This document shows positions 1 through 64,000 of a DNA stretch of 64,000 nucleotides, one piece after another. The stretch's first letter is position 1; each line of letters opens with the position of its first letter. The position numbers and the translations under genes are program-made. This DNA is from Gemmatimonadales bacterium. GTDB lineage: Bacteria; Gemmatimonadota; Gemmatimonadetes; Gemmatimonadales; Gemmatimonadaceae. The DNA is taken from contig JBBQRH010000014.1 in the NCBI GenBank assembly GCA_038215035.1, forward strand, positions 2,312-66,311, given 5' to 3'. The notes beneath the pieces were generated by a model. The model saw nothing but the letters and a program-made list of their open reading frames with translations, was not told where the DNA came from and ran no database searches.

Positions 1-3000
1 TTTCGCGTCGCGATCTTCCAGCTCAGCGATACGCACCATCGCTGGGTGTGGACCTTCCCGCACATTCTGCTGGACGGCGGCTCGTTTGCCGCGATCGTGC
101 AGGATCTGTATGCCGCGTATGACGCTCGACGCGCCGGCGGTGTCGCCAGTCTTGCGGCGCGACCGTCGTACGCTGACTTCATCACCTGGCTGACACCCGA
201 ACTCGAGAAGCGACGGGAAGCGGCGAGAACGTTCTTTGCCGACCGTCTTCGCGGTTTCGAGTCGCGAAACCTCATTCTCAACCGGTCGACGGTCGAACCC
301 GCGCACGAACCGGCCGACCGACAGCTGGTCGACGTGTCGACCACGCTGACGCCGGGAACGACAGCGGCGTTGCAAGCGATGGCCTCTGAGGTCGGCGTGA
401 CCATGAACACACTGGTTCAGGCCGCGTGGAGCCTGATCGTCTCCGATTTCTCCGGCGGTGACAGTGATGTCGTCATCGGCGTGGTACGCCGCGGTCGCAG
501 TGCGACGATCCCCGATGCCGACGCGGTGCTCGGCATGTTCATCAACACGCTTCCGCTGCGTGTCCACATCGATCCGGCGCAGCCGCTCAGCGGCCTGCTG
601 CAGGGTATCCGCGCCGACCAGGTGGCGCTGCGACCTTATGAACAAACCGCGTTGCTCGATGTGCAGTCGGTGGCGGAAATCCCGAAGGGCGAGTCGCTCT
701 TCGACTCGATCATCGTCTTTAACGACGTGGAGTTCAGCGCACGCCTTCCGCAGGATGGCGCCTGGAGCGCGCGTCGATACGAGTGGATCGAGCAGACGAA
801 TTATCCACTGACGCTGTACGCATACGATGGACCGGCGCTCGAGTTGAAGCTGAGCACCTACCCTGCCCTCGTCGATCACAGCATCGCCAGCGCGATGATC
901 GCACGGCTCGCGTCCACGCTCGGGGCGTTCGCCACACAGCGTGACGCGACGGTGGGCGGTCTTGACCGCATTCCCGCCGCCGAACAGGCGCAGCTGGCAA
1001 GCTGGAACGCCACCGACGCACCAGTGCCGTCGACGCTCGTGCACCAGTTCTTCGAGGAACAGGTGCGTCAACGCCCGAACGAGATTGCGCTGGTCCACCG
1101 CAACGAAGAGATCACCTACGCGGCACTGAACGCGAGGGCGAACTTCGTTGCCGAACAGTTGCAGCAGCGCGGCGTCGGGCCTGATGTGCTGGTTGGAATC
1201 TACATGGAGCGCGGCATCGACCTGCTGGTCGCGTTGCTCGCGACCCTCAAGGCCGGCGGCGCCTACGTTCCACTCGACCCGGGTTATCCCGAAGCGCGGA
1301 TCACGATGATGCTCGAGGACTGCATTCCGCGTGTGATCCTGACGCAGGAATCGCTGGCGGAGCGCCTTCCCCACCCGAGGCCGGAGACGCTCTCGCTGGA
1401 CGCGCCGGCGCTGCGAGCCGGTGCGCGTGACGCGAACGTCACCTGCTCCGCTACGCCGTCGAGCCTCGCCTACATGATCTTCACCTCCGGCTCCACCGGC
1501 AGGCCGAAGGGCGTCATGATCGAGCACCGGAACGTGGCGAACTTCTTCGTCGGTATGGATGAACGCCTCGGCACGGCGCCCGGGGTCTGGCTCGCCGTGA
1601 CCAGCATCTCGTTCGACATCTCCGTCCTCGAGTTGTTCTGGACCCTTGGCCGCGGCTTCAAGGTCGTGATTCAGGATGAGTCGAGCAAGGCATCGGTGAA
1701 TCGACGCACGGCCGCACGCAACACGCAGCCACTCGAGTTCAGTCTCTTCTACTTTGCGGCCGATGCCGGCAAGACCGGCACCGGCCGCTATCGACTCCTG
1801 CTCGACGGCGCTCGCTACGCCGACACTCACGGATTCAAGGCCATCTGGACGCCGGAGCGGCATTTTCACGCCTTCGGTGGATTGTACCCGAACCCCTCCG
1901 TCACCAGCGCGGCCATCGCCGCAATCACCACCAACGTGCAGATCCGCGCCGGCAGCGTGGTGCTGCCATTGCACGACCCGATCCGCGTGGCCGAGGAGTG
2001 GTCGGTTGTTGACAATCTCTCGAATGGCCGCGTCGGTCTTTCCTTTGCCTCCGGCTGGCACGCCAACGATTTCGCGCTCGCACCACAGAATTATGAGACG
2101 CGGAAAGAGTTCATGTACAAGGGCATGGACACGATCAAGCGGCTCTGGCGTGGCGAGTCCATCACCGTGAAGAACGGGAATGGACAGGAGATTCAGGTGA
2201 GTATCCTGCCCCGCCCAGTGCAGGCGGAGCCGCAATTCTGGGTCTCGGCGGCGGGCAGCACGGCAACGTTTGAATCCGCCGGCGCGATGGGCGCCAACAT
2301 GCTCACCAACATGCTCGGCCAGAGCATCGCAGATCTCAAGGAGCGCATCGCCGCCTATCGTGCGGCCCGCCAGAAGGCTGGGCACGCCGGCAACGGTCAC
2401 GTCTCGCTCATGATGCACACCTTCGTTGGTGACGACATCGACACGGTGAAGAACCTCGTGCGTGGCCCGTTCATGAGCTACCTCCGTACCTCGACCGATC
2501 TGGTGAAGCAGGCGCGGTGGGAATTCCCCGCATTTGCGCGCAAAGGTGTCGAGGCACCGCGCGCGGACCAGTCAGGCATGGATGACCTGTCAGCGGAGGA
2601 CGAGAACGCTCTGATGGCGATGGCGTTCGAACGGTACTTCAAGACGCACGGACTCTTCGGAACGCCGGAGAGCTGCGCCGAGATGATCGACACGCTGAAG
2701 GACATTGGCGTGGACGAGGTGGCCTGTCTGGTGGACTTCGGCGTCGATGAAGACATGGTGCTCTCGAGTCTCGAGGGCCTCAACCGACTGCGTGAACTCA
2801 GCAATGCATCCGCTCCGGCGTCCAGCGTTGACGATTTCCCCATCAGCGCGCAGCTGCAGAAGCACGCGGTGACCCATCTGCAATGCACGCCGTCGCTGGC
2901 TCAGGTACTCCTGCTCGACACCGACAACAGCGCCGCATTCGCTGGCCTACGCTGCCTGATGCTCGGCGGTGAGGCGTTGCCCGATGTCCTCGCGGAACGA

Positions 3001-5265
3001 TTCCTCGCGATGATGCCCGCGGGACGGTTGCTCAACATGTACGGCCCAACGGAAACCACGGTCTGGTCGACGACGGCGCAGATCCGCCGCGGAACACCTG
3101 TCAGCATCGGCAGCCCAATCGCCAACACTCAGGTCGTCCTCCTCGACCGTCTCGACCGGCTCAGTCCTCCAGGAGCTTTGGGCGAACTCTGCATCGGCGG
3201 CGCGGGAGTCGTGCGCGGCTACCATGAGCGGCCCGAACTCACCGCCGAACGCTTCGTCACCCGAACGATTGATCGCAGTGGCAAGCCGACGCGGCTCTAT
3301 CGCACAGGTGATCTGGCGCGCTGGCAATCGAATGGTACGCTCACCTTCGCCGGACGACTCGACCACCAGCTGAAGGTGCGCGGCTATCGCATCGAACTCG
3401 GTGAAATCGAGAATGCCCTGCTGGCGCACCCTGACATCGATCAGGCCGTGGTCGTGCCGCGTGAAGACACGCCCGGTGACAAGCGACTGATCGGTTACGT
3501 CTCGACGCGTCGTGGCAGCGCACCAGGCGCCGGCACCGAGCGGACCGAGTATTGGCGCGATATCTGGGGGCAAGCCTACGCCGAAGGCAACGAGCAAGTC
3601 GAAGACGTCGCCTTCAACGTGTCCGGCTGGTCGTCCAGCGTCACCGGCGGCAAGCTGCCCGAAGCCGAGATGAAAGAGTGGGTCGACCACACCGTCGGGC
3701 GCATTCGTGAGCTCAAGCCAAAGCGGATTCTGTCGATTGGGTGCGGGACCGGACTGCTGCTCTTCCGCCTCGCACCCGATTGCGAGGCGTACACGGGCGT
3801 CGACTACGCCGCACCGGCACTCGCCAACATCCGCCGCGGCCTTCAGGAGAAGTCGCTCACGAATGTCTCGCTCGTCGAGAGTCCGGCGCACGACCTCAGC
3901 GCCATCCCCGACGCTGGTTTCGACGTCGTCGTGATCAACTCCGTCATCCAGTACTTCCCCACCGCCGAATATCTGCGGCAGGTGCTGCGACAGGCACTCG
4001 CGAAACTCGCACCTGGCGGGGCCCTCTTCATCGGAGACGTACGCAGCCTGGCCCTGCTCAACGCATTCCATACCGCCGTCATCCTCGCCCGCACTGAGCC
4101 GACAGCGTCGCTCGATGCCGTGGCGGCGGCGGTCGACAAGCGGCTGGCGCGCGAAAGCGAACTGGTGATCGATCCGCAGTTTTTTGAGGACTTCGCCTCG
4201 GGCGAGCCGATGGTGGATGGCATCAGCGTGGAGCTGAAGCACACCACGGCCACCAACGAAATGTCTTGCTTCCGATACGATGTGGTGTTGCGGAAGTCGT
4301 CGCCGTCGCATCGCGGCGTCCGCCCGACCCCGCTCAGCCTTCGGTCGATCGATGCGTCCGGCCTCACCACCCTGTCGGCAGTGCGCGACGCAGTCCAGGC
4401 GGCGCCGTCGGGCATCCGCTTGAAGGGACTGAAGAACGCACGCGTCGTGCGCGAAGTCCGTGCGACCGAGTTGCTGCAGAAGCCATCGGATGCCGCACGC
4501 CGCACGTTCGCGGATCTTCAGGCCACGCTTGCCTCGGAATCCGGGTTCGATCCAGCCGAGGTGTACGCGCTCGACGCACGCTTCGAGGTGAAGCTGAAGC
4601 CGACGCCGGGTGCGCCAGATTGCTTCGACGCGATTTTCGCACCTCGAGGCGATGGCTGGGACCAGCGACCAGTCGTCCATAGCGCGATTGTCGTGACTCC
4701 TGAGTCGGATCGCGTCGTGATTCGCGAGCCGCGCGCGCAGAGCGCCGCCACGGAACTGGCCGGTCAGCTCACCGTCCGTCTCGCCGCGTCACTGCCGGAC
4801 TACATGGTGCCGGATGAAATCGTGGTACTCGACACGATGCCATTGACCCCGAACGGCAAGATCGATCGTAAAGCTTTGCCGGCACCCGTCCTGTCGCGCG
4901 GTGCAGCAGTGTCACGCGTTGCCTTTGCCCCACCGAGCAACGAACTCGAGCGGCAGATCTCGACCGTCTGGCAGGAGCTGCTTGGCCACGCGCAACTTGG
5001 CACCAGCGACAATTTCTTCGACCTCGGCGCGAACTCGCTCCTGATGATGCAGGCGAACAGCAAACTCCGCGCGGTACTCGGCGTGCCGCTCTCGCTCGTG
5101 CAGATGTTCGAACATCCGACCATCGCCTCGTTGGCCAAGTATCTCGAATCGATGGCGCATGGTGACGACGCCAGCGCTGCGACGGCCGCCGGTCAGGATC
5201 GGGCACAGGCGAGACGCGATGCACTCACACAGCGGCGTGCACCGCGGGCGTCCACGACCCGCTGA
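1..5265 (+). CDS. Nonribosomal peptide synthetase, terminal module C-A(monooxygenase, methyltransferase)-PCP; 5' end cut by the window
   Basis: Frame 1 is open from nt 1; the listed start at 46 is an internal GTG. C-domain motif FPHILLDGGS. A-domain cores LKAGGAYVPLDP, LAYMIFTSGSTGRPKGV, FDISVLE, NMYGPTETT, GELCIGGAGVVRGY, YRTGDLARW, GRLDHQLKVRGYRIELGEIE, LPDYMVP, NGKIDRKAL. PCP motif FFDLGANSL (Ser codon 5035-5037). No TE/R domain before the stop. Confidence 0.9.
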   Translation, partial: FRVAIFQLSDTHHRWVWTFPHILLDGGSFAAIVQDLYAAYDARRAGGVASLAARPSYADFITWLTPELEKRREAARTFFADRLRGFESRNLILNRSTVEPAHEPADRQLVDVSTTLTPGTTAALQAMASEVGVTMNTLVQAAWSLIVSDFSGGDSDVVIGVVRRGRSATIPDADAVLGMFINTLPLRVHIDPAQPLSGLLQGIRADQVALRPYEQTALLDVQSVAEIPKGESLFDSIIVFNDVEFSARLPQDGAWSARRYEWIEQTNYPLTLYAYDGPALELKLSTYPALVDHSIASAMIARLASTLGAFATQRDATVGGLDRIPAAEQAQLASWNATDAPVPSTLVHQFFEEQVRQRPNEIALVHRNEEITYAALNARANFVAEQLQQRGVGPDVLVGIYMERGIDLLVALLATLKAGGAYVPLDPGYPEARITMMLEDCIPRVILTQESLAERLPHPRPETLSLDAPALRAGARDANVTCSATPSSLAYMIFTSGSTGRPKGVMIEHRNVANFFVGMDERLGTAPGVWLAVTSISFDISVLELFWTLGRGFKVVIQDESSKASVNRRTAARNTQPLEFSLFYFAADAGKTGTGRYRLLLDGARYADTHGFKAIWTPERHFHAFGGLYPNPSVTSAAIAAITTNVQIRAGSVVLPLHDPIRVAEEWSVVDNLSNGRVGLSFASGWHANDFALAPQNYETRKEFMYKGMDTIKRLWRGESITVKNGNGQEIQVSILPRPVQAEPQFWVSAAGSTATFESAGAMGANMLTNMLGQSIADLKERIAAYRAARQKAGHAGNGHVSLMMHTFVGDDIDTVKNLVRGPFMSYLRTSTDLVKQARWEFPAFARKGVEAPRADQSGMDDLSAEDENALMAMAFERYFKTHGLFGTPESCAEMIDTLKDIGVDEVACLVDFGVDEDMVLSSLEGLNRLRELSNASAPASSVDDFPISAQLQKHAVTHLQCTPSLAQVLLLDTDNSAAFAGLRCLMLGGEALPDVLAERFLAMMPAGRLLNMYGPTETTVWSTTAQIRRGTPVSIGSPIANTQVVLLDRLDRLSPPGALGELCIGGAGVVRGYHERPELTAERFVTRTIDRSGKPTRLYRTGDLARWQSNGTLTFAGRLDHQLKVRGYRIELGEIENALLAHPDIDQAVVVPREDTPGDKRLIGYVSTRRGSAPGAGTERTEYWRDIWGQAYAEGNEQVEDVAFNVSGWSSSVTGGKLPEAEMKEWVDHTVGRIRELKPKRILSIGCGTGLLLFRLAPDCEAYTGVDYAAPALANIRRGLQEKSLTNVSLVESPAHDLSAIPDAGFDVVVINSVIQYFPTAEYLRQVLRQALAKLAPGGALFIGDVRSLALLNAFHTAVILARTEPTASLDAVAAAVDKRLARESELVIDPQFFEDFASGEPMVDGISVELKHTTATNEMSCFRYDVVLRKSSPSHRGVRPTPLSLRSIDASGLTTLSAVRDAVQAAPSGIRLKGLKNARVVREVRATELLQKPSDAARRTFADLQATLASESGFDPAEVYALDARFEVKLKPTPGAPDCFDAIFAPRGDGWDQRPVVHSAIVVTPESDRVVIREPRAQSAATELAGQLTVRLAASLPDYMVPDEIVVLDTMPLTPNGKIDRKALPAPVLSRGAAVSRVAFAPPSNELERQISTVWQELLGHAQLGTSDNFFDLGANSLLMMQANSKLRAVLGVPLSLVQMFEHPTIASLAKYLESMAHGDDASAATAAGQDRAQARRDALTQRRAPRASTTR
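1732..2790 (+). other. Luciferase-like (FMN-type) monooxygenase domain inserted between A4 and A5 of the adenylation domain (boundaries approximate)
   Basis: Block LEFSLFYFAADAG...FKAIWTPERHFHAFGGLYPNP...LSNGRVGLSFASGWHANDF...FWVSAAGSTATFESAGAMGANMLT lies between FDISVLELF (A4) and THLQCTPS/NMYGPTE (A5). The composition and motifs look like the LLM fold seen in natural-product synthetases. Confidence 0.7.
3538..4755 (+). other. Class I SAM-dependent methyltransferase domain inserted between A8 and A9 of the adenylation domain (boundaries approximate)
   Basis: NVSGWSSSVTGGKLPEAEMKEWVDHTV, SAM motif I ILSIGCGTGLLLFRLAP (3727-3777), VVINSVIQYFP, LAPGGALFIGD. Flanked by GRLDHQLKVRGYRIELGEIE (A8) and LPDYMVP (A9). 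Confidence 0.75.
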
Positions 5266-5274
5266 GGCAGCAAG

Positions 5275-5330
5275 CACGAATGAGAACGGGGGCCTGACAG
5301 GACTGTGTCAGGCCCCCGTGCTCATTCGTG
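5275..5330. terminator. Long inverted repeat between the convergent NRPS and PKS genes (candidate bidirectional terminator)
   Basis: 25-nt arms cacgaatgagaacgggggcctgaca / tgtcaggcccccgtgctcattcgtg with one mismatch and a 6-nt loop. It fills almost the whole 68-nt gap between stops at 5265 (+) and 5334 (-). No clear T tract. Confidence 0.5.
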
Positions 5331-5333
5331 ATC

Positions 5334-8300
5334 TCAGTCGCCCGCGACCGTCTCGACCTCAGTGCGCGCTCCGGCGACGGCCGTAGCCGCCGCATCGGCA
5401 GCATCGAGTGCTGCCCGCACACGTAACGCCAGGACGCGCACGTTCGGCTCGTCGCACATGGTCGTGTGATTGCCAGGACAGACGTGTACCTCGACGCCGT
5501 TCAGCAGATAGCGACCCCACCCATGCTCGCTATCCACCTTGACGCCGGACCAGAGCGACAACGCCGTTTCCTCGCGGGCACGAAACAGGGTGCCGTGCAA
5601 CGGCTGCGCATCGGGGCGATAGTTTCTTTCAGCCACCAGCCACGAACCACCGATGGCGTCGTAGCGGAACGTGTCGGGCATGACACGTCCGAGCTGCCGC
5701 GCCACACGCAGTCGCGTATGGTCGCGCGTCGACCAGTAGAGGCGTTGTGCAGTCTCAAAGAGGTACTTGGGACCAACTGAACGCAGGCGGCGCAAGTGCA
5801 GCGCCGCACGTTCCCGGGAGCTGCGCTGCGGCAAAGCCGGGCTGAACGAATCGATGAAGCCGAGGAACGCCACTGATTCGCCACTCTGCATCAGCTGTCG
5901 CGCCATCTCGAATGCGGCCACACCGCCGCCCGAGTAGCCCCCAAGGAAGTACGGTCCATGCGGCTGTTCGCGGCGCAACTCCGCCACGTAATGCGCCGCC
6001 AGCGCCTCGACGCTGTAGAGCAGCTGCTGCGGATCGTCGGCGCCCGGCGGCTGGAGACCCAGAAACGGTCGGCCGTCTCCAAGCAGCACGGCCAGCTTGC
6101 GCAGGTTGCCGAGCGTACCACCCATCCCCGCGACGCAGACGAACGGCGGACGACTGCCCTTGCTCTGCATGGTCACCAGCGACCGCCAGCGCGAGCTGCG
6201 ATCGGCCGCAGTCGCACCGGTCTCCGGCGGCGCCTCCGCGTCGGTGCCGCCGGCCGACGTGAGCACCTCGAGTGCACCGCCGCCCGCGTCGCCTGGCGTG
6301 TTCTCCACGGTGCTCAGATCAATGCCAAGCTCCTGCGCGATGATCTCGGCGCACTGGGCAATCGTGGGCGCTTCAAAGAGTGTCGACAACGGAAGATCGA
6401 CGCGGTAGTGCTTGCGAATCCGCGTGAACAGCCGTACTGCCACCAGCGACTGGCCACCAATCTCGAAGAAGTCATCGTGCACCCCGATCTCGTTCAAGCC
6501 CAGTAGCTGCTTCCAGAGTTCGCAGAGGTGCCGTTCGAGATCGTTCCGTGGTGCGACGAATGACGTGACGAGCTCGGGACGCGCGAAACCCGTACTCTCG
6601 TCGCGAACGTCGTCACCGGCGGTCGCCGAAGCCTCCTGCTTCTGCTGCAACGACGTGATCCACTTCGGCAGATCGAGGGAACTGGTCAGCACATGCCCAG
6701 ACAACCCCGACGCCATGATCCGGTCGAACGCGTCCAACCCTTCGACCGGTGCGATCGCCAGACGCAGCAGCCCGCGCAGGTTTGCCTGCGCCGCTGTCGA
6801 GGGAGCCGCGTCGTCCTGACGCGCGCGATTCAACCGCGCACCTTCGCCGAGGCGTTTCATCACGAAGCCGCGGATCTGCACCAGTGACCTGCCCTCCGAG
6901 TCGTACAGATTCACGTCGAACTTCGCCGTGTCACCGTGGCTTGCCGCAGGATCAAGCCGCACGTGACTGAACACGTCCTGCGTCAGCCCCGAGAAGAGCC
7001 GCACACGCTCATAGGTGAACGGCACATAGAAGTCCGCCGACTGATCGAAGCCGGGAATCAGCAGCTGAGCGCCTCCGGTTGCCATGTCCATCAGTGCTGG
7101 ATGCAACTTGTAGGTCGCAAGGTCAGCACGGAAATCGTCGGGCAGCCTCAGACGGACGAGCGCCTCGGAGCCGCTGGTCGCGGTCTCCATCACGTTGCCC
7201 CAGCGCGGCCCGAAGTCCATGAAGGGTTGCGCCAGGAAGCCGCCGACGCTTACTGGCGTCCCCAAGCGCGCACGGATCGCGGCCAGCGTCTCCACCGGCT
7301 CAGGCGAATCACGGGTCGTGCCGACCGTCCCAACCACACACGGGTCCTCATCCCCCTCAGGCAGAAACGCGAAGTCTCGCACATTTGCACTCCCGCGGTC
7401 CGCGGCCCCGAGGCGGAGACGCAGCACACGCGGGGCTGATCGCCCAACCATGAATGGTCCGAGGAACGTGACGTTGCGGAGTTCGACGGTCTCATCGGAA
7501 CCCACGTTCTCCAGCGCTGCACGTGCCAGTTCGAGGTAGCCCGTCCCGGGGATCAACGCATCGCCACCACGTACGACGTGCTCCGACAGCAGCCACTGTC
7601 GCGCGCGACTGAAGAGCGTGGAATACACCACCGTGCCATCGGGCTCCGTCGCGATGCGTTCGAGATCCGGATGCGGGCCAGGGTGCCCATTCAATCGCGA
7701 GGCCGGATGCACCGCGCCATCGGCGAGCATGGCCGTCATGCCAACCTCTCGCCACGCATTCCATCCGATCGAAATCGCCCGCACATCGGTCGTCAGCCGC
7801 TTCCGTTCGATGAACGCGTCAAGGAACGCATTCGCCGACGTGTAGTCCACCTGTCCCTCGAGCCCGAGCACCGAACTCACCGAGGAGAACGCGATAAAGA
7901 ACTCGAGGGGTTCAGCGCGCAGCACTGCATCCAGCACCATCGCGCCCAGAGCCTTGACGGTGATCACGGGCGTTGGTGCGGACGGCGACTTGAGCGAGAT
8001 GAGACCATCATCGATCAGGCCGGCAGAGTGAATGACGCCATGAATTGCGCCGAACTGCGCTCTGGCCATCGCGACGACGCCGCTCATCTGTTCGAGATCG
8101 GTCACATCCGCCGTCAGCGGCAGCACCTCGCCACCCGCGGCCTCGATCGCGAGCAGCTTGGTCACCTGGCGCCCGATGCGATCGCTGCCACCCTGCGATG
8201 CGATCGCTGCCCATTCGCGACGATCAGGGACGCTCGTCCTGCCGATCAACACCAACCGCGCCTTGGCGGTGCGTGCCAGATGCTCCGCCATTTCCAGGCC

Positions 8301-11300
8301 GATGCCGTTCAGGCCACCAGTAATAAGGATGGTCGCACGCGCTCGCACGATGAGGTCACCACCCACCGCTGGCTCCAGTGGGACTGACGTGAGTACGCGC
8401 ACCCACCGCGCGTTGTGGCGCAGTGCGATGGCGGAATCGGTCACTGGACGTCGGAGTTCCTGCAGCAGACGAGCTGCCTGGTTTTCGACCGAGGCGGAAC
8501 CAAGCCAGAGATCGATACAGCGACTGTGGATCTGCGGCACTTCACGCGCCGCCACCTGCGTCGGCCCCACCAGCAACGCCTTCAGCGGATCAGGCGGCAC
8601 GTCGTCATCGGCACAGCAATAGAGACCACGCGCCACCGTCGACAACACCAATGGCCGTTCCTGCTCCGCCGCGGCCTGCACGATGCAGAGCTGGCTGACG
8701 TAGAAGCTCCCCACCGCACGATTGAGCGCTACCGCCATGTCCGTCTGCTTCATCCAGTCGAAGAACCCCTTCGCCGGCGCATCGAGCCCCCAGAGATGCA
8801 CCACCTGCTCGGGCCACCGATCCTCGATCACGAGCGCCTCGAAGAGCGCCGCAAAGTCCTCGCTGGAGTCGGCACGGACGATGAACTCGGTGTCACTCAC
8901 ACGCCGGAAGCGGGCGCCGATCCGGACCGCCACGGTGCGGCCGGCGGGCCGCAGCGCAGCCAACGCATCCGCCAGACCGCCGCCATCCGCGAAGACCAGC
9001 CAGAGACCGGCAGACGCATCGGTTTCACCAGCGGACATCGCCGACCGGCGCCATAGTGGCATGGAGAACCAGTCGCGGACGTCATCATGCCGCGACATTC
9101 CGCCCACTGGCCTCGCCGCGGCGGTCTCCGTGGTCTGCGCAGGCAACCAGAACCGCTGATGCTCGAACGGATAGGTCGGCAATGGAATGCGCCGCCGCCG
9201 CGCACCGTTGTGCAATGCCGACAGCTGCACGATCCCACCGCTCTCCCAGATCTTGCCGATCGTACCAAGCAGGAAGTCGACGTCTGAGGCACTCTCACGC
9301 GGATGCCGCAATGTGGGGACGGCCACCGGAATCGGTGTCTGCGATCGCGCAAGGCTGCAGAGCGTGCGCCCGGGACCAATCTCGACCAGCACGCTACGAC
9401 CGCTCGCCAGCACGGCCTGCAGCCCATCATTGAATCGAACCGTCTGACGCAGATGCCGCACCCAATACTGCGGATCCATTGCCTCATCCGGCGTGATCCA
9501 CGCGCCGGTCAGGTTCGAAATGAACGGAATCTTCGGCGCAGCGAATCGCACCCGTGCACAGACACGGCCAAACTCCGCCAGGATCGGCTCCAGCATGACC
9601 GAGTGCGCCGCCACCGCGATGTGAATGCGCGTGCTCTCGATCTCGCGCTGCTGTAACGTCGCCTGCAGCGCGTCGATTGCGGCCACGGGCCCGGACGCCA
9701 CACACAGCCGTGGGCCGTTCACCGCGGCAATCGAGAGCGTCTGCCCAAGCAAGGGCAGCAATTCCGACTCCGACAATTCCACACTCAGCATGCCGCCGGC
9801 CGGCAGCGTCTCGAAGAGCCGCGCACGTTCGATCACCAGCGCCAGTCCATCACGCAGAGAAAAGACGCCGGCCAGACAGGCGGCAACGTACTCGCCCATG
9901 CTGTGGCCGATCATCCCGGCCGGCTGCAGACCCCACGCCGTGAGCAGCCTGACGGTGGCATACTCTGTGGCAAAAAGTGCTGGCAGCGCAAAACGTGGTG
10001 CCTCGAGTTCCGTCGTCGCGCTCACCACATCGGCCGGCGCCGGAAAGACCAGACGCCGCAACGTCCCGGCGAGCGAATCCGGCATCTCGGCCAGGCATTC
10101 GTCAAACGCCTGACGATACACCGCTTCGGTCTCGTACAGCTCGCGCCCCATCGACGCGTACTGCGCCCCGCCACCGGGGAACATGTAAACAATGCGTGCG
10201 TCATCACCCGCCGTCGCCGGCACCGTCCCCTTCTGTGGCTCGCGCAGCGCCGCAGCGACCTGTGCCGCGGTGCGACCCACCACCGTGCGCCGATACTGAA
10301 ACGCCACCCGTCCTTCGTGCAGCGTCCAGGCCGCGTCAGCCAGCGAAATGGACGGGTCCTGCTCGAGACAGTCGGCCAGTCGCGTCGCCGCGCGCTCGAG
10401 CGCCGTTCGCGTCTTGGCACTTATTGTTACCAATTGTGCCGACCGCGGCGGCGCGGCGGACGGCGCGACCGGCGGTGCCTCCTCGAGGATCAGATGCGTG
10501 TTGGTGCCACCGGCGCCGAGCGCCGTGACACCGGCGCGACGCGGCCACGCGCCGCGCGGCCACGGCGCCAGCGTCGTGTTGACGAAAAATGGGCTCGAGG
10601 CAAAATCGATCTGCGGATTCGGGGCCGTGAAGTTGACGCAGGGTGGAAACTGCTGGTGCCGGATTGCCAGCACCGTCTTGATGAACCCCGCCATGCCGGC
10701 CGCTTCACCGAGATGGCCGATGTTGGCCTTCACCGAGCCAAGTGCAATGAATCCCTTCTTCTCCGTCAGCGGCGCGTACGCCTGACTCAACGCCTCGACC
10801 TCGATCGGGTCGCCCACCGCCGTGCCGGTGCCATGTGCCTCGATCATGCCGATCGAATCCGCCGGCACGCCCGAGATTGCCAGTGCCTCCGACACCGCGC
10901 GCGCCTGCCCGTCAACGCTCGGCGCCAGATAGCCCACCTTCTGCGAACCATCATTGTTGACCGCCGTACCGCGAATCACGGCCAGAACCGTGTCGCCATC
11001 CTCGAGCGCATCCTCCAGCCGCTTCAGCACGACGCACCCGGTGCCACTGCCGAAGAGCGTTCCCTTCGAGCCGGCGTCGAACGGACGGCAGTGACCATCG
11101 GACGACAGGATCTCGCCCTGCTTGTAGACATACCCGCGGTCCTGCGGCAGCGACATCGTCGATGCGCCCGCCAGTGCCAGATCCGTCTCACGATTCAGCA
11201 GGCTCTGACACGCAATGTGGATGGCGGTCAGCGACGACGAACACGCCGTCTGCACGTTCATCGCCGGCCCCTTCAGATTCATCTGGTACGCGGCACGGGT

Positions 11301-11843
11301 CGCGAGGAAGTTCATGTCGTTGCCGTTGTGGCGTGCCAGCCACTCGCCAACGGTGCGCATGATCTCCTTGTTCGGCACGACGTGATACAGCATGTAGTGA
11401 TTCATGCCGGTGGCCGCAAACACACCGGTGGCCAGCGGGGCGGACTTGCCGGAGTACCCGGCGCGCTCCATCGCCTCCCACGCGACTTCGAGGAAGAACC
11501 GATGCTGCGGGTCCATCACGGACGCGTCGCGCGGACTCATGCCGAAGAACCCGGCGTCGAAGTTCTCGATGCCGTCGAGCTGCGGCCAGGCGCGGACATA
11601 GGCGGGGTCGGCCAGCAGCGACGGATCCTCGCCGGCGGCAAGCAGTTCTTCGTCGGAGAAGAACCGGACGGACTCCACGCCATCGCGGACATTCGCCCAG
11701 TACTCCTCCAACGAGCCAGCACCGGGGAAGCGCCCGGCCATGGCGATGACCGCGATCTCAGTTCCTGTCAGGTCGCTTTCGTTGTGCATCATCGGATCGA
11801 TCGTGCTCGTAGTGTGAAACGTCGGCTGGAAGCAACCGGACAC
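5334..11843 (-). CDS. Type I polyketide synthase, KS-AT-KR-DH-carrier-TE
   Basis: KS: DPQHRFFLEVAWEA, TACSSSL (Cys codon 11241-11243), EAHGTGT, NIGHLG. AT: GHSMGE (Ser codon 9900-9902) and VAAHS. Linker YPFEHQRFW. KR: TGGLNGIG, YTSAN. DH after KR: HVVRGGDALIPG, HPALMD. Carrier: FFEIGGQSL. TE: GGYSGG, PGNH. The ORF start at 11843 is GTG; an ATG-ATG pair at 11792 is an alternative start. Confidence 0.9.
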   Translation of the reverse strand: MSGCFQPTFHTTSTIDPMMHNESDLTGTEIAVIAMAGRFPGAGSLEEYWANVRDGVESVRFFSDEELLAAGEDPSLLADPAYVRAWPQLDGIENFDAGFFGMSPRDASVMDPQHRFFLEVAWEAMERAGYSGKSAPLATGVFAATGMNHYMLYHVVPNKEIMRTVGEWLARHNGNDMNFLATRAAYQMNLKGPAMNVQTACSSSLTAIHIACQSLLNRETDLALAGASTMSLPQDRGYVYKQGEILSSDGHCRPFDAGSKGTLFGSGTGCVVLKRLEDALEDGDTVLAVIRGTAVNNDGSQKVGYLAPSVDGQARAVSEALAISGVPADSIGMIEAHGTGTAVGDPIEVEALSQAYAPLTEKKGFIALGSVKANIGHLGEAAGMAGFIKTVLAIRHQQFPPCVNFTAPNPQIDFASSPFFVNTTLAPWPRGAWPRRAGVTALGAGGTNTHLILEEAPPVAPSAAPPRSAQLVTISAKTRTALERAATRLADCLEQDPSISLADAAWTLHEGRVAFQYRRTVVGRTAAQVAAALREPQKGTVPATAGDDARIVYMFPGGGAQYASMGRELYETEAVYRQAFDECLAEMPDSLAGTLRRLVFPAPADVVSATTELEAPRFALPALFATEYATVRLLTAWGLQPAGMIGHSMGEYVAACLAGVFSLRDGLALVIERARLFETLPAGGMLSVELSESELLPLLGQTLSIAAVNGPRLCVASGPVAAIDALQATLQQREIESTRIHIAVAAHSVMLEPILAEFGRVCARVRFAAPKIPFISNLTGAWITPDEAMDPQYWVRHLRQTVRFNDGLQAVLASGRSVLVEIGPGRTLCSLARSQTPIPVAVPTLRHPRESASDVDFLLGTIGKIWESGGIVQLSALHNGARRRRIPLPTYPFEHQRFWLPAQTTETAAARPVGGMSRHDDVRDWFSMPLWRRSAMSAGETDASAGLWLVFADGGGLADALAALRPAGRTVAVRIGARFRRVSDTEFIVRADSSEDFAALFEALVIEDRWPEQVVHLWGLDAPAKGFFDWMKQTDMAVALNRAVGSFYVSQLCIVQAAAEQERPLVLSTVARGLYCCADDDVPPDPLKALLVGPTQVAAREVPQIHSRCIDLWLGSASVENQAARLLQELRRPVTDSAIALRHNARWVRVLTSVPLEPAVGGDLIVRARATILITGGLNGIGLEMAEHLARTAKARLVLIGRTSVPDRREWAAIASQGGSDRIGRQVTKLLAIEAAGGEVLPLTADVTDLEQMSGVVAMARAQFGAIHGVIHSAGLIDDGLISLKSPSAPTPVITVKALGAMVLDAVLRAEPLEFFIAFSSVSSVLGLEGQVDYTSANAFLDAFIERKRLTTDVRAISIGWNAWREVGMTAMLADGAVHPASRLNGHPGPHPDLERIATEPDGTVVYSTLFSRARQWLLSEHVVRGGDALIPGTGYLELARAALENVGSDETVELRNVTFLGPFMVGRSAPRVLRLRLGAADRGSANVRDFAFLPEGDEDPCVVGTVGTTRDSPEPVETLAAIRARLGTPVSVGGFLAQPFMDFGPRWGNVMETATSGSEALVRLRLPDDFRADLATYKLHPALMDMATGGAQLLIPGFDQSADFYVPFTYERVRLFSGLTQDVFSHVRLDPAASHGDTAKFDVNLYDSEGRSLVQIRGFVMKRLGEGARLNRARQDDAAPSTAAQANLRGLLRLAIAPVEGLDAFDRIMASGLSGHVLTSSLDLPKWITSLQQKQEASATAGDDVRDESTGFARPELVTSFVAPRNDLERHLCELWKQLLGLNEIGVHDDFFEIGGQSLVAVRLFTRIRKHYRVDLPLSTLFEAPTIAQCAEIIAQELGIDLSTVENTPGDAGGGALEVLTSAGGTDAEAPPETGATAADRSSRWRSLVTMQSKGSRPPFVCVAGMGGTLGNLRKLAVLLGDGRPFLGLQPPGADDPQQLLYSVEALAAHYVAELRREQPHGPYFLGGYSGGGVAAFEMARQLMQSGESVAFLGFIDSFSPALPQRSSRERAALHLRRLRSVGPKYLFETAQRLYWSTRDHTRLRVARQLGRVMPDTFRYDAIGGSWLVAERNYRPDAQPLHGTLFRAREETALSLWSGVKVDSEHGWGRYLLNGVEVHVCPGNHTTMCDEPNVRVLALRVRAALDAADAAATAVAGARTEVETVAGD

Positions 11844-12043
11844 AGGGGCGGTGACACAAAGCTCCAGTGGCTGGCGCGGCGCCGGGTACGCTGAACGAGA
11901 GCGCAGTCACCGCACTGCCGGCCGGTTGCTGCGTCGAGTCATCCGCTGGCTCCGAGTGTCTGACGAGCGAGTCAGAAAATTATCTCAACGCGCGCGTTGC
12001 GCAGGTGGCGCGCCCCCGTCCCTGGAGCCGACTGGACTGCTCG

Positions 12044-12072
12044 TTGTGCCGCTCGACCCAACCGGGTAACTT
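12044..12072 (+). promoter_or_regulatory. Candidate sigma70-like promoter for tRNA-Ser
   Basis: TTGTGC (12044-12049), a 17-nt spacer, then TAACTT (12067-12072), 11 nt upstream of the mature tRNA 5' end. Pattern match only. Confidence 0.3.
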
Positions 12073-12083
12073 CTTCGGCTGTT

Positions 12084-12172
12084 GGAGGGATGGCCGAGAG
12101 GCTGAAGGCACCGGTTTGCTAAACCGGCGTACTGGGAAACTGGTACCGAGGGTTCGAATCCCTCTCTCTCCG
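12084..12172 (+). tRNA. tRNA-Ser (anticodon GCU)
   Basis: Cloverleaf folded by hand. Acceptor ggaggga/tctctcc. Anticodon stem ccggt/accgg with loop ttGCTaa. Long variable arm gtactgg-gaaa-ctggtac. T arm gaggg-ttcgaat-ccctc. Discriminator g. No encoded CCA. Confidence 0.9.
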
Positions 12173-12178
12173 TGTGAC

Positions 12179-12211
12179 GGGCCCACCACGTACCGGTGGG
12201 CCCGTTTTCTT
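12179..12211 (+). terminator. Rho-independent terminator after tRNA-Ser
   Basis: Stem gggcccacc / ggtgggccc followed by gttttctt. Confidence 0.6.
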
Positions 12212-12235
12212 ATCCGCACCGAGGCCCTGCCCCGC

Positions 12236-13690
12236 ATGACCGCGCCCGCCCCACGCCTTCGATTTGCCCCCTCCCCGACCGGATACCTCCATGTCGGGGG
12301 CGCCCGAACGGCGCTCTTCAACTGGCTCTGGGCCCGGAAGACCGGGGGTAAGTTCCTCCTCCGGATCGAGGATACTGACAAGGCCCGCAGCACCGACGAG
12401 AGTACCGCGGCGATCTTTCACGGGCTCGAGTGGCTGGGGCTGGACTGGGATGAGGACGTGGTCTTCCAGGGCGCCAACGTCGCCCGCCACAAGGCCGACG
12501 CCCAGCGATTGGTCGAGAACGGATCCGCCTACCTCGATTTCACCACCGTCGCCGAACTCGACCGACTTCGCGCCGACGCGGATGCCCGAAAGGAGCCATT
12601 TCGATTCGACCGGCGCCTCGCCAGCTGGTCACCGGACCAAATCCGGCAGAAGCTCGCCGACGGCGAACCGTTCACCATCCGGTTCCGCGTCCCGGATGGC
12701 ACGACCGCCTGGGACGACATCGTGCATGGGCGCATCGCCTTCGAGAACAAGGAGATCGAGGACTTCATCATCCTCCGCTCCGACGGCACACCGATCTACA
12801 ACCTCGCCGTCGTCTCCGATGACATCGCGATGGCCATCACGATCGTGATGCGCGGCGACGATCATATTTCGAATACGCCAAAGCAGATCCTCCTCTATCA
12901 GGCGCTTGGCGCTCCACTGCCGCAGTTCGCACACGTGCCCATGATCCACGGCACGGATGGCAAGAAGCTCAGCAAGCGTCGCGATGCGGCGGCCGTCGGC
13001 GACTGGGAGTACAAGGGAATTCTGCCGACGGCGATGGCAAACTTCCTCGCGCTCCTTGGCTGGAGCCCAGGTGACGATCTCGAGGTCATGATGCCGGACG
13101 AGATGCTGAGGCATTTCACCCTCGATCGCCTGCACCGGAAAGCGGCAATCTTCGACACGCAGAAACTCGAGTGGATGAACGGGCAGCACCTGTCGCGACG
13201 CCCACTGGACGAAGTGCTGCCGCGCGTGATCGACGCGCTCGTCCGTCACGACGTCGCGACCCCGGAGCGGCTCGCCGCCGATCCCGCCTGGACGGCGCAT
13301 CTCGTCGATCAACTCCGCGTTCGGTCCCGCACGATCGAAGAAATCGTGAAGCAGGCGCGACCATATCTCATAGACGAGCTCGTCTACGACGACGAGGCGG
13401 TCGCAAAAGCGTTGCTGAAGGATCGCGTCGTGAGTGCCGACATTCTCTCCGCGACACGGGACGCACTCGAGAACGCGCCGGCATGGACTGCGGAGGCGCT
13501 CGAGCCGGCCCTGCGAACACTCGCGGAATCACGTGGTCTGGCGGCGGGGAAGATCTTCACCCCACTCCGGGTCGCGGTCACGGGACTCTCGGTCAGCCCG
13601 GGCATCTTCGATGTCCTCACACTGATCGGCAGGGACCGAAGCCTCGAGCGTCTCGCGCGCACGCTGGACATGCTGGCGACAACGCCGTAG
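12236..13690 (+). CDS. gltX: Glutamyl-tRNA synthetase
   Basis: MTAPAPRLRFAPSPTGYLHVGGARTALFNWLWARK...LLRIEDTD (HIGH region) and KLSKR (KMSKS region). Start moved to ATG 12236 because the listed ORF (11867) runs through tRNA-Ser. Confidence 0.92.
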   Translation: MTAPAPRLRFAPSPTGYLHVGGARTALFNWLWARKTGGKFLLRIEDTDKARSTDESTAAIFHGLEWLGLDWDEDVVFQGANVARHKADAQRLVENGSAYLDFTTVAELDRLRADADARKEPFRFDRRLASWSPDQIRQKLADGEPFTIRFRVPDGTTAWDDIVHGRIAFENKEIEDFIILRSDGTPIYNLAVVSDDIAMAITIVMRGDDHISNTPKQILLYQALGAPLPQFAHVPMIHGTDGKKLSKRRDAAAVGDWEYKGILPTAMANFLALLGWSPGDDLEVMMPDEMLRHFTLDRLHRKAAIFDTQKLEWMNGQHLSRRPLDEVLPRVIDALVRHDVATPERLAADPAWTAHLVDQLRVRSRTIEEIVKQARPYLIDELVYDDEAVAKALLKDRVVSADILSATRDALENAPAWTAEALEPALRTLAESRGLAAGKIFTPLRVAVTGLSVSPGIFDVLTLIGRDRSLERLARTLDMLATTP

Positions 13691-13703
13691 GCGGGCCCAC
13701 TTC

Positions 13704-13735
13704 GGGGCTCCCTGCGTCACGTCACAGGGAGCCCC
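13704..13735 (+). promoter_or_regulatory. Perfect 11-bp inverted repeat abutting the lexA-like start codon (gltX terminator, SD-sequestering hairpin or operator)
   Basis: ggggctccctg (13704-13714), spacer cgtcacgtca, cagggagcccc (13725-13735), then ATG at 13736. The right arm contains the only SD-like GGGAG. Confidence 0.4.
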
Positions 13736-14392
13736 ATGAGCAACACACTGACGTCGACGGAAGAGAAGGTCTACCAGTATCTGATCGAGTTTCTGGCGGC
13801 GAACAGCTACCAGCCCAGCATCCGGGAAATCGGTCGCCAGTTCGACATCAAGTCGACGAAGACCGTGTCGGATGTCCTCGGCAACCTGGCCCGCAAGGGA
13901 TACATCCAGCGCAACCAGGCACGCTCGCGGGGACTGCGAATTCTCGGCGCGCACCAGACCGGCGGCAGCCGCTCCCTCCCCTATTACTCCCGCGTATCAG
14001 CCTTCGGCACCGCGATCACGGCAGAGCATCAGAGCGACGCGCTCGTCATCGATCGACGGCTCGCGCCGTCGGACTCCGCCTTCTTCCTCCGTGTCTCGGA
14101 TGACGGCATGGCGGCACTGAGCATCCGTCGCGACGACACCGTGATGGTGAGTCCGGAGATCGCGGCGCTCGACGGTGATCTGGTCGCAGTCCGGGCGGGA
14201 CACGAGGCGGTCGTACGCGCCTTCCGGCAAGACGGCAATACCGTGTCACTGATCGCCGCTGACGACAACTTCGATCCGATCAGCGTGCCGCCAGGCGACG
14301 AGCAGGTGATCATCGGCTTCGTCTGTGCCGTGTTTCGCGCCACCCTCCACGCCGACGACGCCATTGATCCGAATGCGGAAGCGGCGGCATGA
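13736..14392 (+). CDS. lexA: LexA-family repressor with a degenerate S24 peptidase domain
   Basis: N-terminal wHTH resembles LexA (EKVYQYLIEFL...PSIREIGRQFDIKSTKTVSDVLGNLARKGYIQR...SRGLRIL). The C-terminal domain aligns to LexA (FFLRVSDDGM...GDLVAV...AVVRAF), but the Ala-Gly, Ser and Lys positions are substituted. Confidence 0.8.
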   Translation: MSNTLTSTEEKVYQYLIEFLAANSYQPSIREIGRQFDIKSTKTVSDVLGNLARKGYIQRNQARSRGLRILGAHQTGGSRSLPYYSRVSAFGTAITAEHQSDALVIDRRLAPSDSAFFLRVSDDGMAALSIRRDDTVMVSPEIAALDGDLVAVRAGHEAVVRAFRQDGNTVSLIAADDNFDPISVPPGDEQVIIGFVCAVFRATLHADDAIDPNAEAAA

Positions 14393-14422
14393 CGACCGCG
14401 CCGCGCTCGAAGGCGCGAGGCG

Positions 14423-15301
14423 TCAGCGATCCTGCGGCTGAATCGGAACCGGCGCAACCGGTGAATCCTGCCCTTCGCGCGCTTCCTTCCGCTCGCGATC
14501 ACGACGCTCACGAATTCGCTTCACGCGCTCGTTGAACGTTTCTGCATTCAGCGCCACCTGCGCGCCAGCCTGGATCTGCTGGCGCATGAGCCATGGATTT
14601 TCCTGACGAATGATCGACGTCGGGTTGCTGCCGAGCCGGTTGAGGGGCAGCAACGCCAGCAACGGTGCCGGCAGCGTGATGTTGCCGAGCACAATGCCGC
14701 GCTGCGACCACCCGTACTTCTTGCCGCCGCGTGTGAATGTCAGGTCGGCGCGGCCGTCTTCGGTGACATTACTTCGCGGAGCGTTGGCCAGACTGTCGGC
14801 GTACTCCGCGAACCGTTCCGCGATCACGCTGTCGAGGCGTTCCTTCGGCGTGAGAATGACCCTGGGCGGTTGTGCCGGGCCTGGATACAGCCGCGGATCG
14901 TACTCGGGCACTATTCCGCGGGCGACGCCCGACCCACGACCAATGCCGTACCCGGATCCCGTCCCACCACCAGCGCCGCCCTGACCGCCGGCAGCGTCCG
15001 GGGTCGTCGTTGGTACAACCGTGGGCGCCACCAGAAGACTCGGCTGCCGATTCCGAGTCGGCTTGACCACACCATTCACCGGTGCGCCGCCACCTGATGC
15101 ATCCCCTCCCGGCGGCGTCACGGCCACCAGCTCGATCTTCTCGCGTTGGGCCGCCGACTGTGGTCCGATCAGCCATTCAGCGATGCCGTTGGAGCCAAGC
15201 ACCACGCGCAGCAGCGCCACACCCACCATCAGATGCAGGGCAACGGAGATCGCGATCGCACCGTTCGATCGCTGCTCCGGCTCGCGAGGCTTGAACAACA
15301 T
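14423..15301 (-). CDS. Hypothetical membrane-anchored protein (N-terminal TM, Gly/Pro-rich linker)
   Basis: N-terminal hydrophobic segment AIAISVALHLMVGVALLRVVL. The ATG overlaps the upstream stop by 1 nt. Good third-position GC bias. No family recognised. Confidence 0.6.
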   Translation of the reverse strand: MLFKPREPEQRSNGAIAISVALHLMVGVALLRVVLGSNGIAEWLIGPQSAAQREKIELVAVTPPGGDASGGGAPVNGVVKPTRNRQPSLLVAPTVVPTTTPDAAGGQGGAGGGTGSGYGIGRGSGVARGIVPEYDPRLYPGPAQPPRVILTPKERLDSVIAERFAEYADSLANAPRSNVTEDGRADLTFTRGGKKYGWSQRGIVLGNITLPAPLLALLPLNRLGSNPTSIIRQENPWLMRQQIQAGAQVALNAETFNERVKRIRERRDRERKEAREGQDSPVAPVPIQPQDR

Positions 15302-16482
15302 CAGACCGCGGCTCCAAACGAGGCAAGCACGCGACCCGCGCGCACCGCTGCGTCACGCAGCCGGTCCGGCGACGCAATGAAGCTGATCCGGAAGAACCCC
15401 TCGCCGCCGGCACCGAAGCCGGTGCCGGGCATCACCACCACCCCTTCCTCATCCAGCAGGCGGTCCGCAAAAAGCTGGCTTGGAATGCCGTCCGGAAGTG
15501 GAATCCAGAGATACATCGCCGCCTTCGGCACGTCGCAGCTGAAGCCGGCGGCGCGAAAGGCCTGCACGGCGGCATCGCGGCGCGCCTGAAACACGGCAAC
15601 ATTCTGCGGCACGAAGTCGGCCCAACTCTCGATCGCGGCGACGCCGGCCTGCTGCACCGCCATGAACGCGCCCGTGTCGACGTAGCTCTTCACCTTCGAC
15701 AGCGTGGTGATGATCTCGGGCTTCGCACAGGCCCAGGCGCAGCGCCAGCCAGTCATGTTGTACGTCTTCGACAACGAGTGAAACTCGATGGCGACGTCTC
15801 TCGCGCCATCGATCTCGAAGATGCTCGGCGGCACATACCCATCGAAGCCCATCTCCGAGTAAGCGTTGTCGTACACCAGCAGAATGTCCAGCTCGCGACA
15901 GCGACGCACCACCCGCTCGAGATAGTCGCGAGGCGCGATCGCGGCCGTTGGATTGTTCGGATAGTTCAGATACAAAATCCGCGCACGACGCAGCACATCA
16001 TCCGGCACCTCATCCAGATCGACCAGGAACTGGTTCTGCGGGCGGAGCGCGTAGTAGTAAGGCATGCCGCTGCTGAGCAGCGTGCCACCCTTGTATGCGT
16101 TGTATCCCGGCTCAGGGACAATGGTGAAGTCACCCGCGTTGACGTAGCCGAGCGCCAGATGCGACAACCCTTCCTTGCTGCCGAGCAACGGAACGATTTC
16201 CGTCGTCGGATCGAAGCGCACGCCGAAGCGCCGCTCCATCCAGCCACTCACCGCATCGCGATACGCCGGATTCCCCAGCCCGAACCCGTAGCGGTTCATG
16301 GCCGGAATCCGCGACGCCGCCGCCAGCGCATCGACCGCTGCGGCCGGCGGCGCCAGATCGGCGTCGCCCGCGCCAAGATCGATCACATCCACGCCGCGAG
16401 CAATCAGTTCGCGCTTCTTGATCGGAATCAGCGCGAGCGGGTAGTCGGGCAGCGAGTCGAAGCGATGGGAACGCGGAGGCAT
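15301..16482 (-). CDS. PLP-dependent aminotransferase class I/II (LL-diaminopimelate aminotransferase-like)
   Basis: FDSLPDYPLALIPIKKRELIARGVDVIDLGAGDADLAPP, YLNYPNNPT, and PLP-lysine motif SLSKTYNMTGWRCAW. Confidence 0.8.
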   Translation of the reverse strand: MPPRSHRFDSLPDYPLALIPIKKRELIARGVDVIDLGAGDADLAPPAAAVDALAAASRIPAMNRYGFGLGNPAYRDAVSGWMERRFGVRFDPTTEIVPLLGSKEGLSHLALGYVNAGDFTIVPEPGYNAYKGGTLLSSGMPYYYALRPQNQFLVDLDEVPDDVLRRARILYLNYPNNPTAAIAPRDYLERVVRRCRELDILLVYDNAYSEMGFDGYVPPSIFEIDGARDVAIEFHSLSKTYNMTGWRCAWACAKPEIITTLSKVKSYVDTGAFMAVQQAGVAAIESWADFVPQNVAVFQARRDAAVQAFRAAGFSCDVPKAAMYLWIPLPDGIPSQLFADRLLDEEGVVVMPGTGFGAGGEGFFRISFIASPDRLRDAAVRAGRVLASFGAAV

Positions 16483-17099
16483 CAGGATTCGGCGACGACA
16501 GGATTGGAGACAGTGCTGTACCCGACGACTTCAACTTCCACCGTGTCGCCCGGCAGCAGCGGGCCGACCCCGGCCGGAGTGCCGGTGGCCACGATGTCCC
16601 CGGCCTCGAGGGTCATGACCTGAGAAATGTAGGCCAGCAACGCCGGCACCGAGAACACCATCTCCGAACCCCTGCCCCGCTGACGAACGACACCGTTGAC
16701 CCTCGTGACCACCTCGAGCCCGTCGAAATCGGGGATTCCAGCCCACTCTGGCCCGATCGGGCAGAACGTGTCGAACCCCTTTCCCCTCGTCCACTGCGGG
16801 TCAGACTTCTGAATATCCCGCGCGGTGACGTCATTCAGCGCCACGATGCCCCGGATTGCCGCCAACGCCAGCGCCTCGCTGGCGCGCCGGATCGGGGTCC
16901 CGATGACGACCCCGATTTCTCCCTCGTGTTCCACCTGCCGGGACATTTTCGGGGAGATGATCGCGTCGCCGGATCGGATGATCGCACTCGACGGTTTGAG
17001 GAAAAGCAGCGGCTCGGCCGGCACCGCGTTGCCCAGCTCCTTCGCATGCTCTCGGTAATTGCGACCAACGCAGACAATCTTGCCTGGACGAGCGCTCAT
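16482..17099 (-). CDS. Fumarylacetoacetate hydrolase (FAH) family protein
   Basis: KIVCVGRNYREHAKELGN..PAEPLLFLKPSSA, EGEIGVVIG, ALNDVTARD, TFCPIGP, GDIVATGTPAGVGP. Confidence 0.85.
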   Translation of the reverse strand: MSARPGKIVCVGRNYREHAKELGNAVPAEPLLFLKPSSAIIRSGDAIISPKMSRQVEHEGEIGVVIGTPIRRASEALALAAIRGIVALNDVTARDIQKSDPQWTRGKGFDTFCPIGPEWAGIPDFDGLEVVTRVNGVVRQRGRGSEMVFSVPALLAYISQVMTLEAGDIVATGTPAGVGPLLPGDTVEVEVVGYSTVSNPVVAES

Positions 17100-17110
17100 G
17101 AAATCTCGGA

Positions 17111-19699
17111 TCAGAGAGTCGACAGCGTTTCCGCCACGCGGGCGGCGTAAAAATCAATGATACGACGTTCCGCCTCGGCCCACGGCCGAAGCACCCGCTG
17201 CGCCGGTGGCAGGGCGTCGAGCAGGTCGCGCCCATACCGCTTGGTCACCACGCGCACATCGTCGAGGACGATCACACCGCGGTCGGTCGCCGTGCGGATC
17301 AGTCGACCCACGCCCTGCTTGAGACGCAAGGTGGCATGCGGCAACATGTACTCCATGAACGGGTCTCCACCGCGCGCCTCGATCGCGTCGCACTGCGCCG
17401 ACACCATCGGCTCCGTTGGAACGCGAAACGGCAGTTTGTTAATCACCAGGCCACGCAGCGCGTGCCCGGGGACGTCGACCCCTTCCCAGAACGTTGCGGT
17501 GCCGACCAGAATCGCTCTCCCGGACTGCCGGAAGCGCTTGAGCAGCGTATCCCGACCATCTTCGCCGTGCACCAGCAGCGGCCATCCATGTGCGACCGCA
17601 GCGTCGCGCAGCAACCCTGAGAGGGCCCGCACATCACGATGGCTGGTGCACAACACGAACAATCCGCCGTCGCTCGCCTCAGCGACATCGAGCACGTGCC
17701 CGACCACCGCGCGTTGGTGCCCCACCGGATCGAGATTGGGCGCGGGCGTATCGCTCGGCACCACCAGCATCGCGTTCTCGCCGTAATCGAACGGCGAAGG
17801 AAACTGCGCCGTCTCCACTTGGGTCTCGGCGTCGTCCAGCCCGAGCCGGCCGAGCAGGAAACTGAAGTTGGCATTCGGCGTCAGCGTCGCACTCGTCACC
17901 ACCGTACTGCTCAATCGACCGAACAGATCATCGCGCAAAATTGGCGCCAGATCGAGCGGGACGCTGTACAGCAGGACAGTCGGCGAAGTGTTTCCGCGTG
18001 TGCTCGCGCCATCAGCGCGGCCACGCAGCTCTGCCCAACGGACAAAGCCCTTGGCGTCATCCGGCGGATCGAGCGTCGCACGCAATGCATCCACGTGAGA
18101 GGAAGTGCGAGAGCCGACACCACGCAACTCCTGCAGCAGCCCGAGCAGCGCCTCATCCCGTTCATCCTCGGTTTCGAGACGCTCGCGGATCAGGCGCAAG
18201 TTCTCACCGATCGACTCGAGGGCCGTCACCAGATTCCGCAGCGCAGCCTGCAACCCATCCCGCCAGACTGCTTCACTGTGCAGGTCGGGAGTGAGCCGGA
18301 TGGTGGCCACCTTGCTCTCCTGCAGCCAGAGGGCGATTCGATCGAACAGCTGCGCGGCGTCACCGCGTGCGTTCTCGACCGCAGGCCGGAGCCGGGCCCG
18401 CAGCAGGTCGAGGCTCGCCACGCTGAGCAGGTCACCGCGCGCCATCAACCGCGTCTCGAGCGTTGGCAACAGGCCCTTGGCCTCGCGCCCCCCGCGACGC
18501 TCCAGACGATTCAGCAGCTTGGAAACGGCACGGTTCGAGACACTGCTCCCGAGATGATTCGCCGCCGCATCCTCGAGATGATGGCCTTCGTCGACGACGA
18601 GATGTGAGTATGCCGGCAGCACGGCGGCTTCTGCCCAGTTCTGTGAGGCGCGTCGCACGGCAATGTCAGCCAGCAACAGCGAATGGTTCACCACGACCAC
18701 GTCCGCCGTGGCCGCAAGCCGGCGAGCCTTGAACACGAAGCAGGCATCGAAGTAACTGCATTTCAGTCGCGTACAGAGATCACCCTCCGCCGCGACTTCG
18801 TCCCACACATCCGGCCGCGGTGGAGTTGGCAGATCGCTGAGCGAACCGTCGCTGCTGGCCTTCGCCCATTCACCCAGCAGTCGCAACTCCTCACGCTGCG
18901 GCGCCTCGAACAAGGACGCACTGGCAGCGTCGGCCTGCGCCAGTCGCGCCAGACAGAGATAGTTGCGCCACCCCTTGAGCAACGCAAACCGTACCGGCTG
19001 GTCACTGAGCAGGTCAGCCAGCAGCGGCAGATCCTTGCCGACCAGCTGCTCCTGCAACGTGATCGTGTTGGTGCTGACGACCGTCCGCTCCTGATTGGCG
19101 GCCGCCCAGCGCAGCGCGGGCACCAGATAGGCCATCGACTTGCCGACGCCCGTTCCCGCTTCGAGCAGCGCCACGCCACCGTCCGCGTAGGTGCGCGCAA
19201 TGGTCGTCGCCATGTCACGTTGCCCATCGCGTGATTCATACGAGCCGAACCCACGAGCGAGCGGCCCCTCCGGCCCGAAATCCCGCTCGATCGAGGACGC
19301 GGGAATGACCGTCTTCGCCACGATGCGCGGCACTTCCGTCACGACGTAGAGGTCGGTGACATCGTTGTCCGTGATGCCGAAGCCGACGCCATCGTCATGC
19401 AATCGCGCGGCGATATTCAGATCCGCATCACTCGGCTCCAGCCACCCGGAGGGATGGTTGTGGACGAGCATCTCACCACGCTGCGCCACGCCGGGCAACG
19501 CCAGCACCTGACCGGTCGTCCCGCGCGCCACGGCGCGCGCTGATGTCAGCGTGCCGCCCACATCCACCGCGCAGACGAAACAGACTTCACGACCACCCGC
19601 CAGGCGAATCGCCACCCGCATGGCCATCGCCGCGGCCGTCGCAATGCGAAAGTCGGGTGGGGTCTCGTCAGTCCTGGCAGCCTTGGCGCGGCGCGTCAT
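17111..19699 (-). CDS. dinG: DinG/XPD-family Fe-S DNA helicase with an N-terminal RadC-like JAB (JAMM) domain
   Basis: N-terminus: LVHNHPSGWLEPSDADL (H-x-H-P-x6-S-x2-D, codons 19421-19462). Helicase: Walker A AGTGVGKS, DEGH box VVDEGHHLE, four Cys (YLCLARL, LCTRLKCSYFDAC), and C-terminal motifs TATFWEGVDVPG and QGVGRLIR. Confidence 0.85.
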   Translation of the reverse strand: MTRRAKAARTDETPPDFRIATAAAMAMRVAIRLAGGREVCFVCAVDVGGTLTSARAVARGTTGQVLALPGVAQRGEMLVHNHPSGWLEPSDADLNIAARLHDDGVGFGITDNDVTDLYVVTEVPRIVAKTVIPASSIERDFGPEGPLARGFGSYESRDGQRDMATTIARTYADGGVALLEAGTGVGKSMAYLVPALRWAAANQERTVVSTNTITLQEQLVGKDLPLLADLLSDQPVRFALLKGWRNYLCLARLAQADAASASLFEAPQREELRLLGEWAKASSDGSLSDLPTPPRPDVWDEVAAEGDLCTRLKCSYFDACFVFKARRLAATADVVVVNHSLLLADIAVRRASQNWAEAAVLPAYSHLVVDEGHHLEDAAANHLGSSVSNRAVSKLLNRLERRGGREAKGLLPTLETRLMARGDLLSVASLDLLRARLRPAVENARGDAAQLFDRIALWLQESKVATIRLTPDLHSEAVWRDGLQAALRNLVTALESIGENLRLIRERLETEDERDEALLGLLQELRGVGSRTSSHVDALRATLDPPDDAKGFVRWAELRGRADGASTRGNTSPTVLLYSVPLDLAPILRDDLFGRLSSTVVTSATLTPNANFSFLLGRLGLDDAETQVETAQFPSPFDYGENAMLVVPSDTPAPNLDPVGHQRAVVGHVLDVAEASDGGLFVLCTSHRDVRALSGLLRDAAVAHGWPLLVHGEDGRDTLLKRFRQSGRAILVGTATFWEGVDVPGHALRGLVINKLPFRVPTEPMVSAQCDAIEARGGDPFMEYMLPHATLRLKQGVGRLIRTATDRGVIVLDDVRVVTKRYGRDLLDALPPAQRVLRPWAEAERRIIDFYAARVAETLSTL

Positions 19700-19743
19700 G
19701 CTGCAATCTACGCACCCGGCAATCCACCCTGTGCGAGAATACG

Positions 19744-20205
19744 CTAGGATCGCAGAATGGTCGTCAGGTCGGCCTGAACGACCCGCTGCGCGCCGACGCG
19801 CGCCACGCCGTGACTGCGGCAGATGCCACGACGAAACTGCCGCAGCTCGACACTCAGATCGAGCATGTCGCCGGGCATCGCGTCGGAGCGGAACCGCACC
19901 CGATCGATCCCGATGAAATAGCCGATGGCGCCCGATTTGCCGTCGAGCAGCGCCACCAGGATCGCCGCCGACAGCTGCGCCAGCGCTTCCACGATCAACA
20001 GATGCGGCATGGCATGCACGCGACCAATGGCGCCCACACCGATCAGCGAGGACTCACTGCCAGTGACCGCCTTGGTGCCCGTGACGCGCCGACCGGGCTC
20101 CTGCACCGTGATGGTATCCAGCAGCAGGAACGGAAATCGATGCGGCAGGAGCGCGAATGGATCGATCACGGTCGGCGTCGCCGCCGTCGCCTCGTGTGTC
20201 ATCAC
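19744..20205 (-). CDS. FabZ-like hotdog-fold (3R)-hydroxyacyl-ACP dehydratase homologue
   Basis: LLPHRFPFLLLD, MPHLLIVEALAQ, YFIGIDRVRFRSDAMPGD. The usual GHFP His context reads IGVGAIGRVH. The listed start is GTG 20205, followed immediately by an ATG. Confidence 0.7.
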   Translation of the reverse strand: MMTHEATAATPTVIDPFALLPHRFPFLLLDTITVQEPGRRVTGTKAVTGSESSLIGVGAIGRVHAMPHLLIVEALAQLSAAILVALLDGKSGAIGYFIGIDRVRFRSDAMPGDMLDLSVELRQFRRGICRSHGVARVGAQRVVQADLTTILRS

Positions 20206-21461
20206 GTCTTGCGCGGCTTCTTCTGTGCGGCGGGGAACAGCACGTTGTTCAGGATCAGGCGGTAGCCCGGCGATGACGGATACAGCGACAGGTCGGTTGG
20301 TGCCGCACCCACCTCATGCTGCGGATCTTCGGGATCGTGGCCACCAAGGAAGGTCCACGCCCCCTTGCCGTAACTGCCGTGGATGTACTTCGCGAATGGC
20401 ATGCCATCTTCATAGGCCAGCACCCGCGTACCCGGCTTGAGCGTCGACTTGGTGAAGCTGGTGGTCACACCGTAGTAGTCCTGCAGCACACTGCGATGAT
20501 TCTGTGTCAGCATGGTCGGCACCGGATCCAGTTTCGCCGAGAACGCGAACAGGCTGAACGTCCCCAGCGCACGACGCCGACCCGGCACATTCACCTGATG
20601 CCCGTCGATGTCGCTCATGCTGTTGATCAGCGGACTTGGTTCGAGGTGCGCATTCTGCACCGCAAACGCGCGCGACCAGTCCATCTTCTGGTCAGCGTCG
20701 GCATCCATCGGCGTACCATCCGCAAAGCCACTGGAGATATCGACGTTTGCGCCGGCGATCGCCAGCTCCAGTGTCTCCGTCGCACCACACATTGCGAACA
20801 GGAAGCCACCATTTTCGACGTAGGACCGCATCTTCTCCGCGACGGCCTTCTTCAGCGCCGGCACGTTGTTGAAGCCAAGCTGTCTGGCCTGCGCGACTGT
20901 GCGATTCACCTGATTGATGAACCACGGGCTGCCGCGATACGAGATGTAGAACTTGTTGTACTGACCGGTGAAGTCTTCGTGGTGCAGGTGCAGCCACTCA
21001 TACTTCGACAGGTCGCCGGCAATCACCTCCGGGTCCCACACCTTCGTGTACGGAATCCCCGCGTAGTCGAGCGCAATCGTCACCGCATCATCCCACGGAT
21101 TGGCGCTGGGTGGCGAATAGATGGCAACCTTCGGTGCCCGCTCCAGCGGCACCGCATCGAAGTTGCCGCCGGCCATCTCAGTCCGGATCGCGGCCAGCGC
21201 GCCGGCGTCCAGCGGTGTCAGCGATACCCCGTCGATCCCGGCGCGGCGGCGGGTTGCCGGCGAGTCGAGCAACAGAAACGCGCCCCCACGGTAGTTCAGC
21301 AGCCACTCGGCCTTTTCCGTGCGCTGGAGCGCGCTGTACGTCAGGCCGTAGGCCTTCAGATGATTGCGCTGCGCGTCGTCCATCGGGACCAGCAGGTGCT
21401 GCGCCGCGAGTGGCGACGCGGCGCTTACAGCGAGGAGCACCACTTGTAGCCATCGGTGCAT
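20202..21461 (-). CDS. Secreted hypothetical protein (signal peptide; possible amidotransferase-like fold)
   Basis: Signal peptide MHRWLQVVLLAVSAASPLAAQ. Cys-containing FLFAMCGATE. Overlaps both neighbours (TGATG upstream, 4 nt downstream). Family not recognised with confidence. Confidence 0.6.
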   Translation of the reverse strand: MHRWLQVVLLAVSAASPLAAQHLLVPMDDAQRNHLKAYGLTYSALQRTEKAEWLLNYRGGAFLLLDSPATRRRAGIDGVSLTPLDAGALAAIRTEMAGGNFDAVPLERAPKVAIYSPPSANPWDDAVTIALDYAGIPYTKVWDPEVIAGDLSKYEWLHLHHEDFTGQYNKFYISYRGSPWFINQVNRTVAQARQLGFNNVPALKKAVAEKMRSYVENGGFLFAMCGATETLELAIAGANVDISSGFADGTPMDADADQKMDWSRAFAVQNAHLEPSPLINSMSDIDGHQVNVPGRRRALGTFSLFAFSAKLDPVPTMLTQNHRSVLQDYYGVTTSFTKSTLKPGTRVLAYEDGMPFAKYIHGSYGKGAWTFLGGHDPEDPQHEVGAAPTDLSLYPSSPGYRLILNNVLFPAAQKKPRKT

Positions 21462-23155
21462 CAGGAGGTCCCCGCCATGCGACGAGCCGCATCGAGTTCA
21501 CGACGCGCCTGAGGAGCCAGCGCACTGCCGGGATACGTGAGCAACAGGTGTTCCAACCGGGCGATGGCCGTGCCACCATCGCGTCCACGAAGCGCGGCAC
21601 GCGCCCATTCCAGATCCCCTTCCGGTGCCTCGGGACTGGTACTGAAATCACTCACGATCCGCGTCCAGAGCGGCACCGCGCGCGCATCATCACCGCGCGC
21701 CGTCAACAGGCGCGCGGCCATCGCCAGCACCAAGGGGGCGGCATCACCGACCTCGGTTGTGGTGCTCAGCAACTGCGTCAGCGCCGCCGCGGTATCGCGC
21801 CGCGCCAACGCCGTGAATGCCGAACCAATCGCCGTCGATGTCGGCAGGGTCGTGCGTGAGAGGAGTGCCCGCGGCGACAGGAGGAGCGTGTTCGACGCGT
21901 CCGCATTGCGTAACGCCAGGCGCGCCTTGTCCAGATCTCCATCGTAGATCGCCAGCAGCGCGGTGGCCTCGTCCTCGTCAAGTCGCGCCACGAGGGGCCT
22001 CGCGCGCGCGGCATCTCCGACACGCAGCCACGCCCACATCAGTTCGCGCTCGAGCATTTGCAACTGCACCGGAACGACCTTCGGACGCACTGAATCGACG
22101 AGCGCCAACGCGTCCGCGGCACGTCCCAACGCGGCCAGCGAGCGCAGACGCACCGGCACCGCGTCGCGCAGCCCAAGCTGCGGCGAGAGCACTCCCTGCG
22201 CCGCCGAGGCCAGTTGCAATGCCGTCGCCGCCTCACCACTCGCCAGCGCCGCGTCGGCGGCCCGCAGCGCGCTCGCCGCCTCGCCGGTCTTGCGGTAGAT
22301 CGCGGCCCACGCCTCGCGCGAGGCCACCGGCATGCTGCGCGCGTCCGCCTCGTCTGCGAACTCCTTCCACGCCGCCACCGCGTCCGCATCCGCCTTCACC
22401 CCCGTAAACGCCAGCCAGGCTTGCCGTGGCTGCGACCAGATCAGCTCCAGCGACGCCAGCACACGTCGCGCCGGCAGCCAGATTGGCTCGGCGGTCAGAT
22501 TGGTGCGCACGGAATCCCGCGCCGCACCAGTCGCCAGTGAGAGCGCGAAGATCGCGGCTTGGTATAGCTGCGGCGTCTGCGTCAGTGTTTCGCGCCAGCG
22601 CCGCGACGCCTCGTTCCACATCCGTTGCGCCGCCGCAACCTGTGCCAGTTCCGCACTGAAGTCGCGCGGGTCACGGACCATCCGCGCGGCCACGGTCAGG
22701 ACCGAATCGGCGGCGGCCGATCGGCCTGACTCCAGCAACAACCGCGCATACTCCTTGAACGGCGCCGCCTCACCCGGGACGGCGCGGACCCAGTCACGAA
22801 CGGCGGCGGTGAGTTCATCGTCCCGCTGCAGCGCTGACAACGTGCGCAACTGCACCGACCGCACCACACCGCTTCGGGGATCAGCCCGGACCGCACTCCG
22901 CACCAGCGGCACGAGCGAATCGATCATGCCAAGCGTCGTGTACACGCGCTCCAGACCGAGCAGCGCCGGCATCATCCCGGTGCCGGAAAACGCCCGGCGA
23001 TACAGCACTGCCGCATCGCGCGGCTTGCTGTCCTCGAGATCCAGCGCGCGCAACACCAGTGAGTCCGTCGTGCTCGTGCCCAGCTCCTGCGCACGCACCG
23101 GCACTGTGACCGCAAGCGCCAGACTTGCGGCCAACGCCCACGATCGGGCAGCCAT
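21461..23155 (-). CDS. Secreted TPR-like helical-repeat protein
   Basis: Start moved to ATG 23155 (MAARSWALAASLALAVTVPVRAQ signal peptide), which shares one nt with the upstream TGA (tgatg). Ala/Leu/Arg-rich helical-repeat composition throughout. Confidence 0.6.
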   Translation of the reverse strand: MAARSWALAASLALAVTVPVRAQELGTSTTDSLVLRALDLEDSKPRDAAVLYRRAFSGTGMMPALLGLERVYTTLGMIDSLVPLVRSAVRADPRSGVVRSVQLRTLSALQRDDELTAAVRDWVRAVPGEAAPFKEYARLLLESGRSAAADSVLTVAARMVRDPRDFSAELAQVAAAQRMWNEASRRWRETLTQTPQLYQAAIFALSLATGAARDSVRTNLTAEPIWLPARRVLASLELIWSQPRQAWLAFTGVKADADAVAAWKEFADEADARSMPVASREAWAAIYRKTGEAASALRAADAALASGEAATALQLASAAQGVLSPQLGLRDAVPVRLRSLAALGRAADALALVDSVRPKVVPVQLQMLERELMWAWLRVGDAARARPLVARLDEDEATALLAIYDGDLDKARLALRNADASNTLLLSPRALLSRTTLPTSTAIGSAFTALARRDTAAALTQLLSTTTEVGDAAPLVLAMAARLLTARGDDARAVPLWTRIVSDFSTSPEAPEGDLEWARAALRGRDGGTAIARLEHLLLTYPGSALAPQARRELDAARRMAGTS

Positions 23156-26100
23156 CACGGTTTTGCTCCCGTCTTGTTCAGGCGTTCGAAGTATTGCAGC
23201 ACGGCGCGGCGTTCGTCCTCGCGCAGTCCGCGCAGCTCGTCCCACGTCGGCGGGGCCACCCGCGAGGCCGGCGCGCCCGTGACGGGAATGGTCGGCGGCG
23301 CGAAGGCGGCCGTCCCGATGCCGGGCTTGGACTCGCGCGGCCCCTCCTTTTCCTCATCTTCACGCCGCAAGGTGCGCCCGGCATCGAGCAATCGCTGCAG
23401 GAACTGCTCGCGACGCGCGGCGGTTTCCGGATCGCCGGCCGCGCGCTCCATCGCATCAGCCAGTCGCTTCGCTTCCTTCGCCAGCGCGTCGGCGCGCCCA
23501 CTCGCATCACCACCACCAACGTCATCCAGCCGCTGCGCAATCTGCCGCTGCTTGCGCGCAATGGCCTGTGCCATCTGTTGCGCCTGCGAGCCGCTCTCGC
23601 CGCCAGGCATCATCGACATTCCCTGGGCCTGTCCATTCACCTGCTGCTGCTGGCGCGCCAACTGCTGCATCTCCTCCATCATTTCCGGCAACCCGCTGGC
23701 CGAGCGGGCGCGGCTCGCACGCTCGCGATCACGCACGAGGCTCGACGCCGCGCGCTCCATCGCTTCGGCGGCGTCGCGCATTGCGGCCGCCGACGCTTCG
23801 CCGTTCTGCTGCTGCTGCTGGCCACCAGGTTGACCCGCGCCTTTCTGCATCTGCTGCGTGGCTTCCTGCGCCCGCTGCACCGCTTCCTGCATCGCGCGCT
23901 GCGAGCCCTGACTCACATGCTGCGAGCGTCGGGCGGCCTCCTGCAATCGCTGCGCCGCCTGCTGCACGCCATTCTGCACCGTGGCCTGCTCAGCGGCCTG
24001 CTGCTGTTGCTGGCTTTGCTGGCCTTGTTGGCCCTCCTGCCCCTTCTGGCCTTGTTGGCCCTCCTGCCCCTTCTGGCCCTGTTGACCCTTCTGTCCCTGC
24101 TCTCCCGGCTGGCCCTGTTGCTTCTGACCCTCCTGACCCGGCTGCGGCTGCCCTTGCTGCTGCTTCTGCGCCTGCTGCTGCGCGGCATTCGCCATCTGCC
24201 GTTCCTGCTGGCTGAGCTGCATCATTTCCTGAATCGACTGGTCCAGCTCCGAGGTCGTTTCGCGCTTCCAGTCGTTCACCTGTTCCTGCCGGGCCTTCGC
24301 GAGTTCATCGGCCGCCTGCTGCATCGCCTGCGCCGCGCGCTCGGTGGCCTGCTGGCCCGACTGCGGATCGCGCGCGGCCTCCTGCATCTGGCGCGTCGCT
24401 GTTTCGCTGTTCTGCCGCGCCTGCTCGGTGCGCTGGGCCCCGCGCTGCGCGTCAGACTCACGCAAACGCTTGGTGAGTTGGTTGATGTCGCGGCTCAGTT
24501 GCTCGTTCTGCCGCGCCAGACGGTCCGCCTGCTGTTGACGCTGCGCCGCGGTCGCACTGCCGGACGAATCAGCCAGCTTGCGCTGCGCATTCGCCATGTC
24601 CTGCGCTTCGTCGCGTAGTGTCTCCATACTGCCTTCCAGTGCGGCGCGCTTCAGCATCTCGGCGTTCCGCTCGAGCTGCTCGCGCAACGCCTGCTGCTGC
24701 TTCGAGAGATCCTCCAACGATTGCCGTGTCGCTGCCTGATCCTGACGCTGGGCCGACTGCTCAACCTGCTGCAGCCGCTGCATCATCTGCGGCGACAACG
24801 CCTCCTGCATCAGCTTCTGCGCATCCGCCAGCCGCCCCGCCAGCGCTGAATCGAGTGCGCCGGCGCCACGCAGCTGATCGGTGAGTTGCTTCGCCTGTTG
24901 CTGCAGCTGCTGCGCCTGTTGCTGCAACGCCCGCTGCTGGGCGGCCATCTGCGCCGCCTTCTCACGCGCGTCGAAACTCATCGGCTGGCCATTCTCGCCG
25001 CCCGCCTTCGCATTGCGCGCGGCGTCGCTGGTCTGCTGCGCCAGCTGCTGCTGCTGGCGCGCCAGCGACGCCGCACCCGAGGCGACACTATCGGCGGTGG
25101 CGCGCGCCTGCTCACGCCGCTCGGAGACCCCCGCGCGGCGGAGCACCAGCGTGCGACTCCGCGCCACCTGGCGCCACGGCGACGCATCCGTCGCGGTCAC
25201 ATCAACTCGGAGCGACCCATCGTCACCCTGCAGGCCCAACACGTCGAGGTCCAACGGCACCGTCCCCTCGAACGACGGTGCCCGCGTCATCAGCAGCTCT
25301 CGACGTGCCACCACCGTCTCACCCGAGCGAACGGTCATCACCACGGCGGCCAGCGCGTGATCGTCCATCGCCAGCACCGTGACCGATGCCGTCGCGCCCG
25401 ACAGCAGCAGGGTGTCACTGGTGCTCGCGATCTGTACCTGCGGCGCAGAATCGGGTCGAATGTCGAGCGCAAACGATGGCGGCATCTCCTGCAAGCTGGT
25501 GGCGGCGTCCGCACGCCAGTCCCACCGCGCGCTGCGTTCCGCCACCAGTCGCCCCGACACCACATCACCACTCACATCGAGCACCACCCGCGCCCCCTCA
25601 TCACTCACCAGCGCGGCCGCGGTCAACGGCACCGACGCGCGCCCACGCAGCGTCAGCACCGTGCCGCGCGGCAACACCAGCACGCCCGCGAGGGCGACAT
25701 CTTCGTTCACACGGCCGAGATACGCGGGGTAGCTGGCCTCTGCCACGATGTCACCGAGGTATGGCTTGTCCGTGACGCGGATGCGATGCAGCGGTGACGT
25801 CGCTCGACCATCGGTAATCATCAGTGACACGTCGCTGTCGAGCACAGGCAGCGTGCGATACGCGCTGTCATTGACCAGCGGGATGGCATCGGTCACCAGC
25901 GTGCCGTCGCTCTTTCGCATCTCCAGTGTGAGCGCCTTGCGCCCCACACCCCTGACGCGAATCGTCGGACTGGCACCGCGGAGCGCGACCGCCGGCGCCT
26001 CGAGCGCCAGCGGTGGCAGCAACGTGCCGCGCCACGCACCGATCGGATCGGCCAGTGCCTCGGCGCCGTCCGACCAGAGTGCGCAGGCGCCGAGCAGCGC

Positions 26101-26598
26101 AACCAGCGATCCACCGGCCCAGAGCAGTGCGCGCTGACGCACCGCGCGCATCACAGCCTGCGCCTTGGGCGCACGTGGTACTGCGGTACCTGCCAGCGCT
26201 CGCGTGGTGGTAGCGGCGGCGTACGCGCCGAGCGGGCCGCTCTCGGCAACTTCCTGCGCCACCCGAATCTCGCCGCGGCGCAGCTGCTGCTCCGTTTCGA
26301 TCGCCTCGGCCACCGCGTCGGCGGTCGTCGTGCGGCCTTCACGGGCGCCGTACCGTCGCCAGCTCCAGACCGCTGCACCGATCGCGAGCGCCCACACCAC
26401 GAAGGGCACCGCGCGCGGCAACGCCAGCCACCGATCACCGCCGAGCAGCACCACGCCAGCGGCCCCGATCGCACACGCTGGCATCACCGTCCACGCCAGA
26501 CGGGTATCTCGCGCCAGTCGCAGCAGCGCCTGCCGCTCGTCGCGAACGATCGTGGTCAGCTGGCCGAGCGCGCTCTGAGAAAGTGACGGTGCGGTCAT
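23155..26598 (-). CDS. Large membrane protein: N-terminal TM segments, about 330-aa extracytoplasmic region, about 600-aa Gln-rich coiled-coil/low-complexity C-terminal half
   Basis: TM-like AWTVMPACAIGAAGVVLLGG, AVPFVVWALAIGAAVWSW, ALLWAGGSLVALLGACALW. The C-terminal half is dominated by Q/A/E/R heptad-like sequence, including GQKGQEGQQ repeats. ATGA overlap with the upstream gene. Confidence 0.7.
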   Translation of the reverse strand: MTAPSLSQSALGQLTTIVRDERQALLRLARDTRLAWTVMPACAIGAAGVVLLGGDRWLALPRAVPFVVWALAIGAAVWSWRRYGAREGRTTTADAVAEAIETEQQLRRGEIRVAQEVAESGPLGAYAAATTTRALAGTAVPRAPKAQAVMRAVRQRALLWAGGSLVALLGACALWSDGAEALADPIGAWRGTLLPPLALEAPAVALRGASPTIRVRGVGRKALTLEMRKSDGTLVTDAIPLVNDSAYRTLPVLDSDVSLMITDGRATSPLHRIRVTDKPYLGDIVAEASYPAYLGRVNEDVALAGVLVLPRGTVLTLRGRASVPLTAAALVSDEGARVVLDVSGDVVSGRLVAERSARWDWRADAATSLQEMPPSFALDIRPDSAPQVQIASTSDTLLLSGATASVTVLAMDDHALAAVVMTVRSGETVVARRELLMTRAPSFEGTVPLDLDVLGLQGDDGSLRVDVTATDASPWRQVARSRTLVLRRAGVSERREQARATADSVASGAASLARQQQQLAQQTSDAARNAKAGGENGQPMSFDAREKAAQMAAQQRALQQQAQQLQQQAKQLTDQLRGAGALDSALAGRLADAQKLMQEALSPQMMQRLQQVEQSAQRQDQAATRQSLEDLSKQQQALREQLERNAEMLKRAALEGSMETLRDEAQDMANAQRKLADSSGSATAAQRQQQADRLARQNEQLSRDINQLTKRLRESDAQRGAQRTEQARQNSETATRQMQEAARDPQSGQQATERAAQAMQQAADELAKARQEQVNDWKRETTSELDQSIQEMMQLSQQERQMANAAQQQAQKQQQGQPQPGQEGQKQQGQPGEQGQKGQQGQKGQEGQQGQKGQEGQQGQQSQQQQQAAEQATVQNGVQQAAQRLQEAARRSQHVSQGSQRAMQEAVQRAQEATQQMQKGAGQPGGQQQQQNGEASAAAMRDAAEAMERAASSLVRDRERASRARSASGLPEMMEEMQQLARQQQQVNGQAQGMSMMPGGESGSQAQQMAQAIARKQRQIAQRLDDVGGGDASGRADALAKEAKRLADAMERAAGDPETAARREQFLQRLLDAGRTLRREDEEKEGPRESKPGIGTAAFAPPTIPVTGAPASRVAPPTWDELRGLREDERRAVLQYFERLNKTGAKP
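24019..24099 (-). repeat. In-frame 27-bp tandem repeat (two perfect copies plus a degenerate copy) encoding QKGQEGQQG-type nonapeptides
   Basis: ctggccttgttggccctcctgcccctt at 24019-24045 and 24046-24072, then ctggccctgttgacccttctgtccctg. Lies inside the 23155-26598 CDS. Confidence 0.8.
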
Positions 26599-27305
26599 GG
26601 CTGCAATCGGCTGGTGACAGCGTACGTAACGAGATTCACGCCCATGCGAATTGCCTGCTCGTGCAGCTCTGGGGGATCGGTGGGGTACGTCCCGACATCC
26701 TCCCAGCCATTCCCCAGATCCGACTGAAACGTGTAGTACAGCGCCAGCCGATCGCCGATGAAGATGCCCAGACCGCGGGCTGGCTTGGCATCATGCTCAT
26801 GGATCTTCGGCACCCCGCGCGGGAACGGATAGACCAGTCGGTAGATCGGATGGTTGAGCGGTACGTCAATCAACGGTCGATCCGGAAACAACTGCTTCAG
26901 CACGATGCGAAAGCTGCTGTCCAATCCATAATTGTCATCCACGTGCAAAAATCCACCGCGCAGCAGATACGCCCTCACGCGCGCAATTTCGTCCGGATCC
27001 ATCGTGATCGTGCCGTGCCCCGTGAGATACAGAAACTGATAGTCGACGAGTCGTGGATCCCGGAACGTGACGGCATGCTCTTCGCGGTCGATCGGAATCG
27101 ACGTTCGCTCAGCCACGGCGCGAATCAGATTTTTCAGACTCGACGGATTGGCATACCAGTCTCCCCCACCGCTGTAATTCACGCGGCCCAGCATGACCCG
27201 CGAGCTCGCCGTGGCTGCGCTGGCTGCACGGACATGCGGCGCTGACGCGGCGACCACCGCCACCGTCAGGCTACCCGCCAGCACCCAGGGTCGCAGTCCC
27301 ATCAC
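26595..27305 (-). CDS. DUF4159-like secreted protein
   Basis: Signal-like N-terminus, then VNYSGGGDWYANPSSLKNLI...DYQFLYLTGHG...GGFLHVDDNYG, which I recognise as the DUF4159 pattern. GTG 27305 or ATG 27302 start, overlapping the rsmI stop. Confidence 0.7.
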   Translation of the reverse strand: MMGLRPWVLAGSLTVAVVAASAPHVRAASAATASSRVMLGRVNYSGGGDWYANPSSLKNLIRAVAERTSIPIDREEHAVTFRDPRLVDYQFLYLTGHGTITMDPDEIARVRAYLLRGGFLHVDDNYGLDSSFRIVLKQLFPDRPLIDVPLNHPIYRLVYPFPRGVPKIHEHDAKPARGLGIFIGDRLALYYTFQSDLGNGWEDVGTYPTDPPELHEQAIRMGVNLVTYAVTSRLQP

Positions 27306-28123
27306 GAATCCTGCGCCAATCGATAGGCCTCATTTCGCGACACGCCAAACTCCTCCTGCAGGTGATGGACCGTGTCGCGGACCGACGTACCGGCGGCGCG
27401 CAGCGCCCCAGCTCGCCGTGCCGCGGCCTCATGATCGAGGACCGGCTCCGGTGCCCCCTCGATCAGCACCACAACTTCCCCACGCGGGGCCGTTGCCCGG
27501 TAGTACGCAGCGAGTTCCGCCACCGTTCCGCGCCGGAACTCCTCGTGGAGCTTGGTCAGCTCGCGCGCCACCACCGCACGGCGCTCTGATGCCCCCGCCG
27601 ACGCCAGGGTTTCCAAGAGCTCGGCCACGCGCGGAGGGGCTTCATAGAGGATGACCGTGTGCCGGAGCGCGAGCGCCGCAGTCGCCGCCGACTGCCGTTC
27701 GCCGATCGCCCGCGGCAGGAAGCCGAGAAAGGTGAACGAGGTCGCGGACAGCCCACTGCCGACCAATGCCGCCAGAATCGCAGACGCCCCGGGGATCGGT
27801 GTCACGGTGACCCCCGCGGCGATCGCCGCCTCTACCAGTCGAGCACCTGGGTCCGACACCAGCGGCGTCCCGGCGTCGCTGATCAGTGCCACGTCGCTGC
27901 CCTCGAGCAAGCGCTCCACCAGCCGCGGCGCCTGCTCCGCCTCGTTATGCGCATGGTAGCTGCGCAACGGCGTGCTGATCCCGGCCCACGCCAGCAACGG
28001 CCCGCTGTGCCGGGTATCCTCGGCCACCACCAGTGCCACCCGACGCAACGTCTCGATTGCGCGGGGCGTCAGGTCGGCTCGATTGCCGATCGGGGTTGCG
28101 ACCACATAAAGCGTGCCGGCCAT
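27302..28123 (-). CDS. rsmI: 16S rRNA (cytidine1402-2'-O)-methyltransferase
   Basis: MAGTLYVVATPIGNRADLTPRAIETLRRVALVVAEDTRHSGPLL...SDAGTPLVSDPG...LYEAPPR. Start set at ATG 28123 (cat at 28121-28123); the listed ORF is an upstream extension. Confidence 0.88.
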   Translation of the reverse strand: MAGTLYVVATPIGNRADLTPRAIETLRRVALVVAEDTRHSGPLLAWAGISTPLRSYHAHNEAEQAPRLVERLLEGSDVALISDAGTPLVSDPGARLVEAAIAAGVTVTPIPGASAILAALVGSGLSATSFTFLGFLPRAIGERQSAATAALALRHTVILYEAPPRVAELLETLASAGASERRAVVARELTKLHEEFRRGTVAELAAYYRATAPRGEVVVLIEGAPEPVLDHEAAARRAGALRAAGTSVRDTVHHLQEEFGVSRNEAYRLAQDS

Positions 28124-28179
28124 AATCTCGGGAAGATGCGACAGGCGCCGGAAGCAGCACTTCGGAAGCCCTGAAACAC

Positions 28180-28209
28180 GATGGGGTGCACACCAATGTG
28201 CACCCCATC
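28180..28209 (-). terminator. Hairpin downstream of trxA (candidate terminator)
   Basis: gatggggtgcaca / tgtgcaccccatc 13-bp arms with a 4-nt loop. On the minus strand it is followed by gtgtttcag (weak U tract). Confidence 0.45.
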
Positions 28210-28247
28210 GCAATCCCGGGCGGTGTTCCGCCTCAGGTGTAACCGAA

Positions 28248-28571
28248 TCAGACGTGCTTTTCGAAATATGTCTGCAGCTGTGCCTTGGGAAGCGCGCCAA
28301 TCACCTGGTCCACCACCTTGCCGTCCTTCACGAACAGCAGCGTGGGAATCGAGCGGACGTTGAAACTCGCCGCTGTCTTCTGGTTGGCATCGACATCCAG
28401 CTTGGTGATCTTCACCTTGCCGTCGTACTCCGTGGCCAGCTGATCGAGGATCGGGGCAACCATGCGACACGGGCCACACCAGACAGCCCAGAAGTCCACG
28501 ACCGCCAAACCCTTGTGATCCATCACTTCGTTCTGAAAGTCACCATCAGTTACTGCAAGTACATTCGCCAT
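28248..28571 (-). CDS. trxA: Thioredoxin
   Basis: MANVLAVTDGDFQNEV...VVDFWAVWCGPCRMVAPILDQLA...VRSIPTLLFVKDGK. Start set at ATG 28571; the listed 28580 start is a GTG three codons upstream. Confidence 0.93.
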   Translation of the reverse strand: MANVLAVTDGDFQNEVMDHKGLAVVDFWAVWCGPCRMVAPILDQLATEYDGKVKITKLDVDANQKTAASFNVRSIPTLLFVKDGKVVDQVIGALPKAQLQTYFEKHV

Positions 28572-28630
28572 GTCTCTCACCTGTCGTGGGCGGCCCGTAC
28601 CGCGGCAGCCCCGCTAAAGTTCTTCCTATC

Positions 28631-29041
28631 ATGACAGATACCGCACCACGCGGCACCCGTATCGCGCACATCGGCCTCGCCGTCAAATCACTCGACCAGA
28701 TCCTGCCCTTCTACCGAGACATCCTCGGCATGATCCAGGTACCTCTCGATGACGCCGATGGTGCCCAGATCACCGGCCTCGTCGCCGGAGAGTCACTGGT
28801 CGAGCTCCTGCAGGCACATACCCCCGACTCCCCGATCGGCAAGTTCGTCGCCAAACGAGGTCCCGGGATCCATCACATCTGCTTCGCCGTTGACAACATC
28901 GACGACACCCTGCTCCGCTGCAAAGCGCACGGTGTGCGACTCATCGACGAAGTACCCCGCCGTGGCGCCGAAGGCAAGCGCATCGCCTTCCTGCACCCAG
29001 CCAGCACCGGTGGCGTCCTGATAGAACTATCGGAATACTAG
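28631..29041 (+). CDS. Methylmalonyl-CoA epimerase / VOC (glyoxalase) family protein
   Basis: IAHIGLAVKSLDQILPFYRDILG...GPGIHHICFAVDNIDD...GKRIAFLHPASTGGVLIELSE. ATG at 28631. Confidence 0.8.
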   Translation: MTDTAPRGTRIAHIGLAVKSLDQILPFYRDILGMIQVPLDDADGAQITGLVAGESLVELLQAHTPDSPIGKFVAKRGPGIHHICFAVDNIDDTLLRCKAHGVRLIDEVPRRGAEGKRIAFLHPASTGGVLIELSEY

Positions 29042-29493
29042 CGCCTTTGTTCCTGAGCCTGACTCGAGCAGAATCCGCGAAGCGGTGCCAGATCGGTGTT
29101 TTCGATGTACCAGCGCTGATTCGGCCCCTGCGTGGCAACCATCGTCGTCGTTGCGGTCAATTGCCCGCGACGCAACTCGACGCGCAGGGTCCGTTTCTGC
29201 GTGTCGAGTGGGATATCACTCAGAATCCGATAGCTGTCATGGTTGATGTTGCATTGCATCACCAGAATACGCTTCTCCAGTTCCGTCCGGTCCTTGATCA
29301 GCTCCCGGGCGGGCCCTTTCGAGCTGCCCCAGATGATCGACGTCGCCTGGACGTCTTCCGATCGGATCGACGCCAGAAACTGTTCTGCCGCCTGCTTCGG
29401 GCCGACGGCCCCGACCACCCCAGCGGCCGTTGCCGAGCCACCGGATCGGCACGCGCCGAGTACAAGCATCAGAGCTACTGCGGTCCGTCGCAT
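29038..29493 (-). CDS. Hypothetical lipoprotein
   Basis: MRRTAVALMLVLGAC lipobox at internal ATG 29493. The listed ORF extension overlaps the pdxJ start region. Confidence 0.6.
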   Translation of the reverse strand: MRRTAVALMLVLGACRSGGSATAAGVVGAVGPKQAAEQFLASIRSEDVQATSIIWGSSKGPARELIKDRTELEKRILVMQCNINHDSYRILSDIPLDTQKRTLRVELRRGQLTATTTMVATQGPNQRWYIENTDLAPLRGFCSSQAQEQRR

Positions 29494-29525
29494 CACGTTT
29501 CCCACTCCATGAGTCCGATTTAGAT

Positions 29526-30299
29526 ATGCCAAGCGAAGGTAATCCGGGTCACGCCACCCCACGACCAGCCGCGCCTCACCAGCGGCTTTACGTAAACATC
29601 GACCACGTCGCCACACTTCGACAGGCGCGCCGCGGATCGGAGCCCGATCCGGTGGCAGCCGCCCGCTGGTGCGAGGACGCTGGCGCCGACGGCATCACCG
29701 TCCACTTGCGGGAGGATCGCCGGCACATTCAGGATGCCGACGTGGAGACCCTCTCGCGCACCGTGCGTTCCCGCCTCAACCTCGAAATGGCGTGCACCGA
29801 CGAAATGCTGGCCATCGCACTCCGACTGCGCCCGCATCAGGTCACCATCGTCCCGGAGCGTCGAACCGAAGTCACCACCGAGGGTGGTCTCGACGTTCGC
29901 CGCGATCCCAGCGCGCTCCGTCGCACGATTGACGCGCTGAACGCCTCGGGGATACGGACGGCCCTGTTCATCGATCCCGACCTCGACACGGTCAGAGCGT
30001 CACACGACCTCGGTGCCACCGCAATCGAGCTCCACACGGGACAGTTCTCGCACCACCCTGACTCACCGGCGCCACTCCACGCGCTCGCTGTCGCCGCGCA
30101 TGAGGGCGTCAGGATCGGGCTCGCGGTGCATGCCGGTCACGGCCTCTCGGTGCGCAACGTGGCCCCAGTGGCCGCCATCGAACCGATCGAGGAGTTGAAC
30201 ATCGGGCACGCGTTAATTGGACGCAGCATCCTGATCGGCATCGCGGGGGCAATACATGAGCTGCGGGCCGTGATGAACGCGGCACGTACGACAATCTGA
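29526..30299 (+). CDS. pdxJ: Pyridoxine 5'-phosphate synthase
   Basis: LYVNIDHVATLRQARRGSEPDPV...GADGITVHLREDRRHIQD...EVTTEGGLD...IELHTG...VHAGHGL...ELNIGHALI. Confidence 0.9.
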   Translation: MPSEGNPGHATPRPAAPHQRLYVNIDHVATLRQARRGSEPDPVAAARWCEDAGADGITVHLREDRRHIQDADVETLSRTVRSRLNLEMACTDEMLAIALRLRPHQVTIVPERRTEVTTEGGLDVRRDPSALRRTIDALNASGIRTALFIDPDLDTVRASHDLGATAIELHTGQFSHHPDSPAPLHALAVAAHEGVRIGLAVHAGHGLSVRNVAPVAAIEPIEELNIGHALIGRSILIGIAGAIHELRAVMNAARTTI

Positions 30300-30387
30300 C
30301 GGCGACATTGGAGAGACGGCGCCGCGCCATGTAGCTTCTGCACTGCGCGGGTCGTCTGCTGCGATACCGCTCCCCCTTTCCCCGCCC

Positions 30388-31854
30388 ATGTCCGTCGGCC
30401 TCCTCGACTTCTTCGTGCTCGAAGCCAGCGACTATGTCGATCGCCTCCAGCGCGTGGTGGTGACCGACGAGCCGCAGGGCCCGGACTCCGCCACCCTGCT
30501 CAAGCTGGCGAGAGGCCTGCGCGGCAGCGCGGTCATGGCGCGACTCGGTTCCTTTGCGGACGCCGCATCCGGGCTCGAGCGAGCCGCACGGCTCCTGAAT
30601 GAAGGACGCATCGCTTGGACACCTGGGCTGGGCCTGTCGGTCAGTGACTCGATCGCGGAACTGCGCGCCCTCATCCCCATGGCACGGCTCTGGGGCAACA
30701 ACCACGATGAACGTGCCCGAAGCGCCGGCGGCAAGCTGGCCTCGGTGCTTGACGCGGTCGAGCGACACGGCGAGCTCATGCAAAGTGGTGCCGGGCGTGA
30801 CTCGGCTGCTCATGGACTCGTGCCGACAGCTGAGCCAAACCCGGCGGTAGCTGCTTTCTTCAATTCGATCGATCACAGGGCGAATGCGCCCGCCGTCCCT
30901 TCTCACATGAGTTCACCACTGCCGCCGACGCCGACGGCGATGCGCTCAGTCGAGCCCGCTACGCCAGTCAACCCCGCCTTTGGGGTGGCCGCCCTGTCCG
31001 ACGCACACATGCCCATCGTCCCGATCGCAGCACTCGCGCCGGCCAACGACGCCGACGCCGTGGTGTACCGAGCCCCGAATCCCGTGATCACCTTCGCGCA
31101 GCGATTCATCACGGACGTCTCACCCCTGATCGGGTCGCTGCGAGCGCGATTGGCCCCACTGCGGCAGGGCGCGATGCAGGAAGCCAGCGCTGACATGGTG
31201 GCAGCGTTCCGGCCGGTGCTCGTCTCGCTCCGCGACATCGCCTCGAGCTACCAGCACGAAGACATCCGCGCGTTCTGTGATGCCGTCCTGACCGCGCAGG
31301 CACCATTGCCCGCCGCGGCCGCGGGCGCCCTCGACAGCGCAATGACGCTCGTCTTGCAGCAGGATCTTCTGCCACACGTCCGTGCCCAGCGGCTGGGAGA
31401 ATTGCGCCGTGTCGTCTTCGCCGCGACGCCACTCAGTTCGGGGGCGCAGTCAGAGCGAGCATCACGACCGAACGGCGCATTCACGCCCGGGCGGAACACG
31501 CCCGTGATGGCGACCATCATTCCGACGCCAACCGTCGCCCGGCCAACGCCACCTGCCCCCAGTGGCCGCGAGCTGAGCGCCATGCTCAGCAACAGCCTCG
31601 AGAAAGTGCGCGAGCTGGATGCCACGCCATTGGACCTGATCGTGATTTCGTCCGGCGGCGCCGCCCAGGTCTCCACTTCCCCGGACGGCGAGCCGGATGT
31701 CGTGCCGATCGACACCCTGCTGTACCGCGGTCCGCGGGCACTGTCACGCGCGAAACACATCGTGGGACAGTTGCGCAGCGGCAGTGCGGCACACGATGTG
31801 ACGCTGATCAATGAGCTGTTCGATCTGGTCGAACTCGCCGGGAGCGCGACCTGA
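30388..31854 (+). CDS. Hypothetical protein with an N-terminal HPt-like four-helix domain lacking the phospho-His
   Basis: LLDFFVLEASDYVDRLQ...LLKLARGLRGSAVMARLGSFADAASGLERAARLL parallels the HPt consensus (FF..EA.E...aHtlKGsA...G...la..lE), with Arg42 where the His is expected. The rest is Ala/Pro-rich and unassigned. Confidence 0.55.
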   Translation: MSVGLLDFFVLEASDYVDRLQRVVVTDEPQGPDSATLLKLARGLRGSAVMARLGSFADAASGLERAARLLNEGRIAWTPGLGLSVSDSIAELRALIPMARLWGNNHDERARSAGGKLASVLDAVERHGELMQSGAGRDSAAHGLVPTAEPNPAVAAFFNSIDHRANAPAVPSHMSSPLPPTPTAMRSVEPATPVNPAFGVAALSDAHMPIVPIAALAPANDADAVVYRAPNPVITFAQRFITDVSPLIGSLRARLAPLRQGAMQEASADMVAAFRPVLVSLRDIASSYQHEDIRAFCDAVLTAQAPLPAAAAGALDSAMTLVLQQDLLPHVRAQRLGELRRVVFAATPLSSGAQSERASRPNGAFTPGRNTPVMATIIPTPTVARPTPPAPSGRELSAMLSNSLEKVRELDATPLDLIVISSGGAAQVSTSPDGEPDVVPIDTLLYRGPRALSRAKHIVGQLRSGSAAHDVTLINELFDLVELAGSAT

Positions 31855-31867
31855 GCGCTCCAGCACG

Positions 31868-32899
31868 ATGAACCGCACGAGGTGGCAGACGCTGATCGGT
31901 GCAGTGCTGACGCTGCTCCTGCTCGGCTGGACACTGCGCGACGTCCGCCCCGATGCGTTGATGCAGCAGCTTCGTGAAGCGAACCTCTGGCTGCTGCTGC
32001 TGGCGGCGGTGATTGCGACTGCGATCTTTCCGCTGCGCGCGCTGCGCTGGGTCGTGCTCCTCGAACCGATCGCGCCCGGCCTCAGATTCATGGACGCGTG
32101 GCGGGCCGTCGCGATCGGGATGATGATCAACAACGTGCTGCCCGCACGTGCCGGAGAACTGGCCCGCGCGTATGCGATCTCGCGCGAGACGCGCGCCGTG
32201 TCGTTCACCAGTGCCTTTGCATCGATTGCGCTCGACCGGGTCTTCGACGCCCTGATCGTCTTCGCGCTGATGTTCGGTGCCATGTTGGCACCGGGCTTTC
32301 CGGCAGGGGCGACCATCGCCGGCCGCCCGGCCACGGCGCTGGTCGGCACGTGGGGCATTGGCGTCCTGCTGATCGTGTTCCTTGGCACCGTGCTGGTGGC
32401 ATTCCGCCCTCAGATCGTCATCGCGATCGCACGCGCCGTGTGCCGCGTCGTGCGACCGAAATGGGAGTCGCGCGTGGTGACCCTGATGGAGCACGCCACG
32501 GCTGGTGTGGCGGTACTCCGCAGCCCATCGCGCTTTGCACGGGTGGTCTTCTGGACCGTGCTGCACTGGCTCACCAACGCCCTCGCCTTCTGGATCGCGT
32601 TCCGCGCGGTGGGCATCACCGCCCCGTTCAGCGGTGCGCTGTTTCTCCAGGGGCTGATTGCCATCGGCGTCGCCATTCCGTCATCGCCTGGCTTTTTCGG
32701 ACCCTTCGAAGCCTTCGCCAAGGCCGGATTGCAGATTTATGGTGTGCCTGTGACGCTGGCGGTGACCTGGGCGGTCGGCTTTCACCTGCTGTCGTTCGTG
32801 CCGATCACGGTGATGGGTGCGCTCTACTTTTCCCGACTGGGCCTGTCGTTGCGCGACTTCCGCGAATCGACGCAGCAGACATCGGCCACCGATGCCTGA
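31868..32899 (+). CDS. Flippase-like / lysylphosphatidylglycerol-synthase TM-region family (UPF0104) membrane protein
   Basis: Multi-TM protein. FPLRALRWVVLL and NNVLPARAGELARAY match the family signature as I recall it. ATG at 31868. Confidence 0.7.
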   Translation: MNRTRWQTLIGAVLTLLLLGWTLRDVRPDALMQQLREANLWLLLLAAVIATAIFPLRALRWVVLLEPIAPGLRFMDAWRAVAIGMMINNVLPARAGELARAYAISRETRAVSFTSAFASIALDRVFDALIVFALMFGAMLAPGFPAGATIAGRPATALVGTWGIGVLLIVFLGTVLVAFRPQIVIAIARAVCRVVRPKWESRVVTLMEHATAGVAVLRSPSRFARVVFWTVLHWLTNALAFWIAFRAVGITAPFSGALFLQGLIAIGVAIPSSPGFFGPFEAFAKAGLQIYGVPVTLAVTWAVGFHLLSFVPITVMGALYFSRLGLSLRDFRESTQQTSATDA

Positions 32900-33836
32900 A
32901 AAACCGATGTTTGTGGCGCAGGTATTGGCCTGGGCGAAAATCAATCTCGACCTTCGGATTCTGGCCCGCGAGGACACCGGCTTCCACCAGATCGAGACCG
33001 TCTTTCAGCGGATCGCGCTCTCGGATTCGGTGGACCTGCGCATCCATGATGGCGCCGGCATCACCGTGCGCTGCGATACTGATCTGGGCGTGCCGGAAGA
33101 GCGGAACCTCGCCTGGCGCGCCGCCGCGGCATATCGCCACGCTGCGGCCTGGCCATCGATCGACCAGGCCATCGACATCACGCTGACGAAGCGGATTCCC
33201 ACCGGGGCCGGCCTCGGTGGCGGCAGCGCGGATGCCGGCGCCGTGCTGCGGGCACTCAACGCGCTCAACCCGACACCGATCGCGACACCGACACTGCTCG
33301 CGGTCGCCGCCGGCCTGGGCGCCGATGTGCCCTTTCTGGCGACGGAGTGTGTGCGGGCCCTGGCGTGGGGCCGCGGCGAGCGGATGCTCGCGCTCGAACC
33401 ACTCCCGCAACGTATGGTCCGCTATGCGCAGTTCCGGGACGGCGTCAATACCGCGATGGCCTATCAGGCATTGGCCGCGGCGCGGGCGGACGGTCGGATC
33501 CCGCCCACCGGCAGCGCGCTGCGCGATCTGCACGGCCTTGGCTCGTGGCCCGACCTGCAGCGTTCCGCGCAGAACGATTTCGAGATTCCCGTCTTTGCGC
33601 TCCGACCCGATATCGCCGCAGTGCACGCGTCGATGGAGCGGGCGGCGCCGGCGGCACTCGTTCGGATGTCCGGGTCAGGGGCCACCGTCTTCGCCGTCAC
33701 CAACGCCCACGCCGACGACTTTCACGCCGCAGCCCGGGAATGGCCGCAGAATGGCGCTGTGGAGCTGAGTCTCACGGCGACGTTGGAATCAGTGCCGCCG
33801 GTCCAAATCTTGTCCGCACCATCTGGCCCCCGTTAG
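32892..33836 (+). CDS. ispE: 4-diphosphocytidyl-2-C-methyl-D-erythritol kinase
   Basis: AKINLDLRILAREDTGFHQIETVFQ...TKRIPTGAGLGGGSADAGAVLRALN...GADVPFL...MSGSGATVFAV. ATG 32892 overlaps the previous stop; ATG 32907 is an alternative start. Confidence 0.9.
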   Translation: MPEKPMFVAQVLAWAKINLDLRILAREDTGFHQIETVFQRIALSDSVDLRIHDGAGITVRCDTDLGVPEERNLAWRAAAAYRHAAAWPSIDQAIDITLTKRIPTGAGLGGGSADAGAVLRALNALNPTPIATPTLLAVAAGLGADVPFLATECVRALAWGRGERMLALEPLPQRMVRYAQFRDGVNTAMAYQALAAARADGRIPPTGSALRDLHGLGSWPDLQRSAQNDFEIPVFALRPDIAAVHASMERAAPAALVRMSGSGATVFAVTNAHADDFHAAAREWPQNGAVELSLTATLESVPPVQILSAPSGPR

Positions 33837-33848
33837 CCTTCCTCGCGA

Positions 33849-33919
33849 TCCCCGATCGTCTAATGGCAGGACAGCGGCCTTTGGAGCCGTGAATCGTGGT
33901 TCGAATCCACGTCGGGGAA
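33849..33919 (+). tRNA. tRNA-Gln (anticodon UUG)
   Basis: Folded by hand. Acceptor tccccga/tcgggga. D stem gtct/ggac. Anticodon stem gcggc/gccgt with loop ctTTGga. T arm cgtgg-ttcgaat-ccacg. Confidence 0.9.
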
Positions 33920-33933
33920 TTCTTGCGCACCTC

Positions 33934-35337
33934 ATGATTGCCACACGCGCCGAAGGGCGCGCGCCTGATCCGCAGGCCTCACGCCGCGGGATTGATCTTT
34001 CCGCGGTGGCCCTGCGCTATGCCATCGCACTGCGGGTGGCGTACTTTCTCTGCATCTGCATTGCAACGCTGCTGCGGCTGGGGTTCGACCCGTCGCTCGA
34101 GCACGCGTTCGCTCGGCTCCAGCGGGGGCTCGAGCCGATCCTCGACTTCCGCGATGTCGTCGACGCCGCGCGGAACATCGCGCTGTTCGTCGGCTGGGGC
34201 GCCACCTGGGTCCTGACATCACCGGCACCCACGACCTGGCGCGACGTGCTTCGCGCGATGCTATGGGGAGCCGGGGCCAGCATTGCCGTGGAGTCGGTGC
34301 AGCTGTTCTCGCAATTCCGGTTTGCGAGCATCGCCGATCTTGCCACGAACACCCTCGGCGCGTTTCTGGGAGCGGCGCTGCTCTGGCTCGCGGAGCGTCG
34401 CGCCACCGGGGACATGCGCCGCGGCACCACGATCGGCATTCCTGGCTGGATCGCGGGTGCGTCGTTGCTGATGACCGCCTTCGGGCTCGCATTTGCTCCA
34501 TCGACTCGGCCGACGATGGCGATCGGCTGGTCGTCCTCGCCGATCGAGCGGGCCAGGTCGGTGTTCGCCGCGGCCGCGCTCGACGTGCCGTGGCATGCCG
34601 TGCTCGTCGACGTCATGAGCTGGTGCACCGCCGGCGTGGCCATCGCGATTGCGATCACCGACCGGACAGGGCGCCTGCGACGGACGCAATTCATCACCTG
34701 GGTGGTGCTCGGCAGCCTGCTTCTGGCCAGCGCACATTTCGGGCGCGCCATGGCGGGTCTGCAGCGCGAGGTCGGCACCTGGCAGGTCCAGAGCGTGGCA
34801 TTGGCCAGCGGGCTCGCGCTCGGATTGGTTCTCGTACAACGATGGCGGACCGCGGTCGCCGCGCGGGCCACGCGCGCGTCCCAGCTCGGCATGCTCGTCG
34901 CGCTCGTCGGGTGCGTGATGGCCTGGAGCCCGGCGTCCTGGATCACCGCGCCGTCCGGCGCCTGGAGCGTCAGCTGGCGGCAACTCGTCCCGATGATGTC
35001 ACTCTTCCAGCGTCAGGATCTGTCGAGCGTCTTTCTGGTGCTCCAGAAGGCCGGGCTGGGTGCCGCCCTGGGGGCGTGCCTGGCCGCCCGGACGCGGATG
35101 GGCGAGCCGCGCCCGGGCGTGCGCGCCGCGGTCCTGTACGCGGGTATTCTGGAGTTGGGACAGTTCGCCGTGCCAGGGCGCTACCCCGACGTGACGGACG
35201 TGCTGATCACGTCCGCGGCCGCGGCGCTGGTCGCCATTCTGGTGGAACGCGGCGACCGCGGCGACCGCGGCGACCGCGATCTCCCAACGACCACCGATAC
35301 GGCCTTGAATGGACGGCCCAGTGCCGGTAGGTTGTAA
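33934..35337 (+). CDS. VanZ-like multi-pass membrane protein
   Basis: Start moved to ATG 33934 to clear tRNA-Gln. About 10 hydrophobic segments. NIALFVGWG and RYPDVTDVLITSAAAALV resemble VanZ-family motifs. C-terminal ERGDRGDRGDRD tail. Confidence 0.55.
   Translation: MIATRAEGRAPDPQASRRGIDLSAVALRYAIALRVAYFLCICIATLLRLGFDPSLEHAFARLQRGLEPILDFRDVVDAARNIALFVGWGATWVLTSPAPTTWRDVLRAMLWGAGASIAVESVQLFSQFRFASIADLATNTLGAFLGAALLWLAERRATGDMRRGTTIGIPGWIAGASLLMTAFGLAFAPSTRPTMAIGWSSSPIERARSVFAAAALDVPWHAVLVDVMSWCTAGVAIAIAITDRTGRLRRTQFITWVVLGSLLLASAHFGRAMAGLQREVGTWQVQSVALASGLALGLVLVQRWRTAVAARATRASQLGMLVALVGCVMAWSPASWITAPSGAWSVSWRQLVPMMSLFQRQDLSSVFLVLQKAGLGAALGACLAARTRMGEPRPGVRAAVLYAGILELGQFAVPGRYPDVTDVLITSAAAALVAILVERGDRGDRGDRDLPTTTDTALNGRPSAGRL
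35248..35274 (+). repeat. 9-bp tandem repeat x3 (cgcggcgac) encoding RGD-RGD-RGD at the C-terminus of the VanZ-like protein
   Basis: cgcggcgac repeated at 35248, 35257 and 35266, followed by a partial cgcgat. Confidence 0.8.
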
Positions 35338-35348
35338 GGCTCTGCCAT

Positions 35349-36299
35349 ATGGACACACTGCCGCTGGCGCCTGGCGCCAAGATCATTTCGGGGACCGCCA
35401 ATCCGGCGCTGGCCGACGAAGTCGCACGCCACCTCGGCGTCGACCTCGCCAAGACCACGGCGACCCGCTTCAGCGACGGTGAAATCTTCGTCCGGATCGA
35501 CGAGAACATCCGCGGATCGGATCTGTTCATCATCCAGTCGACGAACCCGCCGGCGGACAACATTCTGGAAATGCTGTTGCTGATCGACGCGGCCCGCCGC
35601 GCCAGTGCGCACCGCATTACCTGTGTGATGCCCTATTTCGGCTACGCGCGCCAGGACCGCAAGGATCAGCCGCGCGTCGCGATCGCCGCCAAGCTGATGG
35701 CGAACATGATTCAGGCCGCGGGCGCGGATCGTGTGCTCGGTCTCGATTTTCATCAGCATCAGCTGCAAGGCTTTTTTGACGTGCCGGTGGACCACTTGTA
35801 CGCCGCGCCGGTGCTCACGGCGCACTACCGCAAGAAGGACCTGAAGGACCTGGTGGTGGTGGCGCCTGATGTCGGTGCCGCCAAGATGGCTCGCGGTTTT
35901 GCCAAGCGGCTCGACGCATCGCTCGCGATCGTCGACAAGCGGCGTCCGCGAGCCAATGTGGCCGAAGTGGTGAACGTGGTCGGTGATGTCGAGGGGCGCG
36001 ATTGCCTCATCGCCGATGACATGATCGACACGGCCGGCACGATGACGGAAGCCGCGCGAGCGTTGAAGGCGCTCGGTGCCGCTGACATCTACGTGTGCGC
36101 GACCCACGCATTGTTGAGCGGGCCGGCGAAGCAGCGCTTCGACGACGCGCCGATCAAGGAAGTGACGGTGACCGACTCGGTCGCCATCCCCGAGTCCCGT
36201 CGCCCGCATCAGCTGAACGTGCTGTCGGTCGGCGAGTTGCTGTCGAAGGCCATTCGATTCACCCACAGCGAGCAGTCCGTCAGCTCGCTGTTTGACTGA
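35349..36299 (+). CDS. prs: Ribose-phosphate pyrophosphokinase
   Basis: KIISGTANPALADEVARHLG...FSDGEIFVRIDENIRG.DLFIIQST...YFGYARQDRK...VVVAPDVGAAK...IADDMIDTAGT. Confidence 0.95.
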   Translation: MDTLPLAPGAKIISGTANPALADEVARHLGVDLAKTTATRFSDGEIFVRIDENIRGSDLFIIQSTNPPADNILEMLLLIDAARRASAHRITCVMPYFGYARQDRKDQPRVAIAAKLMANMIQAAGADRVLGLDFHQHQLQGFFDVPVDHLYAAPVLTAHYRKKDLKDLVVVAPDVGAAKMARGFAKRLDASLAIVDKRRPRANVAEVVNVVGDVEGRDCLIADDMIDTAGTMTEAARALKALGAADIYVCATHALLSGPAKQRFDDAPIKEVTVTDSVAIPESRRPHQLNVLSVGELLSKAIRFTHSEQSVSSLFD

Positions 36300-36330
36300 C
36301 GCCGCGCGCGTCTCCTGAGGAGTATTCACG

Positions 36331-36978
36331 ATGTCCACTGCTACGCTCTCCGCGACCCTTCGTTCTGAATCCGGCAAGGGTGCCGCGCGCGCACTGCGCC
36401 GCGCCGGCTCGGTGCCCGCCGTCATCTACGGTCACAAGCGCGCGCCGATGTCCCTCTCGGTGCTGACACGTGACCTGGAACGCCTCCTCGAGCGCGTCTC
36501 TGCCGAAACCACGGTGGTGGAGCTGAGCATCGATGGCAAGGTGTCACGAACGCTGATTCGCGAGATCCAGAAGCACCCGTTCAAGAAGCAGCTCGTGCAT
36601 GTCGACTTCCAGGAGCTCGTGGCCGGTGAGATGATCACCGTCAATGTCCCGCTCATCCTCGTCGGCGTCTCGATCGGCGTGCGATCGTTCGCCGGCATCC
36701 TCGACCAGACGATGCGCGAACTGGAAGTCGAAGTCGATCCATCGGCGATCCCGAACCACATCGATGTCGACGTGACGGCGTTGAACGTCGGTGACTCAGT
36801 GCACGTCCGCGACCTCAAGTTGCCGGCCGGCGTCAAGGTGCTGTCGGATGCCGACGCATCGGTGGTCGTGGTGGCGGCCCCGAAGGTCAATGCGACGGAT
36901 GCGGCGGCTGACGCCGCCGCGGCCGCTGCTGAACCCGAAGTGCTCCGCGCCAAGAAGCTCGCTGACGACGCGAAGTAA
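36331..36978 (+). CDS. rplY: 50S ribosomal protein L25 / general stress protein Ctc
   Basis: RSESGKGAARALRRAGSVPAVIYGH...IREIQKHPFKKQLVHVDFQEL, with the long C-terminal Ctc-type extension. Confidence 0.9.
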   Translation: MSTATLSATLRSESGKGAARALRRAGSVPAVIYGHKRAPMSLSVLTRDLERLLERVSAETTVVELSIDGKVSRTLIREIQKHPFKKQLVHVDFQELVAGEMITVNVPLILVGVSIGVRSFAGILDQTMRELEVEVDPSAIPNHIDVDVTALNVGDSVHVRDLKLPAGVKVLSDADASVVVVAAPKVNATDAAADAAAAAAEPEVLRAKKLADDAK

Positions 36979-36995
36979 CCCGGACTCCGTCTGTC

Positions 36996-37031
36996 GCGGG
37001 GCGCGGTGCGACTCGTCGCGCCGCGCCCCGC
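36996..37031 (+). terminator. GC-rich hairpin after rplY (candidate terminator/attenuator; no T tract)
   Basis: 17-nt arms gcggggcgcggtgcgac / gtcgcgccgcgccccgc (one G:U pair) with loop tc. Confidence 0.4.
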
Positions 37032-37101
37032 GTGCATTCCGGACGCTCCGCTCACGCAGCACTGCCAGCCGCGCGTGCTGCTCTGACCCGCTCGCCCCGC
37101 A

Positions 37102-37683
37102 ATGAAAGTCTTTCTCGGCCTCGGCAATCCCGGCAAGGAGTACGAGCGCACCAGGCACAACATCGGCTGGTGGGTCCTCGATCACCTCGCCCGACGGTGG
37201 AGCGTCGACGGCTGGAAGAAGGATGGCAAGGCCATGGTCGCGACTGCACGCGTCGGTGCCGAGGTGGTGAAGCTGGTGAAGCCGCAGACGTACATGAATC
37301 TCAGCGGTGAAGTCCTGAAACCGTTTCTCAATCGGCCCGGGTGGGATCCCGCCCAGGATCTGCTGGTGATCGTGGATGAGGTCGCGCTCCCCTTTGCCTC
37401 GATGCGCACCCGTCCGAGCGGCAGTGCCGGCGGGCACAACGGACTCAAGTCGGTGCAGGCGCACGTCGGATCGACGGGCTACCCGCGGCTCCGAATCGGT
37501 ATCGCCCCACTGCACCCGCGCGCGTCCGTCGGCGACCTGTCCGGCTACGTGCTCGGCCCGTTCGGACGCGAGGAAACGGAGTTCATGGACGCCGCGATGC
37601 CGAGGATCAGCGACGCTTGTGAATGCTGGATCCGTGAAGGAATCAACGCCATGATGAATAAGTTCAATCCACCGAGCGCGTGA
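37102..37683 (+). CDS. pth: Peptidyl-tRNA hydrolase
   Basis: MKVFLGLGNPGKEYERTRHNIGW...KPQTYMNLSG...VIVDEVALPF...RPSGSAGGHNGLKS. Confidence 0.93.
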   Translation: MKVFLGLGNPGKEYERTRHNIGWWVLDHLARRWSVDGWKKDGKAMVATARVGAEVVKLVKPQTYMNLSGEVLKPFLNRPGWDPAQDLLVIVDEVALPFASMRTRPSGSAGGHNGLKSVQAHVGSTGYPRLRIGIAPLHPRASVGDLSGYVLGPFGREETEFMDAAMPRISDACECWIREGINAMMNKFNPPSA

Positions 37684-37723
37684 CACGCGCTGCGGCAGCC
37701 TTCTCCCTTTTCCGATCCATCCT

Positions 37724-38824
37724 GTGCTGAAGCTCGGCATCGTCGGTCTCCCGAACGTCGGCAAGTCCACCCTGTTCAACGCGCTCACGGCGGCCAAAGC
37801 CGAGGCGGCGAACTACCCGTTCTGCACCGTCGAGCCAAACGTCGGCATGGTCGAAGTGCCTGACCCCCGCCTCGACGCATTGGCGGCCGTGGTGCAGCCG
37901 AAGCGAACCGTGCCAGCCGTGGTGCAGTTCGTCGACATCGCCGGTCTGGTCAAAGGGGCCGCGCAGGGCGAAGGGCTGGGAAACAAGTTCCTCGCCAACA
38001 TTCGCGAGACCGACGCCATCGTGCACGTCATCCGATGCTTCGACGATGACGACATCACACACGTCATGGGCAGTGTCGATCCGGTGCGCGATCGCGACGT
38101 GATCGACTTTGAACTCTGCTTCGCCGACATCAGCAGCGTCGAGAAGCGGCTCGACAAACAGGCCCGGATTGCCAAGAGCGGCGACAAGGACGCGATCGCT
38201 GAACTCCCTGCGCTGCAGAAGGCACTGGCATCGCTGCAGAACGGAAATCCCGTTCGGCGTGCTGGACTGAGCAAGGAGGAGCTCTTCCTGCTCGAGCCGC
38301 TGATGCTGCTCACGGTCAAGCCAGTCCTCTATGCCGCCAACGTCACTGATGACGAACTGGCCACCGGACACGGCAAGTACGTCGACGCGCTCCGCACGGC
38401 GATTGCGGCCTCGGATGAAGTGGCCGATGTCGTGCCGTTCTCCGCGCGGATCGAGGCCGAACTGGCCGAACTGGCCGCTGACGAGAAGAAGGAATTCCTC
38501 AGTTCACTCGGTCTCGAAAGCGCGGGGCTCGATCGCTTGATTCACGCCGGCTATCACCTGCTCGGGCTGCACACGTACTTCACCGCGGGTGAGCAGGAAG
38601 TGCGCGCGTGGACGATTCATCGTGGCGATACCGCCCCGAAGGCCGCGGCGGTCATCCACACCGATTTCGAGAAGGGCTTCATCCGCGCGGAGACGGCAGG
38701 CTTCGACGACTTCGTGCGACTGAAGGGCTGGAAGGGCGCCAAGGAAGCCGGTGCGGTGCGTTCGGAAGGCAAGGAGTACATCGTGCACGACGGCGATGTG
38801 CTGCTGTTCCGCTTCAACGTCTGA
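37724..38824 (+). CDS. ychF: Ribosome-binding ATPase YchF
   Basis: GTG start. LKLGIVGLPNVGKSTLFNALT...ANYPFCTVEPNVG...FVDIAGLVKGA..GEGLGNKFL...TAGEQEVRAWTI..G.TAPKAAAVIHTDFEKGFIRAE. Confidence 0.95.
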   Translation: MLKLGIVGLPNVGKSTLFNALTAAKAEAANYPFCTVEPNVGMVEVPDPRLDALAAVVQPKRTVPAVVQFVDIAGLVKGAAQGEGLGNKFLANIRETDAIVHVIRCFDDDDITHVMGSVDPVRDRDVIDFELCFADISSVEKRLDKQARIAKSGDKDAIAELPALQKALASLQNGNPVRRAGLSKEELFLLEPLMLLTVKPVLYAANVTDDELATGHGKYVDALRTAIAASDEVADVVPFSARIEAELAELAADEKKEFLSSLGLESAGLDRLIHAGYHLLGLHTYFTAGEQEVRAWTIHRGDTAPKAAAVIHTDFEKGFIRAETAGFDDFVRLKGWKGAKEAGAVRSEGKEYIVHDGDVLLFRFNV

Positions 38825-38863
38825 TCAGTCGTCGCGCACCCACCATTCTGTTGAGGGAACTTC

Positions 38864-39298
38864 ATGACGCTCTTCGCCATGCTGCAGGACGCCGCTGCCG
38901 TTCCGGCGGCGCTGCCGTTCTTCCGCACCCAGCTCTTCTACAAGACGCTGCACATCTTCGGCCTGTTCATGGCCATGACGTCGCTCGGCGGCATCGCGAT
39001 TCACGCCGCGAATGGTGGCACCAAGGCCACCAGCAAGACGCGAGCGCTCACCGCCAGCCTGTTCGGCCTGGGAATGCTGCTGGCGCTGGCCGGCGGGTTC
39101 GGACAGGCCGCGCGGCTCGGCCTCAGCAACACGGCCATCTTTCCCGGATGGCTCTGGTCGAAGGTGGGCATCTGGGTGATCGTCGCGGTGCTCTCCATTC
39201 TGCCCTATCGTATCCCAGCGCTGGCCAAGCCGATCTACGTGCTCGTGCCACTGCTCGGCGGGATTGCAACCTACCTCGCAATCTTCCACAGCTTCTGA
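38864..39298 (+). CDS. Small four-TM integral membrane protein (family uncertain, SirB-like size and topology)
   Basis: Four hydrophobic segments. SD-like gaggga 6 nt upstream of ATG 38864. Good GC3 bias. Confidence 0.6.
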   Translation: MTLFAMLQDAAAVPAALPFFRTQLFYKTLHIFGLFMAMTSLGGIAIHAANGGTKATSKTRALTASLFGLGMLLALAGGFGQAARLGLSNTAIFPGWLWSKVGIWVIVAVLSILPYRIPALAKPIYVLVPLLGGIATYLAIFHSF

Positions 39299-39309
39299 CG
39301 GTCGTGATC

Positions 39310-40566
39310 ATGCTCAGGCAAACCCTGCTCCCACTCTTCTTTGCTGGTGCACTCGGCGCCCAGCCGGTTCGCGTCCCGAACGGTCATCCTGCAATTGCGC
39401 AGGCGCTGGCAACGATTCGGGCCGACAATGCATGGACGCTCGAGCAGCAGGCCTCGATCTGCGAGATCGCCGCCCCGCCGTTCAAGGAGGCCGCGCGTGC
39501 CGCGGAGTTCAAGCGCCGGCTCGAGGCGCTTGGGATCACCAACGTGCACATCGATGCCACCGGGAACGTGATCGGTGAACGCGCCGGCACCGGCATCGGA
39601 CCCACGGTGGTGCTTTCGGCGCATCTCGATACCGTCTTCCCCGAAGGAACGAATGTGAAAGTCCGGCGTGATAGTACGGCCGCCGGCGGCGCACGACTCA
39701 CCGCCCCTGGCATCGGGGATGACTGCCGCGGCCTGGCCGCCGTGCTGGCGGTGGTGCGCGCGATGCGCTCAGCCGATGTGCGCACGACGGGCAAGGTGTA
39801 CGTCGTTGGCACTGTCGGTGAAGAAGGCCCCGGCAACCTGCGCGGCGTGCGCGCGCTGTTCACCGGTGAGCTCAAGGGCAAGATCGACTATTTCATCTCG
39901 GTCGATGGTACCGGCTTTGGCGCGGTCAGCGGAGCGGTCGGCAGCAATCGCTATCGCGTGTCCTACAAAGGGCCGGGCGGCCACAGCTACGGCGCCTTCG
40001 GCATGCCGAACCCGATCCACGCCATGGGACGTGCCATCGCGAAAATGTCGGACTTCACCGTTCCGACGGCGCCGCGCACGACGTTCAGTGCCAGTGTCGT
40101 GAGCGGTGGAACGTCAGTGAATTCAATTCCCTACGAAGGGATCGTCGAAGTCGACATGCGCTCGGAAAGTGCCGCGGCACTCGCCACCCTCGACACGAAG
40201 TTTCAGGTGGCGATTCGCGACGCATTGCGCGAGGAGCTCGCGCGCTGGCCCGACAGCAAGGTCCCGTTGTCGATGGTAATCGATACGATCGGCATCCGTC
40301 CCGCCGGCTCGCAGCCGGACAGCGCCCGGATCGTTCGCGTCGCCGTCGAAGCGGGCAAGGTGCTCGGGTTTCCGGTGACGCCCCATGCATCGAGCACGGA
40401 TTCCAACGTACCGATTGGCCTTGGTATCCCCGCCATTACGCTTGATGCGGGAGGCCGCAGCGCGACCGCGCATTCTCTGACGGAATCATACGATGACGGT
40501 CCGAACGGGTATGTCGGGCCGCAGTACGTTGTGCTGGTGCTCTCCGCGCTGGCGGGCGTCAAGTGA
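39310..40566 (+). CDS. Secreted M20-family metallopeptidase (peptidase T / carboxypeptidase G2-like)
   Basis: Start at ATG 39310 (MLRQTLLPLFFAGALGAQP signal peptide). LSAHLDTVFP, GIGDDCRG, VGTVGEEG, HS..ESY. The listed ORF 38608 is an in-frame upstream extension across ychF. Confidence 0.8.
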   Translation: MLRQTLLPLFFAGALGAQPVRVPNGHPAIAQALATIRADNAWTLEQQASICEIAAPPFKEAARAAEFKRRLEALGITNVHIDATGNVIGERAGTGIGPTVVLSAHLDTVFPEGTNVKVRRDSTAAGGARLTAPGIGDDCRGLAAVLAVVRAMRSADVRTTGKVYVVGTVGEEGPGNLRGVRALFTGELKGKIDYFISVDGTGFGAVSGAVGSNRYRVSYKGPGGHSYGAFGMPNPIHAMGRAIAKMSDFTVPTAPRTTFSASVVSGGTSVNSIPYEGIVEVDMRSESAAALATLDTKFQVAIRDALREELARWPDSKVPLSMVIDTIGIRPAGSQPDSARIVRVAVEAGKVLGFPVTPHASSTDSNVPIGLGIPAITLDAGGRSATAHSLTESYDDGPNGYVGPQYVVLVLSALAGVK

Positions 40567-40579
40567 CGCCCGCCAACAG

Positions 40580-43003
40580 TCAGCGCGTGATGCCCAGGTC
40601 TTCGAATCGCTGGTTCCCGATGCGATACAGGCGCCAGTCCTTGTAGTCGAAGTGCCACCATTCGGCACTGTAGACGCTGAATCCTTCCGCCTCCATCGCG
40701 CGGCGCAGCACCTCGCGTAGCGCGCGCTGACGACTCGTTCCGCCAGGATACTCGGGATACGACCGGTCGGACATCTCGTCATACCCGCCGGTCATCGCGA
40801 CCGGCTCGCCAGTTCGCAGGTCGTACATCGTCAGGTCCACCGCTCCCCCTCGATTGTGTCGAGAGCCCTGGTTCGGGTCGGCGACGAAGTCGTGCTTGTC
40901 GGCTGGCGTTCCGTCCCAGAACATCTTGGTCACGTACCACGGACGGTAACCATCGTGGATCAGTAGTCCGTACCCCTGCGCTGCCAGTTTCCGGTGCGCG
41001 CGAACGAGCGCCTCGGCTGCAGGGCGCTGGAGGAAGGCCCGTGCCTGCGAGTACACCGGCGTACTGAGAAAATTACGGTCGGAGGCATATCGGATATCCA
41101 GCTTGATGGTGGAATCCAGCGTGATCAGCTCTCGGAGCTCGGCATCGCGAAACTGTCCCGACTCCGCTGGCGGCTGCGCTGCCAGCGCCGCTGCGCGGAG
41201 CGTTTCCACTGGCTGCAGGGGCGTGATGCGAAACACGCCGCCGTCCTCGCCGACAATCGCGCGGCGAACGAACGGAACACCGGCGGCGCGTGCCAGCGTC
41301 GCGCGCCCGCTGGCATCCCTGACGAATTCAATGCGCTCGCCGGCGTACAGGCCCGTTGTCGGAAAGGCGTACACGCCGTCACTGATCTCGGTGAGCGGAT
41401 ACTCGAAGAACCATTCGATCAGTGCGTGCAAGCGCCCCTCACGCTCGAGGATGAAGAGGATGTTGTGATCCCATCCATACTCGCCCACCAGTCCGCGGAG
41501 TGCGGGTGACGGATCGACTGGCAACGAGTCGTTGACGGCCGCGACTGGCTCGTACCGTCGACTGCCGTACACCACGGCACTGCCGTCGCGCCAGAGCTTG
41601 TTGCCGTAGGACATCCCGTCATCTGCGATCACCGTATCGCCGGCCCAGTGCCGCATCGTCATTCGATGATCACGGCCATCCACCGAGACGATCACGGTGG
41701 AGTCCTGCACCTCGACCTGCAGCGCCTCGCTTCCATTCCGGTATGTTCCCGCCAGCCGACGTGCCTGCAGCAATGAGACAGGCGATGTGACGGCGATCGC
41801 AGGCAACGCCTCGCGCCTGCGGAGCGCCAGCATCAAGCGCAAGGCCTCGTTCGCGATTCGGGTGGTCAGTCCATTCATCCCGTCCTTGGCCGCGCTGACC
41901 GCCACACCGAGCTGGTCGTCCGGCAGCGCGGCGAGTTGCGTGGCAAATCCGTAGATGGCGCCGCCGTGCGCCACCATCCGACGCCCATCGAGTGTGCCGA
42001 CACCAAAACCGAGACCGGAGCCGCGCGTGGCGCCGGCAGGTGCGAACTGTGGCCGCCACATCTCAGCCAGCGAGCTCGCACGCAGCACCGGGCCATTGAC
42101 GCCCTGACCGCGGTCGAAGAGCATGCTGATGAAGCGCCCGAGGTCCGGCATTGTGCTGTACATGCTGCCGGCAGGCGCCATGCCGAGTGGAAACGTCGGT
42201 GCGGGAAACTGGCGGCCATGATACGACCACATCACCGCCTCCGGCACGCGCGCGAGCATCGCCGGCGATGGATCGAACGAACTGGATGTCATCCCGGCCG
42301 GCTGCAACACCGCGCGCTGCAAAAAGACGGCGAAGGGCATTCGGCTCTTCTGCTCGAGCACGTAGCCGACCGTGGCGATGGCGGCGTTCGAGTATTTCTG
42401 CGTGGTTCCCGGGGCATACACCAGCGCTGTCTGACTGAGACTGGCGACCGTCCTGGCGAGCGACGGCCGGGTGTCGTCGAAGTAGTGCCCGACCGGCGGC
42501 TCGCGAACCAGACCGGAATAGTGCGACATCAGCTGCCGCAGCGTCACCGGCGTGCCGAAGGTGTTCCGCGGCGTGAAGGATGGCAGGTACTGTTGCACCG
42601 GTGCGTCGAGGTTCAACTGTCCCCGCTCGACCAGCTGCATGATGCCGATGTCGGTGAACATCTTGGAGACTGATCCAACACGGTACACGGTGTTCGCCGT
42701 TGCCGACTTCCCGGTCGCGGCGTTCTCCACCCCGAAGCCGCGCGACCACACCACGCGGTTGCTGTCGACCAGCGCAATTGACAGGGCGGGAATCCCCTTG
42801 TCGCGCAGCTCGTGCTCGATGAATGCGGTCAGTGCCTGGGTCACCGGCCCGTATCGCGGCAGCGGCCCGATCACATCCCGAGCCTGCGCGCCGAGAACGG
42901 GGGCCACGATGCACGCAGACATGGCAAGTGTCATCACGCTGCGAAAACGTACCAAAGCTGTAGCGCCGCACACAGCGCCCACCCGCGTTCCGGCCGTTAC
43001 CAT
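40580..43003 (-). CDS. Fusion protein: beta-lactamase-fold serine DD-peptidase-like domain plus C-terminal VanX/DdpX-type D-Ala-D-Ala dipeptidase (M15D)
   Basis: N-terminal half: SxxK (YRVGSVSKMFT), YxN (QKYSNAA), HGG (VAHGGAIYG). C-terminal about 200 aa: LLIHDGYRPWYVTKMFW, GSRHNRGGAVDLTMYD, FSVYSAEWWHFDY. The ATG at 43003 overlaps the GntR stop by 7 nt. Confidence 0.8.
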   Translation of the reverse strand: MVTAGTRVGAVCGATALVRFRSVMTLAMSACIVAPVLGAQARDVIGPLPRYGPVTQALTAFIEHELRDKGIPALSIALVDSNRVVWSRGFGVENAATGKSATANTVYRVGSVSKMFTDIGIMQLVERGQLNLDAPVQQYLPSFTPRNTFGTPVTLRQLMSHYSGLVREPPVGHYFDDTRPSLARTVASLSQTALVYAPGTTQKYSNAAIATVGYVLEQKSRMPFAVFLQRAVLQPAGMTSSSFDPSPAMLARVPEAVMWSYHGRQFPAPTFPLGMAPAGSMYSTMPDLGRFISMLFDRGQGVNGPVLRASSLAEMWRPQFAPAGATRGSGLGFGVGTLDGRRMVAHGGAIYGFATQLAALPDDQLGVAVSAAKDGMNGLTTRIANEALRLMLALRRREALPAIAVTSPVSLLQARRLAGTYRNGSEALQVEVQDSTVIVSVDGRDHRMTMRHWAGDTVIADDGMSYGNKLWRDGSAVVYGSRRYEPVAAVNDSLPVDPSPALRGLVGEYGWDHNILFILEREGRLHALIEWFFEYPLTEISDGVYAFPTTGLYAGERIEFVRDASGRATLARAAGVPFVRRAIVGEDGGVFRITPLQPVETLRAAALAAQPPAESGQFRDAELRELITLDSTIKLDIRYASDRNFLSTPVYSQARAFLQRPAAEALVRAHRKLAAQGYGLLIHDGYRPWYVTKMFWDGTPADKHDFVADPNQGSRHNRGGAVDLTMYDLRTGEPVAMTGGYDEMSDRSYPEYPGGTSRQRALREVLRRAMEAEGFSVYSAEWWHFDYKDWRLYRIGNQRFEDLGITR

Positions 43004-43713
43004 TGTCCACGCTCGCCGACGTTGGTGATCACCTGACCCAGCCGCACCGCCGCATTTCGCCAGTTGGTTTGCACCGCCCGCTGTGCGGCATCGGGATCGG
43101 CACTGCGGATCGCACGAATGATCGCCGCATGTTCCTGTACCGAGGGCGCAAGCCCCCGCGACAACAGGCTCACGTACAAGCGCTCGTAGCGTTCGGCCTG
43201 CGGCTTCACCGCGTCGTGCAGCGCGCGCAATCGGGGCCCGGCCGCGAGTTCCACATACCGGCGGTGAAACCGCTCGTCGAGCTCGTAGAGCAGATCGTGT
43301 TTCGGCACCTTTGCGCGCGAGGCCCGCTCGAATCGAGCGTTGATGGTCGTCAATTCGCCGAGCAGCGCGTCACGCTTCCCGGCGGGAAGCGCCGTCGCGC
43401 ATCTCGCAGCCAGGCCTTCGATCTCGGCCACGATCGAAAACAGCTCCATCGCATCTTCGCGTGTCAGCGGCGCGACCGTCGGTCGCGATTGTTGCAGTGA
43501 CGGGGAGTCGATGATGTACCCCTCGTGCGCAAGTCGCTGCAGGGCGCCCCGCACCGGAGTGCGGCTGACTCGCAGCTTGCTGGCGACGTCGGTCTCCACG
43601 ATACGCGATCCCGGCGCCAGCTGCCCGCGCACGATCAACGCGCGCAAGGCGTGGTACACGACCATCGGTCGAGCGCCCCGGACGCTCGTCACCGCAGGCG
43701 CAGTACTCTTCAT
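42997..43713 (-). CDS. GntR-family transcriptional regulator (FadR/FCD-type C-terminal domain)
   Basis: VYHALRALIVRGQLAPGSRIVETDVASKLRVSRTPVRGALQRLAHEGYI, followed by an all-helical C-terminal domain. Start ATG 43713 forms an ATGA overlap with the upstream stop. Confidence 0.85.
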   Translation of the reverse strand: MKSTAPAVTSVRGARPMVVYHALRALIVRGQLAPGSRIVETDVASKLRVSRTPVRGALQRLAHEGYIIDSPSLQQSRPTVAPLTREDAMELFSIVAEIEGLAARCATALPAGKRDALLGELTTINARFERASRAKVPKHDLLYELDERFHRRYVELAAGPRLRALHDAVKPQAERYERLYVSLLSRGLAPSVQEHAAIIRAIRSADPDAAQRAVQTNWRNAAVRLGQVITNVGERGQW

Positions 43714-45506
43714 GGTGCCACCCGGTGACCAGTCCATCCTGGCCCGCGCACGATCCGACCGGGCTTCGCCCCCGTGTGTTTTCCCTGATCCCAGACACGC
43801 ACTCCGTTGACGATCACGGTCTCGATACCCACGGAATTTTGATGTGGCGCCGTAAATGTCGCCTTGTCGATCACCGTCGTGGGATCAAAGATCACCACGT
43901 CCGCGAAGAAACCTTCGCGCAACTGGCCACGATCACGGATGGACAGGCGATTTGCCACCGCCGACGTCATCTTCCGCACTGCCTCCTCGAGCGTCAGGAT
44001 ACCGCGCTCGCGCACATAGTGCCCGAGGATCCTGGTATAGGTGCCATAGGCGCGGGGATGTGTGAGGCCTTTCGCCGAGTCGGGGTCCGAGCCGTCGGCA
44101 TCGGTCCCGAACTTCATCCAGGACTGGCGCATCTGCATCTCGACATTCGGCTCCGACATCATGAAGACCAGCATCCCGACGCGGCCCTCGGTCGCGAGGA
44201 GCAGCTCCACAATGGTGTTTGCCCAGCTCTTGCCCATACCGGCGGCGATCTCGGTAATCCGCTTGCCTTCGTATTGCTTGAGGGCTGGTTGCTCGAAGCC
44301 AACCGTCATGATGCCGGCAGGTGTCGCCAACGCGCAGAGATTTTCCCAGCTGCTGCTCGGGGCCTGCATCTCCGCGATGATCCTGGCGCGTGTCGCGGTG
44401 TCGCGCAGCCGTTCGAGCAGCTTGTCGCCTTCGGTGGCCCACGGTGGTGTGCAGGCAGACAGCGACGTTCCCCCCGCGACGTACGGATACATGTCGGCCG
44501 CCACATCCTGCCCCGCCGCCCGCGCCGAGTCGATCTTCGCCACGGCCTGCGTCGCCTTGGGCCAGTTGCGGACGCCACCCGCCTTGAGGTGATAGATCTC
44601 CACCGGCACCCCACCCTCGCGCCCGATGCGCATCGCCTCGTCGATCGCCTCCAGATACTGATCGGCCTCTGATCGCATGTGCGTGATGTACACACCGCCA
44701 AGCGGCGACATCGCCTTGGCAATCTCCACCAGCTCCGGTGTCGCGGCGAAGTTTCCCGGCGGATAGATCAACGCGCTGGCAACACCAAACGCGCCGTCCT
44801 GCATCGCGTTGCGTGTCACCGCGCGCATGGTGTCAAGTTCCGCGGGCGTTGGTGCACCTTGGCCAAAGCCCTTGGCATACACGCGAATCGTGCCGGCGCC
44901 GAGGAAGGAGCCGACGTTGACCGACGTGCCATGCTGCTGCATCGCCGTCAACCACGTCGCGAAGCCACGCGGTCCGGTAAAAGCGCTGAACGCCTTTGCC
45001 TGCACCGAATCATCGTGCGTGCGCACCTGCGAGGCCAGCAGCGCCGCAATGGCGGCGTTCACCGGTGCTGGCGTACTGCCTTCGCCGAGGATTTCCGTCG
45101 TCACCCCCTGCGACACCTTGCCCACCACGCGCCCGTCGCCGGTAGTGAACTGCAGCGCCGATTGCCCCTGGATGTCGATGAAGCCAGGCGCCACGACGCG
45201 TCCAGCGGCATCGATGCGTGTGGTGGCGGCCGCCGTGCCGAGGAGCCCGGCAGGGACGATCGCTGCGATCCGGTCGCCCCGGATGCCGACGTCGGCGGCA
45301 TACCAGGCGTTGCCGGTGCCGTCGATGACGCGGCCATTGGCGATCACAATGTCGTATGCGCCGACGGCAGCGGGGGGCGAGGACGCGCCAGCGGCCGGCT
45401 CAGCCGCGCGGCAGGCGCCGAGCACCCACAGAGCCGGTGCGATGAGGAGCAGGCGCGGCCACCGGCCGGCGGTCGACGGCTTGCGTTCTGCAGAATCGAT
45501 GGGCAT
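43710..45506 (-). CDS. N-acyl-D-amino-acid deacylase (D-aminoacylase) family amidohydrolase, lipoprotein
   Basis: Lipobox LWVLGAC after ATG 45506. YDIVIANGRVIDGTGN...GIRGDRIAAI...GRVVAPGFIDIQGQS...SQGVTTEILGEG...VYITHMRSE...VEIYHLKAGG aligns by eye with D-aminoacylases, but the HxH/Cys metal-ligand positions differ. Confidence 0.8.
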   Translation of the reverse strand: MPIDSAERKPSTAGRWPRLLLIAPALWVLGACRAAEPAAGASSPPAAVGAYDIVIANGRVIDGTGNAWYAADVGIRGDRIAAIVPAGLLGTAAATTRIDAAGRVVAPGFIDIQGQSALQFTTGDGRVVGKVSQGVTTEILGEGSTPAPVNAAIAALLASQVRTHDDSVQAKAFSAFTGPRGFATWLTAMQQHGTSVNVGSFLGAGTIRVYAKGFGQGAPTPAELDTMRAVTRNAMQDGAFGVASALIYPPGNFAATPELVEIAKAMSPLGGVYITHMRSEADQYLEAIDEAMRIGREGGVPVEIYHLKAGGVRNWPKATQAVAKIDSARAAGQDVAADMYPYVAGGTSLSACTPPWATEGDKLLERLRDTATRARIIAEMQAPSSSWENLCALATPAGIMTVGFEQPALKQYEGKRITEIAAGMGKSWANTIVELLLATEGRVGMLVFMMSEPNVEMQMRQSWMKFGTDADGSDPDSAKGLTHPRAYGTYTRILGHYVRERGILTLEEAVRKMTSAVANRLSIRDRGQLREGFFADVVIFDPTTVIDKATFTAPHQNSVGIETVIVNGVRVWDQGKHTGAKPGRIVRGPGWTGHRVAP

Positions 45507-45519
45507 GCTTGACCCGAGA

Positions 45520-45535
45520 GAATTGTATACAGTTC
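45520..45535. promoter_or_regulatory. AT-rich palindrome in the divergent promoter region (candidate GntR/FadR-type operator)
   Basis: gaatTGTATACAgttc with perfect core TGTATACA (45524-45531). It matches the GT-n-AC FadR-subfamily half-site logic and stands out in GC-rich DNA. It lies between ATG 45506 (-) and ATG 45602 (+). Confidence 0.4.
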
Positions 45536-45601
45536 TGTGCACATCTATCGCTATCATCCGGTGGTCCACACCGCAAGCCCGCACTCCGCCCTGTCGTCTC
45601 C

Positions 45602-46423
45602 ATGACCACGCACGTCCCGCCGATCACGATTCGCGAGTTGTCCTCGCTGGCCGACTACGACGCTTGCGTCGCACTGCAGGATGACACCTGGGGGCACGGA
45701 TTCTCGGAGCGGGTCCCCGGCGCGATTCTGCGCGTATCGCAAAAGATCGGCGGGGTGGCAGCAGGCGCCTTTGATTCCAATGACCGGATGCTGGGCTTCG
45801 TTTTCGGGATGACAGGCCTCCAGCACGGGCGCCCTGTCCACTGGTCGGACATGCTCGCCGTCCGCCCTGAAGCCCGCGGCCTTGGAATCGGCGAGGCACT
45901 CAAGGCACACCAGCGTCACGTTGTGGTACCTCTCGGCGTGCACCGGATGTTGTGGACCGCCGATCCGCTGGTGGCCCGCAACGCGCACTTCAACATCAAC
46001 CATCTCGGTGCGTTCCCGGCCGAGTACGTCGAGAACATGTACGGCGAGAACACCGGCAGCATTTTGCACGGTGCCATGCCGACCGATCGCTTCGTATACC
46101 ACTGGGACCTCACGGCGACGGGCGTGTCGCCCGTGCGCAGCGGTGCACCCGACGCCGCAGACGGTGCGCTGCCACAGGCGATCGCCCTGCAGACAGACGG
46201 GACGCCGGTCGCAGTTCCGACCGTCGATGCCACTGCAGTCCGTATCACGATCCCGCAGGACCTGTCCGCCGTGCAGGCCGTCGACCTCGACCTGGCACGC
46301 GCCTGGCGCATTGCGGTCCGGGCCGCCTTCACAGCCCGCTTCACGCAGGGCCTCGTCGTGACGCGCTTCGTCCGCGGACTCGACGACCGTCTGCCATACT
46401 ACGTCCTGTCCGCGACGCGCTGA
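45602..46423 (+). CDS. GNAT-like acyltransferase (candidate D-amino acid N-succinyl/acetyl-transferase)
   Basis: ITIRELSSLADYDACVALQDDTWG...HWSDMLAVRPEARGLGIGEALKAHQR (acyl-CoA-binding R/Q-x-x-G-x-G/A-like segment). Immediately precedes the racemase gene. ATG at 45602. Confidence 0.65.
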   Translation: MTTHVPPITIRELSSLADYDACVALQDDTWGHGFSERVPGAILRVSQKIGGVAAGAFDSNDRMLGFVFGMTGLQHGRPVHWSDMLAVRPEARGLGIGEALKAHQRHVVVPLGVHRMLWTADPLVARNAHFNINHLGAFPAEYVENMYGENTGSILHGAMPTDRFVYHWDLTATGVSPVRSGAPDAADGALPQAIALQTDGTPVAVPTVDATAVRITIPQDLSAVQAVDLDLARAWRIAVRAAFTARFTQGLVVTRFVRGLDDRLPYYVLSATR

Positions 46424-46455
46424 CATCAGCCATACGCACTTCAACTCGACTCATC

Positions 46456-47577
46456 ATGCTCGAACTCACCAGCATCACGCTTCGCGAAATCCGGCTCCCG
46501 CTGCGCGAACCCTTCCGCATCTCGTCCGGAACGATGACCGAGCGGCGGATCGCGCTGATCGAGTTGCACGACGCGAGTGGCGCCAGCGCGTGGAGTGAGT
46601 GCGTCGCTGATGACACGCCGAACTATACGGCAGAGACGGTCGACACCGCCTGGCTCGCCATCGAGCGATGGATCGCACCACGCGTGCTCGGCCGCACCTT
46701 CAGCGCCGCGGGCGATGTATTCGCAGTCCTCGAAGAGGACTTTCGCGGTCACCTGATGGCGAAAGCAGCCGTCGAGATGGGAATGTGGGGCGTGGAAGCA
46801 ACATCCCTTGGCGTCCCACTGGCGCGGCTCATCGGCGGCACGCGACAGACCATTCCGGTTGGCATTTCGATCGGTATCCAAAGCTCACCCGAGGCGCTGG
46901 TGGAAAAGGTGCGTGGCGCACTGGCCGAGGGATATCGGAAGATCAAGCTCAAGATCATGCCTGGCCGGGATGTCGCATACGTTCGGGCAGTGCGCGAGGC
47001 ATTTCCGGATGCACCGCTGATGGCGGATGCGAACAATGCGTATACGCTCGATGACGCCGACGCACTGATTGCGATGGACAGCCTCAACCTGATGATGTTC
47101 GAGCAGCCGCTTGCGTGGGAGGACATCGTCCGTCACGCCTCGCTGCAGCGCATGTTGAAGACGCCGATCTGTCTCGACGAGTCGATTACATCGTTGGACC
47201 GGGCGCAGGACATGATCACACTCGGGGCCGGCCGCCTGATCAACATCAAGCCCGGTCGCGTGGGCGGCTTTGCGGAATCACTCGCGATCCACGACTACTG
47301 CGAAGTAAATGGCGTACCCGTGTGGTGCGGCGGTATGCTCGAGAGCGGAATCGGCCGCGCCTACAACGTGGCACTCGCATCGCTGAGCAACTTCCAGAAG
47401 CCGGGAGACCTCAGTCCGAGCGCACGATACTGGTCGCAGGATGTCGTGACTCCCGAGTGGACCATGAGCAGCGACGGCATGGTCACGGTGCCGTTCAACA
47501 CACCGGGAATCGGCGTCACGGTGAACGTCGACCGGATTGACGACCTTACGGTACGTACCCTGTCGCTGTCGCGATAG
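46456..47577 (+). CDS. Enolase-superfamily N-succinylamino acid racemase / o-succinylbenzoate synthase
   Basis: LREIRLPLREPFRISSGT, KxK (YRKIKLKI), metal ligands MADAN / MFEQP / CLDES, second Lys NIKPGRVGG. ATG at 46456; the listed ORF is an upstream extension. Confidence 0.85.
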   Translation: MLELTSITLREIRLPLREPFRISSGTMTERRIALIELHDASGASAWSECVADDTPNYTAETVDTAWLAIERWIAPRVLGRTFSAAGDVFAVLEEDFRGHLMAKAAVEMGMWGVEATSLGVPLARLIGGTRQTIPVGISIGIQSSPEALVEKVRGALAEGYRKIKLKIMPGRDVAYVRAVREAFPDAPLMADANNAYTLDDADALIAMDSLNLMMFEQPLAWEDIVRHASLQRMLKTPICLDESITSLDRAQDMITLGAGRLINIKPGRVGGFAESLAIHDYCEVNGVPVWCGGMLESGIGRAYNVALASLSNFQKPGDLSPSARYWSQDVVTPEWTMSSDGMVTVPFNTPGIGVTVNVDRIDDLTVRTLSLSR

Positions 47578-47580
47578 TCG

Positions 47581-48831
47581 ATGTACCCGCTCCCGACCCC
47601 ACCGGGCTCGCTGCCCCATCGAACCACGCTGCAGGTCGGTCGTGGCGCCGCCGACCGGTTCTCGGACGCGCAGGTCAGCGAATTACTCACGCTCCGTCGC
47701 ACGCTGCATCACTTTCCCGAACTGTCGAATCAGGAGCACCGAACTGCCGCGCATCTCGAGGCTGTTCTCGAGTCACTTGGTATCGCCGGGATTCAACGTG
47801 TCGCGGGAACCGGAATCGTGGCGCGAATTCGCGGACTGTACGCTGACGCGCCGGTGGTGGCGATCCGCGGCGACATCGACGCGCTGCCCATCGAGGAACA
47901 GACCGGATTGGCGTTCAGCTCATCGACTCCCGGCGTGATGCACGCGTGTGGCCATGACGTACACGCTACCTGGGCAATTGGCGCTGCAATGGATCTCCTC
48001 CACTCGCCGGCCGAAGGCGACGTCCTGATCGTGCTGCAACCCGCCGAAGAAATTGGCGCAGGCGCGACGGCGATTCTGGCCAGTGGAGTGCTCGATGGTG
48101 TACAGGCAATTTTTGGCGGACACGTCGACCGCCGATTCACCGTCGGGGAGGTGATCGCCGAGCCAGGCCCACTGGCTGCGTCGGCCGACAGCTTCACGAT
48201 TCAGCTGCGCGGGAAGGGGGCGCACGGTGCACGACCCCACGAGGCCGCCGATCCGATCGTCGCCGCGGCGGCCGTGATCATGGCGCTGCAAACCGTGGTT
48301 GCGCGTCGCGTTGATCCTGCGCGCCCCGCCGTGTGCACGGTCGGCAGCGTCAACGCCGGTATTGCATCGAACGTGATTCCGGAAGCGGCAACGCTCACCG
48401 GAACACTGCGGGCCATGGATGCGCCGACGCGCGCGACGCTCGTCACTGAAGTCATCCGAATCGCCACGGATGTCGCGGCCGCATATGGCGTGGTTGCCAC
48501 CGTTGACGTCGAACACGGAACGCCACCCATCGTGAACCCTGTGCGTGAAGCGCAGTGGGCACGCGCCGCAGCCGTTGCGGTCCTGGGGACCGGCGCCGTC
48601 GTGCCGTTCGGGATCACGAACATGGGTGGGGAGGATTTCGCATTCTACCTCGAGCGCATTCCCGGTTGCTTCCTGCGTTTCGGCGCCCGGGCCGCAGGCG
48701 AGGTGGCTACGGCCGCCCATTCGCCGCGGTTCGACGTGGCCGAGGGGGCGATTCTGGTGGGCGCTGCCGTGCTTGCGGAGTGCGCCAGGACCGCCAGCCG
48801 CGAGCTGCGCGCGCTCGCCGCCGTGGCCTGA
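47581..48831 (+). CDS. M20D-family amidohydrolase (N-acyl-L-amino acid amidohydrolase / desuccinylase-like)
   Basis: LRRTLHHFPELSNQEHRTAAHL, IRGDIDALPIEE, MHACGHDVH, QPAEE, GGEDFAFY. Confidence 0.85.
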   Translation: MYPLPTPPGSLPHRTTLQVGRGAADRFSDAQVSELLTLRRTLHHFPELSNQEHRTAAHLEAVLESLGIAGIQRVAGTGIVARIRGLYADAPVVAIRGDIDALPIEEQTGLAFSSSTPGVMHACGHDVHATWAIGAAMDLLHSPAEGDVLIVLQPAEEIGAGATAILASGVLDGVQAIFGGHVDRRFTVGEVIAEPGPLAASADSFTIQLRGKGAHGARPHEAADPIVAAAAVIMALQTVVARRVDPARPAVCTVGSVNAGIASNVIPEAATLTGTLRAMDAPTRATLVTEVIRIATDVAAAYGVVATVDVEHGTPPIVNPVREAQWARAAAVAVLGTGAVVPFGITNMGGEDFAFYLERIPGCFLRFGARAAGEVATAAHSPRFDVAEGAILVGAAVLAECARTASRELRALAAVA

Positions 48832-48904
48832 CGAACGATCGGCTCAAGCTTTACCGCAGACGTACCGATCCTTTGAGGAAACTCATGTTCATCGGACCGG
48901 GCCA

Positions 48905-50104
48905 ATGTTCTTCAAGAAAAAGGAGCCGGACGCTCGCGCGGCATCTCCGCGCCAGCCTGCCACCGGCGTAGCAGCTGTCAGTGACGCACCTGCGCGTGTC
49001 GCAGCTGGTGCTGGTCACGCAGAGAAGGAACACCAGAGCACCATCGTGTTGGATGCCCTGGGCGGTGTGATCGCCGCGATTGCGCGCTTCCCCGTTGATC
49101 TGCCGCATCGCCCCGCGGAAGCCACGACGAAGGAGATGACGTCGTGGCAGCGGCATGCGACAATGGGCCTCCCGCTGGATAGCGGCGAGGAAGGGTCGTC
49201 GGTTGGCATTACGGAGCGCGATTGGCGTGGCCTGGTGCGGGCGGTGGCGGCGCTCCGTCGCGATGAACAGAGCTCGGTCGAATCGCTGGTGAACGAACTG
49301 CGCTCGGCGCTGTGGACCTGCGTCTCGGCGGTGCACGAAGCGGTCCGGATCGACGATTCCGCCGAGGCAACGACCGGCTCGCATCTGGCACTGGTGAAGA
49401 AAGCGATCGGTGGTTCGCAACTGCAGAACATCCGGGAAGACGTCCTGAATGCCGTCAGCGAGATCGATCGCACGCTGAAAGAGCGTCGCGAGGAGCAGCA
49501 GCGTCAGTACAAGACCCTTGCGACGTCCCTCGACTCGCTTGGACGTCAGCTCGAAGAAGCGCGAAAGGAGAGCGCAACCGACCCCCTCACCGGCGTCGGG
49601 AACCGAAAGCACTTCGATCTGATGGCTGGGCGCGCGGTCCAGCTGTTCTCGCTGGGACGTGCGCCAGTGACGATGTTGATGATCGATCTGAACAAGCTCA
49701 AGGTGATCAACGACTCATACGGCCACACCGCGGGCGATGCGGCCATTGTCAGCGTGGCGCACGCCCTGTGGAAGGTCTTTCTGCGACAGAGCGACGTCAT
49801 CACCCGATATGGCGGCGATGAGTTCGCGGTCATCCTCAACAACTGTGATCTGCTGGTGGCGCAGACATTGGCCAAGCGGCTGGTGGAGACGGTACGCAGC
49901 CTTCCACTGCCGAGCGCCTCCATGGAGTTCGCCATGGGCGCGTCAGTTGGCATCGCCCAGCTCGCACCGGGTGAGGATGTGACGCAGTGGGTGGCCAGGG
50001 CCGACCGGGCCATGTATCAGGCAAAGAAACAAGCGACCAGCGGCGTCATGATCGCCGATCCGGCTGGAAGCGTCGTGCCGCCCCCGCAGCGGCGCACGGC
50101 CTGA
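48905..50104 (+). CDS. Diguanylate cyclase (GGDEF) with an RxxD I-site
   Basis: DPLTGVGNRKHFD, RQSDVITRYGGDEFAVIL (RxxD five residues before GGDEF), DRAMYQAKK. Start at ATG 48905 (MFFKKKEPD). Confidence 0.85.
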   Translation: MFFKKKEPDARAASPRQPATGVAAVSDAPARVAAGAGHAEKEHQSTIVLDALGGVIAAIARFPVDLPHRPAEATTKEMTSWQRHATMGLPLDSGEEGSSVGITERDWRGLVRAVAALRRDEQSSVESLVNELRSALWTCVSAVHEAVRIDDSAEATTGSHLALVKKAIGGSQLQNIREDVLNAVSEIDRTLKERREEQQRQYKTLATSLDSLGRQLEEARKESATDPLTGVGNRKHFDLMAGRAVQLFSLGRAPVTMLMIDLNKLKVINDSYGHTAGDAAIVSVAHALWKVFLRQSDVITRYGGDEFAVILNNCDLLVAQTLAKRLVETVRSLPLPSASMEFAMGASVGIAQLAPGEDVTQWVARADRAMYQAKKQATSGVMIADPAGSVVPPPQRRTA

Positions 50105-50107
50105 ACC

Positions 50108-50142
50108 CGCCGCAGCCCGTGACATTGTCACGGGCTGCGGCG
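50108..50142 (+). terminator. Hairpin after the GGDEF gene (candidate terminator)
   Basis: cgccgcagcccgtgac-att-gtcacgggctgcggcg, a 16-bp perfect stem beginning 4 nt after the stop. The following sequence tatcttgcgtatt is only weakly T-rich. Confidence 0.5.
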
Positions 50143-50247
50143 TATCTTGCGTATTCCGCTGGTCGAACCCCGTTGTGTCGACTGGCTCTGCCCTGACTTC
50201 GGCGTCCTGATGGCGAGTAAAGAGGTGCGTGTGCACCGTGCGCCGCG

Positions 50248-51507
50248 ATGAGCACGCGCGCTTGGCTTGTGCTCCCCCTGGCTCTGTGTGCCGCGGCAGT
50301 CCTCGCCGGGTTTGCCCCTGTCGGTTCACCGGCCGCTGTGGCGAAGCATCAGCTGGTTCTGATTTCGCTCGACGGCTTCCGCTGGGACTACCTGCAGCGT
50401 CCGAACGCGAGTCGACTTCGCGAACTGGCGGCGGGTGGCGCTCGCGCAACGCGGCTGATCCCGTCATTCCCGTCAAAAACGTTCCCGAACCATATCACGC
50501 TGGTCACGGGCCTTTATCCTGAAAATCACGGGATCGCCGCCAACGTCATGCGCGATCCGGTCCTGGGCCGATTTGCGACTGGCGCGGATCCGGCGGTCCG
50601 TGATGCGCGATGGTATTCGGGCGAACCGATCTGGGCCACGGCCGAACGGCAGGGAGTGCGCAGCGCGTCGTATTTCTGGCCTGGCTCAGAGGCGCCGATC
50701 GGCGGGGTGTTGCCGCACTGGACGTATCCGTTCGACGTGACCACCTCGCGTGCCACGCGAGTGCAGCGGGTGCTCGAGTGGGTGGCCATGCCGGAGAGCA
50801 CGGCGCCGGGGCTGATCGCCGTGTACTTCAGCGAAGTGGACACCGACGGTCACAATTTCGGCCCGGACGCCGCCAGAACCGACACGGCGATTGCGCAGGT
50901 GGACAGCGCCGTGGGAGCGATCGTGGATGGCATTGCAGCACTTGGCGCCACCGATCGAGTGAACATCGTCGTCGTGTCAGATCACGGCATGACGGAGATC
51001 GTCGCGGAGCGCACGATCGCGCTCGACGCATTCGTGTCGATGGATAGTCTCGTCATGGGAGACTGGAGTCCCGTCGCAACCATCATCCCGAAGCCCGGCA
51101 AACTGGAGTACGTCTTCAACGCGCTGGTGAAGGCGCACCCTCACCTGCAGGTGTACCGCAAGGGTGAGCTTCCCTCGAGGCTGCACTACAACACCGGCGC
51201 ACACGTCACACCAATTGTCGCCATCGCCGACGAAGGCTGGTCCATCGCCACCCGGGCGGCGGCGGCGGACATGCCGCGCGGGCAGGTGTTTGGAGCGCAC
51301 GGCTATGACCCCGATCTCCCATCGATGGGCGCACTGTTCATCGCCGCGGGACCAGATGTGGCGCGGGGAATCGTCGTCCCGGCGTTTGGCAACGTGCATG
51401 TGTATTCGTTGCTGGCCGAACTGCTGCAACTGAAGCCGGCGAGGACGGATGGTTCACTCGATTCGGTGCGGATGGTGCTGCGCGTTGCGCGCCGAGCGGC
51501 GCACTGA
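50248..51507 (+). CDS. Ectonucleotide pyrophosphatase/phosphodiesterase (NPP, alkaline-phosphatase superfamily), secreted
   Basis: Signal peptide. LISLDGFRWDYL, PSKTFPNHITLVTGLYPENHGI, DTDGHNFGP, VVSDHGM, GAHGYDP. Confidence 0.85.
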   Translation: MSTRAWLVLPLALCAAAVLAGFAPVGSPAAVAKHQLVLISLDGFRWDYLQRPNASRLRELAAGGARATRLIPSFPSKTFPNHITLVTGLYPENHGIAANVMRDPVLGRFATGADPAVRDARWYSGEPIWATAERQGVRSASYFWPGSEAPIGGVLPHWTYPFDVTTSRATRVQRVLEWVAMPESTAPGLIAVYFSEVDTDGHNFGPDAARTDTAIAQVDSAVGAIVDGIAALGATDRVNIVVVSDHGMTEIVAERTIALDAFVSMDSLVMGDWSPVATIIPKPGKLEYVFNALVKAHPHLQVYRKGELPSRLHYNTGAHVTPIVAIADEGWSIATRAAAADMPRGQVFGAHGYDPDLPSMGALFIAAGPDVARGIVVPAFGNVHVYSLLAELLQLKPARTDGSLDSVRMVLRVARRAAH

Positions 51508-51551
51508 GGGCGCGTTCACCGGCGGAACTGCCGCGTCCACCGTTTCGAGGC

Positions 51552-52643
51552 GTGCGCGGTGTGCGCGACCACTACCTTTTCGACATGCCCGGATCCACCT
51601 CGCTTGCATGGCGCCCCGGACGTTTGATCGTGTTCGCAATGTCACTCATGATTGGCTGCTACATGGTCGCCTTCATGACGGAATCGCGGCCGTCACTCAG
51701 CATGTTCCGCGATGCGATCGCGAACACGGCGGCCGCCGCGATCGCCGCTGGACCGGTGTGGTTGCTCTGCACCCGCGCCCCATGGCGATTCGGTAACCGT
51801 TGGTGGTTCCTGCCAATTCATGTCGCAGGCGTGGCGGCGTTTATCGGCCTCTGGTACGTGGCAATCGCATATGCGCTCGGTCTTTCCTCTGCGATTGCAG
51901 GCGGTCAGGCGACGCCCTCGTTTCTGGTTGGACCAGCTCTTCGGTGGGAGGCGATGACCGCAGTGGTGCTCTACTTCGCCATCGCCGCGGCATGCTATAC
52001 CACGCAGGCCACGCGCGACGCACAACGTTCGGCGGCGCTGCTGCACGAGGCCGAGGTGAGCGCGTTGCGCGCCCAGCTGGATCCGCACCTGCTTTTCAAC
52101 ACGCTCCATTCCTTGCTGGAACTCGTGCGCAGCGGTGACGCGCGCGCCGACGATGCCATCGACCGATTTGCACGCGTGACGCGCTACGTGAGTCAAGGTC
52201 GCAGCCCGGGCCAGGACCTGGTGCCGCTATCCGCCGAGTGGACCATGGTACAGGACTACGTGGCGCTCGAATCACTGCGGCTCGGCGCCCGACTGATCTG
52301 CCAGTTCCAGCTCGGCCCCGATCTCGACGCGGTCATGATCCCTGCGCTTTCGTTGCAGCCGCTGGTCGAGAACGCCATTCGTCACGGCATCGCGCCGCGA
52401 CCGGGGCCGGGCCACATCACAGTCACGGCCGAACGACGCGATCGGCTGGTGATGCTCGATGTGGTGGATGACGGGCTGGGTGGGGGTGCGACCACGACCC
52501 GTGGGAGTGGTACTGGGCTTGATCTCGTGCGTCGCCGTCTGCAGGCACACTATGGAACGTCACTCCAGTTCACCGCCGGGCCGAGCAGCAGTGATGTGGG
52601 GTGGTCGGTGCACGCCTGCTTTCCCGCACTCCCCGCGGCCTGA
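51552..52643 (+). CDS. LytS/YpdA-type sensor histidine kinase
   Basis: Multi-TM N-terminus. LRAQLDPHLLFNTLHSLLELV (His_kinase/LytS signature). LQPLVENAIRHG, GSGTGL. The listed start is GTG; the true start is uncertain (ATG 51585 is possible). Confidence 0.8.
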   Translation: MRGVRDHYLFDMPGSTSLAWRPGRLIVFAMSLMIGCYMVAFMTESRPSLSMFRDAIANTAAAAIAAGPVWLLCTRAPWRFGNRWWFLPIHVAGVAAFIGLWYVAIAYALGLSSAIAGGQATPSFLVGPALRWEAMTAVVLYFAIAAACYTTQATRDAQRSAALLHEAEVSALRAQLDPHLLFNTLHSLLELVRSGDARADDAIDRFARVTRYVSQGRSPGQDLVPLSAEWTMVQDYVALESLRLGARLICQFQLGPDLDAVMIPALSLQPLVENAIRHGIAPRPGPGHITVTAERRDRLVMLDVVDDGLGGGATTTRGSGTGLDLVRRRLQAHYGTSLQFTAGPSSSDVGWSVHACFPALPAA

Positions 52644-52644
52644 G

Positions 52645-53370
52645 ATGACGGCAGCGCTGCGTGTGATCATTGCAGACGACGAGCCGCTTGCGCGGCAGTC
52701 GCTGCGGCGCTGCGTCACGTCGGACGCGAGCTTCACCGTGGTCGCGGAGGCGGACGATCTGCCAGCGCTGCGGACGATACTTCAGTCGCAGCGCGCAGAT
52801 CTGCTCTTCCTCGACATTACGATGCCCGGCGGCACAGGCTTCGACGCGCTGCCGTTCGTTCAGGCCGGTACTGCGATCGTTTTCACCACGGCACACGCAG
52901 AACATGCAGCCGCCGCCTTCGACATCGACGCCGTAGACTATCTGGTGAAGCCTTTCGGCATGGATCGTGTGCGCGAAGCGCTGGCACGTGTCCGCCGCTG
53001 GCACGGCGCCCGCGACGCACGCGGTACGGCGCCGCTCCGCATGCTCCTGGTACGCAGTGGCACGCGCCTCCATCCGGTACCCGTGGGGCACGTATGGCGA
53101 TTTGAGGGGTGTGATGATTTCGTGCGCGTCGTCACCGCAGACAAGTGTTGGCTGCATGGAACGACGCTTTCCGCACTCTGCGCCCAGCTCGATGACGCAG
53201 TCTTCGTGCGCGTGCACCGTAGCCATGTCATCAATCTGAAATACATCGCGCGCCTCGTCCCAAGCGACGAACGACGGCTCGCAGCCGAGTTCCCGGACGG
53301 CACCCACGTGATCTGCAGCCGTGCCGGATCGACACTTCTCCGGCAACGCGCGCGCGCCGTGGACCGCTGA
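52645..53370 (+). CDS. LytTR-family response regulator
   Basis: LRVIIADDEPLARQSLRR...DLLFLDITMPG...AVDYLVKPF (receiver domain), then the LytTR region FVRVHRSHVINLKYI. The ATG is 2 nt after the kinase stop. Confidence 0.88.
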   Translation: MTAALRVIIADDEPLARQSLRRCVTSDASFTVVAEADDLPALRTILQSQRADLLFLDITMPGGTGFDALPFVQAGTAIVFTTAHAEHAAAAFDIDAVDYLVKPFGMDRVREALARVRRWHGARDARGTAPLRMLLVRSGTRLHPVPVGHVWRFEGCDDFVRVVTADKCWLHGTTLSALCAQLDDAVFVRVHRSHVINLKYIARLVPSDERRLAAEFPDGTHVICSRAGSTLLRQRARAVDR

Positions 53371-53465
53371 CCGAGCCAATCGGCCGGTTCGCCGGATGGG
53401 GACTGGTCCCTTCACTGCGCAGGCAAGCAGCTTCCGTCGTGTCCTTCATCAACACTGAGGAGCGT

Positions 53466-54815
53466 ATGCTTTGTCGCGTGTCCGCTGTCGTACGACCCGC
53501 TCGATCAGTGATCATCACGCTGCTGGTAGCCTGCAGTGCACTGGCGCAAAGTCCGATGCTTGGCCAGCGCAGCCTGCCGGTAATCGAACTGCGCGGCGGA
53601 CACTGGTTCGATGGTCGCCGATTTGCCAGCGGATCCCGCTGGATTCAAGGCGGGCAGATTGTCGATCGGCCGGCCGTTGCCGCTGACAGCGTGGTCGATC
53701 TGACTGGACGCTGGATGGTCCCGCCGTACGGCGACGCCCACACGCACAGCCCGGATGGACCGTACGGATTCGAGGCCATTCGCGACATGTACCTTCGCCT
53801 TGGCGTGTTCTATGTGCAGTCGCTCACGAACACGCGCAGTGGCCGGCTGGCGCTGGCCGGCCGGGTAAACACGGCTGCGAGCGTGGACGTCGCCTTCGCC
53901 GATGGCGCCGTCACCAGCACGGGGGGCCATCCGCAGGTCCTGTACGAGTCGCTCGGCCTGTACCGCCGCTTTTGGCAAACAGATGCGGAGCGTGCCGAGG
54001 CCGCGCGCAGCCTCCGTCGCGACGGTGATGTGTACCATCGGCTCGACAGCGTTTCGCAGGTGCCGGCACTGGTGACCCTGCTGTCGCGCGACACGCTGCC
54101 GGTTCTGAAGGTGATGCTGCTCGACTCCGAGCACTGGGACACGCGGCACTCCGACTCGACGCAGGCCGGATTTTACGGGCTCAACCCAGCGCTCCTTCCC
54201 CCGCTGGTGGACGCTGCACATCGCATGGGACGACGCGTGTGGGCGCACGTCGAGACGCCGACCGATATGGCAATCGCGCTCAACGCCGGAGTGGACGGAT
54301 TTGCTCACGTCGCGGGCTATGGTGCAAGCGGAGCGACCGACAGCGCGGCGCGCTCCCTCCTCATTCCGGATTCCATCGTACGTCTCGCCGGTACGCGTCA
54401 TGTCATGATGACGCCGACGCTGGAACTAGCCGCTCGTGCGGCGGGCACCGATACCGCAAAGATGCGTCGCTTCATGGCGGTCACCGTCCGCAACGCGCGT
54501 GCACTTCGCAAGGCCGGCGTGAGACTGCTGGCAGGCAGCGATACCTACAGCGACGCGGGCATCGTCAGCGGTGATCCGGCGGCCACGGCGCGGCTGCTTG
54601 GTCTCTCGCCGCTGGAGTTCCTGCGACTTTGGGCGGTGGAGACCCCGACTGCCATCTTCCCCGCGCGGCGGATTGGCCAACTCGCACCGGGATTCGAGTC
54701 GAGCATGTTGGCTCTCACCTGCAATCCGCTGGCGTCGACCGCCTGCCTTTCGTCGATCGGAATGTGGCTCAAGCAGGGGACGTGGATTTCGGTGCCGCCA
54801 GCACCGAAGGAGTGA
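53466..54815 (+). CDS. Secreted amidohydrolase-family (metal-dependent hydrolase) protein
   Basis: ATG 53466 is preceded by GAGGAG. Signal peptide VIITLLVACSALAQ. YGDAHTHS (HxH), VWAHVETP, GFAHVAG, LLAGSDT. Confidence 0.75.
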   Translation: MLCRVSAVVRPARSVIITLLVACSALAQSPMLGQRSLPVIELRGGHWFDGRRFASGSRWIQGGQIVDRPAVAADSVVDLTGRWMVPPYGDAHTHSPDGPYGFEAIRDMYLRLGVFYVQSLTNTRSGRLALAGRVNTAASVDVAFADGAVTSTGGHPQVLYESLGLYRRFWQTDAERAEAARSLRRDGDVYHRLDSVSQVPALVTLLSRDTLPVLKVMLLDSEHWDTRHSDSTQAGFYGLNPALLPPLVDAAHRMGRRVWAHVETPTDMAIALNAGVDGFAHVAGYGASGATDSAARSLLIPDSIVRLAGTRHVMMTPTLELAARAAGTDTAKMRRFMAVTVRNARALRKAGVRLLAGSDTYSDAGIVSGDPAATARLLGLSPLEFLRLWAVETPTAIFPARRIGQLAPGFESSMLALTCNPLASTACLSSIGMWLKQGTWISVPPAPKE

Positions 54816-54890
54816 ACGACGCCGTTCCCCGCTGGGCTGGTGCCGAAGACGTGCGCACGCGAGACTCGTCGCATGCCCCTTCCACACATC

Positions 54891-55877
54891 ATGCGCGCTG
54901 CCGTCATAACGCGGCCCGGCGGCCCCGAGGTTTTCGAAATCCAATCGCGACCGGTGCCAAGCCCCGGACGTGGCGAACTGCTCATCCGCGTGCGTGCCTC
55001 GGCGATCAATCGCGCGGACCTCCTGCAGCGCATCGGGCGGTACCCCGCCCCTCCTGGTGCGCCTGCGGACATTCCTGGCCTCGAGTTCGCTGGAGAGATC
55101 GCCTTGCTGGGCGACGGCGTCACCGGCTGGAAAGTGGGAGACCGAGTGTGTGGTCTCGTCGGTGGTGGCGCTCACGCCGAATACCTCACGACGCACGAGC
55201 GGACGGTTGCACGCGTTCCGGACGGGCTGTCGTGGGAGGTCGCGGGCGCCGCGCCCGAGGCGTACATCACCGCCCATGACGCGCTTGTGACGCAGGCCGG
55301 TCTTCGGCCAGGTGAGCTGGTGCTGGTGCATGCCGTCGGCAGCGGCGTTGGGCTGGCGGCGGTACAGTTGGCCACCCAACTCGGCGCCACGGTGTTCGGA
55401 ACGGCGCGGGGTCCAGGCAAGCTGGAGGTTGCACGCGCGATGGGAATGCGCGACGGCTGCCAACCAGCGGCGGTCGGCTGGGTCGCGGAAGCCGCCGGAC
55501 GCTGGAGCGCCGGTCGAGGGGTGGATGTCGTCATCGATCTGGTCGGCGGCGACTACACCGCGGAGAGTCTGTCCGCAATGGCACCAAAGGGCCGTCTGAT
55601 GCTGATCGGCGCCCTCGCCGGGTCCAAGGCGACCGTCGATCTTCGTACAGTCCTGGGCAAGCGACTCACCATCCGCGGTACCGTGCTGCGCAGCCGGCCG
55701 CTCGAGGAGCGCATCCAGTGCATTCAGGCCTTCGAGCGGGAGGTGCTGCCCTGGCTGGCGAGCGGCCGCCTGACGCCGCGCATCGATGCCTCGTTCGAAC
55801 TGGGGGCGATTGCAGAGGCGCATGCGCTCGTCGAGGGCAATGGCACGATCGGCAAGGTTGCGCTCTCGATCGCGTGA
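54891..55877 (+). CDS. NAD(P)H:quinone oxidoreductase (MDR superfamily, PIG3/Qor-like)
   Basis: MRAAVITRPGGPEVFEIQ...LIRVRASAINRADLLQRIGRYP.PPGA..IPGLEFAGEI...VHAVGSGVGLAAVQLA...GKVAL. ATG 54873 or GTG 54840 are alternative starts. Confidence 0.85.
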   Translation: MRAAVITRPGGPEVFEIQSRPVPSPGRGELLIRVRASAINRADLLQRIGRYPAPPGAPADIPGLEFAGEIALLGDGVTGWKVGDRVCGLVGGGAHAEYLTTHERTVARVPDGLSWEVAGAAPEAYITAHDALVTQAGLRPGELVLVHAVGSGVGLAAVQLATQLGATVFGTARGPGKLEVARAMGMRDGCQPAAVGWVAEAAGRWSAGRGVDVVIDLVGGDYTAESLSAMAPKGRLMLIGALAGSKATVDLRTVLGKRLTIRGTVLRSRPLEERIQCIQAFEREVLPWLASGRLTPRIDASFELGAIAEAHALVEGNGTIGKVALSIA

Positions 55878-55952
55878 GGGAGTTCCCCTGTGGTCGGCCC
55901 ACGGGTATGTTTGGAGGCTAGTCCGCGCCAGGCGTCGTCTGCGCGGGACAAC

Positions 55953-55981
55953 GGTCGCCCCGAAGTGGGGCGGCCTTCATT
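55953..55981 (+). terminator. Rho-independent terminator after the quinone oxidoreductase gene
   Basis: ggtcgcccc-gaagt-ggggcggcc, a 9-bp stem with one G:U pair, followed by ttcatt. Confidence 0.5.
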
Positions 55982-56055
55982 CCCCTCCTCCCGCGTCGGC
56001 AACCCGCGGGGGGCGGTTCTGACCACAGGGAGGATTGCCACTCGTGACCGCAATC

Positions 56056-56424
56056 ATGCGTCCGTACGAGGCCGTCTACATCTTCGACAGTTCGCTCGAG
56101 GATGGCGTGATCGCCGAAAAGCTGGCCAAGCACCATGGCCTGTTGTCGCTGACCGAAGAGGCCACGATCGACAACTGGGGCCGTCGCCAGCTGGCCTATC
56201 AGATCAAGAAGCGCGACATCGGATACTACGTCGTCGCGCGCTTCACCACCGAGACGGGCAAGCTGCCGGAGTTCGAGCGTTCGCTGAAGCTCGACGACAG
56301 TGTGCTCCGTTACCTCATCTCGTTGCACGAGAATGAGTTGGGTGCCCCGCCGCTCACCGAAGAGCAGCTGGAAGCCAAGCGCCGCGCAGACGAAGCGGGC
56401 GACGACGACGACGACGAGGATTAA
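56056..56424 (+). CDS. rpsF: 30S ribosomal protein S6 (with poly-acidic C-terminal tail)
   Basis: MRPYEAVYIFDSSLED...NWGRRQLAYQIKK...GYYVV...LRYLI. Tail DEAGDDDDDED. Confidence 0.92.
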   Translation: MRPYEAVYIFDSSLEDGVIAEKLAKHHGLLSLTEEATIDNWGRRQLAYQIKKRDIGYYVVARFTTETGKLPEFERSLKLDDSVLRYLISLHENELGAPPLTEEQLEAKRRADEAGDDDDDED

Positions 56425-56427
56425 CCC

Positions 56428-56652
56428 ATGGCCCGCCGCAACAAGAAGCCCAGCCCGGTGAACGAGGCTGGCATCCGTTTCGTGGATTACAAGGACGAAC
56501 GCTTCCTGAGCCGCTTCATCACCGAGAACGGCAAGATTTTGCCGAGCCGGCTGAGTGGAGTGGATGCCCGTCACCAGCGTCAGCTGGCGTTGGCGATCAA
56601 GAAGGCCCGGTATCTGGCGCTGCTGCCGTACACCCGCTCGAGCAAGGCGTGA
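56428..56652 (+). CDS. rpsR: 30S ribosomal protein S18
   Basis: [53 protein letters not shown]. Confidence 0.95.
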
Positions 56653-56659
56653 TCGCTCG

Positions 56660-57685
56660 ATGACGGATCCGTCCACGCCGGCGCCGAGTCGTGGCTGGTG
56701 GTGGATCGGAGTGGCCCTGTTCGCCTACATGATCGCCGCCGACCTGCCGGTCGCGCAGACATTGCTGCCAGTGCATCGGCCACTGTTGCTGTTCTTTCCG
56801 ATGCTGGCGAGCTGCGCCATCATCGGGTGGTGGCGCGGCGGCAGTTGGGAGATCGCGCTGGTGTCGGTTTTGGCGACGGCGTGGGGCGTCTGGTGGGTCG
56901 CCCGCTCGGGGGTGAGCAGCGACATGCTCGCCGCTGGCTGGTCGCTGTTGGCGGCCGGCGGTTTGGGGTTGTCACTCCTGGCGTCGCGGTCGAAGTGGTT
57001 TCTGGGCAAGGGCGTCGTTGCGACCCTCGGGTCGCTGCTCCTGGCAGTGTTGCTGGTGGTGGCGATACCGTCGGGCACATCGGGGCTCTGGCAGACGGTG
57101 AATGCAGTGCTGGAGGTGCGTGGTAATGCGGACCTGAACAACTGGCGCGTGGCGCGGACGCAGATGGAGCGATCGAGCGCCCCGCAGCCGGCTGACAGTG
57201 CGACGGTCGCCATGCTGGATCGCTTCGAAGGGCAGCTGTCCGCATTGCCGCAGTTGGCGCGCAGAGTCCTGCCGTCGATGCTGGCGCTGCAGACATTGGC
57301 GGCGATGGCGTTGGCCTGGGCGCTCTTCCATCGGCTCAGCCGGGCTCGGCTGGGAGATCCGCTGGGACGTCTGCGCGACTTTCGGTTCAACGATCACTGG
57401 ATCTGGTCGCTGATCGTCGGGTTGGTGCTGGCGCTGCTGCCGGCGCTCGAGCTGCTGCGGCCGCTCGGTGTGAACCTGTTGGTGTTCTTTGGGACGTTAT
57501 ATGCGCTGCGAGGCGTTGGAGTCCTGATGTTTTTTCTTCGGCCAGGGCGTTCCCTGTTCGGAGTGCTGGTTGGAGTGGCGCTGTTGCTGCTGCTGCGGGA
57601 TGGCGCGGCGATCGCGCTCGGTTTGGTGGGACTGGGCGATACTTGGGCCGACTGGCGACGCCGGATCCGGCCAGCGGTTTCCTGA
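56660..57685 (+). CDS. Multi-pass membrane protein between rpsR and rplI (DUF2232/YybS-like by size and position)
   Basis: About 8 hydrophobic segments. ATG at 56660. It occupies the slot held by yybS-type genes upstream of rplI in some phyla. Family assignment is tentative. Confidence 0.55.
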   Translation: MTDPSTPAPSRGWWWIGVALFAYMIAADLPVAQTLLPVHRPLLLFFPMLASCAIIGWWRGGSWEIALVSVLATAWGVWWVARSGVSSDMLAAGWSLLAAGGLGLSLLASRSKWFLGKGVVATLGSLLLAVLLVVAIPSGTSGLWQTVNAVLEVRGNADLNNWRVARTQMERSSAPQPADSATVAMLDRFEGQLSALPQLARRVLPSMLALQTLAAMALAWALFHRLSRARLGDPLGRLRDFRFNDHWIWSLIVGLVLALLPALELLRPLGVNLLVFFGTLYALRGVGVLMFFLRPGRSLFGVLVGVALLLLLRDGAAIALGLVGLGDTWADWRRRIRPAVS

Positions 57686-57703
57686 CCTGAGGAGGGTGAA
57701 ACG

Positions 57704-58147
57704 ATGGAAGTGATTCTTCGGCAAGCGGTGGACAGCCTCGGACATGCCGGTGACCTGGTCAAGGTCTCCAGCGGCTTTGCGCGCAACTTCCTGCTGCCGC
57801 GCGGCATGGCCCTGCCGGCCACCGATGGCAACAAGAAGCGGATCGTGATGGAGAAGGCGAAGCTCGTCGCGGCAGAAGAGGGACGTGTGGCAATCGCTGA
57901 GGAGGAGGCCAAGAAGTACGCCGACCTCTCGATCACCTTCGCCGCCCGTGTGGGCGAAGAAGGCAAGCTCTTCGGCTCAGTGACCTCGGGCGATATTGCC
58001 GAGCAGCTGAAGGCGCAGGGCCTGCATGTCGAAAAGCGGCAGATCGAACTGCAGGAGCCGATCAAGGCCCTGGGTGTCTACAAGGTGGCGATCCGGCTGC
58101 ACGCCGACGTGAAGCCGGAAGTGAAGGTCTGGGTGATCAAGGGCTGA
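57704..58147 (+). CDS. rplI: 50S ribosomal protein L9
   Basis: MEVILRQAVDSLGHAGDLVKVSSGFARNFLLPRGMALPAT...GKLFGSVTSGDIAEQL. SD GAGGAGGG upstream. Confidence 0.95.
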   Translation: MEVILRQAVDSLGHAGDLVKVSSGFARNFLLPRGMALPATDGNKKRIVMEKAKLVAAEEGRVAIAEEEAKKYADLSITFAARVGEEGKLFGSVTSGDIAEQLKAQGLHVEKRQIELQEPIKALGVYKVAIRLHADVKPEVKVWVIKG

Positions 58148-58224
58148 CCTTCCGGTTCTGTCTCGCTCCGGAACGCTGTTCACGCGGGGCGCGAAAGGAT
58201 TGCGGAGGGACGCAGGGAATTACG

Positions 58225-58276
58225 AACGGCTGTAGGAACAGCGTCCCACGGGCGCAGTTCCCACAGCCGTTTTTTC
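58225..58276 (+). terminator. Rho-independent terminator of the rpsF-rplI unit
   Basis: Long hairpin aacggctgtaggaac...gttcccacagccgtt, with an inner gcgtcc-cac-gggcgc stem, followed by tttttt. Confidence 0.7.
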
Positions 58277-58525
58277 TCTGTGCACCTCCGCCCCCCTGTA
58301 GTCTCCGCGCTAACACTGTGGACAAGGCCGGGATTGGACCAGTGCCGGTGTCGCGGGGGAATGCCCCGGTTGGCGTGTCCGGGCGAGCCGAGGACGTCAA
58401 AAGTTTGGCGCTGGTTGCGTGGTTCGGGCGGCGACGGGTTAACCTACAGGTGGTCGCTCCCGGCAATCGTCGATTAACGGGCTCCTGAGCCATCAGGCGG
58501 AGTTCCTCCGCCGTTCCATATATCG

Positions 58526-58915
58526 ATGACCGCATTGAAGAGTACGACCCGCGCCTCGAAGGCCGCCTCGAAAGCCGCGGCGGAAGCCCTGGCCAAGCGC
58601 GCAGCGCAGCTGATGAGTGAGTTCAAGGGTACGGACATCCAGGTGCTGTCACTGGATGGACTGACCGACATGACGGATTTCTTCGTGATTGCATCCGGTA
58701 CCTCGGATACGCACGTACGCAGCATGGCGGACCACGTGGTGCGCACCCTGCGTGAGGGCGGCGAGCGCGTCACGCACGCCGAGGGTGTGGAACAGGGGCG
58801 CTGGGCGCTCCTCGACTACACCGACGTGGTGATCCATGTCTTCCATCCGACGCTGCGGAACTTCTATCAGCTCGAGCGGTTGTGGAGTGATGCGGAGCGT
58901 GTGGCATTCGAGTGA
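58526..58915 (+). CDS. rsfS: Ribosome silencing factor RsfS (Iojap family)
   Basis: KGTDIQVLSLDGLTDMTDFFVIASGTSDTHVRSMADHV...EGVEQGRWALLDYTDVVIHVFHP..R.FYQLERLW. Confidence 0.9.
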   Translation: MTALKSTTRASKAASKAAAEALAKRAAQLMSEFKGTDIQVLSLDGLTDMTDFFVIASGTSDTHVRSMADHVVRTLREGGERVTHAEGVEQGRWALLDYTDVVIHVFHPTLRNFYQLERLWSDAERVAFE

Positions 58916-58961
58916 GGCGGGACTGAGGCAACTGGTCGCAAATGGTCCGGAGGGACTGGTA

Positions 58962-61900
58962 ATGCGGATACGGCAAATCCTGTTGGTGGCAATCACCATG
59001 ACGCTGACCCTCGCGCCAGCGGTTGGCGCGCAGGGCTATTTTGGCCAGAATCAGGTCCAGTACAACAAGTTTCAGTGGCGGGTGCTCGAGACCGAACACT
59101 TCCGGATCCATTACTACAAGGAAGAAAAGGCCGCGGTGGAAGATGCCGCGCGCATGGCCGAACGGTCATACGCACGACTCTCACGCATCCTCGGCCACGA
59201 GTTCCGTGAGCGCAAGCCGATCGTGATCTTCGCCAGCCGCACCGACTTCGCGCAGAACAACATCTTCGGTGATCTGGGTGAAGGCACCGGCGGCGTGACC
59301 GATGCCATGCGCCAGCGCAATGTGCTGCCGCTCACGGGTGACTACCGCACCTTCGAGCATGTGCTCGCGCACGAAATGGTGCATCAGTTCCAGTACGACG
59401 TGTTCTCGCGCGGCCGCGCCGGTGCCAACCTGCAGGCGCTGCAGGCCGTGAACCCGCCGCTGTGGCTCATGGAAGGCATGGCCGAGTATCTGTCGCTCGG
59501 CACCGATCACAAGTTCACCGACATGTGGCTGCGCGATGCGGCCATGAACGGCGACATCCCGTCGATCGAGCAGATGACGCTGTACCCCGATCGCTTCTTT
59601 CCGTACCGGTTCGGTGAATCGCTGATGCGCTACATCGGCGAGCGATGGGGCGACCAGGTCATCGGACAGATTCTCGAGGCGGTTCCGAATGTCGGCGTCG
59701 AGCGCGCCTTCCGCCGCGAGCTCGGGCTCTCGCTGGAAGAGTTGAGCGACGACTGGAAGGACGCACTGCAGAAGCAGTATCTGCCGACGATCGTGAACCT
59801 CGATCGTCCGCGACGCTTTGCCGAAAGCCTGCTCAGCGGCAAGAAGAGCGGTGGCGACATTTTCCTTGCCCCGAGCCTTTCCGACGACGGCAACAACATC
59901 GTCTTCCTGTCGAATGGCAGCTTCCTTCGCGGCGAGGTTTTCATCGACCTCTGGCTCGCGAATGCGCGGACCGGCAAGCGAATTCGGCGTCTGGTTGAGA
60001 GCACGAACAACCCGAATGCCGAGGAACTTCGGCTGCTCTACAGCCAGAGCTCATTCTCCCCCGATGGCAAGGACGTGGCGTACGTGGGCCAGCGCCGCGG
60101 CAAAGATGTGTTGTTCGTGACCCGCACCCGCGGCGGCAACACCCGTCGCATCGACCTGCCGGTGGACGGGGTGCTGAGCCCCGTCTTCACCCCGGATGGC
60201 CGTCACATCGTGTTCAGCGCCAACAAGGGCGGGGTGACCGACCTGGCGATCGTGGCGGTGGATGGCACCGGCTTCCGGAAGCTCACCAACGACCTGCATG
60301 GCGACTACATGCCGAACGTGTCACCCGACGGCCGGACCATCGCCTTCTCCAGTGACCGCGGCGCCGAGACGGATTTCGAGCTGCTACGCTTCAGCCGCTG
60401 GAAGATCTCGCTGTATGATCTCGCCACCGGCGCGATCACCGTGCTGCCGAACCAGCCCGGCCTGAGCATCAATCCGCAGTGGGCCCCCGACGGCAAAAGC
60501 ATTGCATACATCACCGATCGTAACGGCGTGCCGAACGTCTTTCTCTACGATTTCACCAATCGCGAGCACTATCAGCTGACGAACGTGGCCGGTGGCGTGT
60601 CGGGTATCACGGAGTTCAGCCCGGCGCTGACCTGGGCGCGCACCGCCGACCGACTCGCGTTCGTGCACTTCGAACGGAAGGGCGAGTACACGGTCTGGAC
60701 GGTGGACAACCCGCGCTCGCTGAAAAAGGAGCCCTACCGCGCGCCGGTGACGGCGCCTGCCACGATGGTGGCCACCAACAACAACGGTATCACACTGACG
60801 CCCAGTGCTCCGGCGGTGCCAGGCATTGTGGCGGTGCAGCCCACGGTACCGTCACGCCCCGCCGATGTGGTCATCCCCGGTGCGACGCGGCCGGGTGGCG
60901 AGCCAGCACCGAGGGCGCCCGTGCCGGGCACCGTCGCCAGGCAGCCCGGCAACGGCCCCGTGCCCACGGTCGCGCTGGCACCGCCACGTTTTCCGTCACG
61001 CTCCGTCTACCGCGGCAGCGAGGGCACGCGCAGGTCCGACTCGCTGCCCGCGCGCCTGGAGCGCGACTCGACTCTGGCCAGCGTCGACCAGTTGCTCGAC
61101 AGCGCCGACCTCGCCCTCCCCGACCCGACGCGCTTCCGCGACGGGCCGTACAAGGTAGCTTTTGAAGCCGATTACGTGGCGCGGCCCAGCATCGGGTATG
61201 CGCAGGACAACTTCGGCCGCGGCCTCTTCGGCGGCACCACCGTGATGCTCAGCGATCTGCTCGGCAACAACCGGCTGGCGTTCACCGCACAGGTGAACGG
61301 GCGTGTGCAGGACGCGATTCTGTACGCCGGATACACCAACCTCGCCGGCAAGCTGCAGTACAACGCCGCCGTCTCGCAGTTTCCGTTCTTCTTCTTCAAT
61401 GGACAGGACGTCGCGCAGGTGTCTCCTGGCGTCTTCCAGGAGAATCAGAGCCTCGCCCGCTTCGTCTTGCGTGACGTCGGCATCACGTCGCTGTTGCCGA
61501 AAAACCGTTTCAAGCGCTTCGAGCTTGGCCTCGGCATGCAGAACATCGGACGTTCGAATGTGATCCTGGCTCGCCAGTTCAACAGCTTCGGCGAGAGCAG
61601 CCTGTTCCGGCGGGTCGCCGACGAAAATCTGGGAACGCTCTGGCTCCTGCAACCAAAGCTGGCGTTCGTGTCCGACAACACGCTCAATGGCTATACGTCG
61701 CCGATCATGGGTCGGCGCATGCGACTGGCGTATGAGCCGACGATCGGCAGCCGGCAATGGCAGGAGCTGGCGGCCGACTACCGTCGCTACGACCCGATCC
61801 TCTTCAACTTCCTGACGGTCGCCACCCGTTTCACCGGCGTGGCACGGGTCGGGCGCGACGAATCGTTCTTCCCGAACTACATCGGCAACCCGAACAACTT

Positions 61901-62333
61901 CAACAGCATGTGGCTGCGCGGTTACGACCGCGTGAATGCGCTGAACAACTTCGGCTGCCAGCCGTCGATCGGCGCCTCGGCTGGGTGCAGCAACACGGAG
62001 CTGCTCGGGTCACGGGCGTTCGTCGCCTCGGCCGAGTTGCGCTTTCCGCTGATCCGTCGCTTCGAGCTTGGGGTGCTGCCGGTGCAGCTGCCGCCGGTGG
62101 ACGGTGCGGTGTTCTACGATGCCGGCATGGCGTGGAGCGCTGGTCAGACGCCGTCGCTCAGGCGTCCGGCCGGCTTCGATCCGAACTCGCAGCGTGCCCT
62201 GTTGCGCAGCTATGGCTACTCGCTCCGCCTCAACCTGTTCAACTTCGCGCTGTTGCGGTGGGACTACGCGATCCCGCTCGATCGGCCTGGACGGCAGGGC
62301 TTCTGGCAGTGGTCGCTGGGCACGTCGTACTGA
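58962..62333 (+). CDS. Large outer-membrane protein: N-terminal HEXXH metallopeptidase-like domain, TolB/PD40 beta-propeller repeats, Pro-rich linker, C-terminal OMP (Omp85-like) barrel
   Basis: Signal peptide MRIRQILLVAITMTLTLAPAVGAQG (ATG 58962). LAHEMVHQF (59370-59384) plus EGMAEY. PD40-like SPDGKDVAYV, FTPDGRHIVFSAN, VSPDGRTIAFSSDR, WAPDGKSIAYITDRNG. C-terminus ...LLRWDYAIPL...FWQWSLGTSY. Confidence 0.75.
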   Translation: MRIRQILLVAITMTLTLAPAVGAQGYFGQNQVQYNKFQWRVLETEHFRIHYYKEEKAAVEDAARMAERSYARLSRILGHEFRERKPIVIFASRTDFAQNNIFGDLGEGTGGVTDAMRQRNVLPLTGDYRTFEHVLAHEMVHQFQYDVFSRGRAGANLQALQAVNPPLWLMEGMAEYLSLGTDHKFTDMWLRDAAMNGDIPSIEQMTLYPDRFFPYRFGESLMRYIGERWGDQVIGQILEAVPNVGVERAFRRELGLSLEELSDDWKDALQKQYLPTIVNLDRPRRFAESLLSGKKSGGDIFLAPSLSDDGNNIVFLSNGSFLRGEVFIDLWLANARTGKRIRRLVESTNNPNAEELRLLYSQSSFSPDGKDVAYVGQRRGKDVLFVTRTRGGNTRRIDLPVDGVLSPVFTPDGRHIVFSANKGGVTDLAIVAVDGTGFRKLTNDLHGDYMPNVSPDGRTIAFSSDRGAETDFELLRFSRWKISLYDLATGAITVLPNQPGLSINPQWAPDGKSIAYITDRNGVPNVFLYDFTNREHYQLTNVAGGVSGITEFSPALTWARTADRLAFVHFERKGEYTVWTVDNPRSLKKEPYRAPVTAPATMVATNNNGITLTPSAPAVPGIVAVQPTVPSRPADVVIPGATRPGGEPAPRAPVPGTVARQPGNGPVPTVALAPPRFPSRSVYRGSEGTRRSDSLPARLERDSTLASVDQLLDSADLALPDPTRFRDGPYKVAFEADYVARPSIGYAQDNFGRGLFGGTTVMLSDLLGNNRLAFTAQVNGRVQDAILYAGYTNLAGKLQYNAAVSQFPFFFFNGQDVAQVSPGVFQENQSLARFVLRDVGITSLLPKNRFKRFELGLGMQNIGRSNVILARQFNSFGESSLFRRVADENLGTLWLLQPKLAFVSDNTLNGYTSPIMGRRMRLAYEPTIGSRQWQELAADYRRYDPILFNFLTVATRFTGVARVGRDESFFPNYIGNPNNFNSMWLRGYDRVNALNNFGCQPSIGASAGCSNTELLGSRAFVASAELRFPLIRRFELGVLPVQLPPVDGAVFYDAGMAWSAGQTPSLRRPAGFDPNSQRALLRSYGYSLRLNLFNFALLRWDYAIPLDRPGRQGFWQWSLGTSY

Positions 62334-62393
62334 CGTCACCGCTGATGTCGTGCTGACGCCGCGCCTTCAGGACCCACTGTGTGAGCAATGATC

Positions 62394-62430
62394 CGACGGG
62401 CGCCTGCGAAAGTGGGCGCCCGTCGCTTTG
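62394..62430 (+). terminator. Rho-independent terminator after the outer-membrane protein gene
   Basis: cgacgggcgcc / ggcgcccgtcg, an 11-bp perfect stem with a 10-nt loop, followed by ctttg. Confidence 0.6.
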
Positions 62431-62473
62431 CAAGCCGTGTTCCCCCCGCCGGGTCAGGGCTAGGTTATGCTCA

Positions 62474-64000
62474 GTGCGGACTCCCCTGCCTGCCCGTTCC
62501 CTCACCCTCGCCATCGCCCTGGCGCTCGCAGCCTGCAGCTCCGCCGACGATCGCGGAGCGCCGGTCAGCGGTGCCGCGGCGCTCGGTCCCGACGTCATCG
62601 TGCTGCGCGTGCCGGCGACGGGCGGTCCCGCACGCGCGTATCGCTACCCCGCCCTCGACACGCTGATCTGGAGCACTCGCGCCGCGTTGCCGGCACAGAT
62701 CGAAGCGCTGGGCTTCAGCATCGACGGCGGGACCTGGGCACTGCGCGACAGCGCTGGCATCGCCTGGCGTCTGACGCTGGGCAGCGGGCTGCTGGAGCGG
62801 GCCTTTCAGCGCCCCCTGGGGTCGGCCGTCAGCGTGGACGGCAGCACCATCTACGGCACCAGTGAGAATGCCGTGCTGCGCCTCACCACGACCGAGCGCG
62901 CGCCGTGGACGACGCGCACGGCGGGCCAACAGAGCCAGCTCCAGCCGCTGCGCGACGGAGGGGTGCTGCTGATCGGGCAGCGGACTCCGGAGACGGTACT
63001 CACGCGATTTCGCCCGCCGGCCACCACCGCGGTCGACAGCGCCGTGCTGCCCGGCGCCTCGCGGCTGATCTCTGCCGCGGGTGGTGATCGCTACTATCTG
63101 AGTGACGGGCCGCGGGGCCTCGTCAGCGTGCGCGCGCGCGACCTCGAGACGCTCGGCCGCATCGCCCTCGGCGATTCGCTGATCGCCACCACGTCGTCGC
63201 CGAGCGGTGACCGGGTTTACGTGCTTGGCCGCGACGGGGACGTGGCGCGGGTGCAGGTGATCAACAAGTACGCCAACGAGATCGTGGCGAAGATCGTGGT
63301 CCCGGCCGACGCCAGCGCCCTGCGGATGGACCCGCTGGGCCGGTACCTGCTGGTGCGGCATGGCGGCGACGCCGACTCGGTGGTGGTGATCGGTATCGCC
63401 ACCGACGCGGTGCTGGGCCGGATCGTGTCGCCATGGCGGGCCGACCTGCCGCTGGTATTCCCCGACGGTCGCCTCGCCACACTGCGTGGCGACGACGTCG
63501 TGATCCTGTCGGCCGACACCTTTCAGGCGGCCGTGATCGTGACCGGGGGCGCTGGCGACATCTGGACCGTGGTCCAGTGGAACGGCTTCCGTCGCCGGAG
63601 CGGTGACTCACCACTGCGCGCCACGGCCACACGGGTGGATACCATGCCGCAACGTGCCGTCGATACCACCGCGCGGAGTGCGCCACCGGCCACGCCGCCG
63701 CTCGACAGTAGCCTCACGCCGCCACCGGTCGATACGGTGCGCAGCCGCATGGCGCGTCTCGATTCGGCACGCCGCAGCGGCGCACGCGTGGACAGCATCC
63801 GGCGCTCGCCCCTGCGCGCCGACAGTGCCCGCCGCGCACCGCTCCGCCCCGATACCCAGTTCAGACCGCGTCCAGCGCCCGCGCCTGCCGCGCCCAGTGC
63901 GCCCCCGGCGACGAGCGCGCTCGGTGAGCGCGGCAGCTTCGTGGTCCAATTCGCCGCGATGAAGGCCGAGCAACCAGCGCGGCGGCTGGCGTCGTCGATC
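62474..64000 (+). CDS. Lipoprotein with a C-terminal SPOR (peptidoglycan-binding) domain; 3' end cut by the window; not in the ORF track
   Basis: GTG 62474 opens a frame with no stop to nt 64000 and strong GC3 bias. N-terminus VRTPLPARSLTLAIALALAACSS (lipobox). Pro/Arg-rich linker, then GSFVVQFAAMKAEQPARRLA, typical of the first SPOR strand and helix. The listed antisense ORF 62471-63361 looks like a shadow. Confidence 0.65.
   Translation, partial: MRTPLPARSLTLAIALALAACSSADDRGAPVSGAAALGPDVIVLRVPATGGPARAYRYPALDTLIWSTRAALPAQIEALGFSIDGGTWALRDSAGIAWRLTLGSGLLERAFQRPLGSAVSVDGSTIYGTSENAVLRLTTTERAPWTTRTAGQQSQLQPLRDGGVLLIGQRTPETVLTRFRPPATTAVDSAVLPGASRLISAAGGDRYYLSDGPRGLVSVRARDLETLGRIALGDSLIATTSSPSGDRVYVLGRDGDVARVQVINKYANEIVAKIVVPADASALRMDPLGRYLLVRHGGDADSVVVIGIATDAVLGRIVSPWRADLPLVFPDGRLATLRGDDVVILSADTFQAAVIVTGGAGDIWTVVQWNGFRRRSGDSPLRATATRVDTMPQRAVDTTARSAPPATPPLDSSLTPPPVDTVRSRMARLDSARRSGARVDSIRRSPLRADSARRAPLRPDTQFRPRPAPAPAAPSAPPATSALGERGSFVVQFAAMKAEQPARRLASSI

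Follow-up and report, generated by a model that had tools for sequence, protein, structure and literature searches.

A glycine-type adenylation domain interrupted by a monooxygenase and a methyltransferase, and its place in a widespread two-gene NRPS-PKS cassette

A peptide synthetase gene with a twice-split adenylation domain

The DNA analyzed here, a 64,000-nucleotide stretch referred to as the window, comes from a Gemmatimonadota ("soil-type") bacterium and opens within a gene for a one-module nonribosomal peptide synthetase (NRPS) of the order C-A-PCP, or C-A[LLM][MT]-PCP when two inserts in the A domain are counted. The reading frame (frame 1, + strand) is already open at nt 1. Translation, Pfam and NCBIfam searches and comparison with the full-length protein (P0001, 1877 aa, 100% identical to the window translation) assign nt 1-5265 (+) to the 3' 5265 nt of the gene, encoding the C-terminal 1754 residues of the 1877-aa NRPS. 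P0001 begins with the C domain, has 123 residues to the left of the window, and contains no earlier module. The 1739-aa ORF (nt 46-5265) described in a first-pass annotation of this DNA thus has correct coordinates but is not the whole protein, having been counted from the first in-frame GTG only. Every motif quoted in that annotation was located in frame 1 of the + strand.

The condensation (C) domain, cut by the window edge, occupies nt 1-996 (+; PF00668, aa 1-332) and has its active site, PHILLDG, at nt 58-78, with H144 and D148 invariant in 18 homologues. It is DCL-like by similarity: its best PDB relatives are McyB, PvdL, SrfA-C and TycB, and the starter C domain of RzmA matched it with an E value of only 3e-11 in the PDB search. 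At the other end of the protein lies the peptidyl carrier protein (PCP; nt 4954-5145, +; PF00550, aa 1652-1715), with the phosphopantetheine serine of FFDLGANSL (aa 1672) at nt 5035-5037. It is followed by a basic C-terminal tail (GQDRAQARRDALTQRR...; nt 5185-5262, +), which comparison of cassette NRPSs (see below) showed to be conserved and which is a putative docking element.

HMM, PDB and motif evidence agree that the single A domain is split twice, by a luciferase-like monooxygenase (LLM) at A4/A5 and a SAM methyltransferase (MT) at A8/A9, and Pfam and NCBIfam models of both families matched the inserts. Core motifs A1-A10 were all located, in order, and PF00501, PF13193 and TIGR01733 were matched, the AMP-binding match falling into two pieces with its best stretch at aa 351-565. 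Piece 1 (nt 1051-1716, +; PF00501, aa 351-565) runs from A1 to A4, including A3 (LAYMIFTSGSTGRPKGV, aa 489-505) and A4 (FDISVLELF, aa 538-546), and supplies D, I and L at code positions 235, 236 and 239. Piece 2 (nt 2821-3519, +; TIGR01733, aa 948-1151) extends from before A5 to A8, with THLQCTPS at aa 958, A5 (NMYGPTETT) at aa 1012 and A8 (GRLDHQLKVRGYRIELGEIE) at aa 1118-1137, and holds Q, M, G, M, V and W at positions 278, 299, 301, 322, 330 and 331. Piece 3 (nt 4792-4878, +), recognized by its motifs and by AMP-binding_C in two stretches, comprises A9 (LPDYMVP, aa 1598) and A10 (NGKIDRKAL, aa 1618), with the Lys517 equivalent.

Motif anchoring recovered the same specificity code, D-I-L-Q-M-G-M-V-W-K, that had previously been extracted by hand. 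It lies inside the consensus DILQ[L/M]G[L/M][I/V]WK published from 93 Gly domains (PMC12283262) and is two residues apart from the MOX-type Gly code DILQLGMIWK (PMC12283262). The 18 homologues all keep its residues D, I, Q, G, M322, W and K, and the code fits a glycine-activating A domain. Once spliced, the A domain also matched LgrA in the PDB search (E 1e-192), but this score adds up the matches to two A domains and was rejected as an argument for glycine. The Gly-activating domain of LgrA module 2 (LgrA-A2) alone gave no outstanding match, and its code differs from that of the NRPS.

Insert 1 (nt 1732-2805, +) was assigned by TIGR04020 and PDB 6KET to the FMN-dependent luciferase-like monooxygenases (MupA/Atu3671, 'MOx' type). 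It spans aa 578-935, with FDISVLELF (aa 538) on one side and THLQCTPS/NMYGPTETT on the other, and contains LEFSLFYFAAD (aa 578), WTPERHFHAFGG (aa 616) and SFASGWH (aa 681). Judged by these flanking motifs, it is inserted in the A4-A5 loop of the large A subdomain. The natural-product LLM domain model TIGR04020 matched aa 580-931 with 504 bits against a cut-off of 244, Bac_luciferase (Pfam) matched aa 579-906, and the PuwE structure 6KET aligned over 359 aa with ~60% identity (E 1.1e-115).

Insert 2 (nt 3538-4755, +; ~405 aa) is flanked by A8 (aa 1118-1137) and A9 (aa 1598), which by motif order places it in the A8-A9 loop of the small A subdomain. Methyltransf_12, _25, _11, _31 and _23 (Pfam) matched at ~aa 1237-1351, a region that includes ILSIGCGTGLLL (aa 1243), with the GxGxG motif ILSIGCGTG at the same residue, and LAPGGALFIGD (aa 1336). 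Its closest solved relative is TioS A4-M4 (PDB 5WMM; E 8.7e-56 over 309 aa), the next matches having E values of 3e-09 or higher. We therefore classify it as a class-I SAM methyltransferase of type I (backbone N-MT like), on the basis of comparison with an N-MT structure. The size fits type I M domains, which measure 390 +/- 21 aa (PMC8341866). Since the best solved relative is a backbone N-MT, insert 2 likelier methylates the nitrogen of PCP-bound glycine, and N-methylation, the role suggested in the first-pass annotation, is favored.

The cofactor motifs of both inserts are invariant in the 18 homologues (43-86% identity). Relative to the orthologue of the syntenic locus L001, dN/dS is 0.036 for the LLM insert, 0.106 for the MT insert and 0.157 for the C domain, and both inserts are under purifying selection. 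In view of the invariant motifs and low dN/dS, we rejected decayed remnants as an explanation of the inserts.

A convergent PKS gene and the order of the two proteins

Beyond the NRPS stop codon lies a convergent gene for a type I polyketide synthase (PKS; nt 5334-11843, - strand), identified by Pfam, NCBIfam, translation and motifs as KS-AT-(KR prefix)-KR-DH-ACP-TE. Alignment with the L001 orthologue indicates that its true start is likely the Met at nt 11792 or 11789. On the - strand, the KS is encoded at nt 10629-11759, the AT at 9363-10190, the KR at 7746-8336, the DH at 6831-7673, the ACP at 6345-6527 and the TE at 5451-6122. The catalytic motifs conserved in 37 PKS orthologues (KS Cys/His/His, AT GHSxG, KR Tyr and xDD, DH His, ACP Ser, TE Ser/His) are all intact in the window PKS. 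The KR is of the B type and precedes the DH. Malonyl- and methylmalonyl-specific ATs carry the signatures HAFH and YASH, respectively; the [IV]AAH found here fits neither, and the extender unit is therefore uncertain.

Folding predicted a 24-bp hairpin between the convergent stop codons (nt 5275-5330), with an MFE of -48.9 kcal/mol (z = -8.95; none of 200 shuffles was as good), which is a probable shared, bidirectional terminator of both genes. A scan for the consensus terminator pattern gave no match because the hairpin has no T-run.

The statement in the first-pass annotation that no TE, R or C domain follows the PCP is correct for the NRPS polypeptide; for the locus it does not hold, given that a PKS gene with a TE lies on the opposite strand, 68 bp downstream. 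The window locus conforms to a cassette that we define as [C or F]-A(LLM)[+/-MT]-PCP plus KS-AT-KR-DH-ACP-TE, where F denotes a formyltransferase in place of the C domain. Wherever the sequence context was long enough (the window, L001, L002, L003, L005, L084, L085 and L087), an orthologous PKS partner was present, and the same gene pair occurs in 33 F-type loci. The pair is kept across phyla (43-86% identity), the partner PKSs being ~45% identical over their full length, and the NRPS and PKS genes are the only ones common to 18 loci. Among cassette NRPSs the MT is variably present, and each head type, C or F, is found both with it and without it, the two head types being kept in large clades; cassettes lacking the MT but having the same PKS include L087 and F-type loci. 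Carriers, whose taxonomy was assigned through YchF homologues, include Gemmatimonadota, Acidobacteriota, Myxococcota and Rhodobacteraceae, among others. Neither an acyl ligase nor an ACP or flavin reductase gene recurs as a conserved companion of the C+MT cassettes, and we found no acyl donor gene for the C domain near the cassettes examined. A genome contig scan returned no relative above 57% identity in that collection.

Our findings suggest, with a probability of roughly 0.55, that nt 1-5265 are one half of a compact two-gene NRPS-PKS cassette in which a modified glycine would be elongated by the PKS and released by its TE. Several features favor an order in which the NRPS acts before the PKS. 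The F-headed relatives have no C domain able to receive a PKS product. The two genes are co-directional and abutting or overlapping in L013, L030, L050 and L061. In L014, L025 and L038, the gene immediately downstream of an A(LLM)-PCP gene encodes a PKS, after which come C-A-PCP modules. From KS through ACP this PKS can be aligned with that of the window without a break, and so can the PKS genes of L017, L018, L032 and L076 (38-50% identity for all seven). Finally, the facing termini of the two proteins differ in charge: the conserved NRPS tail (DRAxARRxA..RR) is basic and occurs in every type of cassette NRPS (C+MT, C, F+MT and F), and cassette PKS N-termini are short and acidic. The tail is absent from P0073, P0072 and P0066; the locus of P0073 (L086), the sole one of these three examined, has a different gene context. 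From charge and co-occurrence, we infer that the basic tail would dock to the acidic PKS head.

The opposite order, in which a loading or iterative PKS would make an enoyl or polyenoyl chain for transfer by the C domain to N-methylglycine and the TE would act in trans on the PCP-bound product or remnant, strikes us as quite improbable. It would account for a DCL-like C domain without a dedicated donor gene, for the upstream position of the PKS gene in Rhodobacteraceae cassettes, and for the KR-before-DH order, which occurs also in iterative synthases. It is, however, impossible in the orthologous cassettes with an F head, where a C domain is missing; moreover, the TE is fused behind the ACP rather than the PCP, the longer co-linear lines have the PKS module after A(LLM)-PCP, and the NRPS shows a conserved tail at its C-terminus and no docking extension at its N-terminus. 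Under the NRPS-then-PKS reading, too, the KR-before-DH order makes more than one PKS extension possible.

Relation to known interrupted adenylation domains

The MtaG and MelG modules of myxothiazol and melithiazol biosynthesis carry a MOx in a Gly A domain, inserted between a4 and a5 (PMC10204066), the site that insert 1 was said to share and which, going by the description in that paper, it does. They resemble the NRPS studied here in combining a Gly-type A domain with an a4-a5 LLM and an expected alpha-hydroxylation. Their module order is C-A-MOX-A-T-TE, and alpha-hydroxylation of the PCP-bound N-acylglycine is followed by collapse. Unlike these modules, the present NRPS has an extra N-MT insert and no TE in cis, is a stand-alone single module paired with KS-AT-KR-DH-ACP-TE, and probably feeds elongation instead of releasing an amide. 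In place of the terminal C-A-MOX-A-T-TE arrangement that goes with release of a primary amide and glyoxylate, we found no TE after the PCP and a PKS instead.

An MtaG/MelG-like outcome would have the acyl-N-methylglycine hydroxylated and its labile N-C-alpha bond broken to release an N-methyl amide, leaving glyoxylate on the PCP to be hydrolyzed, with the PKS either unrelated or removing the remnant. LLM family, A4-A5 site and Gly-type code are all the same as in MtaG/MelG, and Dreckmann et al. read the LLM+nMT modules of crz-like clusters in this way (PMC11342130). We nevertheless regard it as unlikely: the NRPS lacks the TE that MtaG/MelG have in cis, across phyla the NRPS and its PKS-TE partner co-evolve, F-headed relatives would yield only formamide or N-methylformamide, and A(LLM)-PCP modules often occupy internal positions, with a KS or C domain next in line. 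The conserved PKS pair, the F-headed relatives and the co-linear lines therefore favor elongation and TE release over amide release. The earlier suggestion that the module is terminal and, for want of a release domain, sets free an N-methyl amide is not supported by the same evidence: the NRPS is half of a conserved NRPS+PKS(TE) pair, and F-headed relatives and co-linear lines show A(LLM)-PCP handing on to a KS.

A precedent for an alpha-hydroxyglycine that is made by an in-module flavin monooxygenase, retained and elongated is SolF of the solanimycin pathway (Dickeya solani), and the alpha-hydroxyglycine persists in solanimycin B (PMC10204066). Like the NRPS here, SolF is a Gly module with an in-module flavin monooxygenase; it differs in that the monooxygenase sits at a8-a9 rather than a4-a5, that there is no MT, and that it belongs to a large assembly line in which the next module is an NRPS.

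With respect to the methyltransferase, the A domain matches family 1 (A8MbA9; Lundy 2020) in having a class-I MT with GxGxG at a8-a9 that is closest to backbone N-MTs, as in TioS(A4-M4-A4), whose type-I SAM methyltransferase occupies the same site; family 1 domains have one interruption, whereas this one has two. The Lundy 2020 catalogue covers M-type interruptions only, and its di-interrupted members are exclusively M+M (family 7, A2MbA3-6MsA7; a2-a3 plus a6-a7, n = 3), unlike the LLM at a4-a5 and M at a8-a9 found here. A di-interrupted domain of the LLM+N-MT kind, abundant and conserved, would extend that catalogue by one category and would show the large and small A subdomains each hosting a foreign catalytic domain simultaneously. 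Interrupted A domains are also models for the design of multifunctional NRPS catalysts.

The same pair of inserts has been noted bioinformatically in 38 crz-like (corallorazine-type) pathways, as a MOx inside an nMT-bearing Gly A2 domain (Dreckmann 2024, PMC11342130). Bimodular in organization, the crz NRPS combines a dehydrating C domain with an A domain split over two ORFs and a terminal thioreductase domain for reductive release and has no PKS partner, in contrast to the single module, intact A domain on one ORF and PKS-TE partner seen here. The Streptomyces loci L010 and L012 encode C-A-T-C-A(LLM)(MT), with the remaining A domain and PCP on the next ORF. The MOx variant of crz is likewise without characterization, and the literature searched contained no biochemical characterization of a MOx+nMT Gly A domain. 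The claim of novelty thus holds in part: no characterized module with both inserts was found, but the combination had already been reported bioinformatically, and far from being rare, the architecture is abundant in genomes and metagenomes, occurring in at least 78 of the best 120 90%-identity clusters. In short, it is real and uncharacterized, but neither unique nor a release-less terminal module.

PuwE of the puwainaphycin pathway is an alpha-hydroxylase acting alpha to a carrier-bound thioester. Its LLM, ~60% identical to insert 1 and likewise an assembly-line LLM, is a domain of a PKS-type module with a beta-amino fatty acyl chain as substrate, not an A-domain insert. For the PKS half, the syrbactin synthetases SylD/GlbC combine an amino-acid module with a KS-AT-KR-DH-type module and TE to form an alpha,beta-unsaturated gamma-amino acyl unit. 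Compared with SylD/GlbC, the glycine of the cassette would be N-capped, N-methylated and C-alpha-hydroxylated, and the system consists of a minimal two proteins with KR before DH.

A proposed pathway and its product

Based on domain content and these precedents, we propose the following pathway. The A domain would adenylate glycine and load it onto the PCP, and the MT would convert Gly-S-PCP to sarcosyl-S-PCP with SAM, as in TioS. The N-terminal C domain would then N-acylate sarcosyl-S-PCP from a donor supplied in trans; in F-headed relatives the formyltransferase domain would do the N-capping. Using reduced FMN from an unlinked reductase, the LLM would hydroxylate C-alpha of the thioester, the chemistry reported for MtaG/MelG. 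The N-acyl-N-methyl-alpha-hydroxyglycyl chain would pass to the PKS KS through docking of the basic NRPS tail with the acidic PKS head, the PKS would add one C2 unit, and the B-type KR and the DH would reduce and dehydrate it. Release by the TE would give an N-capped, gamma-hydroxylated 'vinylogous N-methylglycine', the predicted product being 4-(N-acyl-N-methylamino)-4-hydroxybut-2-enoate, either as such or after lactonization or fragmentation. Given that a B-type KR predicts an E-enoate, simple butenolide formation is disfavored.

Some observations sit less easily with this main model: the C domain is closer to the DCL type than to lipo-initiation starter domains, its donor is not encoded nearby, and N-acyl-N-methyl hemiaminals may collapse, as in MtaG/MelG.

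The last of these would no longer be a problem if the MT acted on the new alpha-hydroxyl. The resulting alpha-methoxyglycine, an N,O-acetal, would stabilize the hemiaminal before polyketide extension, a variant of the suggestion in the first-pass annotation that the MT modifies the oxidized product. Pederin-type polyketides, which contain N-acyl O-methyl aminals, offer a precedent. We think O-methylation very unlikely, since the insert is closest to the TioS backbone N-methyltransferase (E 8.7e-56) and has the size of type-I N-MT domains, and L087 and the F-type MT-less cassettes have the same PKS, which argues that stabilization by a methyl group is not required.

Alternatively, collapse could be part of the route. 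The cap and the N-methyl group would then only enable hydroxylation, the hemiaminal would fall apart, and the PKS would extend glyoxylyl-S-PCP to a 4-oxobut-2-enoyl (fumaraldehydic) electrophile, with an amide as by-product. This would explain the PKS partner and the LLM together, would make sense of formyl as the cheapest possible N-cap, and draws on collapse chemistry documented for MtaG/MelG. A ~405-aa MT under purifying selection and C/F alternatives maintained in large clades are, however, hard to explain for a leaving group, and solanimycin B retains its alpha-hydroxyglycine; we consider a traceless N-cap unlikely.

Returning to elongation with the nitrogen retained, the full proposal, in which the A domain adenylates, N-methylates and C-alpha-hydroxylates one carrier-bound glycine and the cassette makes N-capped gamma-hydroxylated vinylogous glycines, an undescribed class, is in our view possible but on balance improbable. 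If true, such compounds would be masked 4-oxo-enoate electrophiles or signals.

With the partner gene taken into account, what looked like an 'orphan terminal module' becomes part of a minimal two-protein NRPS-PKS system, a widespread but unstudied peptide-polyketide cassette found in poorly studied phyla and in marine Rhodobacteraceae. It could reveal what decides between cleavage of alpha-hydroxyglycine, as in MtaG, and its retention and elongation, as in SolF, and is suited to heterologous expression because it comprises two genes only. For a characterized product of the roseobacter cassette, the F-type cassette or a MOx+MT module, the literature gave bioinformatic mentions only; the marine Rhodobacteraceae cassette appears in genome mining papers as a novel BGC, product unknown (PMC10584327). 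On the vinylogous-glycine reading, the product of the roseobacter cassette may be linked to the making of surface polysaccharides or glycoconjugates.

Domain organization of the NRPS

Translation of the plus strand revealed that the NRPS reading frame (frame 1) is open from nt 1 of the window to a stop codon at 5263-5265; the listed 1739-aa ORF (46-5265) covers only the portion after the first GTG. The public protein P0001 matches at 100% identity and is 1877 aa long, and 123 N-terminal residues are therefore absent from the window. The full-length protein opens straight into its condensation (C) domain (YPLTPVQQGMLFH at residue 10). Pfam and NCBIfam models, with residues counted from window nt 1, placed Condensation at aa 1-332, AMP-binding split in two (the best stretch being aa 351-565), Bac_luciferase at aa 579-906, TIGR01733 at aa 948-1151, several families of class-I methyltransferases at about aa 1237-1351, two stretches of AMP-binding_C and PP-binding at aa 1652-1715, all on the plus strand. 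TIGR04020 ('MupA/Atu3671 family FMN-dependent luciferase-like monooxygenase') matched aa 580-931 with 504 bits (cut-off 244). The motifs quoted at first pass were all located on the translation where described, and the adenylation (A) domain is indeed split twice: by a luciferase-like monooxygenase (LLM) that separates A4 (aa 538) from the pre-A5 region (aa 958), and by a methyltransferase (MT) that separates A8 (aa 1118-1137) from A9 (aa 1598). HMM searches assigned these inserts to the natural-product LLM (TIGR04020) and class-I methyltransferase families, respectively.

The LLM insert is ~60% identical over 359 residues (E 1.1e-115) to the monooxygenase domain of PuwE (6KET), an enzyme of the puwainaphycin pathway that hydroxylates alpha to a carrier-bound thioester. 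It occupies the same A4-A5 site as the monooxygenases of MtaG and MelG (PMC10204066). For the MT insert, the sole strong solved relative is TioS A4-M4 (5WMM, E 8.7e-56; next matches at E of at least 3e-09), a backbone N-methylating interrupted A domain, and its length of ~405 aa fits the average of 390 +/- 21 aa published for type-I M domains (PMC8341866). Cofactor and catalytic motifs are invariant among 18 homologues with identity down to 43%, and comparison with an orthologue of 86% identity gave dN/dS values of 0.036 (LLM), 0.106 (MT) and 0.157 (C domain). Judged by motif invariance and low dN/dS, both inserts are predicted to be functional.

The specificity code, anchored on FDxS, pre-A5 xxxPS, GGE, NxYGPTE, TETTxx and the A10 lysine, is D-I-L-Q-M-G-M-V-W-K. 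In a 2025 survey of 93 Gly-activating domains, the signature varied solely at positions 299 (L/M), 322 (L/M) and 330 (I/V), and DILQLGMIWK was reported for 4/4 MOX-containing Gly domains (PMC12283262). DILQMGMVWK lies inside this consensus, in agreement with the glycine-type code originally proposed. LgrA, the top PDB match of the spliced A domain, was dropped as evidence for glycine because its score adds up two A domains. The C domain carries PHILLDG, its catalytic His and Asp are invariant in 18 homologues, and PDB similarity shows that it resembles the DCL type; its nearest relatives beyond its own family are C domains at the N-terminus of other NRPS proteins (35-36% identity). No ligase, ACP or second NRPS that might serve as donor is encoded nearby.

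The PKS partner and distribution of the two-gene cassette

The doubly interrupted module sits in a widespread, experimentally tractable orphan cassette of two genes. On the opposite strand, a 2169-codon ORF at 5334-11843 ends 68 bp downstream of the NRPS and encodes KS-AT-(KR prefix)-KR-DH-ACP-TE, as determined with Pfam, NCBIfam and motifs. The first-pass annotation had proposed that the module lacks a release domain and yields a terminal amide; with a conserved TE-bearing partner adjacent and an NRPS-to-PKS order favoured, this proposal no longer holds, and MtaG-like amide release fits the comparative data less well. Folding detected a 24-bp hairpin (-48.9 kcal/mol, z -8.95) located precisely between the stop codons of the NRPS and PKS genes, plausibly a shared terminator. 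Since gltX, lexA and other housekeeping genes lie beyond the PKS, the cluster ends at ~11.9 kb. The KR has a B-type signature (xDD), and every catalytic motif of the PKS is conserved across 37 orthologues. AT motifs typically read HAFH for malonyl and YASH for methylmalonyl specificity; the unusual motif of this AT (9363-10190, minus strand), VAAH in the window and [IV]AAH in the 37 orthologues, matches neither. KR precedes DH in the PKS, and the carrier domain bears an NRPS-like GGxSL motif.

Among the best 120 90%-identity clusters, typed with domain HMMs, 61 proteins have the exact C-A(LLM)(MT)-PCP architecture and 17 have a formyltransferase (F) head in place of C, while a few partial or multimodular proteins contain the same doubly interrupted A domain; the named members are from Myxococcales, Polyangia, Pyrinomonadaceae, Gemmatimonadaceae and Hyphomonadaceae MAGs. 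At every locus with enough DNA, the NRPS adjoins an orthologous PKS of ~2100 aa: L001 (86% identity, with the convergent layout and synteny of the window), L084 (61%), L085 (51%), L002 (47%, divergent layout), L005, L003 (F+MT type) and L087 (65-71%, without MT). A scan of species-representative genomes identified 33 further F-A(LLM)-PCP plus PKS-TE loci, all without MT, chiefly in Rhodobacteraceae (Shimia, Roseovarius, Leisingera, Paracoccus, Antarctobacter, Thalassovita) and also in Aureimonas, Rhodopirellula, Acanthopleuribacter and others. PKS partners are ~45% identical over their full length across cassette lineages, and the NRPS and PKS are the only genes common to 18 diverse loci.

A neighbour-joining tree of the LLM plus A5-A8 core grouped most MT-bearing proteins in one 77-sequence clade, with the F+MT group nested inside it together with two MT-less members, whose lack of the MT is best explained by secondary loss. 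The doubly interrupted domain thus represents a lineage that is old and diversified, and no one-off. The PCP serine motif (window 5014-5040, plus strand) reads LGANSL throughout the main MT-bearing clade and GGHSL in the MT-less F-type cassettes and the P0073 group. P0073 itself, from a Pyrinomonadaceae MAG (L086), is a C-A(LLM)(MT)-PCP module of a different clade with a C-terminal tail of a different type; its larger cluster encodes a PKS-aminotransferase protein and three TE-bearing NRPS proteins, with no KS-AT-KR-DH-ACP-TE partner. In Thalassovita litoralis (L037 1-22300) and most Rhodobacteraceae loci (L029-L080), the MT-less F cassette lies within a polysaccharide-type locus, with a GT2 gene separating the PKS gene from the NRPS gene, a PPTase gene directly downstream, and GT4, GT2, Wzx-like flippase, Wzz, Wzc-like ATPase and sugar epimerase/dehydrogenase genes nearby. 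Polysaccharide-type genes occur at 27 of the 33 F-type loci and, among C+MT or F+MT loci, only at L085 and L003; the window has none.

Order of synthesis and relation to known systems

Several independent observations favour an order in which the NRPS acts before the PKS. F-headed cassettes have no C domain to take a PKS product, and the NRPS gene directly precedes or overlaps the PKS gene at L013, L030, L050 and L061. The co-linear loci L014, L025 and L038 place an A(LLM)-PCP gene immediately upstream of the PKS gene, followed by C-A-PCP modules; their PKS genes, like those of L017, L018, L032 and L076, align in a single stretch over the KS-to-ACP span of the window PKS (38-50% identity). Furthermore, a basic C-terminal tail (DRAQARRDA..RR) is conserved in every cassette NRPS and the PKS N-termini are short and acidic, which suggests electrostatic docking between the two; the tail is absent from related di-interrupted modules such as P0073 in its NRPS-rich cluster. 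The reverse, PKS-first order fits these comparative data less well.

In the pathway that we propose, Gly loaded on the PCP would be N-methylated by the type-I M domain, N-acylated by the C domain, hydroxylated at C-alpha by the LLM and handed to the KS. A single C2 extension, ketoreduction and dehydration would follow, and the TE would free a vinylogous N-methylglycine that is N-capped and gamma-hydroxylated, or a derivative of it. Solanimycin B, whose alpha-hydroxyglycine arises from an in-module flavin monooxygenase and is kept and elongated (PMC10204066), provides a precedent. A traceless cap with glyoxylyl extension agrees less well with the comparative data, as does O-methylation of the newly made hydroxyl. 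HMMs, PDB relatives and the code bear out the domain identities and glycine specificity first assigned, and the chemistry then suggested on the PCP remains the likely one.

Each insert is known alone, MOx at a4-a5 in MtaG/MelG (PMC10204066) and type-I M at a8-a9 in TioS as well as in hundreds of further domains. The systematic catalogue of interrupted A domains, restricted to M-type interruptions and excluding environmental sequences, lists di-interrupted domains of M+M type only (n = 3; PMC8341866). A bioinformatic study has recorded the nMT+MOx pair in a Gly A domain in 38 crz-like pathways from Serratia and Pseudomonas (PMC11342130), an observation that Streptomyces loci L010 and L012, carrying the same insert pair, widen to a further genus. 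These loci encode C-A-T-C-A(LLM)(MT) with the A9-A10 piece and PCP on the following ORF; as in crz-like pathways, the A domain is split over two ORFs and carries the LLM too. The MT-less F-type cassette has appeared in genome mining solely as a 'novel' NRPS-T1PKS cluster (Roseibaca genes of 4527 and 6333 nt; PMC10584327). The first-pass annotation had considered that the architecture might be both common and already characterised: common it is, and our literature search found no biochemical or product-level characterisation of an nMT+MOx Gly module.

Other genes in the window

YchF encoded in the window shares 77-79% identity with its homologues, and 10 of the 11 named ones are assigned to Gemmatimonadaceae, Gemmatimonadales or Gemmatimonadota, which places the window in a Gemmatimonadota genome. 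The mechanical gltX ORF (11867-13690, plus strand) spans 607 aa, but its catalytic domain begins only at aa 130 and the orthologue in L001 is annotated as 484 aa. Translation probably starts near nt 12230; gltX and the PKS gene would then be separated by a divergent promoter region of ~440 bp. Three consecutive minus-strand ORFs at 20202-26598 (419, 594 and 1147 aa) have coding-like GC3 and no Pfam match at E <= 1e-4 or 1e-5. Also on the minus strand, an 862-aa ORF (17111-19699) joins a RadC-like JAB domain at its N-terminus to a DinG/Rad3-type helicase (DEAD plus Helicase_C_2), and an 807-aa ORF (40580-43003) fuses a serine beta-lactamase/PBP-like domain to a VanX-type D-Ala-D-Ala dipeptidase (Peptidase_M15). 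On the plus strand, 58836-62333 encodes a protein of 1165 aa that contains PD40 (WD40-like beta-propeller) repeats and ends in an Omp85 domain.

Follow-up and report, generated by a model that had tools for sequence, protein, structure and literature searches.

A LexA orthologue predicted to lack self-cleavage defines a large clade of Gemmatimonadota

A 64-kb stretch of Gemmatimonadales DNA (contig JBBQRH010000014.1, hereafter the window) contains a lexA-like gene whose product retains the two-domain architecture and the fold of canonical LexA, but differs from it in lacking the Ala-Gly scissile bond, the Ser nucleophile and the Lys general base. As judged from its sequence, this protein is very likely a functional repressor that cannot be cleaved. 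The loss is common to a large clade, and together with a new Ala-Ala tail it suggests that the repressor is now controlled in some other way. Taken as a whole, it is probable that the gene represents the resident orthologous lexA of a sediment-metagenome member of the Gemmatimonadota and that it encodes a dimeric, non-self-cleaving repressor, which RecA*-stimulated autoproteolysis would be unable to switch off and whose level would be set via the upstream gltX gene and via the C-terminal tail.

The gene (13736..14392, + strand) starts with ATG and encodes 218 amino acids followed by a stop codon, exactly as originally predicted, and its assignment is based on the list of open reading frames, Pfam and NCBIfam matches and synteny. 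Its description as a LexA homologue was borne out by matches to PF01726 (LexA_DNA_bind, E 4.4e-14) and PF00717 (Peptidase_S24, E 1.8e-17) and by a score of 124.4 bits with TIGR00498 (lexA, NCBIfam), above the equivalog cut-off of 110.95. The LexA-type winged-helix DNA-binding domain covers residues 3-66 (13742..13933, +) and is supported by PF01726, by alignments and by a Foldseek match to 1lea with a TM score of 0.88; its recognition helix, KSTKTVSD, shows no variation in alignment columns of either the degenerate clade described below or the canonical clade. The S24-like domain comprises residues 82-197 (13979..14326, +), with the fold kept and the catalytic residues lost. AlphaFold2 prediction gave a pLDDT of 87.6 for the protein and above 90 over the S24-like region, and in Foldseek comparisons this predicted domain matched LexA C-terminal domains with TM scores of 0.77-0.82 and rmsd of 2.6-3.0 Å. 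The architecture and fold are thus common to the window protein and canonical LexA of E. coli, Thermotoga and Pseudomonas (TIGR00498; structures 1jhf, 3k2z and 8s7g), from which the window gene differs further in having no promoter of its own and its product in carrying a conserved -AA-COOH tail.

The register of the catalytic region was set by phmmer alignments to the LexA structures 8s7g, 3k2z and 1jhh and by MAFFT alignments with E. coli LexA. At the former scissile bond, RVAAGEP of E. coli aligns with RVSAFGT, such that Ala84-Gly85 is replaced by Ala89-Phe90 (14000..14005, +). At the nucleophile site, RVSGMSM aligns with RVSDDGM, and Gly117-Met118-Ser119 becomes Asp122-Asp123-Gly124 (14099..14107, +), with Gly124 (codon ggc, 14105-14107) as the Ser119 equivalent. 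The general base Lys156 is replaced by Arg161 (14216..14218, +), where EVTVKRL aligns with EAVVRAF, and the equivalent of Thr154 is Val. The Ser-Lys dyad of an active MEROPS S24 peptidase is hence absent, with Gly124 and Arg161 in its place. The computed alignments keep the register in which all three features had first been read by eye, and no other register restores Ala-Gly, Ser or Lys; together with clade-wide conservation, they bear out the substitution of cleavage site, nucleophile and base, and support the predicted non-autocleavable status at the level of sequence. These substitutions are not a sequencing accident, because they are common to about 105 related sequences and because the same protein sequence is also present on an independent Logan contig. 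In retaining an S24 fold without the dyad, the window protein resembles the non-peptidase homologues of MEROPS family S24. That category is, however, bookkeeping only, whereas the present case is specific, clade-wide and positionally orthologous, with extra derived features.

In a neighbour-joining tree, the window gene lies within a monophyletic degenerate clade of about 105 sequence clusters. Position 156 (E. coli numbering) is Arg in all 105 degenerate sequences versus Lys in all 92 canonical ones. Asp occupies position 117 in 103 of 105, and the Ser of position 119 has given way to Ala (80 sequences) or Gly (23). At the former cleavage site, position 85 is mostly Phe (72 sequences; Leu in 11, Ile in 8), and 101 of the 105 have Gly at position 86. 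In other Gemmatimonadota lineages the triad has been lost independently, at the same syntenic locus wherever distant degenerate loci were viewed. The predicted loss of catalysis is therefore both clade-wide and recurrent in the phylum, which goes beyond what was originally proposed for a single protein.

Orthology is argued for by the locus. The lexA-like gene follows gltX (glutamyl-tRNA synthetase, 12236..13690, +; identified by PF00749 on the orthologues in loci L002 and L005), whose stop codon is separated from the lexA-like start by 45 nt, and faces a conserved convergent block (14423..19699, - strand) consisting of a hypothetical protein of 292 amino acids (14423-15301), an aminotransferase (15301-16482) and an FAA hydrolase (16482-17099), the latter two recognized by Pfam, and a DinG-family helicase (17111-19699) with Helicase_C_2 (E 2.3e-42), DEAD and N-terminal RadC-like JAB domains. 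This gene order is found on about 100 Gemmatimonadota contigs, and the synteny holds for canonical (AG/Ser/Lys) and degenerate LexAs alike, as exemplified by the identical order around canonical P0102 (L002) and degenerate P0007 (L005). Basal degenerate loci (L097-L099) and distant degenerate loci are also syntenic. Since the degenerate gene occupies the same locus as the canonical genes, it is a positional orthologue of canonical LexA rather than a stray paralogue. The DinG-family helicase, to which the original prediction had drawn attention as a classical SOS gene, is real, but the hint of SOS regulation was not sustained. The helicase gene is convergent to lexA behind three other genes, it adjoins canonical and degenerate lexA alike, and such ancestral synteny is uninformative on the SOS regulon; no link by a LexA box was found. 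A metagenome scan returned 10 degenerate loci. The DNA runs with the locus are sediment or mat metagenomes, and no RNA runs with the locus were found.

The most serious alternative to a resident, rewired repressor is a division of labour, in which a canonical cleavable LexA encoded elsewhere in the genome, possibly acquired horizontally, runs the SOS response, releasing the copy linked to gltX to act as a constitutive or otherwise controlled regulator. Two lexA genes are known in several bacteria, redundancy would make it easier for the phylum to tolerate losing the triad several times independently, and the window represents only 64 kb of its genome. Against this stands first the positional orthology of the degenerate gene. 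Among the best 80 GTDB matches of the Gemmatimonadota LexA type, moreover, all are syntenic where the contig reaches far enough, with none non-syntenic, all belong to the canonical branch, and each comes from a different assembly, with no two sharing one. No second S24 or LexA open reading frame was noticed among the annotated ones of the window. These comparisons cover LexA of the Gemmatimonadota type. Such a division of labour is hence regarded as unlikely, and the resident orthologous repressor is retained as the preferred reading.

How the level of this repressor would be set is suggested in part by the region upstream. Throughout the degenerate clade the gltX-lexA spacer measures 44-45 nt and holds a hairpin as its sole element, whereas canonical relatives have a spacer of 130-170 nt with its own promoter, TTGCGY/TTGACC-N17-TACATT. 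In the window, the hairpin GGGGCTCCCTG-N10-CAGGGAGCCCC (13704..13735, +) has a minimum free energy of -27.3 kcal/mol (z -2.9), its 3' arm abuts the ATG and the Shine-Dalgarno sequence AGGGAG (13726-13731) lies inside that arm. When 14 degenerate-clade loci were folded one sequence at a time, most gave a similar hairpin. Covariation was not shown, as MAFFT misaligns the 5' arms of the short spacer and RNAalifold recovers 3 pairs only, and the spacer has no match in Rfam. No sigma-70-like promoter was found in 11800-14600. A promoter-like TTGTGC-N17-TAACTT lies just upstream of gltX (within 12044..12206, +), followed by tRNA-Ser(GCU) (12083-12173, +) and an intrinsic-terminator-like hairpin (12176-12206, +), an arrangement kept in degenerate-clade loci. 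With the separate lexA promoter lost in this clade, lexA synthesis would be tied to gltX. A 45-nt spacer with nothing but a hairpin that would sequester the ribosome-binding site, taken with the lost promoter, makes it probable that gltX and lexA share a transcript, and translation of lexA may be coupled to that of gltX as well. We lean towards such co-expression, against which counts that the hairpin could instead be a U-less terminator of gltX.

The second element of the proposed control is the C-terminal tail (residues 201-218; 14336..14389, +), which is predicted to be disordered (AlphaFold2 pLDDT about 50) and ends in ...DPNAEAAA-COOH, the last three codons (14381-14389) specifying Ala-Ala-Ala. 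A terminal Ala-Ala is present in 97 of 98 members of the degenerate clade, as opposed to none of the 17 canonical relatives first compared and 4 of about 92 compared later, with a background rate of such ends of about 3%. The Ala codons of the tail vary synonymously across the clade; Ala or Val stands at position -3, and the usual residues at -4 and -5 are Glu/Asp or Ala. There is no strict link between this tail and the loss of catalysis, since independently degenerate lineages elsewhere in Gemmatimonadota are without the -AA tail and a few canonical sequences (L074, L063 and L068) have it. Which of the two came first is not revealed by any intermediate, as the canonical sequences are all 42-47% identical to the degenerate clade and none is notably closer.

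A terminal Ala-Ala is also borne by CtrA of Caulobacter, a regulator removed by ClpXP. Among E. coli C-degrons read by ClpXP, it is the critical element, necessary but not sufficient (PMC10862746), and self-cleavage of LexA-like repressors bares a C-degron for this protease (PMC7101444; PMC10584840). The N-terminal fragments of LexA and IrvR display a ClpX-read C-terminus following self-cleavage (PMC7101444), and the phage Mu repressor, as cited in PMC10584840, exposes a C-terminal ClpX motif on induction. The window tail, with its invariant and exposed ...(D/E)(A/V)AA-COOH, resembles the ssrA tag as well as the degron bared at the C-terminus of canonical LexA-like repressors only once they have cut themselves, so that ClpXP or another AAA+ protease may act directly on the full-length protein and turn it over through its tail. 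It is like the ClpXP-removed repressors in being the end of a DNA-binding regulator with residues of the kind read by ClpX, but differs in that the motif stands permanently at the end of full-length LexA, its role as a degron being put forward by analogy, and in that acidic residues precede it (Asp/Glu at positions -4 and -5), a disadvantage in E. coli, where a screen found -AA tags to be weakened by polar or charged upstream residues (PMC10862746). A degron function is therefore proposed only tentatively.

The same tail could instead be a ligand, mimicking the LexA cleavage product (...V-A-A-COOH) and docking in cis or in trans in the dead cleft, or recruiting a partner such as an anti-repressor. 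Its (A/V)-A-A end is indeed like residues P3-P1 of the LexA cleavage site, and the residues lining the cleft have been remodelled to the clade-specific invariants D117, V154 and R156, but the tail is modelled as disordered and undocked, and we know of no precedent for an -AA tail in such a role. This makes a ligand function quite unlikely, and turnover through the tail is kept as the working proposal.

Responsiveness to RecA* without cleavage was also considered, whereby the protein would dock on RecA filaments via a hydrophobic pocket and be titrated off DNA or passed to a protease. In LexA, the pocket for RecA F203 is formed by V79, V82, F111, L113, V146 and V153 (bioRxiv 10.1101/2023.10.30.564768). 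At the equivalent positions, the degenerate clade matches the canonical one in hydrophobicity, with F111 kept in 95 of 105 degenerate sequences. However, the pocket residues also belong to the hydrophobic core, for which reason their conservation may be structural, and no pocket is formed unless the cleavage loop, rewritten here from AGE to AFG, adopts its cleavable conformation. Docking on RecA without cleavage has no precedent known to us and is judged very unlikely.

In the search for an operator, dyads were enumerated upstream of 80 canonical lexA genes, and AACA-N2-TGTT occurred in 16 of 80 against an expectation of 0.15. The resulting candidate box, GAAACA-N2-TGTTGC, overlies the lexA -35 element in one canonical sub-branch only; as all its instances lie in this sub-branch at a fixed position, inheritance is not separable from function. 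In another canonical sub-branch, the related AAACACGTGTCT is located downstream of the -10 element. The sequence GAAACAAGTGTTGC is an operator candidate. Neither the box over the -35 element nor AAACACGTGTCT was present upstream of degenerate lexA genes. The window contains one AACAGGTGTT at 21543, within a coding region, which is at chance level with 22% of shuffles matching as well; GAAC-N4-GTTC likewise occurs in the window only at chance level, and no operator motif was found in the regions upstream of the DinG operon.

Selection on the degenerate protein is apparent from its conservation. Mean pairwise identity of the DNA-binding domain is 93% within the degenerate clade versus 83% within the canonical one, which indicates that the winged-helix domain, and with it the S24 fold as a presumed dimerisation scaffold, is under purifying selection. 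The S24 core is far from neutral decay, and every open reading frame is intact. A decaying relic, or pseudogene in the making, could account for the weaker conservation of the S24 core (identity 0.59 in the degenerate versus 0.75 in the canonical clade) and for internal deletions in some basal degenerate members of 193-204 amino acids, but merits hardly any credence in view of intact reading frames in more than 100 lineages, the near-uniform N-terminal domain, and new clade-specific invariant residues and an invariant tail, which indicate selection. Persistence of self-cleavage via another nucleophile or site is extremely unlikely, since nothing was found in its favour beyond a Ser121 near the old nucleophile position, which is variable (Ala, Val, Ser or Gly across the clade at the site matching E. 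coli position 116), while Arg is a poor general base, cleavage site, Ser and Lys have changed all together, and the E. coli mutants G85D, S119A and K156A are each non-cleavable and hence used in structures 1jhf and 1jhh.

The closest known counterpart is LexA of Synechocystis sp. PCC 6803 (Sll1626), in which Ala-Gly is changed to Gly-Gly and Ser to Asp (PMC3091678) and for which control by post-translational modification has been proposed (PMC7567884). The likeness drawn in the original prediction is apt, as both proteins have lost the Ala-Gly bond and the Ser nucleophile, and Sll1626 is likewise a LexA orthologue predicted to be non-cleavable and thought to be a non-SOS regulator tuned otherwise. 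The loss in the window protein is nevertheless independent, because among proteins with an intact triad it is closest to Gemmatimonadota LexAs from the same locus. Unlike in Synechocystis, an invariant Arg has in addition taken the place of the Lys base, and the loss characterizes a large clade and is repeated across the phylum instead of marking a single strain lineage; the gltX link and the -AA tail are features of the window clade that are undescribed for Synechocystis. In the literature, no paper on LexA in Gemmatimonadetes and no LexA pseudo-protease beyond Synechocystis were found.

By textbook accounts, the bacterial response to DNA damage is switched by self-cleavage of LexA. This step has also been proposed as a drug target by which the evolution of resistance might be slowed, and to our knowledge the Synechocystis protein is the only exception to it that has been studied. 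Here, a whole clade of an abundant and poorly studied soil and sediment phylum appears to have lost this switch in its resident lexA with the DNA-binding domain kept and even tightened, and to have gained new invariant features, the Asp117/Arg156 pair and the Ala-Ala C-terminus. A more far-reaching proposal is that the SOS master repressor has been rewired across the clade, with RecA*-triggered cleavage bypassed by a permanent ssrA-like Ala-Ala degron and the autoregulated promoter swapped for gltX coupling, and that the phylum, in which the triad was lost independently several times, can do without classical SOS induction. This remains doubtful as a whole; if true, the level of the repressor, and hence its regulon, would report translation capacity versus AAA+ protease capacity and not RecA filaments. 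The annotation "repressor LexA" in metagenome-assembled genomes is accordingly poor evidence of an SOS response and should be read with caution. Since sister lineages carry an intact switch at the same locus, a natural side-by-side comparison is available, which may serve to establish what replaces self-cleavage and what LexA regulates once RecA* is no longer sensed.

The lexA-like gene (13736-14392, + strand, from the ORF list) starts with ATG and comprises 218 codons, whose product matches the Pfam families LexA_DNA_bind over residues 3-66 (E 4.4e-14) and Peptidase_S24 over residues 82-197 (E 1.8e-17), and scores 124.4 bits against the NCBIfam LexA equivalog TIGR00498, over the cut-off of 110.95. 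The original prediction, based on alignment by eye, held that the scissile bond, the Ser nucleophile and the Lys general base were all substituted. This register was upheld by phmmer against solved LexA structures and by several MAFFT sets including E. coli LexA, in all of which Ala84-Gly85 is replaced by Ala89-Phe90 (codons 14000-14005, +), Ser119 by Gly124 (14105-14107, +) and Lys156 by Arg161 (14216-14218, +), and none of the three features was restored in any alternative register. S119A, K156A and G85D are classical non-cleavable LexA alleles, and the solved structures matched here were trapped using them. AlphaFold2, given an alignment of 98 sequences, yields a confident model (mean pLDDT 87.6), with the S24 region above 90 and the last 18 residues disordered; Foldseek aligns this model to LexA structures, the C-terminal domain at TM 0.77-0.82 and the N-terminal domain at 0.88. 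The product is a protein of LexA fold with a highly constrained DNA-binding domain and no self-cleavage chemistry.

The window sequence comes from a sediment metagenome, and the nearest database relatives of the protein all belong to Gemmatimonadaceae or to Gemmatimonadota metagenome-assembled genomes. The degenerate residues are common to about 100 of the best 120 matches, and about 20 of these 120 are canonical (Ala-Gly, Ser, Lys) at 47-50% identity. Gene order is identical at the window, at locus L002 encoding canonical P0102 and at locus L005 encoding degenerate P0007: gltX and lexA, followed on the opposite strand by a 275-297-aa hypothetical protein, a class I/II aminotransferase, an FAA-family hydrolase and a DinG-family helicase. 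In a scan of GTDB species genomes, the best 80 loci, from 80 different assemblies and including Roseisolibacter sp. H3M3-2 and a Gemmatimonas MAG, all belong to the canonical branch and are syntenic wherever the contig is long enough; synteny is also seen at 10 more loci, degenerate ones from JGI metagenomes, and at three of three deep-branching degenerate loci. Because this synteny is shared by canonical and degenerate loci, the degenerate genes are positional orthologues of intact LexA, and the window gene is the resident lexA rather than a side copy; a second lexA may nevertheless lie elsewhere in the genome. The hypothetical gene, in the window a 292-aa protein with an N-terminal hydrophobic segment and no Pfam match (14423-15301, -), faces lexA convergently at virtually all loci of the two clades, with stop codons just 4-30 nt apart.

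Neighbour joining of 209 distinct sequences places the degenerate proteins ending in -AA in a single clade of about 105. At E. coli position 156 all 105 degenerate sequences have Arg and all 92 canonical ones Lys; at 117, Asp (103) stands against Gly (92), at 119 Ala (80) or Gly (23) against Ser (92), at 85 Phe (72), Leu (11) or Ile (8) against Gly (92), at 86 Gly (101) against Glu (87), and at 154 Val (91) against Thr (91). These residues are new fixed states and no mere scatter. All ORFs are intact, and a decaying pseudogene is excluded. Mean pairwise identity of the DNA-binding domain is 0.93 within the degenerate and 0.83 within the canonical clade, and the recognition helix KSTKTVSD does not vary in either; in the wing, IERDESRSRG becomes IQRNQARSRG, with loss of acidic residues. 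The S24 core retains 0.59 identity within the degenerate and 0.75 within the canonical clade and only 0.38 between them, as compared to about 72% for the aminotransferase, 64% for the hydrolase and 59% for the helicase (rough values, read off per locus), and therefore the C-terminal domain changed fast and later settled. Basal members P0093, P0094, P0097 and P0098 (loci L097 and L098) have only 193-204 aa in total owing to internal S24 deletions of about 15-25 residues, yet in all of them the -AAA tail is retained, as is the invariant N-terminal domain.

Isolated degenerate genes also occur inside the otherwise canonical branch, with varying combinations of changes, written here as cleavage-site pair/residue 119/residue 156: AA/A/R (L085), AG/G/R (L046), AG/S/R (L041), xG/G/K (L077 and P0109), AT/S/K (L079), AG/G/K (P0100), SI/G/R (P0105) and AT/T/R (P0118). 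When 1.84 billion cluster representatives were searched exhaustively with HMMER and the matches compared with E. coli LexA, 32 of 33 full-length representatives with the IKSTKTV helix proved to lack one or more of the three features. This count is inflated, since clustering at 50% identity folds the slow-evolving canonical branch into just one or two of the representatives and since others are partial or carry frameshifts. A pair of distant representatives that were looked up, P0130 (TG/S/R) and P0126 (DC/G/R), again sit between gltX and a DinG-like helicase. Lys to Arg is the most frequent change and the sole one in several lineages, and triad loss is recurrent within Gemmatimonadota. Further LexA-like proteins (P0141, P0161, P0170, P0183, P0232) combine the same recognition helix and a degenerate S24 domain with another shared C-terminus, ...PTAH or ...KAH, which hints at a second dead-LexA family having its own conserved tail.

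The likeness to Synechocystis PCC 6803 LexA drawn in the original prediction is apt; this is the nearest described case, with Ala-Gly replaced by Gly-Gly and Ser by Asp (PMC3091678; PMC7567884). However, the Gemmatimonadota loss is of independent origin, includes the general base in the window protein, is clade-wide and recurs across the phylum, is accompanied in the window clade by an -AA tail and promoter loss, and has sister lineages that keep intact orthologues at the same locus. A literature search turned up no paper on Gemmatimonadetes LexA.

The tail itself, typically ...DPDAEAAA, ends in Ala-Ala-COOH in 97 of 98 clade members (77 AAA, 17 VAA, 3 EAA), and its Ala codons vary synonymously between loci, so selection acts at the protein level. 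Such an end is present in none of 17 canonical matches and in no sporadically degenerate ones of that comparison, in a larger canonical set only at L074, L079, L063 and L068, and, by a crude ORF call at these loci, in about 3% of ORFs. In E. coli, the LexA fragment terminates in ...VAA. In LexA-like repressors, self-cleavage exposes a C-terminal degron read by ClpXP (PMC7101444; PMC10584840), and in strong E. coli C-degrons the terminal Ala-Ala is critical, yet alone insufficient (PMC10862746). On these grounds, the best if tentative reading of the invariant disordered (A/V)AA-COOH tail is a permanently exposed degron. Caution comes from the residues preceding the tail, which are acidic, and from other degenerate lineages, which lack it; the tail may instead be a product-mimic or partner-binding motif.

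The canonical gltX-lexA spacer measures 130-170 nt and carries a conserved promoter-like element (TTGCGY or TTGACC, a 17-nt gap, TACATT), whereas at every degenerate locus it is 44-45 nt without such an element, and a search for sigma-70-like promoters across 11800-14600 returned none. The short spacer holds a GC-rich hairpin, in the window GGGGCTCCCTG-N10-CAGGGAGCCCC (13704-13735; MFE -27.3 kcal/mol, z -2.9), whose 3' arm is the Shine-Dalgarno AGGGAG and whose stem terminates at the lexA-like ATG. Counterparts occur in L005 (9968-9998) and at the equivalent position in L087-L099, and folding of 14 degenerate loci gave comparable hairpins in most; covariation was sought in the hairpin and was not demonstrable, the 3' arm being almost constant and the 5' arms bearing indels. 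That the separate promoter is gone, and that 14 nt past the gltX stop a hairpin covers the ribosome-binding site, suggests that lexA is co-transcribed with gltX. Upstream of gltX, a promoter-like TTGTGC-N17-TAACTT (12044-12072), tRNA-Ser(GCU) (12083-12173) and a strong classic intrinsic terminator hairpin (12176-12206) are arranged in a manner kept across the degenerate clade, and since this terminator precedes the gltX start by only about 30 nt, both gltX and lexA would need tRNA-terminator read-through. Translation of lexA may also be coupled to gltX, in that a ribosome terminating on gltX would open the stem over the lexA ribosome-binding site; alternatively, the hairpin could act in attenuation or be a U-less terminator of gltX.

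The DinG-family helicase (17111-19699, -; Helicase_C_2 and DEAD domains) was noted in the original prediction as a classical SOS gene of E. coli about 3 kb away. It is real and near lexA, but it is convergent with lexA, lies distal in a longer operon with no recognisable LexA-type box upstream, and is linked to lexA in both clades, and hence does not speak for an SOS regulon. Its RadC-like JAB N-terminal domain (PF04002, E 1.9e-6) is kept at related loci; some DinG proteins have an exonuclease domain there instead. No classical SOS genes were found among the other larger annotated ORFs of the window. Elsewhere the window carries two very large biosynthetic genes, one NRPS-like (46-5265, +; condensation, adenylation, luciferase-like monooxygenase, methyltransferase and carrier domains) and one for a type I PKS (5334-11843, -; KS-AT-KR-DH-ACP-TE), a similar PKS also flanking gltX in L098, as well as an 807-aa fusion of serine beta-lactamase-family and D-Ala-D-Ala dipeptidase (Peptidase_M15) domains (40580-43003, -) adjoined by a GntR/FCD regulator. 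In one canonical sub-branch (L007-L035), the near-palindrome GAAACAAGTGTTGCG lies about 100-118 nt upstream of lexA and overlaps the -35 element, its core AACA-N2-TGTT being the core of the Gram-positive-type LexA box; in another (L047, L054, L080), AAACACGTGTCT lies past the -10 element. Both are candidate Gemmatimonadota SOS boxes.

Activated RecA may sequester the protein without cleavage, and the pocket for RecA F203 indeed keeps its hydrophobic residues. As for cleavage itself, we infer from the sequence that the window protein would be a dimeric repressor not inactivated by RecA*-induced autoproteolysis, whose level may be set by a permanent C-terminal degron in place of self-cleavage, and whose synthesis is probably tied to gltX through a shared transcript and possibly coupled translation.

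Follow-up and report, generated by a model that had tools for sequence, protein, structure and literature searches.

A divergent six-gene locus in a Gemmatimonadota bacterium that may couple exported D-type hydrolases to D-to-L amino acid conversion under a GntR regulator

We propose that a divergent six-gene locus in a sediment bacterium of the diderm phylum Gemmatimonadota is a GntR-controlled unit for D-amino-acid use, in which exported hydrolases feed a D-to-L conversion trio. We assign this reading a probability of about 60%. The three-enzyme D-to-L pathway is known; what this locus adds is its apparent linkage to a regulator, to exported hydrolases and to a shared palindrome. In the literature searched, we found no description of the D-to-L trio linked to D-type hydrolases, and the first-pass annotation's remark that the combined arrangement had not been described holds to that extent. 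Judged from sequence, the linkage suggests a natural substrate supply for the known D-to-L route.

Organization of the locus and assignment of its products

The window, the whole 64,000-nucleotide stretch of DNA that was analyzed, belongs to a genome of 4.72 Mb that is 90.6% complete. The locus (40580-48831) consists of two divergent three-gene arms with a 95-bp region between them (Table 1). All six genes lie where the first-pass annotation had placed them, its gene junctions and motifs are all present in the sequence and translations, and the HMM assignment that it suggested, together with comparison to solved relatives and a fold model, yields families for all six proteins. On the minus strand, the amidohydrolase stop overlaps a GntR start in an ATGA at 43713-43710, and the GntR stop overlaps the start of the fusion gene by 7 nt (ATGGTAA, 43003-42997). 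On the plus strand, GNAT and NSAR are separated by 32 nt (46424-46455) and NSAR and M20D by 3 nt (47578-47580). The GntR start that yields the ATGA overlap, at 43713, is an alternative one, and the fusion gene has an alternative start at 42934. According to translations and orthologues, both minus-arm hydrolases carry a conserved signal peptide or lipobox and the plus-arm trio carries no export leader. No importer is encoded within 40580-48831, and the nearest permease orthologue is found on a different contig.

Table 1. Features of the locus in window coordinates
Feature	Position	Strand	Size	Basis or assignment
S12 DD-peptidase-like::VanX fusion	40580..43003	-	807 aa	Pfam
GntR/FCD regulator	42997..43737	-		Pfam GntR + FCD
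D-aminoacylase-like lipoprotein (amidohydrolase)	43710..45506	-		match to solved D-aminoacylases
Near-perfect palindrome GAATTGTATACAGTTC	45520..45535	.	16 bp	candidate GntR operator; sequence
GNAT-like acyltransferase	45602..46423	+	273 aa	fold model
NSAR/OSBS racemase	46456..47577	+		MR_MLE_N + MR_MLE_C, TIGR01928
M20D amidohydrolase	47581..48831	+		TIGR01891

The racemase contains PF02746 and PF13378 and reaches 332 bits with TIGR01928. Its nearest solved relatives are the N-acylamino acid racemases of Deinococcus, Thermus and Amycolatopsis (309-329 bits), and its motifs KIKLKI, MADAN, FEQP, LDES and NIKPGRVGG align with the KxK, D, E, D and K residues of the Deinococcus enzyme 2ggg. Also present and aligned is the second-shell arginine (RVGG; R266 in Amycolatopsis numbering), which is typical of the NSAR/OSBS subfamily and whose role is described in bioRxiv 10.1101/2022.03.03.481873. 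The first-pass annotation had named a menaquinone OSBS with men neighbors as the finding that would speak against its reading. Neither MenB nor MenD scores above cut-off in this 90.6%-complete genome, and futalosine pathway genes (MqnA/D-type and MqnC) are present, which makes OSBS activity unnecessary for the host and rules out a menaquinone OSBS; the neighbors are GNAT and M20D. On its sequence, we therefore place the racemase in the NSAR/OSBS subfamily with a predicted NSAR role.

For the first gene of the plus arm, the Pfam score for GNAT is 20.6 bits, just under the cut-off of 20.7, so that a confident model was required to show the fold. In Foldseek, the AlphaFold model (pLDDT 93) hits numerous amino-acid acetyltransferases of the GNAT type with probability 1.0 and target TM-scores of 0.74-0.83. 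It is the N-terminal ~170 aa that match the amino-acid N-acetyltransferases PA4866, YncA and PAT, and a C-terminal extension of ~100 aa follows. The model thus assigns a GNAT fold and bears out the earlier label of a GNAT-like acyltransferase. By analogy, the protein is a candidate acyl-CoA (succinyl-CoA):D-amino acid N-acyltransferase. A look-alike Bacillota cluster in the Atlas is a lead only. The third product of the arm has the catalytic and dimerization domains of an M20D enzyme (PF01546 and PF07687; TIGR01891, 337 bits) and the metal motif MHACGHD. With B. subtilis YxeP (1ysj, 1e-74) as nearest solved relative, it is a candidate N-succinyl-L-amino acid desuccinylase.

The fusion protein of the minus arm begins with a signal peptide, followed by an S12 beta-lactamase-fold domain (PF00144, residues 60-377, 3e-66), a middle domain of ~210 aa without a Pfam match, and a VanX-type M15 domain (PF01427, residues 626-790, 2e-32). 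The S12 motifs SVSK (SxxK), YSN (YxN) and HGG (H/KxG) are found in the translation, and among solved structures the N-domain is closest to Pab87, the R61 DD-peptidase and alkaline D-peptidase. In the C-domain, the Arg of GYRP, the His and Asp of SRHNRGGAVD and the Glu and His of EWWH align with 1r44. All three zinc ligands (His, Asp, His) are thus retained, as are the substrate Arg and the catalytic Glu. The domain stays below the NCBIfam equivalog cut-offs, with 132 vs 176 bits for DdpX and 97 vs 320 bits for VanX, and by sequence we file it as VanX-like, neither VanX nor DdpX. The fusion is common in the phylum, with an open frame of at least 700 aa in ~55 of 301 genomes, and its orthologues keep the N-terminal signal. 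VanX and DdpX are cytoplasmic enzymes. For the VanX domain of the fusion, the signal peptide predicts an extracytoplasmic location.

The earlier assignment of the amidohydrolase as a D-aminoacylase-family lipoprotein stands for family and leader and requires revision for the active site. The best solved relatives are the Alcaligenes D-aminoacylases (PDB 1rjp/1m7j, 1e-84, full-length), and the Cys of the lipobox VLGAC is retained by every orthologue seen. At the alpha metal site, QGQ (IQGQ) replaces HxH (SHTH), and the Cys ligand of the tight metal site (Cys96) is replaced by Glu in GEG. In the motif columns of 17 relatives, this Glu is invariant, and all close relatives have Gln at the first HxH position, in the form Q-x-Q or Q-x-H/G. 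The protein retains His276 and His306 (THMR, YHLK), the catalytic Asp (TDA) and the YPY hinge motif. Since both histidines of HxH and the Cys ligand are gone, the substrate and even catalytic activity are uncertain. From its sequence, the protein is best described as D-aminoacylase-like, of an altered-metal-site subfamily in which three canonical metal ligands are absent.

A shared palindrome and recurring gene neighborhoods

The regulator combines an N-terminal GntR winged-helix domain (PF00392, 3e-13) with a C-terminal FCD domain (PF07729, 2.5e-16), which places it in the FadR subfamily, and no second gene of this GntR type reaches E<1e-10 in the genome. The palindrome GAATTGTATACAGTTC between the two arms, with the core TGTATACA at 45524-45531, is separated by 14 nt from the start of the amidohydrolase gene and by 67 nt from that of GNAT. 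This 4.72-Mb genome contains the core only 3 times, and 1.96 Mb of related loci contain it 29 times, a density ~23-fold above the genome background. None of these 29 cores lies inside a gene, and 26 are directly 5' of GNAT, NSAR, GntR, D-aminoacylase-like, beta-lactamase-fold or TonB-receptor genes. The site between the arms is the genome's top match to the 14-mer consensus. The core is seen in 12 of the 26 GntR-bearing loci vs 8 of the 92 GntR-less loci. The palindrome is thus conserved, tracks GntR presence and fits the t.GT...AC.a type of FadR-subfamily GntR sites; on these sequence grounds, it is a candidate GntR operator.

We surveyed gene neighborhoods, as the first-pass annotation had suggested, in 118 GNAT-NSAR loci chosen irrespective of their neighbors. 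In 105/118 loci, spread over several phyla, at most 2.5 kb separate GNAT from NSAR; the loci include Acidobacteriota, Bacteroidota, Ignavibacteriales, Calditrichaceae, Nitrospirales and others. An M20D gene following NSAR is found within 8 kb in 53 of the 118. Within 8 kb of GNAT, a GntR gene of the type seen here occurs in 26 loci (chance ~0.4%), a D-aminoacylase-like gene in 24 (~2%), a beta-lactamase-fold gene in 22 (~7%), a TonB receptor in 21 (~5%) and an amino-acid permease in 16 (~4%), with chance rates taken from family copy numbers in this single genome. GntR, D-aminoacylase-like and VanX genes are found near GNAT 9 to 60 times above copy-number expectation, an enrichment that overstates independence because the compared genomes are related. 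Of the 60 genomes with both GNAT and a VanX orthologue, 7 have the two within 6 kb of each other, and these represent at least 6 genera in 3 families. One of the loci contains all six genes in a different order (L053), in another the fusion gene is co-directional with GNAT and NSAR (L054), and a third adds a permease (L085). The same families thus recur beside GNAT-NSAR in several genera and families with varying order and orientation. Counterpart loci in relatives encode either an amino-acid permease of the APC type or a TonB receptor together with a SusD-like protein. In some relatives, GNAT is paired with a D-aminoacylase-like gene and NSAR lies >100 kb off, which the route proposed below, in its simple form, does not predict.

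An exported hydrolase family is absent within 8 kb from 86 of the 118 GNAT-NSAR loci, and the majority of VanX-fusion genes in the phylum are located away from GNAT. The complete six-gene set is a rare, minority arrangement. These counts would suit two unrelated neighbors whose adjacency is without functional meaning, a stand-alone pathway for D-to-L conversion (or for N-acyl-amino acids) beside an envelope-maintenance unit of DD-peptidase and D-Ala-D-Ala dipeptidase that acts on endogenous peptidoglycan under its own GntR. About 20 beta-lactamase-fold paralogues in the genome make some chance adjacency expected, and Alr can handle D-Ala. We nevertheless regard unrelated arms as unlikely, while giving the idea some weight. 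In many relatives, genes of both arm types are preceded by the same palindrome; L033 and L034 have it 5' of NSAR, 5' of GntR and between beta-lactamase-fold genes. The recurrence of the families in shuffled order, and their excess over copy-number expectation, argue in the same direction. The link between the two arms drawn in the first-pass annotation is therefore supported by shared palindrome and co-location; the rarity of the full set counts against it.

Proposed route for D-amino-acid use

The activities, the acyl donor and the substrates in the following route are predictions. Outside the cytoplasm, the S12::VanX fusion and the D-aminoacylase-family lipoprotein would attack D-amino-acid-containing compounds, with D-peptides, D-Ala-D-Ala-type dipeptides and N-acyl- or L-Xaa-D-amino acids as likely substrates and free D-amino acids as products. 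In the cytoplasm, GNAT would N-acylate the D-amino acid, with succinyl-CoA as the most likely donor, and NSAR would then racemize the N-succinyl-amino acid. M20D would cleave the L-form only, which would pull the flow towards L-amino acids. The GntR/FCD regulator would bind the TGTATACA palindrome between the arms, presumably in response to an effector, and control both of them. Leaders on the hydrolases and none on the trio fit the compartments of this route. The first-pass annotation had derived the D-amino acids from cell walls. This origin is weakened by the alanine racemase (Alr) gene present in the genome, through which D-Ala freed by the VanX domain can bypass the NSAR route. NSARs favor larger hydrophobic side chains.

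Improbable in our view is a plus arm that handles other N-acylated compounds, such as environmental N-succinyl-, N-acetyl- or modified amino acids, with GNAT in a detoxifying role like that known from the yxe pathway of B. subtilis. Among solved structures, M20D is indeed closest to YxeP, the deacetylase of that pathway, and the nearest folds of GNAT include acetyltransferases that detoxify methionine sulfoximine or phosphinothricin. However, the conserved GNAT-NSAR pairing needs racemization, which plain detoxification does not, and the recurring neighbors belong to D-stereospecific hydrolase families. Least credible is a locus that makes D-amino acids, with GNAT acylating L-forms, NSAR racemizing them and the D-aminoacylase-like enzyme releasing D-forms, as a natural counterpart of an industrial process. 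A D-acylase with NSAR is a working industrial cascade (PMC12149444), and GNAT-NSAR has a D-acylase-family neighbor here; in L049, L050, L134 and L135, such a gene is immediately 3' of GNAT. Against this, the lipoprotein signal on this protein and all its orthologues predicts a location outside the cytoplasm, apart from GNAT and NSAR. M20D, of a family of L-specific N-acyl-amino-acid hydrolases, is closely coupled to NSAR in translation, and both hydrolases acting on one pool would spend succinyl-CoA without net gain.

Comparison with known systems

The preferred reading of D-amino-acid use builds on the published D-to-L pathway of GNAT succinyltransferase, NSAR/OSBS and M20 L-desuccinylase (bioRxiv 10.1101/2022.03.03.481873, citing Sakai 2006; PMC12006748). 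The plus-arm trio matches this Geobacillus-type set in its families, as first annotated. The three enzyme superfamilies are the same, co-directional and closely spaced in our locus, and the racemase is of the NSAR/OSBS subfamily with complete catalytic residues. The GNAT of the locus, 273 aa with its C-terminal extension, is likened by family and context. As in Amycolatopsis, the host has no need for OSBS. Unlike the Geobacillus-type set, the trio is divergent to a GntR gene and to genes for two D-type hydrolases that are exported, a candidate operator is shared by both arms, and the locus belongs to a diderm phylum. In the sections consulted, the published operon contexts in Geobacillus, Lysinibacillus and Roseiflexus do not mention D-amino-acid-supplying hydrolases.

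The DgcN-DgcA route for D-glutamate, mentioned in PMC12363236 and covered by NCBIfam NF042940 as N-acetyltransferase plus N-acetyl-D-Glu racemase, shares the logic of N-acylating a D-amino acid, racemizing it with an enolase-superfamily enzyme and deacylating it. It differs in its GNAT family and in its racemase, since ours is NSAR/OSBS and reaches 109 bits with the DgcA model (cut-off 400).

For the hydrolases, the C-domain of the fusion has the zinc ligands, catalytic Glu and substrate Arg in common with VanX and DdpX (1r44; NF007557, NF033115), and unlike them follows a signal peptide and a serine-peptidase domain of the S12 family. The lipoprotein resembles D-aminoacylase (1rjp/1m7j) over its full length, including two tight-site His ligands, the catalytic Asp and YPY, and is set apart by its leader, an extra ~60-aa insert and the replacement of both HxH and the Cys ligand. 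A last comparison is with polysaccharide-utilization-type loci (SusC/SusD). The predicted substrates here are D-residue peptides and acyl-amino acids, not glycans, and locus 40580-48831 itself is without a SusC/SusD pair. The likeness is seen in the relatives, where a TonB receptor and SusD-like protein, exported hydrolases, a regulator and a cytoplasmic pathway stand behind one candidate operator.

Gene content and identity of the plus arm

The source genome is a metagenome-assembled Gemmatimonadota genome (185 contigs, 90.6% complete, 4.72 Mb), and the sequencing runs listed as containing the window sequence are sediment metagenome DNA runs only. The first-pass annotation had described six genes in two divergent arms, with ATGA and 7-nt overlaps in the minus arm and gaps of 32 nt and then 3 nt in the plus arm. 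All genes and junctions are confirmed in the sequence, every motif quoted is found in the translations, and the proteins are assigned to families (see table). A search for sigma-70-like promoters yields none, either between the two arms or across the locus, and a single terminator-like site is seen, no more than expected by chance; scans of this kind are uninformative for this phylum.

Features of the divergent locus and its flanks, in window coordinates
Feature	Position	Strand	Remarks
M20/M28-type peptidase gene	38608-40566	plus	
ORF, 144 aa	38864-39298		
S12::VanX fusion, 807 aa	40580-43003	minus	PF00144, 3e-66; PF01427 Peptidase_M15, VanX-type, 2e-32
ATGGTAA junction	43003-42997	minus	
GntR regulator with FCD domain	42997-43737	minus	
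ATGA junction	43713-43710	minus	
Amidohydrolase, D-aminoacylase-like	43710-45506	minus	best solved relatives Alcaligenes D-aminoacylases, 1e-84
Palindrome GAATTGTATACAGTTC	45520-45535		within 95-bp divergent region (45507-45601)
GNAT-like protein, 273 aa	45602-46423	plus	
Racemase, enolase superfamily	46456-47577	plus	332 bits, above TIGR01928 cut-off
M20D amidohydrolase	47581-48831	plus	337 bits, above TIGR01891 cut-off
GGDEF diguanylate cyclase	48545-50104	plus	

The racemase aligns over its full length with N-acylamino acid racemases from Deinococcus (329 bits), Thermus and Amycolatopsis. In the alignment to solved racemases the KxK motif is intact, as are the three carboxylates that bind metal, the second Lys and the RVGG Arg; the role of R266, the Arg marking the subfamily shared by N-succinylamino acid racemase (NSAR) and the menaquinone-route enzyme OSBS, is described in bioRxiv 10.1101/2022.03.03.481873. 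A menaquinone OSBS would have refuted the first-pass annotation, and this refutation fails. Neither MenB nor MenD is present above cut-off in the source genome at its completeness of 90.6%, and the futalosine route is represented by genes of the MqnA/D type and MqnC, so that OSBS activity is unneeded by the host. This sides with the original assignment as NSAR. DgcA is rejected as an identity, the score of 109 bits falling short of the cut-off, 400.

For the GNAT protein, NCBIfam holds no family and Pfam gives a borderline match only. A sequence search of the PDB returned nothing useful, and a fold search was therefore required. The AlphaFold model is confident (pLDDT 93), and its first ~170 residues match GNAT amino-acid N-acetyltransferases, among them PA4866, YncA and phosphinothricin acetyltransferases, followed by a C-terminal extension of ~100 residues that is conserved in the family. 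The family is large, with 3966 clusters at 50% identity. Many members carry the JGI name 'chorismate synthase', which is unsupported by fold or gene context and looks like a propagated mis-annotation.

As set out in bioRxiv 10.1101/2022.03.03.481873 and PMC12006748, the published D-to-L pathway consists of a GNAT succinyltransferase, NSAR and an M20 L-desuccinylase. The plus arm had been matched to this set, and we retain this view: its family make-up agrees and the GNAT-NSAR pairing recurs in relatives. By the families of its predicted proteins, the plus arm corresponds to the D-to-L enzyme set already known.

Exported hydrolases of the minus arm

Both minus-arm hydrolases are predicted to be exported. 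The amidohydrolase carries the lipobox VLGAC, with the lipobox Cys present in every orthologue seen, and an N-terminal signal is retained in the fusion and its orthologues; GNAT, NSAR and M20D have no export leaders. In the VanX domain of the fusion none of the zinc ligands of VanX is missing, and its catalytic Glu and substrate Arg are likewise conserved; the scores of the domain do not reach the equivalog cut-offs for VanX and DdpX. The serine-hydrolase domain, with SVSK, YSN and HGG, is closest to the D-stereospecific S12 peptidases Pab87, R61 DD-peptidase and alkaline D-peptidase. S12::VanX fusions form a family that is conserved in the phylum: a VanX orthologue occurs in ~95 of 301 sampled genomes, within an open frame of at least 700 aa in ~55 of these, and lies no more than 6 kb from GNAT in 7 of the 60 genomes having both, tallies that include four unpublished genomes (G097, G157, G182, G057) with an effect of at most 4; these genomes contribute to no other count and to none of the loci read. 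Convergent with the fusion gene, and ending 14 nt from its end, is an M20/M28-type peptidase gene of uncertain start, whose long ORF overlaps ychF, with a separate 144-aa ORF; the gene is conserved in the same-genus relative only.

Membership of the amidohydrolase in the D-aminoacylase family, as first proposed, is borne out by its match to the Alcaligenes enzymes, but the canonical metal site is not: QGQ stands where D-aminoacylase has HxH, and Glu replaces the Cys ligand. Conservation across 17 relatives extends to the first Gln, this Glu, the two His that remain and the Asp, a pattern suggesting that the enzyme works, with a metal site of another kind. In the subfamily comprising the window protein and relatives from loci L013-L063, the first His of HxH is invariably Gln and the Cys ligand invariably Glu (GEG); a second paralogue group, 40% identical (IDMMDQSG, GGEGG), is frequent in the same loci. 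In the 4.7 Mb of the source genome, PF00144-type paralogues with the beta-lactamase fold number ~20 and genes of the D-aminoacylase-like kind 6, a sizeable repertoire of serine and metallo hydrolases from D-stereospecific families.

Gene neighbourhoods and the candidate operator

We compared 118 unique GNAT-centred loci selected independently of their neighbours, 40 from the 301-genome phylum sample and 78 from a species-level genome collection extending beyond Gemmatimonadota; gene maps were drawn by tblastn and conservation-based choice of genes. NSAR lies within 2.5 kb of GNAT in 105 loci and M20D within 8 kb in 53. Carriers of the GNAT-NSAR pair include Acidobacteriota, Bacteroidota, Ignavibacteriales, Calditrichaceae, Nitrospirales, Hydrogenedentes and further groups. 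Of the families found no more than 8 kb from GNAT, GntR occurs in 26 of the 118 loci (chance ~0.4%), D-aminoacylase-like genes in 24 (~2%), beta-lactamase-fold genes in 22 (~7%), TonB receptors in 21 (~5%), often accompanied by a SusD-like gene (Pfam), and APC amino-acid permeases in 16 (~4%), where the chance rates are rough, derived from family copy numbers in the source genome alone, and the figures overstate independence because the genomes compared are kin.

The arrangements vary. L053 has all six genes in a different order, the fusion, GNAT and NSAR are co-directional in L054, L085 has a permease as additional gene, and L057 and L058 are long islands including a TonB/SusD pair. L024, from a same-family relative (G067) assembled as a complete single contig of 4,636,964 bp, contains GntR, the candidate operator and GNAT-NSAR together with genes for a permease, a protein of the beta-lactamase fold and a D-aminoacylase-like protein. 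This shuffled recurrence of families argues for a functional tie between the arms. The full six-gene set is a minority arrangement, and in 86 of the 118 loci GNAT has no neighbour from an exported hydrolase family within 8 kb.

In L049, L050, L134 and L135 a D-aminoacylase-like gene directly follows GNAT, with GntR divergent. NSAR is distant in these relatives, 141 kb away in G194 and 224 kb away in G080, and the pairing of GNAT with the D-aminoacylase-like gene is unexplained by a simple pathway model. In L033 (10345-11727), L034 and L079, NSAR and GNAT are separated by a gene for an APC-family amino-acid permease, the clearest candidate for an importer serving the pathway. The GGDEF gene downstream of M20D in the window, whose N-terminal half (~340 aa) is without assignment, has homologues adjoining GNAT-NSAR loci in ~6 same-family relatives; this adjacency may reflect inherited synteny or a functional link.

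The core TGTATACA of the candidate operator occurs 3 times in the 4.72-Mb source genome, where the window palindrome is the sole good match to the 14-mer consensus and the other two sites, on contigs C18 and C70, have no related genes nearby. The GntR regulon appears, from motif searches, to be the window locus only. Related loci, 1.96 Mb in total, contain 29 copies of the core, a density ~23 times that of the source genome; none of the 29 is intragenic, and 26 lie directly 5' of a gene for GNAT, NSAR, GntR, a D-aminoacylase-like or beta-lactamase-fold protein or a TonB receptor. Among loci containing GntR, 12 of 26 carry the core, compared to 8 of 92 without GntR, and a close variant, TTGTATACC, is found in several other GntR loci. 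L033 and L034 carry the core 5' of NSAR, 5' of GntR and between two beta-lactamase-fold genes. Six loci (L017, L019, L020, L023, L074, L125) have a TonB-dependent receptor gene (CarboxypepD_reg domain) and a SusD-like gene divergent from GNAT with TGTATACA in between, followed in some by a beta-lactamase-fold gene and a gene for a PLP-dependent (PALP) enzyme.

A possible D-peptide utilisation locus

We propose that the exported hydrolases would act on D-peptides or acylated D-amino acids and set free D-amino acids, which would then be taken up into the cell. The window locus encodes no importer; the closest permease orthologue lies on a different contig. The cytoplasmic trio would turn D-amino acids into L-amino acids, probably with succinyl-CoA as acyl donor, and the GntR protein would govern both arms by binding the palindrome. 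In this model the protein families, conserved residues, leaders, synteny and motif are observed directly, and the enzyme activities, acyl donor, effector and GntR binding are predicted. Cell-wall D-Ala, named in the first-pass annotation among the sources, is unsupported as such: the source genome encodes an alanine racemase, so D-Ala from D-Ala-D-Ala has no need of the NSAR route.

In a broader and tentative reading, to which we assign a probability of about 40%, the Gemmatimonadota NSAR pathway would form the final, cytoplasmic stage of a dedicated and regulated D-peptide utilisation locus. Exported S12::VanX fusions and D-aminoacylase-like lipoproteins with a variant metal site would cleave D-residues off peptide antibiotics or the necromass of bacteria, TonB/SusD importers would be supplied in relatives, and the FadR-type GntR regulator would sense a pathway intermediate as its effector, acting through one TGTATACA operator. 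D-amino acids are part of slow-turnover organic nitrogen, and NSAR enzymes are a textbook example of enzyme promiscuity and are used as industrial catalysts. To our knowledge, the natural source of D-amino acids for the D-to-L pathway is so far unclear. If true, this reading would identify the natural substrate supply of these much-studied enzymes and name a route for D-amino-acid recycling by soil and sediment bacteria.

The three-enzyme D-to-L pathway itself is already known. The papers searched do not describe it in combination with exported hydrolases of the D-type, with importers and with a GntR operator, in keeping with the initial impression that the combined arrangement is undescribed. 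The analysis highlights two candidate enzyme types, the S12::VanX fusion and the Gln/Glu-site D-aminoacylase relatives, and offers a concrete hypothesis for D-amino-acid use by common sediment and soil bacteria. Beyond the known pathway, the locus and its relatives tie D-to-L conversion, through gene order and a shared regulatory motif, to exported hydrolases of D-stereospecific families, importers and a local regulator.
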